From contig OX597814.1 in the NCBI GenBank assembly GCA_951406725.2, positions 67,704,001 to 67,768,000 on the forward strand: a stretch of DNA of 64,000 nt, read 5' to 3'. Both the position numbers and the translations under genes were made by a program. The notes beneath the pieces were generated by a model that worked only from the letters and a program-made list of their open reading frames with translations, made no database searches and was not told the origin of the DNA. Each line of letters begins with the position of its first letter. The stretch's first letter is position 1. Below, piece by piece: positions 1 to 64,000 of this stretch. Origin of the DNA: Octopus vulgaris. Lineage: Eukaryota.

Positions 1-194
1 TTCCAAATCCTGCTGCATTTCACATAGAATCTTTGTTTCTCGAAAGTTGTCTTGGTGTATAAGTTGACCTACCTTTTTTGGCTGTAAATTTTAGTCTGAA
101 AAATTCAACTTGTATGCCAGGAAATATGATGTGCATAATTTCTTTTTTGTCTAGTCTATAACAAAACACCTATGAGCTAATAGTAAAATACCAG

Positions 195-487
195 CCAGGG
201 TCGTTGCCAATGCTACTGGACTGTCTCTTGTGCAGGTGGCACGTAAAAAACACCATTTGAGCGTGGCCATTGCCAGTACTGCCTGACTGGTCCTCGTGCC
301 GGTGGCACGTAAAAGAACCCATTGCACTCTCGGAGTGGTTAGCATTAGGAAGGGCATCCAGCTGTAGAAACTCTGCCAGATCAAGATTGGAGCCTGGTGC
401 AGCCACCTGGGTCACCAGTACTCAGTCAAATTGCCCAACCTACGCTAGCATGGAAAGCGGACGTTAAACAACAATGATGATGATGAT
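195..487 (+). mobile_element. RTE 3'UTR-only copy
   Basis: GGTGGCACGTAAAA units, AGGAAGGGCATCCAGCTGTAGAAAC, (GAT)n. Confidence 0.85.
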
Positions 488-865
488 TTATACATTTTAA
501 CTCTGAAAGGAAATATCCAAATAACTCAGACAAAGCTTAGTTACATCCTTTTTTGTCATCAATTTATCACCATCATCACACTTGCTGGCAATAGATAAAG
601 ACTCTAATATTTTTATTTCAAGCTTGTCTTTTGCATTCTCTATATTGTCTAAGGCTCAACATCTAGAAATTTCATCTCAATGGTAATTACCCAAATCTCT
701 AATGGTTATTTAACTGTTAGCAGATAGAAGTTCGTCAATCAGTTATTCATGGAAGTCACTATAACATTCATGATAAAACTATATCTTCTCAATTAATGTG
801 AGATTTTGTAGTCACAGTTTCACTATGCTTCAAAGTCCACAGCATACTATAGTTCCGATAAGTAT

Positions 866-1915
866 TAACTGGAGCATGAAGCGAACATGGTCCATTGGAT
901 GGGTAATGTCAGTGTGCATGTACAACAGAGTATAAATGACTGAAAAAGAACTGGGTATAAGGGGCACCAGATATAGCATGCAAGGGAGAAGACTGTACTG
1001 GTATGCTCATGTGATGCATATGGATAAGGACAGTAGCATAAAAAAAGTGACAATCTCTAATTGTAAAGGGAACTTGTGTCAGGGATAGACCCAGGAAGAT
1101 GTGGAATGAAGTGGTGAGAAATGATCTGCAGAGGTTGAACTTCAGAGAGATGACAAAAGACCAAGACTTTTGGTGATTTGCTGTATTAGAGAAGACATGT
1201 CAAGCTAAGTAAAATCATGACCATACATACAGGCAAGTCCTGTGCAGCCATACTTCCATTTCCCTCACACATACAATTGTCCTCTGGCAAAACTCCCCTA
1301 TAACCCATCTTCCCAACAAAACCAACCACCCACTCTCCCTCATGTACCTATCAGCACACTCTCTCTGTCTTTACATATCTGCCAGGCCCACCTCCCAGCC
1401 ACTCCAATTCCTTTCATCATCACTTGCTATCTCTAAATATCTCTCCTCACACTCTTACTACTTATATTCTCCACCACTGTTCCTTCTGGGTATGCCTTTT
1501 TTTCTAACTTCCCTCTCCTTCTTTATACTACTGGGGTAGCCAAGTATCTCCTCTGTAGTAAGATAGCTATCCTTGTTCCTCTATAATAGTCCAACATCTT
1601 GCTTGGCTCATAGGCTTTTCTCTCATTTTCACTCTCGCTGCTGAGAGGTCCATGTCTTGCAAGCTACTTGGTAACCCTGCAAGAGCTGGAAAAGCACCCA
1701 TGCTGATGCTATGTAAAAAAGAACCTGTGCTAGTGTAACATAAAAAGCACCCTGTACAATCTGTAAAATGGTTGAAATTAAGAACATCCAGCAGTAGAAA
1801 CCATTCCAAAACAAACAATTGGAGCTTGGTGCAACCCTCTGGTTTGCCAGTTCATCTCAAGACTGTCCAACCCATGCCAGCATGGAGAATGAACATTAGA
1901 TGGTGATGATGAGGA
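866..1915 (+). mobile_element. Old RTE 3' remnant with an interrupted 3'UTR
   Basis: Degenerate match to the RTE C-terminus (GRPRKTW region) and terminal 3'UTR. Confidence 0.65.
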
Positions 1916-2628
1916 TTTAGATAATGGTTATTTTCAGAGTTGAAAGTGTAATGTTGATTAATTAATACTTTTTGGCTTAAAATTTCAGTCCTACTGCATG
2001 GCACCATGACACTCTTTACTGTCACTTTAGACTGACTAATGCCTTGTCAGTGAATTCAGGAGAGAGAGGGAGAGAGAGAGAAAGAGAGAGAGAGAGAATG
2101 TGTGCATGTGCATCTGTCTGAATCTTCTCATTTCACTTGTCATGGTGTAGACATAGCAGGACTGATGTTAATATTCTGACTGGTTGCTCTGTGATTTTGG
2201 AAACCAGGTGAGGGCTGGCAACAAGAGAAAATTCTGTCCCAAAATCAATTCCCCATCAAATCTTGATAGCAAAAAAAAAAAAAAAAAAAACCCTAGCATT
2301 GATTCTGACATTACCAGGCCCAAAGCCAGATCCACTCTCTCACATCTACCCTACAATGTCATTCTACAAATAAACTACTACTTCATGACTAATTTTAAAT
2401 ATGCATTACATTTGTCTTAATGCTAAGGGGTTAAACAAACAAACTATACAAAGTATGTTAGCATCAACTTAAGCATTAAGTTTGTTAATCAGTTCACAAT
2501 CAACTCATTATTAGTGAGCCATTAGTGAAATTCATGGACATCATTTCAGTGATGCATCTACAGTTGTACTTATGATGAACTTGTTGGTAAACTACAACAA
2601 TAGAATTATTTAGGGTGTTATGAGTAGT

Positions 2629-2634
2629 TTTATT
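2629..2634 (-). terminator. Candidate BOP1 polyadenylation signal AATAAA
   Basis: AATAAA on the - strand about 60 nt after the stop codon. Confidence 0.45.
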
Positions 2635-2694
2635 ATGGAGATTGCTGCATAAGTGTAAAGATGAAAAATATATCTATGTAGAAAGTAATTCTCT

Positions 2695-2848
2695 TTAAGT
2701 GTACAAACGAATGTAGCCATCGGCACCTGAAGAAAAGAGCCAGGGTTGCGTTGGGTGGAACTGGCAGTCCAATACTCCAAGGCCATTCACTGAGTCATGA
2801 CCATGTAGAACTTTAACAGGTACAAGAAGTGGATTCTGTAGAAGATCA
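2695..2848 (-). CDS. BOP1: BOP1 exon 19, terminal ([12 protein letters not shown]...IRLYT*)
   Basis: TAG acceptor after a T-rich tract; TAA stop at 2695-2697. Confidence 0.96.
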
Positions 2849-5800
2849 CTATAAAAAAAGAAAGAAAAAGAAATGCAATTAAATAAAACAATTAGTAAAT
2901 GTTTTCTTTCAAATGGAAAGCCACATAAAAATATCAGTATTAACATTAATTTCATGTTATGCACCCTTGATCGTTGACGTCTTTCACGAACAAAGCATCA
3001 TCAGCTACTTGATTAAATATTAACTATGTTCTACTCAATTTCCAAAGTTTCTAGATGGTGTGTAATTTTTGTTGCAGAATATTCCCTACGAATTATATTC
3101 AACCTCATATTTTTAAGCGTTGATCGTAACCCTGTAGGGCTATAATATTATCTATATCGCCATATTGTCAACATGGCTTCCTGTCTTTTTCAATTCCTCC
3201 TTTGCTTTCAGGGCCATCCCGTGTTATTCCATTCCCCCAGAATTCCTTACAAAATACTCTCTCTCCCTCTCATTTAAATTATGTTCTACTCAATTTCCAA
3301 AGTTTCTAGATGGTGTGTAATTTTTGTTGCAGAATATTCCCTACGAATTATATTCATCCTCGTTGCTCCTTCGAGTGCGCCCGCCCTCCCACCCCCTCCA
3401 CCAATACCGGAAGTTTCTACCTCTGTCTTGACTCCCCCACCCCGCGTATACATCCACTCGCACCCCTATGTCGGTTTTATTTGATCATATAGAGCAAAAA
3501 TGGTGAAACGTATGCAGGTTGTAGTCTCACCCCCTCCACCAACACCAGAAGTTTCTACGCCTGTCTTACTTGACTACCCCCTCCGCACCCCTATGTAGGG
3601 TTTATTTGATCATATAGCGCAAAAACTGTGAAATGTATGCATGTTGTAGTCTAGTGTTTCAGTATGAAATCTGCCAAATGCAAGCTTTCTTTTCAGGTAC
3701 ATGACACGGCTGTCTCTCATCCCAGGGTCTCAGAGGCCCACACCTCCCACACCCTCAGTGTTGGCATATTGAAAGGTAGGTCTGGAGAGATTGTTGAGCT
3801 GCTTGAACGGAGACGTGTGGATTTATGCTGCATCCAGGAAGTAAGGTGGAGAGGAGGTTCCGCTAAGCTCCTTACAGGCAAGGAACACAGGTACAAGATT
3901 TTCTGGGCTGGGAACATTGACGGGGTCGGGGGCGTGGGTATACTTCTTGCGGAGAAATGGGTAGATAAGGTAATCGAGGTAGTCAGAGTAAGTGATAGAG
4001 TACTTAAGATTAGATTAGTGCTTCACCATAGGTCAGCTACCATCATCTCGGCATATGCCCCTCAACCAGGGCTACCGGAAGGACAGAAAGACCAATTCTA
4101 CGACACCCTATTGCGGACTACCTCGTTGACAAATGACAGTGACCTTCTCTTTGTGGCAGGTGATTTCAATGGACATGTTGGACGGCATGTCGGGGGCTTC
4201 CATGGCGTTCATGGAGGCTACGGTTTTGGCTCTCGAAATGAGGAGGGAACCAGGCTGCTGGAGGTCTGCGATGCAAATGACCTTATGGTTTGCAATACCA
4301 ACTTCAGGAAACCCACCTCTCACCTACCGTTCTGGCAGACACACTAGTCAGATTGACTACATCCTCGCCAGAAAGAGGGAAAGAGGGCTGCTTATAAATG
4401 CCAAAACCTTTCCAGGCGAAGAATGTACTCCTCAACATAGATTAGTAGTAAGCGACATCAGGATCAGAGCTAAATGGTTGCCCAGAAGAAGACCAGCTTG
4501 GAGGAGAAGGGTCTGGAAGCTTAAAGATCCTGCAAATGGACAGAGATTTAGAGACATACTACTCGAAGCCTTTGACGAAATAGAAGGGGATATAGCTTCA
4601 CTTAATGTAGAAGACAACTGGAGATTTCTACGGGACAATCTGCTGACAGCCACTGACCAGATCTGTGGATGGAGCAAAGTACCATCTCGACCCAGAGTAA
4701 CGTGGTGGTGGAACAATGTGGTTGACAGGGCTATTAGACAAAAGAAACAGGCTTGGAGGGACTGGAAGAACGGTGGTAGTAGGGAATTGTATCAGACAGC
4801 CAGAAGGGAAGCTAGGAGACAGGTTTATTTAGCCAGAGGGGAAGCGGATAAGAAAAAATTTGCCAATGTTCTGCGCCGTGAGGATGAAAGACTTGAGGTA
4901 TTTCGTGCTGCAAGACAGTGTGTGAGAGAGAATCGTGATGTGGTAGGAGAGAAATGTGTCCGCATGGATGATGGTTCACTTGCGCTAAATGAGGATGCAA
5001 AGAGAGAGGTTTGGAGATGCCACTATGAAAGGTTGCTGAATAAAGAAAATGAATGAGATAAAGAGAGTCTGCCAAATGTCAACCCAACAGAGGGTCCAGC
5101 CATCCAAGTTGACAATTCTTTGATAGTTAAAGCAATTAGAAGCATGAAGACAGGGAAAGCCCCAGGCCCATCAGGAATTACTGCAGAGATGCTCAAAATA
5201 TCTGGCAGTGTCGGCTATAACCTAGTCACCCTTTTAGTTAACCAGGTGATACACAAAGGAGTCATACCCAATGACTGGTGTAGCAGCATACTAGTCAACT
5301 GCTACAAAGGTAAAGGAGACGCCCTAGATACAAATAATTACAGAGGTATCAAGCTGTTGGATCAGGTAATGAAGGTTACAGAGAGGGTCATAGCCCAACT
5401 GATTAGGGAGAGAGTCAACTTGGACGAGATGCAGTTTGGTTTCATGCCAGGGAAAAGCACCACTGATGCCATATTTCTGGTGAGATAGCTGCAGGAGAAA
5501 TACCTAGCCAAAGATAAGCCCCTGTACCTGGCTTTCGTTAACATGGAGAAAGCCTTTGACAGGGTCCCCAGATCCCTTATCTGGTGGTCAATGAGGAAAC
5601 TAGGGATAGATGAATGGCTGGTGAGGGCTGTGCAAGCCATGTACAGGGATGCTGTAAGTAAGGTTAGGGTTGGCAACATGTACACAGAAGAATTCAAAAT
5701 GGAGGTAGGGGTCCACCAGGGTTCAGTACTCAGCCCCCTCCTATTTATCATAGTCCTCCAGGCAATTATGGAGGAATTCAAGACAGGTTGCCCCTGGGAG

Positions 5801-8800
5801 CTCCTATATGCTGACGACCTTGCTCTAATTGCTGAGTCACTATCAGAACTGGAGGAGAAGTTCCAGGTGTGGAAGGAGGGTCTAGAATCGAGGGGCCTCA
5901 GAGTCAACCTAGCTAAAACCAAAGTAGTAATAAGTAGGAAGGTAGACAATCCACAAATGTCTTCAGGAAGATGGTCCTGCTCGATCTGTAGAAAAGGTGT
6001 AGGTAGAAACTCTATAAGATGTACCCAGTGTAAGCTATGGACACATAAGAGGTGCAGCAATGTCAAAGGAAGGCTAACTGGGAAGATAGTTTTTGTATGT
6101 GGAAGATGCTTGGGAGCATTAACCTCTGAAAATCTGCAGAAAACAACTTCCGTCACTTTCCAGGGGAAAAAACTAGAAGTAGTTGATAGCTTCCGCTATC
6201 TTGGTGACCAAGTCAGTAGTGGGGGTAGGTGTGCTGAAAGTGTAACGGCTAGAGTAAGTATAGCCTGGGCAAAGTTTAGGGAGCTCTTACCTCTGCTGGT
6301 GACTAAAAGGCCTCTCGCTCAGAGTAAAAGGCAGACTATATGATGCATGTGTTCGAACAGCCATGCTACATGGCAGTGAAACATAGGCCGTGACTGCTGA
6401 GGACATGCGTAAGCTCGCGAGAAATGAAGCCAGTATGCTCCGATGGATGTGTAATGTCAGTGTGCATGCTCGACAGAGCGTTAGTACCCTGAGAGAAATG
6501 TTGGACCTAAGGAGCATCAGTTGTGGTGTACAAGAGAGACGATTGCGCTGGTATGGTCATGTGGCGAGAATGGATGAAGGTAGGTGTGTGAAAAAGTGCC
6601 AATCCCTAGCAGTGGAGGGAACCCGTGGAAGAGGTAGACCCAGGAAAACTTGGGACGAGGTGGTGAAGCACGACCTTCGAACTTTAGGTCTCACTGAGGA
6701 AATGACCAGCAACCGAGACCTTTGGAAATTTGCTGTGCGTGAAAAGACCAGGCAGGATAAGTGAGTCCAGCCCACTTATGCATGCCTTTCCTCCCTTGGA
6801 CACACAAAGACCTGTTGAGGCAAGCGAAGTCATTATCGAACCTCATTTGACGACAGGCACCTATGCCAACCCCACTTTGCTTGCGAAGACCTGTTGGGGC
6901 AAGTGAAATTGGAATCGAAATTGAACCAATCCTATGACTGGCACCCGGCAGATGCCAAGACCCCTGGACTGGAGATACGTAAAAAGCACTATCCGAATCG
7001 TGTCCGAAGCCAGTGCCGCCTCGACTGGCTTCCGTGCAGGTGGCACGTAAAATGCACCAATCCAACCGTGGCCAATGCCAGCCTCGCCTGGCACCAGTGC
7101 AGGTGGCATGTAAAAAGCACCCACTACACTCACGGAGTGGTTGGCGTTAGGAAGGGCATCCAGCTGTAGAAACATTGCCAGATAAGACCGGAGCCTGGTG
7201 CAGCCTTCTGGCTTCCCAGATCCCCAGTCGAACCGTCCAACCCATGCTAGCATGGAGAATGGACGTTAAACGATGATGATGATGATGATACATCTTGATT
7301 TTTAAAAAAAATTTATATTAGGCACCCTTACACAGACAAGATATTGTGTTTTGACTGCCACGTAAAAAGCACCCAGTACACTCAGTCAAATGGGAGAGCA
7401 TCCATCTGTAGAAAGCAAGCCAAAACAGACTATGGAACCCGGCGCAGTTCCTGCCAAGCTCTCCAACTAATGCCAGCATGGCAAACAGATGTTAAATGAT
7501 GGTGAGGTAGATAGATAATTGCCTACCTCTAACCATATGTCATTCACCTAACCCTCTTGCGAATTTATGTGATCCTATGTCCCTATACGTCTTATTTGTT
7601 TTTCTGTCCTCATCCCCTCACATTCACCTGTTTGTACATTGAAGGGATGCCCTGGCACCCAATCTCCATCTTCTCTTCTTTCCAGTGGGGGAAGTCATGT
7701 ATCTTTTCTATAACAAGAGACTTGTTTCTTTCTTTCTTTTAACTTATCACCTGGCACAAAACCACCTCCCTCAATACTACTCTCTACCTCAATCAAAGGG
7801 TTTTGTCTTGCATGCTACTTGGCAACCTTGCTAGTGCTGGTGATATGAAAAAGGCACCCAGGACACTCTGTAAAGTGGGTTGGCGTTAGGAAAGGCAGGT
7901 TTTTTCTGAGGCTGTCATAAATTTTTAAATTTTAAAATCAAGGGAAATTTTTCAAATTTGATATATTGATGTAATTTTTCACACTGAATCCGATTTTGTT
8001 ATTCATTTGTTCCATATAAATTTTAGAAAGATGATACAGAGGTTTAAAGTTTGATAAGTTTTACCCAATCAGAAAACAGGAATTGGAAGCTGGCATTTTC
8101 TATGTGACAGCTGTCTCTCACAAAATGAAAGCAAAAACATTATGTCAACAATGTATTAACACACAAAATGAAAGCGAAATCTTACAATGACAAAGAAGTT
8201 TAAGAGATTTTTTTATAAAGTTGAAGAAGCCCTTAGTAATGCAGAGATCGTTCTTCTAATTTTAAATGTATGACATTCACGCGTGTGTGTGTGTGTATGT
8301 ATCATCACCATCATCATTGTTTAACATATGCATTCCACGCTGGCATGAACTGGATGGTTTGATTGACTGGCAAGCCAAGAGGCTGCACCAGGCCCCAATC
8401 TGATCTGGCAAGGTCTCTACAGCTGGATGCTCTTCCTAACACCAACAACTCTGAGTGTAGTGGGTGCTTTTTACATGCCACCAGTACAGGCAATGACCAC
8501 GCTTAAATCGTGCTTATGTGCTACAGGCACGGGACCAGTCAGGCAGCACTGGCAACAACCATGCTTGAATGGTGCTTTTTACATACTGCCGACACAGTCC
8601 AGTGGGACTAGCATTTACCACACTCAAATGGTGCTTTTTACGTGCCACCAGCATCGGTGCCAGTTAGGCGGTACTAGCATCGGCCACAATAATATATGTC
8701 TATCTTATATATTAAAAGACAAGTTGTCCGTCTGTGTATTGTGTGAACCACTTCTACTCCCACAATTTTCAACCAAATTTCAAATTTGACATGTGTGCTC

Positions 8801-9373
8801 TCTTTGACTTAGGATGCGTTTTCTTATAATTTTTTCCTCGAAATTCCACACTCCCAACATAGACTACTCTTAATTCACCTAGGATTTGAACCCACCACAT
8901 CTATGCAATGGTATGTGTACAATTTTTGGCACTTCTTTAGAAGAACACCTCTCCAAGAAAATGATGCCTAATTTCTAAAAAAATTATCAAAATGGGAAAT
9001 ATATCCAAAATAAATCAAGTCTGTAAAAAGCTACTGAGATCATCTATTTTTAAATATTTTATACTAAAAAATAAAACCTGGAAAACGAGCACTCGTGAAT
9101 ATAAACAAATATGTTGGAAGATACAAGGGCTGGTAACTTGCATCAGATATTATTAATGATACGAAGGGCCCCGACAATAATGTTTGTAAATTCTTGATTG
9201 TTTTTAATCAGATTTTTTACTGCGCACACTGGGATGGATTAGCGTAGCATGCGCTGCTACCACGTAACAGCTATTCCCAAGTACTTGTTCAGTGGTAGCA
9301 GGACGTGCTAGAAATACTAGCCAAATCGGTTAATGTTTGCAAGTACACCTGCACATCAACCCCCACCACTTTT

Positions 9374-9416
<43 letters not shown>

Positions 9417-9895
9417 TATATCCTCTGGCCCACCAAAGCCTTGTAAGTGGATTTCGTACACAGAAACTGAAAAAACACTGTCATATATGTGTTTATTAGT
9501 GTGTGTGTGATTTTGTACTCCCACCATTGCTTTATAATCAATGTTGGTGTGTCTACATACCTATAACTTAGCGGTTCGGCAAAAAGGGATGGTTAGAATA
9601 ATTAGTAGGTGGTGCTCCAGCATGGCCACAGTCACATGACTTGTATGTCTGCATCACTAAAACTCAAGAACTACCCAACTGATTTCATTCAAATTTTACA
9701 CATGCCTTACTAAGGGCCCATGCAGTGTCAAGGACCAAAAAAATTTTCATCTTCTTGCCTAATGTGAGCCTGGAGCAATCTCTTATCTCTTACACTATTT
9801 CAGTATTACGTGTCAAAAGTGAAACAATAACATCTCTATTGTAATGTGAGATAATACTTTCAGTTTTAATAGTGAAACTATTAATACTTTCACTA

Positions 9896-9947
<52 letters not shown>

Positions 9948-12900
9948 AGTTTCATTTCTATTACTTTCACTATGATATATTTATGTATGTATGCATGTAT
10001 AAATGGTTCAAAACGTTACTTACTTTTTACTCAACCTGATATATATATATATGTATATATATCGGGTTGAATAAAAAGTAAGTAACGTTTTGAACCATGA
10101 AGAATTTGTACCAGATTTTTGCAGAGTTTTGAATCTTTTTAAATATTTTTTTTTGCAATTGTCTGATAATACACACATAGACTTACCCAAATGCATCAAT
10201 AAATTAACAGTGATATTTTTTTCACCTTTGTTACAATCATCTAAAATGGAACCGTTAAAATGCAATACTAAAGCAATTTTGCTATTCAACTTCAAATATG
10301 GATGTAAAGCAGCTGAAACTGCTCGCAATATCAAGAAAACGTTTGGTGAGGAAATGACCAGTGAGTGATCAGCTCAAAAATGATGTAAACAATTTTGCAG
10401 TGGAGACCTGAGCCTTGAAGATCATGAGTGTAGTAGACGCACATTTGTCATCAATGACAATCAATTAAAAATCATTATTGAGAAAGATCCACGTAAAACC
10501 ACTCTAGAACTAGCAAAAGAACTTCAAGTTAGCCAGAAAACTGCCTGCAACCATTTGCATGCAATCGGAAAATCAAAAAAGCTCAACAAATGAGTACCAC
10601 ACGATTTGAATGAAAATTTTTTTAAATGTGCAGATATGAAACTTGCTCATTGCTTCTTCTCCGTAACTAGACCAATACATTTCTCAACCGTATTGTAACT
10701 TGCAATGAAAAGTGAATTCTGAACAATAATAAATAATGTTTTTCGCAGTGATTGGACCAAAATGAAGCAACGAAAATATTCCCTAAACCTGAGCTCTTCA
10801 AAAAGAAGGTTATGGTGACTACTTGGTGGTGTACTGCTGGGCTCATTCACTCTAACTTCTTAAAACCCCAAAAAAACCATCACTGTAGAAACATATTGCC
10901 ATACAACTGTCAAAATGAACAAAAAACTGCTATTCCTCCATCCCAGACTGGTCAACAGAAGAAGGCTAATTATTTTTCATGACAATGCTCGATGTCACTT
11001 TTCACTAATGATGCTCCAGAAGTTGAGGGAACTTGGCTAAGAAGTTCTTCCCCAACCAGCTTATTCCCCAGACCTTTCTCCTACCGACTACTACTTTTTC
11101 AAGCACCTCGGTGGTTTCCTGCAAGAGAAGGAGTTCAAAAATCAAACCAATGCTGAAAGTGCATTCAAAGAGTTCATCAGCTCAAGAATTCCAGATTTTT
11201 ATGTTACTGGAATAAACAAACTTGTAACTCATTTGCAAAAATGTGTTGATTGTAATGGTACTTATATTGATGAATAAAATTTCCACATTGTTGAAATATA
11301 TTGTGATGAATTTCATGTTTCAAAACGTTGCTTACGTTTTACTCAGACTGATAAAGGTATGTGTGAGATATATATATATATATACATACACACACACACA
11401 CACACACACATACATATAATTAATAATATCAGGGTAATAAAATTTTTTAGCAATTTTTACTAAAACTAAAAAGTATAAAGTAATAAAAAAAAAAGAAAAA
11501 CTGTCACTTACTTATAAACTCTTCCATGGCAGACAATGAGAGAGCAATCATCTGATGCTGATGCAAATAGTGGATATGTGTTATGGTAGCAGACTTGACG
11601 AATTGCTTTTTTGTGATGTCTATTAAAGAATAAAATCAAAGAGTAGAATTAAGAAAAATACTAAAATTCTATTGAAATACATATACAATCATTGATCATT
11701 TGGATTGAGAAAATTGGCAGCAATATTTAGTTATGGTTTTCATGTTCAATTCCTGCCAAGATGAACTTCGCTTTTCATCCTTTCTAAACTGATCAACAAA
11801 AGTACCAGTCAAGTACTGGTTTGATATAGTCAAATATACCCGTCTCCTCATATGTGAATTCCTATGCCAATATTGCAAATAATGATTATTGTTGATTCAG
11901 TGAAATTATCAAAGTTTAAAAAAAATATGAATACTCTAATATATTCCAAATAGGTTTATTCCTTTCAACATTCTTATGCTTCTTAAATGAAAATCACAGC
12001 ATTTACTGTTTCAGTTAAACAGCTAACAAAAAGCAAACCATGAACAATTGTGCTATTTTAAAACAATGCCAGCAGCAGCCCTGAAGTGGAGATATAGTAT
12101 ACAGGAAACATTTCAATCTCTTCTCCTTTAATGTTAAAAACTTATGACACAATGTGCAAAAGTAAAATACATTAACTACTTTAAAAGAAAAAGTTATTTT
12201 TATACATATATTACATACAATACACATATCTACTATCTGTAATATAAAGTATACAGTATATTGACTATTGGGTCATCCCATAAATAATGCAGGTTTTTTT
12301 CAACTGCATGAACTAAAAGTCAGAGGAAGATGGGATAAACTACCTGTATCAACTTGCTATAAAAGCAAGTAGTGATTTTACCTTGTCTTTATTCTTAGTT
12401 CCAGTTTTTAAGACTGCAGTTTGATTTTAACAGTTAGTTTTTCAAAGCTATAATGGAAGTGACACAGGAACATATTCGGCATATTTTGCTTTATGAGTTT
12501 AATAATGACTACAAACATAGTGGAAAGTGCGAGGAATATTAATGTAGTATATGGGGTTCCAGAAATTCCTAGAAGACAAGTCTCATCCTGGAAGATCTGT
12601 AGAGTTCAACAAGGACACCCTGCAAACCCTGGTGGAACAAAATTCCATTATAACTGTTGAATTAGCAGAAAAGCTAGGATTTGGTCACTGAACTAGTCAT
12701 TCAAGGCAGCGCTAGAAGAAAAATGACCATCTTTGGTTTCAAGACGAAATGTGTTCTTCCATCAGGATAATGCTTGACCACATACAGTGTGAATGACTTT
12801 TTAAAGGCTGGAGCAGTTTGAATGGGAAACGATGCCCCACCCACAATATTCGGTGGACATTGCCCCATCTGATAATCATTTATACCACAGTCTTCAAAAT

Positions 12901-15900
12901 CATTTGGGCAGATAAAATATGAATTCTGTAGACGAGGTCAGAACAGTACTGGAGGAGTACTTTTTGTCACAGACAAATGAATTTTGGAAGATGGTCCTTG
13001 CAAGTCTACCAGATAGATAGAAGAGCACTGCAGAAAACGAAGGAGAGTATATTTTAGATTAAAATAAAACTTTGTTATCTTAATTTTGAAAAATAAAACA
13101 CATTATTTATGGGATGACCCAATATATCAGTATATAAGCTGAATCAGCTGTAGATAACTCAAAATTTCATAGGCATAGAAATGCACCTTACATTTTCAGA
13201 CACACAAAGTTAGAGTAAAGAGGATCTAAAGATGGTTTAGAGATGAGAACGTATGGTGGGCGTTTCATTGGTCTATTCAGATCACATGAATAAACAAATA
13301 AAATAGTAACAACAAATATTTATGTATGTGCTACCATGTGGTAGAGGAAATACTCTAGACGTGCCAGGTAGTTGATGACTTACAGTGAATCCTTGTTAAG
13401 GTAGCTAGCAGATAAAGTGAAAATCTAAGCCAAGAGTGTTGACTGTCATTGACGCAAGTGTTGTAGGGTGGTATGTTCTTAGTGTGCTAGGTGAGTGCTG
13501 CTCACCCACCAAAATTGACAAATTCATCATGATTAAGCTTACTCATAATAACATCAATAAAGCTAATTTTTCTATACCTTGTTGTAAAATATTGCAGCTA
13601 ACACTGAGCACTTCATAATTAAGTGTATATGTATTTGGCTAATGATAGCATAATGGAAAAGTATCAAACATAATACTGAAGATAGCAAGATTTTACATCG
13701 TTTATTATTCACTTTCACAAATCCTTCTAAGAAATGTAGCCTTTCTCCCTAGCACTTCACATTACCCCACTCATTAAGCTCTATCTGAATTCATTCACCC
13801 ACTCAACTCCTTGTTTTATGTATCTATATTCAGCTTGTTGCCTAACTTTTTCACTTGGTTTATGGCAGGGCTTTATAAGTGTTTAACTCTAGGTCCTGAG
13901 AAGCATCTAAGAAGTCAACTTTATGAGATTTGTAGGAACCGTGATTCTAAGCCTCCAGCCCATCAGGAATAACCGCAGAGATGCTTAAAATATTTGGCGG
14001 TGTCGGCTATAGTCTAGTCACCCGTATAGATGATAGATGAAGGAGTCATACCCAATGACTGGTGTAGCGGCACCATAGTCAACTGCTACAAAGGTAAAGG
14101 TGATGCATTAGATACAAATAATTACAGAGGTATCAAGTTGTTGGATCAGACAATGAAAGTCATGGAGAGGGTCATAGCCCAACTAATTAGGAAGATAGTC
14201 AGTTTAGACAAGATGCAGTTTGGGTTTGTACAAGGGAAAAGCACCGCTGATACTATATTTCTAGTAAGACAGCTGCAGGAGAAATACCTAGCCAAGAATA
14301 AACCTCTGTACCTGGCTTTCGTTGACATGGAGAAAGCCTTTGACAGGGTCCCTTGATCCCTTATCTGGTGGTCAATGCGGAAACTAGGGATAGATGAGTG
14401 ATTAGTGAGAGTCATGTACAGGGATGCTGTCAGTAAGGTGAGGGTTGGCAATGAGTACAGTGAAGAATTCCAGGTAGGGATCCACCAAGGATCAATCCTC
14501 AGCCCCCTCTTATTCATCATAGTCCTCCAGGCAATAACAGAGAAATTCAAGAGAGATTGCCTCTCAGAGCTTCTTTACGCTGATGTCCTCGCTCTAATAG
14601 CTGAGTCACTATCGGAACTAGCAAGGCCTAGAATCGAAGGGCCTTAGAGTCAATCTAGCAAAAACCAAAGTCTTGATAAGTAGGAAAGCAGACAAATCAC
14701 AAATCCCTTCAGGTAGAGGGCCCTGCTCGATCTGTAGAAAAGATGTAGGCAAAGACTCCATAAGATGTAGCTGGTGTAAGCTATAGACACATAAAAGGTG
14801 TGGCAATATCAAAGGAAGCTGAGAAGATAGTTTTTATGTGTGGCAAATGCTCAAAGGCAATAAACACTGAAGATGTACAGAAAACAGCTCCCGTCACATG
14901 CTAGCAGGGGAAACTAGAAGTAGTTGATAGCTTCCGTTACCTAGGTGACCAAGTCAGTAGTGGGGGGGGGGAATGCTCTGAGAGTGTAGCTGCTAGAATA
15001 AGAATAGCCTCTGAGAGAGCTTCCACCTCTGCTGGTGACAAAGGGCCCCACAGTCAGAGTAAAAGGTAGACTGTATGACGCATGTGTGCGAACAACCATG
15101 CTACATAGCAGTGAAACATGGGCCGTGACTGCTGAGGATATGCGTAAGCTTGCAAGGAATGAAGCGAGTTTGCTCCACTGGGCGTGTAATGTCAGTGTGT
15201 GTACACGACAGAGTGTAAGCACCCTGAGAGAAAAGTTGGACATAAGAAGCGTCAGATGTGGTATGCAAGAGAGACGACTGCACTAGTATGGTCATGTGTT
15301 GAGTATGGATGAGGACAGCTGTGTGAAAAAGTATCACACCCTAGCAGTAGAGGGAACTTGTAGAAGAAGACAGTACTGTCTGATTGGCACCCATGCTGGT
15401 GGCACATAAAAAGCACCATTCGAGCATGGTCGATGCCAGTGCCACCTGACTGGTCCCAAGCCGGTGACACATAAAAAGCACTATTGGAGCGTGGTTGTTG
15501 CCAGTGCTGGCTGACTGGTCCTGTGCCGATGGCACATAAAAAGCACCATTCAAACATGGTTGATGCCAGTACTACCTGACTGGCCCTCGTGCCAGTGGCA
15601 CGTAAAAAGCACCCACTACACTCTTAGAGTGGTTGGTGTTAGGAAGGGCATCTAGCTGTAGAAACTTTGCCAGATCAGATTGAAGCCTGGTGCAGCCATC
15701 TGGCTTACTAGCTCTCAGTCAAACCGTCAAGCCTATGCCAGCATGGAAAACAGATGTTAAACGACGATGATGATGATCAAGTGTATATATATTACAGCTG
15801 TAGGATATACCTAATCCGTCATCTCAATATAACTAATATCACAAGAAGAGAATTTAGTAAATGATTTGTCTAGCAAGGGATAACAAACAACTTTGACTTT

Positions 15901-18900
15901 TTTATCAACTGCATAAGCAACTTAGTTTGAAGGCATTTTCATGTCTTGCTTCTAGCATATTTTGTCTCTACAGGTTTCAGCTTAACTATCTTGCTGTCAG
16001 CTAACATCAACAGAGTGGATAATATTGAAATAAATTACCATAGAAAAAAAACAAAAAAAAACTCATTCACATTGTATAAACACAGAAAAGTTGTAACATC
16101 TACACATACCTTAAGATATATCATTAAATAAAACAAAAAAATCACAGAAAACTTGAAAATCCTCTTACCTGAGTGTTTTGTAAGGTTTTGTTGATAAATC
16201 TAAATCAAACCAACTCAAGTGACAGTCATAACTGCCAATAATAAGATTATCACCTGAAATTTAGAATAGATAAAAGAATAAGTAAAACTCATATCACTGA
16301 AAACACTAACAAAAAGAATTGTTTATTGAGCTTGTAGGAAATGCTTATTAATCCTTTTATAACCCAACAACCTATGTGTCAGCAAAATCTCAAATATGGC
16401 ATTACACAGAACAATCATTGCATATTTGATAAAGGTAACCTATGCTTAATAAAAGTAGACAATTTTGTCTCAGAAATACTTTCAGTCATTACCAAACACA
16501 GAAAAAGATGTTTAGAACATTATGATAAAAGGAAAAAACAAAACAAAAAGAATAACTGTCAAGACATGACACTTATTCCTTTTTGGTTTAGTCTACCTAG
16601 ATTTAACCCTTTAGTATTTCAATTGACCAGATCTGGCCAAAATATCCCTACCTGTTTTATATTCAAACTGACTAGATTCAGCATCTTACACCTACTATAC
16701 AATGTCATTCTAAAAATTTATACTCATATCATTGAAATCTCAAAGCAGTGAGACACTATATGATTAATTCAAACCAGTTTGAATAAATAAGCATGATGTT
16801 TGATAGGACAGAGTAATTTGAAAGCCAAAGGATTAAAATTTGACAAATTTCATAGGTCAGCAATGTCAATTCAATCCCTTTTTAAGAACTTTCTGTAGTT
16901 GACCATCATCCTAATGAAAGGAACATTTATCTCTTACCCAGTACTCAGATATCAGCACTTGCAATACAGAACATAGTAATTAACTAAGCCATTAGAAAAT
17001 TTAAGACAATGAAAATATCACATTCTAAACTCAAATGAAATAATATAGTCTCACTTATTTTACCTTGCTCTTGTGCTTGCATAAAGTAAATTATTCAAAA
17101 CACACACACATTCTCATTTTTTAGAAATTAGTTTAACATTCAGCAGAGCCACTCTCATAGATCATATTGCAATTAATGAGGTAAAAGTGATGAGAGATAT
17201 ATTAAGTGATTCTGTCTCAGATGAAAATGTATGATAATTACAAGTGTACACAAACTTTAACTTACAACAAGTCATGCATAAAAAACCAGTGAGAAGTTGA
17301 CCACTCACCCACCTATCCATCTATCTGTATATGTATCTTAGCATTTATCCACCACCAACAGCTTGACAACCAGTGTTGGTGTGTTTACATCCCCATAAAG
17401 AGACCAACAGAACAAGTACCAGATTAAAGAAATATACACATATGTAGAGGCATGGGTGTGTGGTAAGAAATTTGCTTCCCAACAGGGTTCTGGGTTCAGT
17501 CCCACTATGTGGGACCTTATGCAAGTGTCTTCTACTATAACCTCAGGCTAACTAAAGCTATGTGAGTGGATTTAACAGACAGAAAGTGAAAGACAGCTGA
17601 TATATATATATCAGAATCGAAATCGTTCAATGGAAATTGCAGATGTGTTACCAGTGCCGGTGGCATGTCGAAACTCTACTTGTGAAGACCTGTTGAGGCA
17701 AGTGAGGATCAGAATCGAAATCGATCAATGGAAATTGCAGATGTGTTACCAGTGCCGGTGGCATGTAAGAGAACCTTCCGTTTCGCGACCGTTGCCAGCA
17801 CCGCCCCGACTGGCCTCGTGCCGGTGGCACATAAAAAGCACCATCCGTTCGTGGCCGTTTGCCAGCTCTCTCTGGCACCTGTGCGGGTGGCACGTAAAAA
17901 GCACCCACTACACTCACGGAGTGGTTGGCATTAGGAAGGGCATCCAGCCATAGAAACACTGCCAGATTTGACTGGGCCTGATGAAGCCTTCTGGCTTCAC
18001 AGACCCCAGTAGAACCGTCCAACCCATGCTAGCATGGAAAACGGACGCTAAACGATGATGATGATGATGATGATGATATATATGCGCTTGGCTTAGATTT
18101 TCCTTTGGGGCTGGTCAGGTCGGAGCAATCTCAAAATTAATCAGCCGAAATTGCGACGATGATCCGGTTCTTGACTGAAGATTGAAGGCTTCGAATGTCC
18201 CGTCCGTGTTTTTTGTGTCGTCTTCTAAATGTTTCACGTTCTTGTCCCAGTTTGTATTTTTTCACTTTTACACATATATATATATGTTGTGTGTGTCTTT
18301 GTGTTTGTCTTCCACCACTGCTTAACAACTGGTGTTGGTGTGTTTACACCCCCATAACCTTGCAGTTCTCCAAAAGTGACCACTGAAATAAGTACCAGGC
18401 TTACAAAAGAAAATTAGTACTGGGGTCAATTCATTCAACTGAAAAATTCTTCAAGGGTGGTGCCCTAGCATGGCTGCAGTATAATGACCAAAACATAAAA
18501 GAAAAGATAATACGTTTGAACACAAGTCCAGCCTATCAGACGTTGAGAGATGAAGAAAGTGCAGAGGAGGGAGAGAAAAAAATTAAATAAAGATGAAAGA
18601 AAAATTTTGAAATATAAATGGTGAAAGAATGTAAAAAAATAGGTACAAGCTAGAATTTTAAAGGAGTTAATTTTTGCAAGGGGAATTGTTTTTAGTACAT
18701 GTAATCAGGCACTGACCTCCTGGATGAAGTGCAATACTAGAGACCCACTTAACATTGGTCATCAGTTTCTTCACCATTTCTTGTTTCAACAGGTTATATA
18801 TCCTCACATAGCGTTGAGTCTACAAAAGATAAGAAGAATAACAACATTCACTAAAGAAATTTGGTAAGGCATCAGGCCAAATGAAGGAAAACTACTCCAA

Positions 18901-21900
18901 AAGAAACAGCTGCAAGTAAGGACTGAAATAGGACCACAAGTTGAATTTGTTAGAGCTTCTTAATGGTAAACTCTGAGTTCTGAATGTATTTCAACTCAAC
19001 CTTATTCATAGCTCTTGCTGATTCAACAGGAGACTTAGAGCCTCTCATGCTGAAGAAAATAGGCCTACTAGCCTTCAAGTTCAAATGCACTTCTGGCAGT
19101 ACAATGTGTATTTGGACAGTACACTTATTTCCATCTGGATGATTAGAATAGGTACTACATGGCTGTGTATTAAAATCCATACACATCATCTTATCAAGAA
19201 GATTTAACACCATCAAACCAGAGCATAGCATTTATACTCTCCTACTGTAGATACAAAGCAGCACTGACATTGTGGCACAAACTTTTGACTTGTCAGAGGT
19301 TAAGACAATGCATTATCAAGTTTCCACTCACTAAGAATTTAATACACTGCCAGCTGATTACAATGAAAATAAGGATTTTTCACTTTTGTAGAAGAGAAGG
19401 GAATATAGTTAGTTGATTGATCCCCAATATAAGCAGTATGCTAAACTACATTCTGTGAGACACCTTGCTATAATGCTTCCCTACAACTGGTACAATCTCT
19501 AAAAACCATTTCATAAATAGACTAGAAGTATTAATCATTTCAATACCAAGCCTGCTGTAACTGCCTGAGAATCAAAATGGTAAATAATATCAGCCTGTCT
19601 GAAACCAGTCATAATGACCAATTCATATTTAAATGAGAATTTCAGTACAAATCTCATTAGTACATTCATGAAAACATGTGATTTCACTACATAAACAATT
19701 GAGTTACAGTAGCCGACATTATTTAACATGATGTCTGACTTCTGTGAATTTTTGGAGATTTTCCTCACATTTTTTCTACATCATTGTTTTAAAAACTTTT
19801 AATACTGGCAAAGAAAGGATAACAGTTTTATGTTGTCAAGTAGTGAACCAGGGCCATATATTATTTTTTGACTGGTTTTTCAGTTCAGTCACACTTGTGA
19901 ATTTAGAATCTTTAGCAACATATACATACTCTACAGTTGTTGCAAGTAGGAAAGGGGTGCTGTTGGATATAAAAAAAGAGGTGAAATAATCCAACAGCAG
20001 AAACAAAACTTGCTAGTGACTGTACAAAGATAAGATACAAATCAATTTTCTATCTAGCAGTGCACAATCACAAGTGGATGAAAATGGCATTCCATTTGTG
20101 AACCTCAATTATAAACAAGTACATGGGTGGTGTAGATTGGCAGAATCAGATGATGAGCTATTATCTGGTCTGCCAAATGTGTAATAAATGGTGGCAATAC
20201 CTGGTTTGGTCTATAGTAAATACAAACATTGTTAATGCAAATTATACACCAGATCAGGAGGGGCTTGAAAGTGATGTGACTATCAGCAGTTCCAACCAGA
20301 TGTAGCAATGCAGTTGAAAGCTGGTTTTCCTTCCAAAAAATAACTGTTGGAACAAAAACTTAAGCCTGCCAGAGTGATAGCCCTATGACTTTGGCTCATC
20401 TCCATAAATTAGAGAAAAACGAGGGTCACAAAAGGTAGTGCTGTGAATGCCTTCATAAAAAAAAAAAGGCTCCCATTGGAAAAGCTATTGAAACAAATTT
20501 CCAATGTGCATTCTGCAAAGTTGTATTAAATTACCATGATAGAAATATTGTGTGAATTATATGTATACGATCTGATTTTATAAATTTTGTTTCTTCAAAT
20601 TTCATTTTCATTTTTCATTTATGTCATTTCAATTTACCGGCAATGTAAGAGACAAATTTTGATCAATTTGCATTGTGAATCATCATGTTTCTAAGTATTT
20701 ATGTATGTGTTTGAGTGTATTTCATTTTCTAGTTTTCTTCAAAGAGATTCCAGAATTTTATCCTTTATTGCTATGCCTGTCTTATATGCATTTAAGCTCA
20801 ACTGATAATCCAGTAATGTGCACAATTCTTTGATTCTAAAATTTTGTTGTATACCCAATTGAATATTAAATGGCTAATAACTAATTTTCTTTGATGATGT
20901 TTAAACAAAATTGAAAGAATTTTATATCTAGTTGAATTATCCCGTATCTACCTGTAATTTAGAGACTCTAAGACAAAAATTATGCAACAGATTTAAGAAC
21001 CTCTAGCTAAGTTACTATAATCCAAAAACCACAATATGTTGCTAAATAAAAGTCAGAAATGTTTTAGGAAACCAGTCTAAATTCATAACTATAATAGAAT
21101 TTAACTGAAAGGGGTGCATTTTGGTTAGAAATATAGAAATGAAAGGGTTAAGTATCTTGCTTAACAAAATTTCAAAACTGAAAGTACAACTCGAACACTT
21201 GTCATATTTGCACAGGTTATCCCATCCTTCTCAGCCTCCTTTACTCATTACTCATTCCCCTTTATCCATAGCAGTATTGTTAGTCACTCAGCAATGGCAT
21301 CTCACTTCTGTTTTTTCACTTGCTGGATAAATGGTACATGTCAGATGAAGTTTAGCTAAAGAGGATAATAAAACATCCATCTGACAATCTCCCTGCTCAA
21401 CCATCCAATGGCACTACACACTGAACTTGTCATAGCCACTAGCAAAACTGGTATACTATCCAAGGAAAGACTTGTCTCTTCTGATTAATGCCACAGAAAT
21501 CACTGGCTCATTCAAATGCAAAAATCAGTGAAAGACTATGGATGATAAAACAACAATTCAGTACTGGACAAACAATCATATCAGATAACTAAGACTATGT
21601 TGAGATCAGTCACAAATGGACATCTCCATTTAATTGTGAATAGACTGTCTTTTTAGGGGATGTTTTAGACTACATAATTTGATGTATCTTTTCTTTATTC
21701 TTTTTTTTTTAAGATAATAGGATGTGATTTGTTTGCTATTTTTAGTAGGTTGGGTGAGTGCATAGCAGCATCTTGTTGTCGTCATCAGTTTGCAGTACTG
21801 GGATGACCACTTCCTGTGAGTATAGAAATAATTATCTAATTATCAACTGAAGTGATCACTCAATGATTACTATTTCTGGTTCTGAAAATATTTGGATGGG

Positions 21901-24900
21901 CTACAAACAGAATTTAAATGTGATACTTACTGCAACAAATAACAGGGGTTTTACAGGATGGAAAAGTACACGCTGGACTATGCCTTTTGACTTTGAAAAT
22001 GGATTCTGTTAAAGAAAAAATAATTAGTGAAAACAATAGTAATAATCCTTATTATGATAAATTAAACTATGTAACTCTTTAGTTCCTGATACACCCATGC
22101 ACAAAAAAGAGGGTGGTTTTCATCATAGTTCTATTCAATTAATATTGATCTAAGTTTAAACAAATATATTTATTTTGACCCAACAAGGGACAGACTCTGC
22201 ACAGTTACTCCTGTCCTTCAAATAACAACTTACAGCCTTAAATTATAAAAAACACACTGTGTGTGAACACATACACATTTACCATCATCATTTAATGTTT
22301 GTCTTAAATTCTGGCACAGGTTGGACACTTTGACAGGAGCTGGTAAGCCTGAGGACAGAACCAATCTCCACTGTCTACTTTGGCATGGTTTTATGCTTGG
22401 ATACCTTTCCTAATGCCAACCACTTTGCAAAGTGGACTGAGTGCTTTTTACATGTGACCAACACCAGTGAGGTCACCAATTAAATAAATTCAAAATAACT
22501 TAAGAAAAGTTAAGCAGTTTGAAGTTGGACGAAAAAAACTGCTTTAGAGAATTTAGAATTTACATAAACAACATATTCACTATCATTGGTTTAAGTCAAA
22601 GGAAATTTGTGTTGATTTTGTTACATAAGTAGTTTCAAGGCTTCATATTTATAGAAGGAAAAGGAGATTGCTAGACATTCATACCTTCCCATGACTGTTA
22701 ACAATGAAGTGAAATGGCAAATCAAAACCAGATCATGGACTAAGCACAAATCAATTCTTGAAAGTGGTATCAAGTTTAAACTTTAACAAACAGACAAAAT
22801 AAAAAGGAAGTAAATGCATATTACTGACCTGTGACCTTCTTTTTGTCAACTGATGAATTAAAACAGCCACGCTATGGGCTGATGGCATCACAGATGTAAA
22901 ATAGTCACCTTTGGCATGCCATGACACATGGTTTACTTCCTATGAAAATAAAAACCAAAAGCAATTCTGTTTCAGATATTTTTTCTTTCACTATTCCAGC
23001 TGCATCTTATAAACTATCACAAAATAGTTTAGTTCACTGATTACCTAAATTTAGGTAACTATTCCTTCCCATGTATCCTTTTTAAAACAATGCATTAGCT
23101 TGATTATACATCGCACCACAGAGCATGTGATGTAATCCATTTTCTGTTATTAAGCAAAATTAATCTTGGACCTCAAGGACTGTTGGAGACCAAAACCCAA
23201 ATTAAGAGCACACATTTGATTGTGTAATTTGAGAATTTCCTTGGAAGCAGTATCATTAAAACATTTCTTCAAGCAATACATTGTTACATTTAGTACATAT
23301 CATCTTTTGCTTCTTTTAAATTTTATTTACTTCCTACTTATCTAACAAAAACAATTGAAAAAGTAAAGACATTAAATTAGAGGCCAAATCTTCAAGAAAT
23401 AGACATTAATTTTGGTAGTTTATTGTACTTAAACTAAATCCTTACAAGAATGAATATGAAACTATATGTAAATAAACGAGAGGTCAGAAACAAACCTGTG
23501 GATGAATAATTTTCAGTCGAAGTCCAGCATCATACATTTTACCTTCAAATGATTCCCACATAACAAGCTTAGTGTTTTCTGAAAATAACAAACTATATTA
23601 AAATATCTAATATAAACAAAAAAATGAACAAATCATGAAATAGCTATAAAATTTCTGGATTTAGAGCAAATCAGCTTTACACGGTCCTTCCCACTTCATG
23701 ACTGTAAGCTAACAAAATACTCATTTTAACATGTAATCAAATGTACTCTGTTCTACCTATTATACCTAATGGCATATCTTCTAAATGAAAAGTTCACACC
23801 TCACAAAAGGATATGATTAGATGTGGTACTAAGCAGGCTGCTTTGTACCCCATCTAATCAGCCACTTGCATTCAGTATTGAATTAAATGATCACTGACAA
23901 ATATGTTAACAAAAACAGACTCCTTACTTTCTACATTTTCTGCATCTTCAGTGATTGTTTCTGTGGTAACAAAAGATTTTAACAGCTCATCTGTGCCAGA
24001 TACAATAAGTTTATCTACAACACCGGGATTAAGAATAACCACAGACCAGTTACTGCAATATGAAAGACAATAATTATGTTAATTACTTCCTCATCATTTT
24101 CTTTTTTTTCTGATTAAAACCTTTATTTTACATGGTTATTTATTCATTTGAAAACTGTAGACATTTCAGTGAGCTGAGACTTCCCAATATGCAAAAATAT
24201 CATGTTATTTACTTGGAAGGAATTGCTATCTATAGTTTTAAAAATTCCTCAGCAGTACAGAGATATAGAGGGAGAAAAAGGGTAGAGAGGAAGAAAAGAT
24301 AATGAAACAGTTTTATATATACAAGAGACGTTGGGTGAGAAGAGAAAAACCTATTTAGGTGTAGGATGTAAAAATAAGAGTACTCATAGATTTGTTGGAT
24401 ATATTCAAGTTTATATTAGATTACATAAAAAAGTATTCAATATCAATTCCTTCTAAGCAATTACATATTTTTGTACCTTTGCCCGAGGGCATGTTTTCTA
24501 CATGAATATATCTATTATGAATTTATTTATAACATGAATATTAATTATAAATGAAAAACATATAGCATGAAATTAGAAATGTACAAAACTTTCCAGTTCT
24601 TGTATCAATATAAATTTACTCTGTAGGTATGTAGGATTCATCAGGACTTTCAACTAGTATGTATGATTTTTCTCATTTAAAATAAATGCATCCTCATGTG
24701 TTTCATGAGAACACAGCTTGGGTTATAACTCCTACACATTATAATGTATATACTTGAAAAAGTTTGTATCTTTTTTATTGCAGAGCTCTTTTGATTTTCT
24801 ATATAGTATTAGAGAAATACTATACAGCTAAGCACATTAATTGGCTCTTCATTTTATGATAAACCTCTGTAAAGTATAAGAAAACTTTCAAGAAGAGCCA

Positions 24901-27900
24901 CAAGGTCCTGCCTGTTTAAAACACTTGATTTAAGATATGGATTAATAAATATTCTACCTTTAAACTAATTCAAACAACTCATCAGATAATTAACTCCATT
25001 CTCTGATTAAAATCACTATTCTCTTCTATTTCTTGCATTACAGGGCCTTTGGGTCTAATAAATAAAAAAATAAACCAGTACTGTAGTTTAGTATAACTAA
25101 AAAAAATGCTACCCATACCAAAAATATACTCCAAAATTCCTAACAAAGGAAGAAACTGACAGTAATGATGCTCCAGTTGGAGGAGAAATTATTCTTCATT
25201 ATTTCTAATGATTTTATTTTTCTATTGACTGAGGATTAATACTTTAAAATAAAGAAAGAAATCTTACACAACAGCAACTAAAAGACATAGTGATGGGTTT
25301 GGGTTCCAAGCAATACTCTTAACTGTGCCTTCAACAGAAATTGTCTTGAAGCAGCGGCCTGTTGATACTTCCCAAATTTTGATAGTGCAATCATCAGAAC
25401 CTATCATAAATAAATAAAAAAATAAATAAATGCATAGGTTGTGAGTGTGTATGTGTTTATATATATATATGTATATATGTAAAATCTGGAAGCTTAAGGA
25501 TCCTCTGAATGGACAAAGCTTTAGAGATATATTACTTGAAGCTTTTGACAAAAAAGAGGAGGATATAGCATCATATAACATGGAGGACAACTGGAGATTC
25601 CTACTGGACAATCTGTTGAGGGCTACTGACCAGATATATGGCTGGTGCAAAGTCTCTTCTCAACCTATGGTGACATGGTAGTGGAACAATGTAGTTGACA
25701 GGGCCATTAGGGGAAAGAAACAGACACAAAAGGACTGGAAGCATGGTGGTAGCAGAGAACTGTATCAGATTACCAGAAGGGAAGCTAGGAGACAGGTTTA
25801 CTTAGCCAGAGGGGAAGCAGATAAGAAGAAATTTGCCAATGCTCTGTGTTGTGAGGGCCAGAGACTTGACGTGTTTTCATATGCAAGACAGTGTGAGAGA
25901 GAAAATTGTGATGTCATAGGAGAGCAATGTGTCAGCATGGATGACGGCTCACTAGCATTTAAGGATGCTGCAAAGAGAGAGACTTGGAGATGCCACTATG
26001 AAAAGTTGCTAAATGAAGAGAATGAATGGGAGAAAGAGAGTCTGCTGAATGCCGACCCAGCTATCCAAATTGACAGTATCTTGGTAGATAAAAGCAATTA
26101 AGGATATGAAGACAGGAAAAGCCCCCAGCACATCAAGAATCACTGCTGAGATGCTAAAAAGATCTGGCAGTGTAGGCTATAGTCTAGTCACCTGTATAGC
26201 TAACCTGGAGATACACGAAGAAGTCATACCAAATGACTGGTGTAGCAGCACCATAGTCAACTACTACAAAGGTAAAGGTGACACCTTAGATAGAAATTAC
26301 AGAGTTATCAAATTGTTGGATCAGGTGATGAAAGTCGCAGAGAGGGTCATAGCCCAACTAATTAGGATGAGAGTTAGTTTAGATGAGATGTTGTTTGGGT
26401 ACGTGCTAGGGAGAAGCACCACTGATACTATATTTCTGATAAGACAGCTGCAGGAGAAATACCTAGACAAAGATAAACCCCTGTACTTGGCTTTTGTTAA
26501 TATGGAGAAAGCCTTTGACAGAGTCCCCTGATCCCTTATCTGGTGGTCAATGCGGAAACTAGGGATAGGTGAGTGGTTGGTGAGAGCTGTACAAGCCATG
26601 TAGAGGGATGCTGTCAGTAAGGTGAAGGTTGGCAATGAGTATAGCGAAGAATTCAGGATAGAAGTAGGGGTTCATCAAGGATCAGTCCTCAGCCCACGCT
26701 TGTTCATCATAGTCCTCCAGGCAATAACAAAGGAATTCAAGACAGGCTGCCCCTGGGAGCTCCTCTATGCTGATGACCTTGCTCTAATAGCTGAGTCACT
26801 ACCAGAACTAGAGAAGTAGTTTCGGGGGTGGAAGCAAGGTCTAGAATCGAAGGCCCTTAGAGTTAACCTAGCAGAAACCAAAGTCTTAGTAAGTAGGAAG
26901 GCAGACAAATCACAAATCCCTTCAGGTAGATGGCCCTGCTCAATCTGTAGAAAAGGAGTAGGTAGAAACTCTATAAGATGTACCCAGTGTAAGCTATGAA
27001 CACATAAGAGCAATATCAAAGGAAGGTTACCTGGGAAGATTGTTTTTGTGTGTGGAAGATGCACAGGTGCAAGAAACACCGAAAATGTACAGAAAACAGA
27101 TCCCATTACAAGCCAAGGGAAAAACTAGAAGTAGTTGATAGCTTCCGTTACCTAGGTGACCAAGTCAGTAGCGGGGGTGGATGCTCTGAGAGCATAGCTG
27201 CTAGAATAAAAATGGGCTGGCAAAGTTCAGAGAGCTCCTACATCTGCTAGTAACAAAGGGCCTAAGTAAACTGTATTATGCCTGTGTGCAAACAGCCATA
27301 CTAGACAGCAGTGAAATATGGGCTATAGCTGCTGAGGATATGAGTAGGCTTGAAAAAAAAATGAAGCTAGTATAATCTGCTGGATGTGTAATGTCAGTGT
27401 GCATGCATGACAAAGTGTAAGCATCCTGAGAGAAAAGTTGGACATAAGAAGCAATCATATGTGGTGTGCAAGAGAGATGACTACGCTGGTTTGGTCATGT
27501 GATGCTTATGGATGAGGATAGCTATGTGAAGAAGTGTCATACCCTAACAGTGGAGGGAAACTGTGGAAGAGGTTGACCCAGAAAGACATGGGATGAGGTG
27601 GTGAAGCACAAACTTCAAACATTGGGCCTCACAGAGGCAATGACAAGCAGTCGAGACCTTTGGAAACATGAGAAGTCCCAGCAAGCCAAGTGAGATAAGC
27701 CGATGCCGGTGTTGCATAACTGGCCTGTTTAAAAGCACCCTTCAATTGTCGGGTGATATGCTGTACTTGTGAAGACTTATTGAACCAAGTGAAATCATAG
27801 TTGTGGCTGATGCCAGTGTGGGTTGACTGGCACCTGAGCTGGTGGCACATAAAGAGCACCATTCAAGCATGGCCAATACTAGTGGCACATAAAAAAGCAC

Positions 27901-30900
27901 CATTTGAGGGTAGTTGATGCCAGTGCCATTTGACTGGCACCCATGCCAGTGACATGTAAAAAGCACCCACTACATTCTCTGAGTGGTTGGTGTTAGGAAG
28001 GGCATCCAGCTGTTGAAACCCTGCCAAATCAGATTGGAGCCTGGTGCAGCCATCTGGTTTACCAATTCTCAGTCAAACCGTCCAACCCATACCAGCATGG
28101 AAAGCAGACGTTAAATGATGATGATATAAACAAATTAGAGGTTCTGGCTATGGAAAATGTTTGACTTACCAGATGCCAGCCACTGTCCTTTTGGATGAAC
28201 AGATATACATCGTACCATATTCTTGTGACCTTTGTAAACCTAGAATGGGATCAAAATATATTTTATGAGCCTACAGTTAATGAATAAGATGACAATAAAG
28301 TCTTTCATGATCATAAAAACACAAAAACAAACGTTATCATCTCCAGTAATCAGTTTGACCACTATTATACGGTAAATGATAGGAATGTTCATTTCACAAT
28401 TCGCTTTCAGCTAACAGCTACTAAAACATGTATGAAAGGAAAATGTCAACAAAAATCTACCACATGGGCATACATTTGAAACAATCACTAACAAATACAA
28501 AGTGATGGTCATGATTGGAATGCTTATAATAACTCTGCTCAATCAAGGACACCTGGGGTTAAACAACACTAGCCATCTTTCTGGCTGCATATGCACAAAC
28601 TTTTGACTCATTTCAGTCAAGTCAATAGCAATTACTCAGAATTCTCACAACAGTGTCTGCCCATCCAAACTATCAAGCTACAGACCACCCAAACCCACTT
28701 TCCATTATCTTTACAAAGCAGGGTTCTTCGAACTGCAACCTCATGGAACTCACATTTTAAGTGCAATCATCAATCTACAAAATTAATATGCAGCTAACAT
28801 TTGAGAAGGTATTCTTCTAAAATTGCTGCATATTTCATTAGCTGAAAGTTTTTAGTTCAACTTCTCCAGTGAGTATAGTTGAGTGTGGGAGAGTCTCAGA
28901 GAAGCTGCCTTATTCCACAAAATGAAGATAAGAGTCAATTCTGTCCCTTGGGGAATAAGACTTACTTTTACAGCCAAATGTCATTTTAATAGATACTCAC
29001 AAGTAAATCCAATAGACCTTAGTGCTAGGTGAGGATCAATAGATGATGGAGAGGGAAATAGATAAAGATGACTAGGAAAGTAATAATGATATGAATAATA
29101 CAAATAACCCAAACAATTGTGATCTTTTTCTAGTACCTGGTCAACTGCTTATAAGCATTTCACCAACCAATTTCATGTAGCCTACAACTTGATGTGGATT
29201 AAGGTTAGTTGTAGCAGAGCAGACCATACTAAAGTCTAGTTTGTGTTGTTTGGATGCAATAATTTGTTTGCAATACCCACAACAGACAAATCAATTTCAT
29301 ACAAGTGTCATTTCCCATTCAAGTATGTGCAAAGATGATAATCATGGCAATATGATGAGAATTCCCAACACTTTCTATCTTTTCTAACAACTACTATACT
29401 TTGCCATACATTTCCAATTATTATGCAGAAGAAATATCTCAACACCTAAAAAAAAAAACAGGTAGGATAAAATCCAGTATACTAAAAAGGAAGGATTGTT
29501 ATAGACAGGCACAAAACGATAAGAAGACGTGTACAATGTTAAACATCAAACTCACCACCGACTGAACAGTAGGAAAAGGCTGTAAATCTTTGGGTTTTGG
29601 TAAAGTTGGTAGAAGATCTTGTGGATCCAAATCTTTCACCTGAGAAAAGAAATTACAAAAATAAACCAATATAATCATAAACGCTTTAATAATGTTAACA
29701 AGGCATTAAAGAATAAGGAACCTACTAGAATAGTCAAGTTTCTTTTAATCATTCTGACACATTCTTCAAACATGATGTTCATTATCATTTGTATGTTCAC
29801 TCTTCCATGCTGGCATAAGTTGAACCATAAAGATACAGCTAAGTAAGGACCTCTCGGTGAGAAATTCTGAGATAAAACCCATTTTCTTCTCATTTGCTCA
29901 TAATAGAAAGCAAGGATAACTAAGTAACTAGGGTACAGGACAGACAGCCAGGAAGTCATTCATTAGCATCAAATTGTTAATGACCAAAAAAGGACAACTT
30001 CAAATGTGTGTCAATCAACTTACAAGGAAAAGATTCATTGAATGTACAATAGAAAAATGATGCTTCTCCTCCTCATCATCATCATTTAACAGCCATTTTC
30101 CATGCTGGCATGGGTTGGATAGTTTGACTGGAGCTAGTAACGACAGGGGCCAAACCAGGCTCTATTGTCAGTTCTGGCATGGTTTCTATGGCTGGATGCC
30201 CTTCCTAATACCAACCACTCCATAAAGTGTATTGAGTGCTTTTTATGTGAGCATCAGTATCAATTCTGCAAAGATGCCAGATATCTTGGTCCTTTCTAAA
30301 TGTTTTTGCAATGTTCTCATCTCCATCTCCACCCAGTATATCTGATGAAGAGACCATCTCTAATAAAAGGAACAATTCAAACAGAAATGCTGATGAGATA
30401 AATTTGGTTTAATATTCGATGGAGGATAAAATGAAATTGAAATGATAGTTAAATCTGCCCAGACCTCTCAAGGTTACTTGGATTTCAATATGACAAAAGA
30501 CTGAAATTATGCAATGACTTTTATAGAAATAAAAAGCAACAAAAACTGTGTCTGACTGCCTTTCCAGTGCTGTAGCAATCATCGTCTTCCTTTTTCTTTT
30601 CCAATTGTGCAAAACTTAGAGATAAAATTTACTATGGTGGGCAACTGATTTCATGAGTAGTTAGTGCCTCAAAAATTAACAGTGCTACATTTCAATCTTT
30701 TATAGGCAAAATACATGCAACAAAGAAATGACCAGTCACAGTGACATTAGTACCAAATTAAACAAGATTGGTTGTGAAATTAGTCTTACTCATGAAGCAT
30801 CAACAACTAAAGTCAGACAAAGTGATCAAAATTCTGAAAAACCAACTATTTCTCAGACTAAAATATACCTTATGAAGAGATTTGCAGTTTGACAAAGCAA

Positions 30901-33900
30901 TAATAGAGACACTATAATTGTATTTTCAGTAATATATTGGGCGAAATTCAAGACTTACAAAGGCAAAGTTGAAGCAGGAAAGCTGTCATGGCAAGAGTAA
31001 CAATAAAAATATGTGTAAAAAATTTTGAGAGAGAATAATGTGAGTAATGTAGCCATCACATGCAGCCAGATATGACATTGTATCAGCATGCACAATGCCT
31101 TTTGCTGATGTTAGGTGGCCATGTAGTTGCCAGCAGACAAAGAGGTTCTATCAGTGCCACTCATATATCAGAAGCAGATTCATGACATAACAGCTGAAGA
31201 GAGGGTTGTACCCTAGCACTTGACTGGTACTTTATTCTATTGACTCAAGAAGGATGAATAGCTAAGTGGGCTTCAGCAGGATTTGAGCTCAGAATGTAAA
31301 AGCCTGAAGAAATATTGGTTTCAAATTTTGGCACAGTCAGTTTTGAGGGGGTATGTTGATATCAATTACATCAATCCCAGTGCTCAACTGGAACTCATTT
31401 TATTGACTCCAATAGGATGAAAGGCAAAGTTGACCATGGTGGAATTTGACAGAACATAAAGCCAGAAGAAATGTCAATATGCATTTTGCTAAAGATTTTG
31501 TCAGTTCACTGCCTTAATGCCTGAGAAAAAATTGCAAGGTAATTTTAATGATTTTACAAATTCACAACTTTGAGAGAATAATATAATAAAAGAATAACAT
31601 TATAATGTTACTTGACAGAAATTTTACCTTCATAACCTTCTTCCTGGGACACAAATAGAGATCAAGGCATCTTTCAAACCGTTCTTCAATAAATCTAGAG
31701 TAACCTGGTAACAAACGCAGTGAAGTATACTTCTGAGGAAGAAACTTCATTCGCCTTTCATATGGTTCCTTAGCTCTCCATGCTTCCTCTTCCTCTGGTG
31801 TTAAGATATATTCAGGAGGTGGATTATAAGACTCTGCATGACCAGGTAATGCCAGCTTGGGGGCAGCAATGTGATGTCTGAAACGTTTGTTTAGCTCTTG
31901 CTAAAAGACATAAAAATAACAAAATCATCAGCAGACTCCAGCAATTAGCCACCCACTCATTGTTTCATAAAGATATAAAAGACAGTTATTAATCACTGTT
32001 ATCCGTTAACAACTACCAAAACTACATAAAATACTTTATGCAAGATGAGATATCCATGTAAATAAAGAAAAAACCTCATAACAGATCATATAAATTAGAT
32101 GTAAATAGTGGTATTTACTTCTTCATTGTCCTTCCACATCATGTAAAATGTTCGATTTAATTCCTCATCATCTGGATCTTTCCGAGGTGGCTTAGGCTTT
32201 AGCCAACCCATTTTGATAGCATGTACCATCTGCCCCACCTATGAGTGAAAGACAAATATATAATCATGAAACAGTAAAATAATTCTGTTGTAAGAACTGT
32301 TTATTAGCAGAGATAGGAAAGCACTAGATCAACCTCCACACCACAAGAAACAAACTCAAGATGCATTCAAAAGTCTTTACAAGTTGAAATATGTCCAAAT
32401 CATGTGAACTGATTTTAAGTTTGATTACTTTTAATCACTTCTTTGCACAACTACTTACATATTCATTACAGCCTGGTAGGCTATGCACACAATTTACAAA
32501 AGTTTTAAAAAGCTAAAGCTTTCCAGTCAGCTCAGAGTTGCATCTCTTGGTATCTGGACTGAAGACAGCTAACATGCTAAAAATGCATTTACCAGTTCAC
32601 AGAGGGTGTTTTTATACTCTTTTATCTAAAGCAAGAATTTCTTCTTCACAATAAAATAGAGTGAAAAAGCCTTTACATGTTGAAACATGGCTCAAATATA
32701 TTTTAATTTTAGTGAAAACAAAATTAAAGAAGAGACATGTAAACATGACACCATGTTGTAAATATAACTGAGCTTTTGAAACCTACACAAAAATCAAAGA
32801 TAAGACATACCATAATTACTGCTGAAAATTGTATAGAAATATTGTTAAACTTGAGTATCAGACACTGTTTTTAGCAGGGGAAATTAATATTTTTGGTAGC
32901 AGATAGCTTATTCTATCATTTGGGTTTATGGGATTGTAAGGAAAACTAAGTCATTGGGCTTAAGATTTCAGCAAAATTAGTCTGAAATGAAACCAAATAC
33001 AATCTGTACAAAAAACAGCAGCAGCCGCCACTGGCAGGCAAGACAACTTGCTTCCACCTCATTATGTGAGATGTTGCCAAAACTAATGCAAAAACGACTA
33101 ATACTTCTGCATTATCTACTCTTTCTTCACACTAAAATATATATATCACTGAGAGTTACAATTCATAATTGATGTGTAAAACTGAATTCAAAGTCTGTAG
33201 TAGAAAAAAATTAAGCAGGAAATATTTCTACAACATGTGTAACATGAATAGAATAAAAGGAGAAACAAAAGACGTAAATTGCTTACTTTGAGTCTTTCCC
33301 ATTTGGAAGGAATAAAACTGCGTTTGTCTGGTGGTCTATTAGTAACAGGATGCTTTATAGTTTTATAAGTGAAGAAATCAATCCAAGGCTGTAAAGAGAA
33401 AAAGATGAAAATAGAATACTCTGGGGTCTCGAATACCCCCCCCACACACACCTTTATTCCAATTCCCCCTTGCCTATTAAATTTTGCTAATCTATTTCCG
33501 GTGGAATTTTATTGTAAGCTATTCATATTGATACAATAGCTGGAGAATCTGATAATTCTATTTTACGTTAAAAACACATATATATATATGTAACATTAAC
33601 AAAAAGAACATTACAAGTAATACTATATGTTATAAAATAAATAGAATATATAAACTAAATAACTAATTCTGGTTTCAGAAAAATATCAAAGGTGACAGCC
33701 TAGAAAATTTTACATAATGATTTCTCATTTAGGCACAAAGATAACAATTTGTGGGGAGGGACAAGTGGATTAAAGTGGCCAAGTATATTACTGGTGCTTC
33801 ATTTTATTGACCCTGTAGGGATGAAAGGTAAAGCTAACCTCAGTGGGATTGAACTCAAAATGTAAAGGGTCATAACTCTATGCAGCAAGGCATGTTGCCC

Positions 33901-36900
33901 AATGCCAGCAATTTGAAGGGAAAGGGAAAGTCAATTAAACTGACTCCCATTACTAATACAAAGCAACAAACTCTGGGGAATTCATTATTATTTTGACTGA
34001 CACAAATTGAGAATCAGTATGGCAAAAGAAAAAGAAAATGACAGAAATGGGAAGAAAACCTGGAGTGTTCTATTTGTTTTCATAATGCATGGAAGAAAAA
34101 TATAGCCGTCAATATTTTAGGGCATTGATAACTTTCAATCTTAAGCAGATCAATCATCTCACCTGCTTCAGGACACATAGAAAACAAGGAAATTGCTGTC
34201 AGAAAATATGCTTTACAACCAGCCAAAGTTTATAAAGACTTGAGGCTGCCCCTGTCTGTAACATACATGTGAGTGTACTGCTACTCCACACTGTAGTCAA
34301 CAAAGTTTCATTTCCAATTTCTCTACCAATTACCAACACAAATACCACACAAACTAAGAACTTTAATGATGAAGTGTTTATCCTTACAGAATAAGGATTT
34401 AACATCAACACGACTCAAGTAATTTCTTTTTGAACTTTTTCATAAGATCATGTCAGAGAAAAGAGTATTTCGTAGTGAGATGTATGGAAATTATTCTATA
34501 GAAAAGCAAGCACTTGCTATCATGGTGAACAAATGCAAGGAGTATGATTCTGAATTAGAGCAAATGAAAGGGAAAACTCATTGGGATGCTAAAAGGAAAC
34601 GTCATGTTGCAGGCACCCAGAAATAAGGATATCTCACCAAAGCAGTTCATTTGTTTTACTCGAATTTGGCCAGTGTCAAAAACTCTGATTGTCCATTTGA
34701 TTCTACTGTTAAAGTAGCCAAGCGCTGCTATGAAAAATATTTGAAAGGCAAACTTGACAACACTGAAAAAAGTCCAAAGAAACACTACAGAGTTGCTGGA
34801 GGAGGTCGTAAAACAAAAGCACCAGCTAAGAGAGATGCCTTGTTTGAATGGTTTGTTAAAACATCGCTGCATGCGAGATTACCACAAACTCTTTTCCTAT
34901 TACAGGCTGAAAAATTTTATGAGAAGCAGAGGATTTGCCAACACCCCAACATACCAACTGAGGAAAAGCTTTGTTTTTCAAAAAGCTGGAGGAAAGGTTG
35001 GCAGAAAGAGTATAGGGTATCACTGAAATTTCCAAACAAATGCATTTCAATCTCCAAAGAGCAATGTGTTGAGTGCATTCAGGATTATTTGAAGATCATA
35101 TAGAGTGCATGTCCTTATTTCTTCGACAAATTTGGCCTAGATCCTCCTAATTATCAATGGAGATCAAATGCCCTTACAACAGAATGGAAGTAGCGGACAA
35201 GCTACCTTATCATTCAGAAATCAAGATACGTTCATCAAAGAAAACCACCATTTGTCTAAGGAACATATCACAGTGTTCACCCAGGTTAGCAATGATACCA
35301 AAATCAATCTTATCTCAGAGTTTGTATTTAAAGGAACTGGAAAAAGACCACCACTATTAAATGCCTTGCCTACAATGAAATATCAATGGTCTCCTAAAGG
35401 TTCTTATAGATTAGAACAGCTGCTCTGTACTATTGAAAAACTTCCAAACTGATTCAATGTTTTCAAATGCAAACTTTGCCATCTATGTGCTAGGTGATTA
35501 AATGGTGCATTCGATGCTAGAGGTGAGAGACGCCCAGTGGGAAAGGCGTTATGTGCTAGTCGTCATCGGCGGTGCTATCACCAGATTTGTTCAAGTTAAT
35601 GACATGCAGTTGCACAAACAACTGAAAGCAAAATATTGCAAAATAAAGAAAGCAAAGAATATAGAAAAGTTAGTTCAAACTCTGAATAAAATACCCACAC
35701 CCAATCAATCCAAGATGATGATGATGCTACATCAAGCACATGCAGATTGTAAGACTGATTCAAGTCAACATGGGCCACAAACACTTTCAATGACTCTGAA
35801 GATTATAAGGTGTCAGACACTTTTCTTGCCATATTGAAACCGAGAAACCTGCAGAAGGACAGTGACAAAAAAATCCCAAGTCTATCATTTATACCTATTT
35901 ACAGAGTGCTATGTTTTATGTATAGAATAATAAATACTGCAAGTTTACGAAACAGTAATTATACTCTTTTCAGTTTGATTTACTTTTCTTTCTTTTTAAG
36001 ACATGTTGCTTGTATAGCATTAAAAAAAAAAATCCCATAATTACTATAATTAACAAATATCTTAACAAAAATGAAGCACACACGTGCTAATTTCACTAGC
36101 CTCTTGTTAATTTCTTTTGCCTTGTTGTGTCGTTATATATGCTTTAAGATGCTTTTTCCCTAATTTTTGCACATACACAATACAGTTATTGATTCCCACC
36201 AACCCGCTTATTCCAGCACCTCCACCTATTATTTGAGACTCGAGAGTAAATGACTAGTTAAAAAAAAATCAAGGGAGACAACCTACAAAATTTTAAAATT
36301 TTATATAGTTACCGATTTTCCACCACCCTGTTTATTCTACTCACCCGCTTATAAGAATTTAAGCAAATGTCCAACCCCACCTGTTATTTGGGACCTGAGA
36401 ATAAGATAAATCAAATCAAGGTGGCTTAATAGATCAACACACAGAACATCAGTTAATTTCAAGTTTTGAATTTGACACTGTAGTATTACACCACATCTAA
36501 CTCAGTTATGACACACCACATCATGCATATACAAATGCAAACTTGTTCATCATCGTCTTCCAGGCAATAACAGAGGAATTCAAGACAGGCTGTCCCTGGG
36601 AGTTCCTCTATGCTGATGACCTTGCTCTTATAACTAAATTACTACCAGGTATGGAAGCAAGGTCTAGAATCAAAGGGCCTTAAATTTAACTTAGGAAAAA
36701 CCAAAGTGTAAATAAGTAGGAAGGCAGATAAATCACAAATCCCTTCAGGTAGATGGCCCTGCTCGATCTTTAGAAAAGGTGTAGGTGGAAACTCCATAAG
36801 ATGCACTCAGTGTAAGCTATGGACACATAAAAGGTGCAGCAATATCAGAGGAAGGTTAACATGTAAACTAGCTTTTGCAAGTGGAAGATGCACAGGTACA

Positions 36901-39900
36901 ATAAATGATGAAAATGTTCAGAAAACAGGCTCCATCAACTACCGGGGGTGGGTGGGGGCAGCTAGAGGTAGTAGATAACTTCCGTTATCTAGGTGACCAA
37001 GTTAGTAGTGGAGGTGAATGCTCTGAGAGCAAAGCTGTGAGAATAAGATTAAGCACCTACCTCTGCTGGCAACAAAGGGCCTCTCTCTCAGAGTGAAAGG
37101 CAGATTATTTGATGCCTTCGAGCAAACAACTATGCTGCATGGCAGTAAAACATGGGCTGCGACAGCCAAGAACATGCGTAGGCTTGAAAGAAATGAAGCC
37201 AGTATGCTTCATTGGATGTGCAGTTTCAGTGTGCATGTTCGACAGAGTATAAGCATCTTGAGAGAAAAGCTAGGTATAAGATGTGGTGTGCAAGAGAGAT
37301 GACTATGTTGGTATGGTCATGTGATGCATATGGACGTGGATAGTTGTGAAAAAGAAGTGCCAATCCCTAACTGTTGAGGGAACCTGTGGTAGAGGTAGAC
37401 CCAGGAAAACATGGGATGAGGTGGTGAAGCATGATCTTCGAACTTTGAGCCTCACAGAGGCATATGACTAATGATCGAGACCTTTGGTGAAGTGCTGTGC
37501 TTGAGAGGACCTGTTAAGCCAAGTGTACCCATGCTGGTGGCACGTAAAGCATTGGGCCTCATGGAAGCAAAGTGGCTGAGTTCCTTTTGAGCATTGGGCG
37601 CCACAGAAGAAAAGTAGCTGAGTTCCTTTTGAGTGTTGGAAGTAATGACTGAGGCCTTTGGCATTATGTCATGCTTAAGAACACCTATCAAGCAGAACAA
37701 AATCGCAGCTGTAGCAGATATCGGTGTCACACAAATTGTCACCCATGCCAGTGTCATGTAAAAGCACCCTGGTGTTAAACAAATGGCACCCATGCCAGTG
37801 ACATGTAAAAGTACCCATTACACTCTCGGAGTGTTTGGAGTTAGGAAGGGCATCCAGCCACAGACAACCATGCCAAATCAGACTGGAGTCTGGTGCAGTC
37901 CAGTCAAACTGTCCACTCCATGCCAGCATGGATAATGGATGTGAAATGATGATGATGATGATGATGAAACTTATGTAAGTACAAAACTTAAAAATCAGTG
38001 AAGTTGAAGTCTCAAAGTATTTATTATAGCACAATTTGAAACAAGTTCTAGAAGTACTTACAGCAAAAGGATCCACTTCTTTGTTGGGGTGTTTGCCTCG
38101 CTGTAATCTTTTGATAATTCCTATGTCAGCATCACTAAGAACAACTTTCTGACCAGTTAGTTTATTACTCACAGTTCTCCTGAAAGACAAGTTTCAAACA
38201 ATAAATGAAGCATGGATGTAAAACCTTTGTATCCTTGTCCAACTTTAACCAGTCAGTTATCTGGTTGTTTTTCTCTTCTTTCACACTGTTTAACATACCA
38301 ACTGTGTTATGATCGCTATGATTTCTTAGTTGATAGCAGAACACTGAACCAAATTAAAATGGAAGAGCAAACTGGTGGTTTTCCAGCTCTGAGATTTTAA
38401 ATTCACTTAAATGACAGATTTTAAAGAATCATGCATTAAGTACAATCTTAGTAGTCTTAATCTGAAGATAATAACAATCAAATTCTTACACAAACTTTTA
38501 ACTTACAACATTACATCATCATCTATTAACATTCATTTTCCATGCTGGCACAGACTAGATGGTTTGACAGAATGCAGCAAGCTCCCCCCCTCCACACACA
38601 CAAGGACTACATTGGGCTACAGTTCAAGCTTTGGTTTTTACAGTTGAATGCCTTTCCTACACCAACCTATACAGACTACACAAAAATATTAGACACAGAA
38701 TTTGAATTCAAACTCTATAATTAGTAGAGTACTAATTCTCTATCACAAAACATGTGAAAATCTAGGTACTGTCCCTCTCTATCCATAGAGTGACTAGCAT
38801 AACACAGATCAATCTATAGTACACATTATAACAACTACCAATATCACAACCATTAACCCTTTTGATACCAACCTGGCTGAAATTGCCCCTGGCTCTGTAG
38901 TGCAAATGTCTTGTTTTCAAAGTTCTGAATTAGAATCTTCCACCAAACCTTAGTCACAATTTATGTTCCTAATACTAGCTTAATGATAACTAAGTTATTT
39001 TACTAAATTCTTTATAATATTTAAAATTAATTGAAAAAAACACAGAGCATCTCAACAGAAATATGGTAACAAGAGGGTTAATAACAGTTGTACATTCATC
39101 TAGACAGGTCTGCAACACTTATATTCTAATCCTACAATATACCAAATAACATGAAAGCCTCTATGTCGCAGCTCAACCTGATGGTAACAGCCACAGCTTC
39201 ATTGAGAATATCAGCGAAGTCATGATTGGAACATCATTAATCAGAGTTGTACAATCAGAGCAGACTTGGAAGTAAACAAGATAGAGATAAAAAATAAAAG
39301 TAGAGTTTGAAACCAGAATACACTAAATTCGTAAGTTCAAACTTTACAATAGAATTTGTATTGTGCAAGGACGAAGTAATAATTTTTGCTCCGTTTCTCA
39401 ATTTTAGTATTTTAGTGCAGTCTGTCACTGTCATAACTGAACTCTACTGCTATGGCAGTATTCACCTACAGCTAATGAAACATTGTGTCTATGAAGAGTT
39501 AAATGTTAACCATGGATACAGTGCAGTGTGTTTAATTCACACTTCTAGCTGTGAAACTCTGTTTTGTGCACACTCATACAATAAACACAAACATAAAAAT
39601 ACTGTTTAATATATATTGTGTGTGTGAGAGAGAGAACTAAGGCAGTTTTAATTACTCTTTTTCAGTTACTTAAAAGTTACATAATAAAAAATATTGTGGA
39701 GACCAAATTTAAGTGAAAAAGTAGTAACTCACCAATAATTGGGGTCATCCAATTTTTCAAGGAAATTATCAAGCTCATCTCCATGAACAGGTTTCTTAAT
39801 CTTGTGTCCATCTAGATTATAGCCTATATGTTCATAGTCATCATACCACTGCATAGGAATGTTGCCCACTGTGTTACGAATATCCTAAAATGGTGGAAAA

Positions 39901-42900
39901 GAAACGAAATATCAGTAAGAACAGGATTGTGCATGTGAGGTGAATGGCACAACTCACTGAGCTGCAGCTGAACCACCCACAGAGAGTGAACAAAGCCAAG
40001 AAGAAATATGAATCTTGGATATGGACACAATTTAGTGCTGACAACAAGATATACATTGCAGATCACTCAACCAACAAACAGTAACACTAAACATGTTAAA
40101 TTTTAAAAAACACAACTGACTCACCTCTTCATCAGAAGAATCTTCATCATATTCATCAACAGCTGCAGAAGAATCTAATAATTGTGAAACAACAGTGTTT
40201 TCTTTATTTTCTTGCTTCCTAATATTGTCTGATATTTTATTGGAGTGGTCCTTGGAAGTTGGCTGGTTTTTAACAGACGTTTTACTCTTTCCTGCATCAC
40301 TAGTGTTTGGTTGAATTTCTTTGACATTTGTTCCATCTTCAGTATTACTACTATTGACTCTGGAAGTAGCCTTTTCCTCAACATCAGCAACATCCTCCTC
40401 GCTGCTGACATTCTCAAAAGCACCTATTTCCTCCTCATCATTATCATCACTATTGTCTTTGTTGCTCTCGTTGAAAATATGTTCATCTTTATCAGATCCT
40501 TCCTCCTAAAAAAGAGAAAAAGAAAAAAATTAATAACTGCACAAGAATAAAACAACTGAGGAATAATTCTGTTGTTTCATTGTTTTACATATGTTGACAT
40601 GGGTAGAATTGCAAGCAAAAGGAATTCAATAAAGTGACACCTATATATAAGCAGACTGTGGAATTCAGTAATGTATCTTACCAAGATCTGATAAGCAGCT
40701 GAGCACCTTTAACATTCCATTAATATACTTTATCTGTACAGCAGGTTGACTGGGTTGATTTATTCATGTAGATGTAACTTGGTATCCATAAACAGGCACT
40801 AAACTTAGGAACTTTTTCTTGTAGTGGTACATGAACTTTTGGTTAAACTACAATTCCTAACAGAAGACATCAATGGCTGCAATATTCAGTAAGATGATGT
40901 AGAAGCTTCTAACTACCACATTCATTCACTCAACACTATTAAATGATAATTACTCTTTATGCAATTTTTTCCCTTTCTTTCATCAGGTTAACTAGTGGGA
41001 GCCATGGAAATTCCACAAAATGAAAAAGATTAGGAGAAGCTATTTAAAAAAGGATGATTTTTTATTTTTATTTTGCTATGTTATTTCACTTCCAGTCATA
41101 ATGATATATTCTATGCTTTTTAACATTTCCCTCTGCTGAGCACTTTATAGTTCACTCTTTCTCTTCACCTCTCACTTCCACTAACCACAGTAGTGACAGC
41201 ATAATGCATTGGCTGATTTCTGTTCTCTCAGATTCACTCTTCCTTCCTCTCTCTGACTTAACCTTCTCTTCTCTAACTAAAGTGTAAAGTGTTACCAGAC
41301 AGGTAAAAGGATATTAGAGATTTAGTTCAATAACAAAATACTCTTCACTATCAACACCATAGTTTTCAGTAACAAAGCTCATTTCAGTTCAGCTGTTTGT
41401 CTATATCTTTTTCTTCCTGTCAATGTATCTCTATGCTATCTACCTCTCTCTCTTCTAATGTAACTGTCTTCCCTGTCCATCTTTCTATCAGCCTTTCTTT
41501 AACCTCACCACCAGAACATCATTCAACATCCGTTGTCTATGCTGGCATAAGTTGGACAGTTTGACTGGGCTGGCACTCTGAAAGGCTGCACCAGACTCCA
41601 GTCTAATTTGGCATGGTTTTCTGCAGCTGGATGCCCTTCTCAATGCCAACCACTCTGAGAGTGTAATGAATGCTTTTACTTGCCACCAGTATGAGTGCCA
41701 TTTGCATGACAGTGCGGTGCATTTATGTGCTACACTACCCCCCACCCACTCTCACTTTTACCCCACCTCTCTAATTGACTAATGTCAGAAATACTTGGCT
41801 AAGGATAAACCACAATTCTTGGTAGTATTTGACTAGAAGGAATTTGGCAAGGTACCACATTCAGTAACTTGACAGTAAATAAAGAAACTAGGTGTTGAGT
41901 TTGTAAGGGCTATATAAGTCATGTGATAAATTTGATGTGAGGAAGGGACTATTCTGCTGCTATTCCCCGATACCATTTAACCCTCTTACAACATATCACA
42001 TATACTGAACTACCAAATTATCTCTTCACCATACACATCAGCCTGATACTCTTACTACCAACCCAACCACACATCTCTTTCTCCAGGTCCACTGCTTTAT
42101 TATTATTACTATTACATTTCTGTTGCTCTTCCCTGGTTGTCAATCATCTCCTTCCCACTGATTCATGTATCATTGGTTATCTTTCAACCCTATCCAAATT
42201 CTACTGTAATAACTTACTTATCCTTCAACACTTGTTCATAGTATTCACCCTCTCACCCATTTCCTACATCTAACCATCTCTCTCTCTTCCAACATCTACT
42301 CACTCATATTTCCTGTTCTCCCCTCCCCACTCACTTCCATTGTGTCCCATATTTTGAGGATCCAACCAGTTACCTCATCATCATTATTTTGATTTTTCCA
42401 ACTCCATCTTCTATAACGTGATGCACATGTCCCCACCAGCAACAAATCTGCTCTGTTCAGGCCCTTTCTCACTCAAACCCCTCATCCCTTAGCATAAAGC
42501 TGCCTCCTTCTCAACTGTAGTCCCATCCAACCAAAGGGAACCTTATTCTAGCAGGCTCTATGGCAATCTCACTAGTGCTGGTGCCACAAAAAAAAAAAAA
42601 CAGAACAAAACATCCAGTACACACTGCAAAGTGGTGGGGCATTAGGAAGGATATCAAGCCATAAAAACAATACCAAAGCAGTCTCCAGGCCCACTAGGTC
42701 TTGTGAAACAGTGTACGCTAGCATAGAACATGGACATTAAATGATATTTTACATAGAAAGCACCTATAAAGAGGCACAATTCCACATTTACCTTTTTCTC
42801 CCCATAATACTAGTATTTATAAACTTCCAAAGAGAAGAAAGGCAAAGTTATCCTGAGTAGGCTTGAACTGGAACAAATATAAATAAGAGTAAACACTTTC

Positions 42901-45900
42901 AGATAATTCCTCCACTGTCACATCATCATTTTTGCCAATTTCATACAATGTGAAACAGGTTAGTTCTCAGTGAAAATTCTGAAAGCTGCTCCAATTCCTA
43001 GTCAGACCTTATTTTTCATGTTCAAAGTATGAACATCACGAATTACTCCTCCTGCTTAATTTAGTGTGGAAAGGCAGAAATAATGCTGAATTAATCACTA
43101 AAGATCAACAAATTTAGCAAAACAGACATCAACAAACTCCATTATTATTTCTCAACATTTTAGTGACATTGAACTCATAATAAATGGAGTTTCCAAATTC
43201 AATATCACTTACATGCACTTGTATTAGAATAAGGAAAACCTTTTATGGAATAAAGTTGCCTTGATTGTCTCTCTTCAGATCAAACAATCAATATAGGAAA
43301 GAGAAAATAATGCAATAATGATTCTAATCTTGGACATTTTAAAACAAATTCATAAAGTATATTTACAGATGAAGCTTCTTCTTCTAGACCAGAATAAACA
43401 CTTTCTTCACTACCACTTGAACCATCACTCAAGTCAGCAGAGTCATCTATTTCATTCACATTTTTATCCCATAAATCATACTGAAAGAGAAGAAAGATAA
43501 TTAGTAAATAGTCACATAAAATAAATGTTCTTGTAACTTTTTCATGCTATTTTAACCCTTTAGCATTTAAACTGGCTATATCCAGCCGAAATATTCTACC
43601 TGCTTTATGGTCAAATCAGCCAGATTGGGCCTCCCACACCTACCCTTCAATGTCATTCTAAAAATAAACAATCAATCATCAAAATCTTGAAGTTATGAGA
43701 TAATGCATGATTAATTTAAAACAATGTAAACAAATAGAATGCTTAAGGGTTAAAGCAATTTTATTACAACACTATTACAACACAATTTTGCAAATTTACA
43801 TGTAAGTTAATGAATTTCTATATCAAATATGACATTTTGATTTCAACATTTTATTCAACTTACATAGTATTTAGGCAAAAATGTTTTATAATGAAAGAGA
43901 GAAGTAAACAGGCAGAGAGCATGAATATCTTTCTATTTACTTCATAAGACAACATTATCCCTTTCATTACTAACCCGGGCGAGAGAACCTATTGTTATTT
44001 AATTGTAAATTTGAACCCAAATCTCGTTGGTACATTCGTTAAAACACGTGATTTCACTTTGTAAATAGATGGGTTATAGTATCCGACATTGCTTGACCTG
44101 ATATCTGAACTCAGTGAATTTTGGGAGATTTTTTTCCACATTTTTTTCGGCATCGATTTTTCTTCAACTTTGAAAATGGATAGGAGTTTCATGTTATCAA
44201 GCATTGATTCCGAATTTAAAGCTTTTTCAACAGAAAATTGGGAGATATCAAGAAAAAGAATAAATTGGGAGATATCGAGAAAAAGAATGAATGAGGTACA
44301 AAAGCACATGGTGTATGAGAATGAATAGGATATTTCAGTATCCGAAACTGAAAGCAGCGATTCTGAAGAAACTAAAAGCGGCGATAGCAACAGCAAAGAC
44401 GATTTTACATCGGAATGAAGTAAAAATGTTATTAGTAATTTTTCTGAGGAGATGGGGGTCTATCCATAGTCTTTCTTAGAAAGCGAAACCGTTAGACTTT
44501 TATTTTTTTCAGTATGCTTGTTTGAAGTGATCACTGCGGAAACAAACCATTATGCAGAATGTAAACAAACACAAAATGGGGGATCAAAGTTCGGAAAATT
44601 TGTAAAGCAAATATGGTTAAACTAAAGCGTTAAACCCAGTCAAAAAAAAAACAAAAAAAATTTGTGTAATAGGTGTAAAACAACTTCCTCTAAACGAATA
44701 TGAAAAAAAATGCGCGCACGCGAAAGGGGAGAGTCCTCGGAAAATTCACATCGGGAATTTCCAAAAGCGTCTGAGGGGCTGACCTGGAAACAAAAAAAAA
44801 AAATAGTGTAATATGTGTAAAACAACTTGCTCTAAACGAATATGACCAAAAAAATGCGCACTCGCGAAAGGGGTGGGTGGGAGAGAGGCCTCGGAAAATT
44901 TACACCGGGAATTTCCGAAAGCGTCTGACCCAGGCACAAAAACAAAAAAAAAGTGTAATAGATGTAAAACAACTTGCTCTAAACGAATATGATGAAAAAA
45001 ATGTGCGCTCGCGAAAGCGGGGGTGAGGGAGAGGCCTCGGAAATTTCACATCTTCAGTCCACGGCCTTTAAACTAAGAAAAAAATAGTGTAATTGGTGTA
45101 AAACTACTTGTTCTAAACAATCATCAAGAACACACGCTCACACACAGAATCATAAACTCCGTATTTTTGTATGTATTTCGCAAAAAAAAAAAAGAAAGAG
45201 AAGAAATTCTGGAAAAAGTGAAGAAATGTTGGATCTCCGATATGTGAACCAAAATGCGTGTCAGAAACATCTTGAAATACTACAGAAATTATGTTATGAA
45301 CATAATAATGTATACATACCTCTTTGAGTGGTCCATCGACAGTGATGATAAAGAAATGAGATGGGTTGCGTTTGGAGGAAAAAATTATCTCGGGCCAGGA
45401 TAAAGACTTACTGCTGCCAATAAGAATATGTGTATTCTCTTGGCAGCAGGTTTAATGCTTTCCATAAATAGGAATCTAGAGAGGTATTGCTTTAAGTAAC
45501 AGGCCTTCTTACAAGAAACAACTGTCCTTAGAGGCCTGGACTTGAATAGAACTTGGTACCAACAATCACTGTCTTATAAACAACTGTCCTTAGACAAAAG
45601 ACTGACCTTTCATTGACCAGTGTTTACTCATCCCATCTTCTGGTGTGGAGGATTTCCCACTCCTTTTGACAAGCCTATGGACTTGGTACCAACAAGTTCT
45701 TATTCATTTCAGTCGTGGATACACAAGTGTTAAATTGTATGATACACTTGGTCTTCAGCAACAGAATGGCACTTTGCAATTCATGTGAATTAACATTACA
45801 GGATGGAATTCGCCGATTTAATAATGACAGTGAGGCACTAGATTTCTTTCAAAAACATAATATCATTCCCAGTACAGTAGACTGCCCTAGATGTCATTTA

Positions 45901-48900
45901 CCATGTACACTCCACGAAAACACAAGCATCTTGCGATGTCGAAGGACTGTTCGCCGTTGAAGACAAAGGCCCACGGAATGTGGATATTCTATATCCCTAT
46001 ACAACAACACTTTTTTGGATCGGAGTCAGATATCACCCTGTAAAGTCCTGTTATTTGTAAACTACTTTCTCACAGACTGTTGGTCGCATGCATTAGTTAT
46101 GGAGAATTTAAGGATTTCATATCCGACCTCGATTGATTGGCGATCCTTCTGTTCGGAGGTTTGTCAGCATTGGGTAGAGAATTACCAGGACCAAATCGGT
46201 GGACAAGGAGTTGAAGTGGAAATTGATGAGACGGTTATTGTAAGAAGAAAATATAATCGTGGAAGACTCACAAAAACTATCTGGCTTTTCGGTGGGATAG
46301 AGCGAGATGCCGCCACACTGATCCTCTTAATTACTCGATATATACGCCAAGGGTCCATAGTATATAGCGAATCTTGGGCTGTGTATAATTCTCTGGGAAA
46401 TCTCAGCTATACCCACTTTCGGATCAACCACAGTGAAAATTTTGTTGATTCTACAAACGCGTCGGTGCACACACAGACGATAGAGAGATTGTGGGGGTCA
46501 GTTGTTCGCCCAGGCATTCGTGCCTGTTACTTAAAGCAATACCTCTCTAGATTCCTATTTATGGAAAGCATTAAACCTGCTGCCAAGAGAATACATGTAT
46601 TCTTATTGGCAGCAGTAAGTCTTTATCCTGGCCCAAGATAATTTTTTCCTCCAAACACAACCCATCTCATTTTGTTTAGAGCAAGTTGTTTTACACCTAT
46701 TACACTATTTTTTGTTTTTGTGCCCGGGTCAGACACTTTCGGAAATTCCCGATGTGAATTTTCCGAGACATCTCTCCCACTCCCCTTTTGCGTGCGCGCA
46801 TTTTTTTTTCATATTTGTTTAGAGGAAGTTGCTTTACACCAATTATAAAATTTTTTTTTGTTTCTTTGACCGGGTTTAACGCTTTAGTTTAACTGCAAAT
46901 ACTGGGTACTGCTGTGGATTTAGTTTTTCTCAGGGAAAATAGTATTAGTCAGCATGGCTTAGGGTACGATGTGGTCTGGAAGTTATTGTTTGAAGCGATC
47001 ACTGTGGAACCAAATTTACGCAGAATGTAAACAAAACACAAAATGGGGGATCAAAGTTTGGAAAATTTGTGAAGCAAATACTGGGTACTGCTGTGGATTT
47101 AGTTTTTATACAGGGAAAATAATGTTAGTGTACAATGTGGTCTGGAATTTATCACTTCCATACCATAACCAGGGCCATATATTATTTTTTGACCTATTTC
47201 TTTAGTTCGGTAAAACTTACTGTGGATTTAGGTGGATTCCAATATTTCAGTTTATTTCACCTTTATGGTACACCTGTTATTATGCATTAAATTCAACTGA
47301 TGATCTAGTGATGCGCACAATTCTTCTTTATCAAAATTTTCTTGCATACCCAATTGAATATTAGCTGATGATTCATTTTCTATGGTGATGTTTAAACAAA
47401 ATTTTTATATTTTTACCTTTTGCTCAGTTTACCTGGATTTACGAGTAATTAAAGTCACTTTGAGACAAAAGTTATGCAATAGAATTGATTAAGAACCCTT
47501 TCTTTAATTATGTTCCAAATATCACATTAATATGTTAAGTAAAATAGTTAGTTATTTAATGAAACAAGCCTAAATTCATGATTATTTTAGAATTTAATTG
47601 AAACTCATGAGGGGTGTATTTTGGTCAGAAATATAGTAACGAAAGTGTTATTCCATAGACCACAATACTGGAAAAGTTTTGGGTGGGTTTCTAATGTCAA
47701 ATTATATCACCCAATGAGAGGACATTTATGTATGATTATTTGATACAATCATTGTCATTGTTTAACACCAGATCAGTCAAACCTGAACATATCTCTGATT
47801 GGCATTTCAGTCTCAATCATCCGGCATTTTTTTTTTTTATGATAGTGCTATGAAGAGGTCACTCTGGTTACTTTATCCTAGTAATTCAAGCAACAATCGA
47901 GTGACCTTTTTGTTGACTCATTTTTACAGCTATTTGTATACAATAAATGGAAAAGTTTTTTTTAAATGACAATATGTTGGTTAAGAACGCCATATATGTA
48001 TTTGACGATATACAAGATGCATTAAGCCATACATAAAAGCCTCAAGAAATCACCCTCAGTCCTATATGCAAGGTGGGCCTTCAATAAGCTAATTTTGTCT
48101 GATTTTCTTTTTCCTCAATATGTGCTGCATCTTTTATGCCATCTCAAATACGATATCTGAAATGGAGTATTTCAATTTAAACCCCCTTTTATAGTTCCAA
48201 AGATACATCAGGATACTTCATATTACGACTGTAAACTCTAAAGGAAATACAAACAGAAATAAGTATTTAACAAGGACAGTAGTTACTCCATCAAACTGTT
48301 CTTCTGGTATAGATGAAAAACCAATAAGTCCTGCAAGTAAACTAACAAAAAGAATCTGATGAAGTCATTACTATGAACCAAACAATACTATCCTTGATAA
48401 ATCTAGTTTATATTGAAAAAATGTACCTACAATATTCCAAGATTGCATAACACATCTTTATGTGACTAGCAGAGGTATCTAGCATTGCTCAGGATTAAAA
48501 TGGCCTAGTATTACAGTTATGTTGAAACAGGTGATACAGGAAAGTGCAGCATCGATAACAAAACATTCGTGGAGTAAATGATGGGCTAATTCAACTAAGT
48601 GACATGTCATATGTCTGTTTGGATTATTCCAGGCCCTAATCCGTCATGGAAAATTGGGGGTGGGGGCAATGTGATTTTTGAATGTACTAAAAAGCTGTCA
48701 GTGGATATACTCTCCTTTGTGGCAGTTGGCATTATGTCTAACACAACCCATCATTTGAAGTTTTGACACCTCCATCGGGTTTGTTGTCCTACATCACTCA
48801 TAAAGTAAATTTAGAGGAACTGTGGTTGTTCATTTGTAGGTAGCAAGGAACCAATGAGGTGATAGGCTTGTTCTTGAATGTAGACATAAATCCATCATCA

Positions 48901-51698
48901 TCATCATCATCATCGTTTAACGTCCGTTCTCCATGCTAGCATGGGTTGGACGGTTCGACCGGGGATCTGGGAAGCCAGAAGGCTGCACCAGGCTCCAGTC
49001 TTATCTGGTAATGTTTCTACAGCTGGATGCCCTTCCTAACACCAACCACTCCGTGAGTGTAGTGGGTGCTTTTTACGTGCCACCTGCACAGGTGCCAGGC
49101 GAGGCTGGCAACGGCCACGGTCGGATTGGTGTATTTTATGTGCCACCAGCACGGAAGCCAGTCGAGGCGGTGCTGGCATCGGCCACGAGTCGGATAGTGC
49201 TTTTTACGTACCACCAGACCAAGGATCCTGGCTGGTTCAATCCGATTTCGATTTCGCTTGCCCCAACATGTCTTTGCAAGCAAAGGGGGTTGGCATGGGT
49301 GCCTGTCGTACGGTCGGATTGGTGTATTTTACGTGCCACCGGCACGGAAGCCAGTGGAGGCAGCGCTGGCATCGGCCACGAGTTGGATAGTGCTTTTTAC
49401 GTACCACCAGACCAGGGATCCTGGCTGGTTCAATTCGATTTCGCTTTCGCTTGCCCCAACATGTCTTCGCAAGCAAAGGGGGTTGGCATGGGTGCCTGTC
49501 GTCGGATGAGGTTCTATATCGACTTCGCTTGCCTGTTCAACTATATCCTTAGATGCCACTTGAAATATAGAGGTGTATTGTCTGATATTGTTCAGAAAAT
49601 CTTTTGACTGGTTGGAAGTGCCTTCCAAAAGATCTATAAGAAGTTGAGGAGGAGCTGGGAGTGATGGCAATCTTACCTTACTGCCTGAGCAGCACATGCC
49701 ATTAGTTTCATTTGGAAATTTTAAAGCTTTGCAGAAATGACAATTTGAGTTTAGCACACCAATTTGGAGAAAATTATCATTTTTATAAGAATGGGATGGA
49801 TCATATCTGAAAGCAGCTGCTGGAGTTGTGAAGAACGAATTTGTATGTAGTCTGTTTTTGAGAGCTATTCTATTGGGGCTGCGGTCGAATCATTAAAACA
49901 TTTTTAACAATTCAGCAATAAGTGCTGCAGCATGCCTTTGCTGATGTTGGGGAAGTCTCATCTCCTTTCTGTATTGAGATTCCATTTGACATGCTGCAAC
50001 ATGCCTTTGCTGATCTTGAAAAAGTCACATCTCACTTCTGTCTTGACACTCCATTTGATGTGCTACAGTATGTGTTTACTGATTTTAGGAAAGTGTCATC
50101 TCCTTCCTCTCTTGAGGCTCCATTTGATATGCTGCAGCATGCGTTTGCTCATCTTGGGAAAGTCTCATCTCCATTCTCTCTTTAGACTCTTGCCTTCGGT
50201 TTTCTACAATCCTCCTTGCTTTATACTTGTTTCTTGTTTTCTTGGGTGGCATATTTTTTTCAATATTGTAAACCAAAAATTATGAACATAAAAGATATTA
50301 TACAGTAACCTCTATTATTGTAAGCAGTTGTATGTATGTAGCATGTTTTTATCTTTGTATGCAGTATAAACTAATCAAATAGTAATCAAATGGTAAATTT
50401 GCAACTACTGCGATAATCATTAACTGGTAATTGAATGGTAAATGTGTATTTTTATATACCTTGGACCAGCCACCTCATTGTTTTTTGTCAAGAGTTTCTC
50501 CTCCAACCGCTCATTATGTCAGTCAACACACATACACAAATCCGCTGTCATGGCCGTAAAGATGGAAAGTTGCTGATGCGTAATATTGTTCACATTAGGA
50601 TATAATTAGAATTAAAAGTGAAACAATATTATATCACATTACAATATAGATGTTATTCTTTCACTTTTGACATGTAATACCGAACCGGTGCCAATGATGC
50701 ATTGTTTTCATCCAAATGAAAAGAAATTTACATGTTGACACTCATGGTGTCTAATACTATTACCATGTAAAAAGTGATTTGATTTTTTTAGCCGTTTGAG
50801 AATGCATTGGGAACAGACAGATAAAGCATTTCATATATTTTAATATAAATTTGAATGATGTTTCTGTCCGTTAACTTCTACTAGACCAAAACTCAAATCA
50901 GCAACTCCCTTAATTCAGGGAATGTCCTAAGGAAGGGGGTCTATTTTTTTTTCTAAGGACCGCCTAATTGGGGCCTCACTGACGACCCTCTTTTTACAGC
51001 ATTTTACATGGTATTCGCGACCAAATTAGGGCAATGACAATGAATTTCATACCATGAACTCACAGGTAGGTAAGAAGGTTCAATTTCTTAAGGGCCACTT
51101 AAATGGTGCCCCACTATTTTTTATGCCTTTACCTCGCTCCTACGCTTATAAATCAAACTATGATCAGCACCAATGCTTAGCACATTTGCAGAAAAAAGTT
51201 TCACTACACAAGGGTAGAGGGTCGCAAAGCGTCCCGATAGTGGGGCCGAAGGCCTCAAAGGGGCTCTCCGCAGTATCTAGGGTGAATGCCACGCTAAGGA
51301 CGGCTTTAAGGCTAGTATAGATAAGTAGATTACATTATTGATAGTTGAAAGAGGTAAAAATTCTCATTCATAAACTGTACATGCCACATGGTTTGAAACT
51401 TAGCAAAAACACCTCTAAGATGTTGTTATGGTATTCCTATGTTAGGCTACATAATGTTTTACATAGGAGGCCGAAGCTGTTAAAAAGATGATATAGCGAG
51501 GTAAACGCTAAAAATGTAACATACCTACAATACAAGATACACGTGTAATACTAATAGACGTGAAGTCAGTCATCTTATAAAGTTTAGCAGAGAAGACATC
51601 AGATGTAGTTAAATAGAAGAAATATTACTTACATCATTAGATATTGGTTCAACATTCTCAACAACAGGACGTTTTCTCTTCTCACTTTTGGTGACCAT
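2695..51698 (-). CDS. BOP1: Ribosome biogenesis protein BOP1 (Erb1 ortholog; BOP1NT + WD40), 19 coding exons, about 818 aa; whole-gene span
   Basis: 19 exons joined by hand with GT..AG boundaries and consistent phases sum to 2457 nt. Hallmark motifs: [62 protein letters not shown], and C-terminal [21 protein letters not shown]. Confidence 0.95.
3380..7289 (+). mobile_element. RTE-clade LINE, near full length (APE + RT + PHD-like finger); inactive
   Basis: APE motifs [20 protein letters not shown]; RT motifs [21 protein letters not shown]; repeat-rich 3'UTR and (GAT)n tail. Broken by stops and frameshifts. The 5' boundary may extend to ~2970. Confidence 0.93.
8302..8690 (-). mobile_element. 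RTE 3'UTR-only copy (similar - strand copies at ~22280-22480, 30070-30250, 41517-41700, 59727-59890)
   Basis: Reverse complement of the RTE 3' terminal motifs with (ATC)n. Confidence 0.8.
8699..9320 (+). mobile_element. Helitron-like 5' end and adjacent repeat
   Basis: TCTATCTTATATATTAAAAG..TGTCCGTCTGTG start; the 3' end is uncertain. Confidence 0.4.
10062..11351 (+). mobile_element. Full-length (~1.3 kb) degenerate mariner
   Basis: TIRs TCGGGTTGAATAAAAAGTAAG... with TA flanks; *VPHDL, HDNAR and [13 protein letters not shown] motifs. Confidence 0.92.
11512..11619 (-). CDS. BOP1: BOP1 exon 18 (HHKKAIRQV...[10 protein letters not shown]...HGRVY)
   Basis: TAG/GTAAGT. Confidence 0.95.
12268..13122 (+). 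mobile_element. Internally deleted mariner, second family
   Basis: TIRs TTGGGTCATCCCATAAATAATG with TA TSD; FHQDNA*PH and YSVDIAPSD remnants. Confidence 0.9.
13950..15777 (+). mobile_element. 5'-truncated RTE LINE
   Basis: RT fragments homologous to the long copies, followed by the 3'UTR and GAT tail. Confidence 0.9.
16169..16253 (-). CDS. BOP1: BOP1 exon 17 ([10 protein letters not shown]...[15 protein letters not shown])
   Basis: CAG/GTAAGA. Confidence 0.95.
16607..16832. mobile_element. piggyBac-type MITE (same family at 2291-2430 and 43556-43749)
   Basis: TTAA|CCCTTTAG...AGG(G/A)|TTAA ends; shared core CTACCCT.CAATGTCATTCTAAAAAT. Confidence 0.8.
17611..18077 (+). mobile_element. RTE 3'UTR fragment, same subfamily as 54426-58274
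   Basis: Closely matches 57820-58274; flanked by (TA)n. Confidence 0.9.
18084..18270 (+). mobile_element. Short CpG-rich insert carrying a permuted hammerhead-like motif; probable retroelement 3' end
   Basis: Bounded by (TA)n; T-rich 3' part. See findings. Confidence 0.5.
18717..18819 (-). CDS. BOP1: BOP1 exon 16 ([10 protein letters not shown]...[11 protein letters not shown])
   Basis: TAG/GTCAGT. Confidence 0.95.
19535..21147 (+). mobile_element. piggyBac remnant
   Basis: TTAA flanks and ...GAAAGGG end; [14 protein letters not shown]...KWW motif; homologous to 43959-47647. Confidence 0.85.
21931..22005 (-). CDS. BOP1: BOP1 exon 15 ([25 protein letters not shown])
   Basis: CAG/GTAAGT. 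Confidence 0.95.
22829..22939 (-). CDS. BOP1: BOP1 exon 14 ([10 protein letters not shown]...[10 protein letters not shown])
   Basis: TAG/GTCAGT; conserved. Confidence 0.95.
23496..23578 (-). CDS. BOP1: BOP1 exon 13 (...WE...[10 protein letters not shown])
   Basis: CAG/GTTTGT; phases match. Confidence 0.88.
23928..24052 (-). CDS. BOP1: BOP1 exon 12
   Basis: CAG/GTAAGG; [12 protein letters not shown]; phases match. Confidence 0.88.
25268..25400 (-). CDS. BOP1: BOP1 exon 11 ([17 protein letters not shown]...AWNPNP)
   Basis: TAG/GTAAGA; WD40. Confidence 0.95.
25481..28125 (+). mobile_element. 5'-truncated RTE LINE filling BOP1 intron 10
   Basis: Starts at IWKLKDP; RT and PHD-like remnants; GAT tail. 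Confidence 0.9.
28170..28239 (-). CDS. BOP1: BOP1 exon 10 ([23 protein letters not shown])
   Basis: TAG/GTAAGT; first WD40 repeat. Confidence 0.95.
29556..29639 (-). CDS. BOP1: BOP1 exon 9 ([28 protein letters not shown])
   Basis: CAG/GTGAGT. Confidence 0.95.
31628..31900 (-). CDS. BOP1: BOP1 exon 8 ([22 protein letters not shown]...[14 protein letters not shown])
   Basis: TAG/GTAAAA; strongly conserved motifs. Confidence 0.97.
32119..32238 (-). CDS. BOP1: BOP1 exon 7 ([12 protein letters not shown]...WKDNEE)
   Basis: TAG/GTAAAT; conserved HAIKMGW. Confidence 0.93.
33287..33388 (-). CDS. BOP1: BOP1 exon 6 (PWIDFF...[13 protein letters not shown])
   Basis: CAG/GTAAGC; conserved motif. Confidence 0.95.
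33419..36246 (+). mobile_element. pogo/Tigger-like DNA transposon, decayed
   Basis: CENP-B-like HTH (GGGRK...LFEWF), NGDQMPL and GGAIT..VQVND fragments; imperfect TIRs CTCTGGGGTCTCGAATA / TATTTGAGACTCGAGAG with TA flanks; a second end-like copy at ~36376-36402. Confidence 0.75.
36541..37966 (+). mobile_element. 5'-truncated RTE LINE
   Basis: YADD region through to the 3'UTR and GAT tail. Confidence 0.88.
38062..38179 (-). CDS. BOP1: BOP1 exon 5 ([16 protein letters not shown]...VDPFA)
   Basis: CAG/GTAAGT; phase consistent. Confidence 0.92.
38857..39077. mobile_element. piggyBac-type MITE, second family
   Basis: TTAA|CCCTTTTGATACCA...TGGTAACAAGAGGG|TTAA. Confidence 0.8.
39733..39884 (-). 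CDS. BOP1: BOP1 exon 4 ([17 protein letters not shown]...DDPNYW)
   Basis: Conserved BOP1NT start; AG acceptor and GTGAGT donor. Confidence 0.95.
40125..40505 (-). CDS. BOP1: BOP1 exon 3 (acidic low-complexity, ends [11 protein letters not shown])
   Basis: TAG acceptor, GTGAGT donor, 381 nt open frame. Confidence 0.85.
43367..43480 (-). CDS. BOP1: BOP1 exon 2 (YDLWDK...[15 protein letters not shown])
   Basis: CAG acceptor, GTAAAT donor, 114 nt; [10 protein letters not shown] resembles the BOP1 N-terminal motif. Confidence 0.85.
44615..46894 (+). mobile_element. Merlin (IS1016/IS1595, ISXO2-like) DNA transposon
   Basis: TIR GGTTAAACTAAAGCGTTAAACCC; 8-bp TSD GCAAATA(T/C); ~145-bp subterminal repeats; DDE transposase ORF. 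Confidence 0.92.
45766..46641 (+). pseudogene. Merlin transposase (Zn ribbon CPRC; VEIDET, YSE, HTQTIE), one in-frame TGA at 45958
   Basis: ORFs 45715-45960 and 46015-46641 share a frame; the second catalytic D appears as E; probable deletion after LFGGIER. Confidence 0.85.
48894..49534 (-). mobile_element. RTE 3'UTR fragment inserted into a Helitron Rep ORF
   Basis: Matches the 3'UTR of the 3380-7289 copy and carries an internal duplication. Confidence 0.9.
49924..50199 (-). repeat. Four 69-bp (23-aa) tandem repeats, STPR-like
   Basis: GCTGCA.CATGC units start at 49924, 49993, 50062 and 50131. Confidence 0.85.
50831..51315 (+). mobile_element. Non-autonomous Helitron-like element
   Basis: AT-rich 5' end followed by TGTCCG; GC-rich subterminal stem and CTAG|T end. 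Confidence 0.5.
51633..51698 (-). CDS. BOP1: BOP1 coding exon 1 ([22 protein letters not shown])
   Basis: ATG at 51698, basic KRKR motif, GTAAGT donor, phase 0 matching exon 2. Weakly conserved region, so less certain. Confidence 0.75.
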
Positions 51699-52231
51699 GA
51701 TTGAAAAAGGCCATGCGTTTGTCAGCACTGACTAATCTATAAATATATGTGTTATTAGATATTAAATATTTGAGATGAAAATCTGTATAAGCTCATTGTA
51801 TTACGTTATAAAATAAATAAAAAGTAATAGGCAAAAATAAATTGTAAATAAATACATTATTTTACCATGTAAAATCGAATAAAGTAGTTTTAACAATAGA
51901 TTAGTTACGTCTGTTAGAAAGAAATTATCGTCACTTCTAGAGATATTCACTAAAGGGAGATAAATCAACAGTGCTAGGGCGGCGCTACTTTCGAAACGTG
52001 TCATGACAAGTCAATAAACAAAGCGTATCTCAATACTTTTCTGTATTCTTTCTTAAGTTATTCCTTACTGAAAATGATTGGTTGCGTTATATTATACATG
52101 AAAAATAAACGATTTTAGTAGAAGGAGTAAGCTGAGAAAGGTTTGATTTCAAGATCCTGGTATTATATACATTATATATATATGAAAAAAAAAAGATTAT
52201 ATCAATTCTTTGCACAGTTCATTAAAAAAAG
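51699..52231. promoter_or_regulatory. Bidirectional promoter and 5'UTR region shared by BOP1 and PIBF1
   Basis: 533 bp between divergent start codons, with local CpGs, a GGGCGG GC box (~51977) and ATTGG (reverse CCAAT, ~52076). A probable PIBF1 5'UTR intron acceptor lies at ~52217. Confidence 0.7.
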
Positions 52232-52591
52232 ATGATGGATATGGAATTCTCTCAGATATTCCGAGATCAAGAATCTGATGAAATTAGTCTTGAGACCTCT
52301 GTTCCAACGGACACATTTTCTCCAGAAAGGGAACATGTGAACCGGCGCAGTTCGCGAAGAATTAAAGATACCAAATCTAATGCCGCTGGAAGAGATATTC
52401 TTGAGAAAAAGCAGCTACTTCATGACCTCCAGCTTCACAAGATAGAGTCATCGCAAAAAGGAATTGCCATTGATAACCTAAAGATACAACATATGCAACG
52501 AACAGAAGAATTAGAAGAGAAGCTGAATGAAGCTCTTTACCAAAAGCAAATTCTCCAAACTCGTTTGGAATCTGAAATCCGAATACAACAG
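52232..52591 (+). CDS. PIBF1: Progesterone-induced blocking factor 1 (CEP90), first coding exon
   Basis: ESDEISLETSVPTD...EKKQLLHDLQLHKIESSQK..IDNLK...EELEEKLNEALYQKQIL matches the PIBF1 N-terminus; CAG|GTTAAT donor, phase 0. Confidence 0.92.
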
Positions 52592-53059
52592 GTTAATATT
52601 TGCCTCATATTTATTATTGATCGTATTTTGATGTTTAACAAAGTCCTATGTTTCTGCCTTTCCAATGGGTGTTATTGTAATTCAATTTGCTTTAACTGTC
52701 AGTTTAATCTTCAATTATACTACGCGGATCCTGTCGACTGACTTCTGTTATTTTGTTAAAATTCTATTTACATATAAGATTCATTATAGCAATACAAACT
52801 GTCTGTATTGCAGAATAAGCTTACTCTATTAAAATAATGAGTTGTATATTCACTAATGAAAATATTAGTATAGCTGTATTTCTTTTTCTATGAGGAATGT
52901 AATGTGGGCAGCTAAAGTTAGCATATGTACTAACATTTCTCACTATGTTTTTAATTCAAATAATGACCAACCGCATATAACTGTATGTATGTATTTAGGT
53001 ACACAGATGTATGCCTTACGTACATCCATACCTGTGTATCTCCTTTTTAGGCACAAGGC

Positions 53060-53233
53060 TTGAAATTTTGGTTGAAGTTTGGGTCTAGTCGATCTCATCA
53101 ACCCCACATCTTGACTGGTTTTTGTTTTATTGACCCCGAAAGAATGAAGGACAAAATTGAGCTCGACGGAAGTCAAAAGAAATGCCTCTAAGCATTTTGT
53201 CCGACAGGCTAATGAACTTACCAACTTGTCACC
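53060..53233 (-). mobile_element. Second tRNA-type SINE family (other copies at ~11715-11830 +, 31215-31520 -, 33730-33900 -)
   Basis: Recurrent TTGACCCCGAAAGGATGAAAGGCAAAGT.GACC motif with a tRNA-like head on the opposite end. Confidence 0.6.
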
Positions 53234-54220
53234 TTTCCATACTTGTGTATATGTTAACTTGTGCTGTTCGCATGTAGAGTAGCATTCTCGTAGTGAAGAA
53301 AATTTAGATATTTAAAAAGTAAATAAAAATTAAAGGGGAGATAATCAACTTACTGTTAAACAACGATGACACTGAATGTAACAACCAAAAAGTGAACAAA
53401 TGTCATTCTCTTCAGTACAGAATTCCTCCATATAAATATAACACGAACAAATTATCTGACGTTCCAAATTTTCTTTTAACATGCATCCACTTCATCTATT
53501 CTTAACACTTTATCACATAAAGCGAAACAGGTAAACATTTGTACATTCAATTTGTCGCAGTACGCATAAAATTCATGAGGCTTGTTCTTGACGAAAATTT
53601 AATATAAAGAATTTCAGATGATATTCTTTAAAATGAAGCTACATGCCATTTAGAGACAATGCTTAATAATCAATAACTCAATCTAATTGGCTAAACTGGC
53701 AAAATGACCATTCCGAAATATAACAATATCAATCTAATTGAATATATATATATATAATATTAGGGAGTAAACTCCAAACTTACAGGGAAAAATTTATATT
53801 AAATCAAATTTCACAATATCTATATATATAAAACTCACCTTGTGTGTGTGTCTGTGTGTTTAACTTTCCGGCCCATCTCCTCCTAGCCAACAAAGCGTAG
53901 AACCACCAAAAATGGGTCACTTAAAGTTTAGGCGAATGAAAATTGAACTGCGCTATTTCTGTTCCGAAATCCATCTCGCAAGGGTAAAAATCGATAATGT
54001 GTTTGTTTAAGCCTTATCCCATGCATTGAATAGTGAACTTTACTCAGTCAGCTGTTTGACGTGAACTGTTCACCACGCGTGCAAGCATGCGTAAATTGCA
54101 TGAAAAATAAAAAATCAAGATATAAAAACGAATCGCTGTAAACATTGTAGAAATTCGGCAAAGAAATTAATTTTCGGTATGTAGCCTGGAGGGTTTTTTT
54201 GTATTAATATATATATATAA

Positions 54221-54425
54221 CTTACTAAGTTACGGTGTTATATTAGTTATCAATAATGATTATTCCCTCTGATTTTTCAAACCTATATTCTAGCTCATAC
54301 GATTAACAGAACCTCTTACTAAGTTACGGTGTTATATTAGTTATCAATAATGATTATTCCCTCTGATTTTTCAAACCTATTTTCTAGCTCATACGATTAA
54401 CAGAACCTCTTACTAAGTTACGGTG
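54221..54425. repeat. 94-bp tandem repeat (2.2 copies) at the RTE 5' junction
   Basis: CTTACTAAGTTACGGTG starts at 54221, 54315 and 54409. Confidence 0.9.
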
Positions 54426-57400
54426 AACCCGCCCTCCCACCCCCTCCACACATGCCGGAAGTTCCTATTCTTTGCCATCCCGGGGTTGCTTCCCATGAAG
54501 ACTGCAAATGCTCTTTCACCATCCCTACCCCTAGTCTCGACCTATGTAAGGTAATGTTCATACAGTGCAAAATATGAAAGGCTAGTGTTATGCAGGTTGT
54601 ACTGAGGGCTACTTTACTACTTCATTACTTGCACATGAATTCTGCCAAATGCGAGCTTTCTTTTCAGGTACATGAAGCTACTGTCCACCGTCCCAGGGTC
54701 TCTAGAGCCCATGCCTCCCACACCCTCAGGGTTGGCACCCTCAACGTTGGCACACTGAAAGGTAGGTCTGGTGAGATAGTCGAGATGCTTGAACGGAGAT
54801 GTGTAGATATATGTTGCATGCAAGAAATAAGGTGGAGAGGAGGATCAGCTAGGTTCCTCACAGGCAAGGAACGCAGGTACAAGATTTTCTGGGCAGGGAA
54901 CACTGACGGGGTTGGTGGCATGGGTATACTTATCGCTGAGAAATGGTAGATAAAGTAATTGAGGTAATCAGAGTATGTGACAGAATACTTAAGATTAGAT
55001 TAGTGCTTCGTCATAGTTTAGCAACCATTATATCAGCCTATGCTCCTCAGTCGGGGCTACCCGATGGACAGAAAGACCAATTCTATGACACTCTACTGCA
55101 GACTACCTCGTTGACGAACGACAGAGACCTTCTCTTTGTGGCTGGTGACTTCAATGGTCACGTTGGACGACATGCTGGGGGCTTCCATGGCGTACATGGA
55201 GGCTATGGCTATGGCTCCCGCAACGAGGAGGGAACCAGGCTGCTGGAGTTCTGCGATGCAAATAATCTTATGATTTGCAACACTAACTTCAGGAAACCTA
55301 CCAGCCACCTAGTCACTTACCGATCGGGCCAACATACCAGCCAAATTGACTACATCCTTGCAAGGCAAAGGGAGAGATGGCTGCTTATAAATGCCAAAAC
55401 CTTCCCAGGCGAAGAATGTACCCCACAACATAGACTGGTAGTTAGTGACTTTAGGATCAGGACTAGGAGGACAACCAGAAGACGACCAATATGGAGAAGA
55501 AGGATCTGGAAGCTTAAAGATCCTGCAAATGGACAGAGATTTAGGGACATATTACTTGAAGCCTTTGAAGAAGTAGAAGGGGATAGAGCATCACAGGGGG
55601 TAGAAGACAACTGGACGTTTCTAAGGGACAACCTGCTGAGAGCCACTGACCAGATCTGTGGCTGGTGCAAAGTCCCCTCTCGACCTAGAATAACGTGGTG
55701 GTGGAACAATATTGTAGACAGGGCTATTAGAGAAAAGAGACAGGCTTGGAAGGTCTGGAAAAATGGGGGTAGCAGGGAATTGTATCAGACTGCCAAAAGA
55801 GAAGCTAGGAGACAGGTTTATTTAGCCAGAGGGGAAGCAGATAAGAAAAAATTTGCTAATGTTCTGCGCCGTGAGGACCAAAGACTGGAGGTGTTTCGCG
55901 TTGCAAGACAGTGTGTGAGAGAGAATCGTGATGTGGTAGGAGAGAAGTGTGTTCGCATGGAAGATGGTTCACTTGCGCTAAATGAGGATGCAAAGAGAGA
56001 GGTTTGGAGATGCCACTATGAAAGGTTGCTGAATAAAGAAAATGAATGGGATAAAGAGAGTCTGCCGAATGTTGACCCAACAGAGGGACCAGCTATCCGA
56101 GTTGATAGTTCCGTGGCAATTAGAAGCATGAAGACAGGGAAAGCCCCAGGCCCATCAGGAATTACTGCAGAGATGCTCAAAATGTCTGGTAGTGTCGGCT
56201 ATAGCCTAGTCACCCGTATAGTTAATCAGGTGATACACAAAGGAGTCATACCCAATGACTGGTGTAGCAGCATAATAGTCAACTGCTACAAAGGTAAAGG
56301 TGACGCCCTAGATACAAATAACTACAGAGGTATCAAGCTGTTGGATCAGGTGATGACGGTTACGGAGAGGGTCATTGCCCAACTAATTAGAGAGAGAGTT
56401 AGTTTAGATGAGATGCAGTTTGTGTTTGTGCCAGGGAAAAGTACTACTGATGCTATATTCCTGGTAAGGCAGCTGCAGGAGAAATACCTAGCCAAAGATA
56501 AGCCCCTGTACCTGGCTTTTGTTGACATGGAGAAAGCCTTCGACAGGGTCCCCCAATCCCTTATCTGGTGGTCAATGAGGAAACTAGGGATAGATGAATG
56601 GTTAGTGAGAGCTGTGCGGGCCATGTATAGGGACGCTGCTAGTAAGGTGAGGGTTGGCAACGAGTACAGTGAAGAATTCCGTGTAGAAGTAGGGGTCCAC
56701 CAAGGCTGTCCTCAGCCCCCTCTTATTTATCATAGTCCTCCAGGCAATAACAGAGGAATTCAAGACAGGATGCCCTTGGGAGCTCCTCTATGCTGATGAC
56801 CTTGCTCTAATTGCTGAGTCGCTATCAGAACTGGAAGAGAAGTTTCAGGTGTGGAAACAAGGATTAGAATCGAAGGGCCTCAGAGTCAATCTAGCTAAAA
56901 CCAAAGTCGTAATCAGTAGGAAGGTAGACAAATCACAAACGCCTTCAGGTAGATGGCCCTGCTCGATCTGTAGAAAAGGTGTAGGTAGAAACTCTATAAG
57001 ATGCACCAAGTATAAGCTATGGACACATAAGAGGTGCAGCAATGTCAAAGGAAGGCTAACTAGGAAGATGGTTTTTGTATGTGGCAGATGCTCAGGAACA
57101 ATAAACACTGAAAATGCTCTGAGACCAACTTCCGTCACTTTCCAGGGAGAAAAACTAGAAATAGTTGATAGTTTCCGTTACCTAGGTGACCAAGTCAGCA
57201 GCGGGGGCAGGTGTGCTGAAAGTGTAACTGCTAGAGTAAGAATAGCTTGGGCAAAGTTCAGAGAGCTCTTACCTCTGCTGGTGGCAAAAGGCCTCTCGCA
57301 CAGAGTGAAAGGCAGACTGTATGATGCATGTGTACGAACAGCCATGCTACATGGCAGTGAAACATGGGCCGTGACTGCTGAGGATATGCGTAAGCTCGCA

Positions 57401-58274
57401 AGAAATGAAGCCAGTATGCTCCGATGGATGTGTAATGTCAGTACTCATACTCGGCAGAGTGTAAGTACCTTGAGAGAAAAGCTAGACCTAAGAAGCATCA
57501 GTTGTGGTGTGCAAGAGAGACGTTTGCGCTGGTATGGTCAAGTGGCGAGAATGGATGAAGATAGTTGTGTGAAAAAGTGCTACACCCTAGCGGTTGAGGG
57601 AACCTGCAGAAGAGGCAGACCCAGGAAAACCTGGGACGAGGTGGTGAAGCACGACCTTCGAACTTTAGGTCTCACTGAGGAAATGACTAGAGACCGAGAC
57701 CTCTGGAAGTGTGCTGTGCGCGAGAAGACCCGGCAGGACAAGTGAGTCCATAACCCGTGGCCTTCTACATGGGATGGAGCCAGCCTACGTATGCATACCT
57801 TCCCTTCTTGAGACACAAAACTCTACTTGTGAAGACCTGTTGAGGCAAGTGAGGATCAGAATTGAAATCGATCAATGGAAATTGCAGATGTGTTACCAGT
57901 GCCGGTGGCATGTAAGAGAACCTTCCGTTTCACGACCGTTGCCAGTGCCGCCCCGACTGGCCTCGTGCCGGTGGCACGTAAAAAGCACCATCCGTTCGTG
58001 TCCGTTGCCAGCCTCGCCTGGCCCCCGTGCCGGTGGCACATAAAAAGCACCATCCATTCGTGGCCGTTTGCCAGCTCTGTCTGGCACCTGTGCGGGTGGC
58101 ACGTAAAAAGCATCCACTACACACACGGAGTGGTTGGCGTTAGGAAGGGCATCAAGCTGTAGAAACACTGCCAGATTTGACTGGGCCTGATGAAGCCTTC
58201 TGGCTTCACAGACCCCAGTAGAACCATCCAACCCATGCTAGCATGGAAAACGGATGCTAAACGATGATGATGAT
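54426..58274 (+). mobile_element. RTE-clade LINE, near full length, in the PIBF1 intron; about two frameshifts
   Basis: ORF pieces 54590-54949, 54943-56796 and 56849-57745 ([27 protein letters not shown]); (GAT)n tail; flanked by (TA)n. Confidence 0.95.
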
Positions 58275-58555
58275 ATATATATGAGAGTATGGTAGAAGAA
58301 GGCTAACTCTTCCTTCCATAGAAGAAAAAATTCAAATCGGACCATGTTAACACCAAAAATTATTTACATCAAAAAGGTGCCTTTTTTCTATGAAAATCCC
58401 TATTTTTTTATGATGTTTTGACTGCTGTGTCGCCATTTTTCGGTGTATTTCACTTAAAGAGAATAACAAGCTACATACTGCCAAATTTTTACTTTTCAAA
58501 AATTCCAATTCTAAAGGGTCTAAACAAACCACAACGCCGGGCGATACTGCTAGTA

Positions 58556-59218
58556 AATATATAAAATATAAATTAGAGATAAAACCAATGTTATGCAATT
58601 CAAACAATGGTAGACATAAACCAAAACATGAATAACAAATAAAATATATTTTCATAAAACATATAACTAGATCACAAAAAGTATAAAAATGAATAATCAA
58701 TATATAATAAGTAATTATATATTATATATATTACTTATTATATATTTACTTATTACTTATATATTGATTATTAATTTTTATACTTTTTGTGATCTAGTTT
58801 TATGAAATATAGTTTATTTGTTATTTATGTTTTGGTTTATGTTGGACACAGCGTGAGACAACTGTTGTTATCGCTAGGCCTAGCTCATCGTAAAGTCAAT
58901 ACCAGCATGACTGATATCCAATCTACAGTGGAGAAGGCTAGCCACTGGATTTGGTTAAAAAGAGACGATGAGCGATGGCTAGAAGGATATAACCAGCTGA
59001 TCTAACAATCGGGGCCTCATATCAGTGAGGGGGGCTGGTGCGCATTGATGCCGTCGAGAGGTAGGCCCCGAAATGGCGTGCATTCTCTCCTGATGACCCC
59101 ATACACTTGCTGGCTTCCGGTATATGGAGCTTTGGACTGGTAGCACTTGCATGTGCAAGTTGTTTGCAAGACATCTATCATTGTTGTTTGAATTGCATAA
59201 TAGTGGTTTTATCTCCAA

Positions 59219-59232
<14 letters not shown>
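58556..59232. repeat. AT-rich foldback/palindromic element; right arm split by the HERO-like fragment
   Basis: 58556-58720 is the reverse complement of ~58728-58842 plus 59174-59232. Confidence 0.8.
58843..59173 (+). mobile_element. 3' fragment of an RLE-type non-LTR retrotransposon (HERO-like)
   Basis: ORF end VGHSVRQLLLSLG...VEKASHWIWLKRDDERW resembles the C-terminus after the RLE domain of HERO-clade LINEs; structured 3'UTR; splits a foldback arm. Confidence 0.65.
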
Positions 59233-59265
<33 letters not shown>

Positions 59266-60119
59266 GAAGAGAAAGACATTTGTTCACTTTTTGGTTGCTA
59301 TATCCAGTGTCTACAGTGTTACTTATTTATCTCCCCTTGTTATTTCCCTTTAATTTTTATTTACTTCTTTAAAACTCCCATACTGACTTATTTTCAATTT
59401 TACAATTTTACAAAAACATTCCTTCAGGTTTTCTTACCATTTATCGTAGAACGATCGTGATTCATTTTTTTTTTTTTTTGTTAATCTGAATGATAACTGA
59501 GTACCTACAACTTTTTGTTGTCTACGTGTTAATATTGATATATTAATTAAAAAAATTATTCTGTGAAAGGCAAATTGGGACAAGATTTGAACTCAATGGG
59601 TCGATGTTCCCATTTCTTGGGATTAAATAAGTTGCATAATTGTTGATGAAATTTTGAACATAATGGCATTCCTTACCCAACTATGCATATGAGACATTCT
59701 GCTTTTCTAATAGTGAGCTGCAGTAGATCATCATCATCATCATACGTCCGTTTTCCACACTGGCATGTGTTGGACGCCATGACAGGAACTGCCAATGCCA
59801 GGGGCTGCACTAGGTTCAATAGTCCTATTTTGGATTGGTTTCTATGGTTGGATGCCCTTTCTAACACCAACCACTCCACAATGTACTGGAACCAGCACCC
59901 AAACCAATGCTATTTATGTGGTGAGCTGATCTTTTCGAGTACACCAATGCATCACATATCTTGGTCCTCTGTTGTTTCCTTCATAAGGTTCAGGAAATAT
60001 TTGTGTGTGTGTGTATGTATTATGCAAAGGTTGTTTTGATCGTATTGCAAAAGAAGGCATAGTAACTTTTCTCCCTGCTTTTCTTCATTAGACACATAAT
60101 GGTTTCATAGCAAAAGCAA

Positions 60120-61010
60120 TGTGTTGGAGGGGTGCAGGTTGTCTGACATACAGAAAATTAGAAATTGTTTACAGAGATGAAACCAGTGCACAGATAGATA
60201 AAGAAGGAGAAATGACCTATGCTGTGAGAGGCCATCAACTGCAACAACTCACAGGAATCACCAGCAATTAGACAAATTGATTCATACAGAAAGGTATTTT
60301 ACAATTTGTGAGGTTGCTGTATGACTGAACTGTTGTTACAGTGTATTACAGAAGAGGTGGAAGACTTTAGGTATCAGAAGATATGTGAAAAGTGGGTACT
60401 CCAGTTTACACCCAATTTGAAGAAGAGCAATCTTCTGTGAGGATTTGGAGCAAATGAAGACGTGTTACTTTTTTTATCTAATGACAGAAATGAAATATGG
60501 GCATGTCTTTATGATCTAGAAATGAAGGCTCAATCTGTGAAATAACATCACACTTCTCAAAAGCCTAAGTGGTTCAAGAATCAGCAATTAGTCAAAGTGA
60601 CTGTTAGTTAGGGATTACAAGGGGATCATTCTCTTTGACTTTCTGGAATGTGGCTGTACCATAAGCTTCAAACAATGTGTTGAGAGAAGCTAAGAGAAGG
60701 CATTAGGATGGTGCAGGGCCAAAAAGAAATCTGAAAGCTATCTACATTCACTGTGACAATGTGTGACCACACACATCTTTGGCAACAAATTAAGTAATCG
60801 ATAAATTGGACTGGTCACTGGACCCCATTCATCATACAACTTGAATCTGGTATCCTCTAGCTTTCACCTGTTCTGTCCATTGAAGGACAGTCTTCAGAGA
60901 GAATGATTTGATGACACAAATGAAGTGCAACTGGTGAAGAAGTGAGAACAACAGTGCATTACTAAAGTTTTTCAAAGAATATTCAGGAGCTTATGATGGA
61001 GACTATACCT
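60120..61010 (+). pseudogene. Highly decayed mariner transposase
   Basis: Degenerate KWV, DNV*PH and YN.NL..SSFHLF motifs in the expected order; ends unclear. Confidence 0.6.
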
Positions 61011-61229
61011 TTGTAATAAAGGAAAAAATACTCCACCAACATGGGCAATTTGAATGACCTGTAGAAATTAAATAAAGATGTTATGCCCACACATACACAT
61101 GAGAGTATTACTGAACAGCAGTGCATGTCATTGCTGATAACAGTAAATGGTCATTAAAAAATTGATGAAAATATAAATTCTAAAATATACCTTTTTGTTT
61201 ATTTTGATTAAGTATTCGGATAATATAAA

Positions 61230-62800
61230 TGTTAAGAAAGTTTAACATTGAGAAACTTCAGTGTACACTATTTTGTACTTACTAACAGGAAAAAGAATCT
61301 ACTTCCTATCCTGTTGGTTGAATAATAGCTCACAAACTACTAATTTCTTATTGGCACTCAACAAACAGCAAGACCAATATGTCATAAATCAAATAGTATC
61401 ACTGCATTAGCCCTTCCCACATTTCTGAAAAAGCTGTAATTTGGAAGATTAGGAAGGATCAACAAAAGATAGTGAGAAAGGAGAGTTGACACAAAAATCT
61501 CTTACTAGAATTAGAGTACCTATAGAAAAACGGTTGGTTGATGATGTGATTTTACTGGTCATTAGAGTAGAAGGCTGGATAATTAATGTGTTGATGTTAC
61601 TTAACAATAGTGGCTCAGGAATGATTGGTTGAGAAAAAAACTGTAGAATTTGTTGGTTGAGGTACTGTGGCTAGATTGCTCTCCAAATATGCTGGCTTCA
61701 GATGGTTGTTATTAACAGTCTCTTATTCACCATGTATATCAAGAGTGATATGCTTGGAACTCATGGGCAACACTTTGAATAGTTCTATATTAGGTGTGTG
61801 TAGTGATTTTTTTTTTATTATCTTTGTAAACAGAAATGTGGACATTTGGAGAGGTCTTGTAGGACTCATGCTCTGGTTTGCTGTGAGTTCACATAATCTT
61901 TGAACATAGTTTAATAAGTTATGATTAAAGTTTAACACTGAGAAGCTTCAATATGCACAATTTTCTACATACTAAAAGAAAAATAAATGTCTACTTATTT
62001 TGTTAGTAGAATAAGACTTCACAGACTATTAGTCTTCAATTGGCTAACTTACACAGTAAAACCAATATATCAAAGGATGAATGATGTCATAACAGAGCCT
62101 CTTCTTAGATTGTTGAGAAAGCAGCAATCACTAAAAGGTCTACTGTAGATAGTAAAAAGAGAAGTGGGTGCAACCATTTCTCCAGGTAGTTATTTGATGT
62201 TGTTATCTAATAGGAGTTCAAATAGGGGTATATCTAAATCTCTCCTTTACTGTGCAGCATAGACCCAGATATATAAGGAGAGCATGCTCATTCGGGATCA
62301 GCTTAGGTTTTCAGTGCTGACTTCAGTTGGTGAAAGAAATGTTCCATTTTATTGTTAGATAGTAAGTAGTAAGCAACAGTATGATTTTGATTGCATCCTA
62401 GTGATCATGTTAGATAGATTTTAACTATCATCCTCTATCAGTTGTGATGGTTGATGGTGTACTGTATTTGGAAATCCTGTGCTAAATAAAATCCTTAGTA
62501 ATCAGCTAGTAAGTAGTAGCATAGCATCTGACTATCTGGTATACTTGTTGATACAACCAAACAGGTCTGTGTCCATATGAAAGAGGAAGTGGTTCTGTGA
62601 GATCAACATATATGCTCAAATTTTGCATCTATTGAAGCAAAAATACCTAACAGTGCCTCAAAATGCTGTAGTATCTTTGCTTCCTCACATGTGATGCTTT
62701 TCCTGACCTACTCTGGAATATCTTTGTTGATACTTGTCCGGATGAAACATGCTGATATCAATTTCCAAGTAGGTAGTATTGATAGTGTGAAACCAACAAC
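61230..62800 (-). pseudogene. Ty3/Gypsy integrase debris (two partly duplicated segments)
   Basis: Degenerate SINKDI, FEH..VDL..PLP and PSTITTDRG on the - strand; 61241 and 61931 begin similar segments. Confidence 0.55.
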
Positions 62801-63015
62801 AGATTGCAGTGAAAACAATGCAATAGTATCTTTCAGGTACAACAGAAAATTTGTGACCAGTAGGTACATCATAGCAAAAATTATCCTAATTACTAAATTT
62901 TTTTCTAAATACTTTCTACTAAGAAGAGCATGTATTTCTGATTTTCTTTGTTCCAAACTTTTAGATGGATAGAAATGTCTAGAAAGTCACAAATATTTTA
63001 AACTGTCTCTTTTAA

Positions 63016-63079
<64 letters not shown>

Positions 63080-63080
63080 A
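63016..63080. repeat. (TC)n(AC)n microsatellite; others include (GA)n 2058-2098 and (TA)n 9376-9410, 9904-9944, 59227-59263
   Basis: Read directly from the sequence. Confidence 0.95.
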
Positions 63081-63699
63081 ATAGTGCTTTGAAGTTATGA
63101 ATTTTGCAAGTGAACAATACATATAAATAATCAGTATGACCTTGGGTATGATAGCTAAAATAAATGGAAGAACTAAGTCTCTTGTTAACCACAGCCACCT
63201 TGAACTGGTCTCAGTTGCTATGGCTATCTGGTGTTTTTCTTCTGTTGTTTGGGTTTCAAACCAATCTTCTGCATAAAATAGTGCACCAATCTTGTTAGGA
63301 AACCATGGCGGGTGAATTCAATAATGAACAAAGTGGTATGAAATCCTTTGACAAGAGCCTTGCTGATCAAGTCTTGATATCCAGCTTTCCTCAATTAGTG
63401 AGAGATGTGAAATCTGTTGTCACAAAACACTATGACTTTAGCCAAGATGGATCGTTTTTGTGCTCCTAAATAAATGAAACTTGTGAGGGTATAGGAAAGT
63501 TATATCTAAGAGCATTGTCCATCATAGGTAAAGCCATATAAGAACAAGACACATGAAAAAGATAAAGTTGTGTTTATTCAGCCATGTGGAAAAATGTTCA
63601 AAGGCTGTTAATGATGGTGGTAGTAGTTGTCATCTGTTAAAATAAGCTGTTGAAATTATATTTTGATTCAAACTGTTTTTGTTTTTTTTATCTTTTCAG

Positions 63700-64000
63700 G
63701 AAGAATTCAAGCATTATCAAGATTCTATGAAGAAAGAGCTAGAAGATGTTGTCAAGAAGCAGCATCAACTAGAATCATCAAATGCTATATTACAAGATAA
63801 AGCATGTGATGTGAAAAATAGTCTGCTGAATTTGGACCTCAGTGAACAAGAATACTATGAACTACGAAGCCAGAAGGAGGAAGACTGGTCTTTACGAGAA
63901 TATGTTAGCATTAAACTTTATGAAAAACTTTTTCCTCTACAAAATGAAGTGAAAACATTGAAGTCAGAAACTATCAGTTCTGAAAGAGAGATAAAAACTT
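63700..64000 (+). CDS. PIBF1: PIBF1 second coding exon (runs off the window)
   Basis: Polypyrimidine tract plus CAG; EEFKHYQDSMKKELEDVVKKQHQLE...SLREYVSIKLYE continues the PIBF1 coiled coil in phase. Confidence 0.9.

Follow-up and report, generated by a model that had tools for sequence, protein, structure and literature searches.

HERO-like LINEs almost certainly share a conserved hammerhead fold in their 3′ untranslated regions (UTRs), as judged from sequence comparison across the clade. The predicted fold is a circular permutation of the type SGC hammerhead, opened at A9/G10.1. It occurs in two repeat families of the window, by which we mean the whole 64,000-nucleotide stretch of Octopus vulgaris DNA analysed here (Table 1): family A, a HERO-like LINE with a restriction-like endonuclease (RLE), and family B, a non-coding repeat unrelated to it in sequence.

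Table 1. Features of the window discussed in the text. The octopus PIBF1 protein (P0121) served as the reference for exon assignment.
Feature	Positions	Strand	Remarks
Family B copy, 5′-truncated, sequence-unrelated non-coding repeat	18082..18285	+	same ribozyme, K-turn type
PIBF1 coding exon 5′ of the motif	52232..52591	+	98% identity, P0121 residues 1-120
HERO-like RLE LINE copy (family A), 5′-truncated, 338 bp	58840..59177	+	~55 terminal endonuclease-region codons and 3′ UTR
Permuted hammerhead (predicted)	59011..59100	+	IV5′-H-II5′-V5′-III-C17-I-II3′-GAAA-III′-V3′-I′-CUGAUGA-IV3′
Helix IV 5′ strand	59011..59014	+	partner 59097-59100; closes ribozyme
Hairpin H (6 bp, 4-nt loop) between IV and II	59015..59030	+	completes four-way junction
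Helix II 5′ strand (G10.1 = 59031)	59031..59036	+	partner 59064-59069
Helix V 5′ strand	59037..59043	+	partner 59078-59084; counterpart of the type SGC I-II bracing helix
Block S: helix III strand, C17, helix I strand	59050..59060	+	C17 = 59055, predicted cleavage on its 3′ side
Block G: helix II 3′ strand, G12 A13 A14 A15.1, helix III strand	59064..59077	+	
Block C minus its helix II strand: helix I strand and CUGAUGA	59085..59096	+	
Remaining 3′ UTR to insertion end	59101..59177	+	without poly(A)
Following PIBF1 coding exon	63697..63999	+	98% identity, P0121 residues 120-220

As an earlier sequence-only reading of the window had proposed, the motif lies in sense orientation within an intron of PIBF1, between the two exons of Table 1, and in the 3′ UTR of an RLE/HERO-like LINE: positions 58840-59177 match the 3′ end of a 3737-bp RT+RLE unit (L065) at 91.7% identity. 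Family A is young and large, with 2293 first-look candidates and 325 exact copies of its 47-nt core in the genome (G000). Compared with 58 copies, the window copy carries C-to-T changes at 59036, 59074 and 59079, which turn G-C pairs of the family into G.U pairs in helices II, III and V. Folded alone and without pseudoknots it is unexceptional (z 0.61 and 1.19), and an Rfam search of window positions 54000-62000 and seven homologous loci returned no ribozyme match, only sub-threshold simple-repeat matches. This lone intronic copy is most likely an inert by-product. The same intron also holds a frameshifted APE+RT LINE (RTE-like by Pfam; 54578-57745, + strand), with similar pieces near 5800-6700, 14900-15100, 26800-27300 and 36600; the CUGAUGA in its 3′ region, at 58187 (likewise at 17978), falls outside the motif descriptor. 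At 63012-63317 (− strand) lies a degraded RLE-like C-terminus, after which the 3′ UTR motif is absent.

The full L065 unit contains a single ORF of 1175 codons (a 1175-aa frame) with a reverse transcriptase domain (RVT_1, E 5.7e-19, Pfam), and its translation shows an N-terminal C2HC-type zinc finger, a CCHC knuckle and a C-terminal PD..E..K endonuclease. One ORF with RT, a CCHC knuckle and a C-terminal restriction-like endonuclease is the HERO-type architecture, and the HERO clade LINEs (HEROTn; Zebulon) likewise have a single ORF with RT and C-terminal RLE. The top protein relatives come from fish, lancelet and lamprey, and the element's protein is 39% identical to the Tetraodon polyprotein AAN12398.1, which we take to be Zebulon/HEROTn; Zebulon was reportedly described as tandem by Bouneau in 2003. 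From the range of these relatives we regard the element as HERO-like. In the accessible text of PMC9004415 the host range of the Hero clade is the same (fish, lancelet and lamprey), and the CCHC knuckle is used as defined in the accessible part of PMC5678591. No report of a ribozyme in HERO elements was found in the literature searched, which comprised openly readable papers. The 5′ UTRs of these elements hold, clade-wide, three to five GGAAAGAC-like 8-mers at a spacing of ~20 nt (1.9 per kb vs 0.11 in ORFs), as at L065 5095-5210 and after the ribozyme in L141, L151, L155, L156, L159, L179, L181, L182, L186 and L188; the array is possibly a protein-binding, promoter or translation element.

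All 13 strands named in the sequence-only reading are present at the positions it gave, and its helices I (59056-60/59085-89), II (59031-36/59064-69), III (59050-54/59073-77) and V (59037-43/59078-84) are correct, as is its core; the descriptor never matched shuffled sequence. Helix IV had to be redrawn. The strands proposed for it (59025-30/59097-102) include an A.C mismatch, are paired in 45% of cells and form a complete helix in 4 of 51 homologues, whereas the upstream partner that replaces them is paired at 80-98% per position in the same homologues. The energies agree: the nested subset with the proposed helix IV reaches -13.9 kcal/mol, against -23.0 for 59011-14/59097-100 plus the hairpin at 59015-30. 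The earlier view of a complete core opened at A9/G10.1 was thus right about the position of the junction and wrong about the strands that form helix IV. In most members A9 leads into helix IV, helix IV into hairpin H and H into G10.1 without unpaired bases, and the opening would form a perfect four-way junction inside the hammerhead core. The family majority prolongs helix IV by an 8-bp stem, which in the window copy is weakened at 59005 and 59009.

In family A an 8-bp helix (59010-59017/59063-59070) competes with II, IV and H, and could represent an off-state of the ribozyme or a competing fold. An HDV-like reading that starts from this helix (59010-17/59063-70) was rejected: it leads into no HDV core, and the helix is not shared by relatives in general. 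Reading CUGAUGA as a box C/D element was likewise set aside, since position 7 varies as it does in hammerheads.

Conservation of the fold was assessed in a metagenome scan that returned 79 relatives with 28-60% protein identity. Four of these loci lack the C-terminus (75 reach it) and nine have less than 150 nt after it, leaving 66 usable loci. Under a relaxed descriptor 56 of the 66 show the motif, as does no reverse strand. The ten misses are five decayed copies whose motif can still be recognised and five loci (four of them non-redundant: L166/L175, L185, L194 and L197) in which it is absent after the ORF stop; these relatives may carry another ribozyme or structure. A strict descriptor matches 39 of the 79 real loci and none of the 79 reverse strands. 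It found nothing in 5000 dinucleotide shuffles of window positions 58951-59130, in 8000 shuffled homologous segments, or in 1,307,360 bases of shuffled loci, so that the proposed strand order stands clear of what shuffled sequence produces. Its sole other match in the window (18175) belongs to family B.

The core is near-invariant and all six helices covary, as expected had the motif been conserved in the way the sequence-only reading supposed. We tallied 51 rows (49 metagenome loci and the two window copies), leaving out near-duplicates, truncated and motif-less loci and a few decayed ones. C3 is kept in 50 rows, U4 in 51, G5 in 51, A6 in 50, G8 in 50 and A9 in 51; G12 in 48, A13 to A15.1 in 51 and U16.1 in 48, with the U16.1-A15.1 pair formed in 48 of 51. 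Position 7 is free (U 32, C 11, A 6, G 2), position 17 is C in 23, U in 16, A in 11 and G in one (non-G in 50 of 51), and the 10.1-11.1 pair is G-C in 42 rows and G.U in 5 (47 of 51 together). These are the marks of a hammerhead: a CUGANGA plus GAAA core with variable N7, U16.1-A15.1, H (not G) at 17 and a 10.1-11.1 pair, with helices I, II and III in register with the core and backed by covariation. Cleavage would very probably occur 3′ of C17 by the standard G12/G8 chemistry. The sites with U17 (16 of 51) and G17 (1 of 51) weigh against this, as these bases are slower or inactive in other hammerheads.

When its register is set from helix III alone, helix I is 84-96% paired, compared with 34-45% for slid partners; with the register set from IV and II alone, the positions of hairpin H are 92, 84, 80, 88 and 78% paired, compared with 30-42% slid. 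The helix II 5′ and helix IV 5′ strands were placed by complementarity, and their pairing percentages in the 51-row tally are inflated for that reason. In a structure-blind MAFFT alignment of the 51 rows, 86.0% of cells are paired, vs 59.7 +/- 0.9 after shuffling (0/500 shuffles), and covariation is 0.580 vs 0.177; both sides change in 30 of 33 pairs; slid partners pair in only 32-44%. Helices I, II and III are 91-97% paired in the sequence-only alignment, and helix V 90-91%. On a protein tree of 47 of the 51 rows, partner columns change together in 83% of events, where non-partners reach 37% (95th percentile 60%). Support is lowest for hairpin H, with co-change of 0.54-0.73, near the upper tail of the null.

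Two older HERO-like families in the same genome also have the fold. The 3′ UTRs of these families (L269-L293) are very close to those of metagenome loci L145/L153 and L193, which belong to other branches of the protein tree; horizontal transfer is a possible explanation. Among viral contigs, two protein and three pattern matches yielded no fold at threshold (best L247, 20 vs 28), and a narrow search found none outside HERO-like LINEs and family B.

This pattern of conservation bears on whether the fold cleaves at all. It might instead be a recognition element for the element's own RT protein, cleaving rarely or never and keeping the core for its shape, much like the structured 3′ UTR of R2. 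In two unrelated families the fold does lie ~120 nt 5′ of the priming site, it is always intact in inserts, and the K-turns that many members contain are protein-binding motifs. Conservation that is catalytic in character (G5, G8, G12, A9 and U16.1-A15.1 fixed, N7 free) and the exclusion of G from position 17 in 50 of 51 rows speak against such a role, which we consider improbable.

The order of the blocks is S-G-C, which is not that of the three-way junctions of types I, II and III (CGS, GSC and SCG). The sequence-only reading was correct that the motif fits none of these types; the order is less unprecedented than it claimed, S-G-C having been published as type SGC. According to the accessible parts of PMC10085705 (Eckert et al., 2023) and its supplement, natural type SGC hammerheads consist of blocks S, G and C with a ~3-nt linker from I to II and a helix bracing I and II, have not turned up in the genomes of known organisms, and, as type SGC / HRIMA-1, cleave at 0.007-0.19 per min. 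The S-G-C order, the short linker, which has 3 nt in the window copy and 2-6 nt in most relatives, the bracing helix and the core are all shared by the fold described here. By our reading of the oligonucleotides given there, helix III of SGC-1 also runs directly into the bracing helix, and at A9/G10.1, where the chain opens in our motif, both SGC-1 and SGC-2 contain an additional U (PMC10085705).

The differences from type SGC lie in block C. In the accessible text that block is assumed to be uninterruptible, and the descriptors require helix II right after CUGAUGA(U)G (PMC10085705). Here the helix II 5′ strand follows CUGANGA directly in 1 of 51 rows (0 nt) and after 1 nt in 4 of 51, and a canonical SGC helix II was rejected; the II 5′ strand is found upstream. 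The II 5′ and bracing strands precede block S, and helix IV and hairpin H close the opening. Judged on strand order, what is new relative to SGC is solely the move of the II 5′ and V 5′ strands to the front. Since the wiring is SGC-like and block C is interrupted, the fold would work like SGC without being a member of the type as defined. It also differs in being genomic, in residing in animal LINEs and in often having the K-turn pattern.

No prior description of the complete wiring order was found in the literature searched. A pseudoknot-containing hammerhead (Zhan et al., 2024; PMC11300833) shares the pseudoknotted helix II, an extra helix between I and II and the G8/G12 core, but in that fold, described there along with the pistol ribozyme, an A-minor strand spans the extra helix, which is stacked on the pseudoknot; the accessible text notes neither a link to helix III nor a four-way junction at A9/G10.1. 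Only small insertions into the hammerhead core are listed in the part of PMC3088659 available to us.

Helices V and III form one hairpin, which pseudoknot-free folding recovers, and the loop of this hairpin must pair with both of its flanks. Helix V would thereby connect the distal end of III with those of I and II, which is geometrically tight, and in family A the III/V joint has no linker on one strand. In a kink-turn two helices are separated by a 3-nt bulge and, after it, tandem GA/AG pairs. This pattern occurs at the III/V joint in 34 of 51 rows, compared with 1, 3, 0 and 10 for control bulges of 1, 2, 4 and 5 nt. Family B has the K-turn, whereas family A in the window has a 6-nt bulge instead.

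The sequence-only reading drew from the same strain that the motif works as a domain-swapped dimer or oligomer with concentration-dependent cleavage, a state that could serve either a circular or an uncleaved template. Penelope minimal hammerheads reportedly cleave as dimers, and the tight hairpin loop and the missing linker in family A point the same way. Minimal dimeric hammerheads of the Penelope type have type I order and a very short helix that forces dimer pairing; dimerising minimal hammerheads do not have helices of full length. Here there are six helices, and helices I and II are of full length (5-6 bp), while the K-turn pattern sits exactly at the joint where a monomer needs a sharp bend. 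The authors of the SGC study note geometric strain like that seen here, and SGC-1 and SGC-2 cleave almost completely during transcription; a concentration test for SGC-1 is not noted in the accessible text (PMC10085705). We regard the dimer as unlikely and, by analogy, cleavage within one molecule (cis) as probable. The loop of hairpin H is palindromic (UGAUCA or UGGCCA) in L139, L141, L145, L152, L153, L178, L205 and L211, a possible kissing or protein-binding site that bears on the dimer question.

Family B carries the same fold in a unit of ~720-850 bp with 3233 exact 25-mer copies and a longest ATG frame of 108 codons. By blastn it resembles neither family A nor the metagenome loci, and a search for an autonomous partner similar to it found none, with only two incidental matches in older-family loci. 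Members have a 13-bp helix IV and a K-turn, and end ~147 nt past C17 before TA repeats; in the window copy C17 is 18130, the core is 18175-81 and the IV 5′ strand is missing. As in family A, insertions form partial-plus-full tandems (L224, L237). The L237 insertion comprises four full units and one 5′-truncated unit (4.4 units), and its five ribozyme regions differ at 0-2 positions from one another and at 9-27 from other insertions.

Non-coding tandem units that each contain a hammerhead are what defines non-LTR retrozymes, except that these have a type I hammerhead and the fold of family B is permuted and SGC-like. In the accessible parts of PMC7229834, PMC6765202 and bioRxiv 10.64898/2026.07.22.740005, Penelope-like elements and non-LTR retrozymes share with the present families a hammerhead in every unit, tandem inserts and non-coding partners. 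They differ in having type I hammerheads and, as partner, a Penelope RT with GIY-YIG, where the partner here is an RLE LINE; retrozyme units are also shorter (~170-400 nt). Family B is likely a retrozyme-type passenger that would depend on HERO elements, a partnership suggested by the shared fold and architecture.

The sequence-only reading had further proposed that the ribozyme processes the 3′ end of the element RNA. The inserts contradict this, in that they keep the whole ribozyme and extend beyond it. The 83 distinct terminal 3′ ends of family A are staggered over a zone 118-126 nt beyond C17, carry no poly(A), and stop 2-10 nt into a short sequence which, wherever copies are in tandem, leads on into the 5′ UTR; the window copy ends 6 nt into this 10-nt sequence. 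The 13 distinct head-to-tail junction sequences differ solely by substitutions, and none of the 325 exact 47-nt cores has a scar at the cleavage site. Among 33 distinct insertions retrieved via the 5′ UTR, the 5′ end lies inside the 5′ UTR in 5, between the cleavage site and the UTR junction in 7, and upstream of the cleavage site, by up to ~2 kb, in 21; thus 21 of the 28 junction-spanning copies read through the upstream cleavage site, and none of the 33 ends falls within 10 nt of that site or of the junction. Additionally, a new ORF start follows the ribozyme in 12 of the 39 metagenome loci with enough downstream sequence. With staggered 3′ ends, templated junctions and 5′ ends that ignore the landmarks, the template behaves as a continuous repeat that is primed internally.

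Target-site duplications are clear in 3 of 49 copies (17-25 nt, outside TA repeats) and most copies have none by this crude test. Pieces of families A and B lie head-to-head or inverted in L244, L245, L233 and L072, in a twin-priming-like arrangement. Contigs from runs guessed to be RNA cover 30 of 30 bins of L065, and two of them span the UTR junction; as contigs cannot show ends or circles, none of this is counted as evidence.

Tandem inserts could also form if the RT jumped between linear RNAs, with the ribozyme trimming one end only, and the R2 RT is said to continue across separate templates. Such jumps should leave ragged junctions, and the UTR junction and cleavage site are colinear in all copies seen; we hold this origin to be very improbable. 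A more serious contender, though still on the unlikely side, is an active ribozyme whose template is the uncleaved read-through RNA of a tandem locus, with cleavage serving to free a translatable unit with a 5′-OH from an upstream copy or host transcript, as HDV-like ribozymes do for R2, and with no circle. This accords with tandem loci, templated junctions and read-through of the site, and with statements in the accessible parts of several sources: SGC cleavage is slow (0.007-0.19 per min; PMC10085705), self-cleavage alone is reported to permit cap-independent translation (PMC13725137), and uncleaved oligomers have been proposed likewise for Penelope elements (PMC6765202). It is harder to reconcile with 5′-truncated copying, which would shorten the upstream unit at each round, so that length must be regained; with 4.4 near-identical units, which need an equally long master; and with family B, which, being non-coding, has nothing to translate. 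The HDV-like ribozymes of R2, L1Tc, RTE and Baggins are a precedent for a self-cleaving ribozyme in a LINE, including the RLE-type R2, but in the accessible text they define the 5′ end, whereas the fold here is in the 3′ UTR and no insert end coincides with it (PMC6765202).

We favour, at about even confidence, cleavage followed by circularisation and then by rolling-circle reverse transcription primed within the template. RNA from a locus that holds two ribozymes (a partial plus a full unit) would be cut twice, yielding a monomer of unit length with 5′-OH and 2′,3′-cyclic-phosphate ends. Either a host RtcB-type ligase or the ribozyme would join these ends into a circle, aided by helices IV, II, V and III, which would clamp the two cleavage products; halves joined by four helices should favour ligation. 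The RT/RLE protein would then nick AT-rich DNA and prime at a fixed site inside the circle, and copying once round or more would leave a full unit behind a 5′-truncated one, so that a source locus with two ribozymes arises again. Precedents appear in the available parts of the sources: circular RNAs are shown for retrozymes, whose circles are ligated far better by RtcB than by self-ligation in vitro (PMC7229834), and a tandem/hammerhead model exists for Penelope (PMC6765202; bioRxiv 10.64898/2026.07.22.740005).

Some observations count against circles. L166/L175 and L185 have 5′-UTR-like sequence after the ORF and lack the motif, and tandem structure is therefore possible without the ribozyme. 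The copies of family A are also too uniform: in its youngest subfamily differences within insertions are not below those between insertions, and a uniform tandem master locus fits equally well. In 13 tandem family-A insertions the upstream and downstream units differ mainly by a G-run and private changes. Unequal exchange, too, can lengthen arrays at a later stage.

The fold adds a further natural hammerhead wiring and breaks the published assumption that CUGANGA and helix II are inseparable. Within the literature searched, no other non-circularly permuted hammerhead has been linked to a known genetic element of animal genomes, which would make this one the first. Because Rfam and published descriptors miss it, thousands of copies per genome go unannotated. 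Taken together, we tentatively suggest, at slightly less than even confidence, that the RNAs of HERO LINEs, in hosts ranging from molluscs to fish, lack fixed ends and travel as circles, which the RT would copy by rolling-circle TPRT from an internal priming site. The circles would be made by a ribozyme of new topology, with a core four-way junction and the K-turn as a strut, and a new class of HERO-dependent retrozymes would have hijacked this ribozyme as its signal for mobilisation. The usual assumption is that LINE RNAs are linear and that priming occurs at their 3′ end. A circular, internally primed template, if true, would explain the tandem structure of the clade and join RLE LINEs to the lifestyle of Penelope elements and retrozymes, and a LINE RT that copies circles processively would be relevant to tools for RNA-templated gene insertion.
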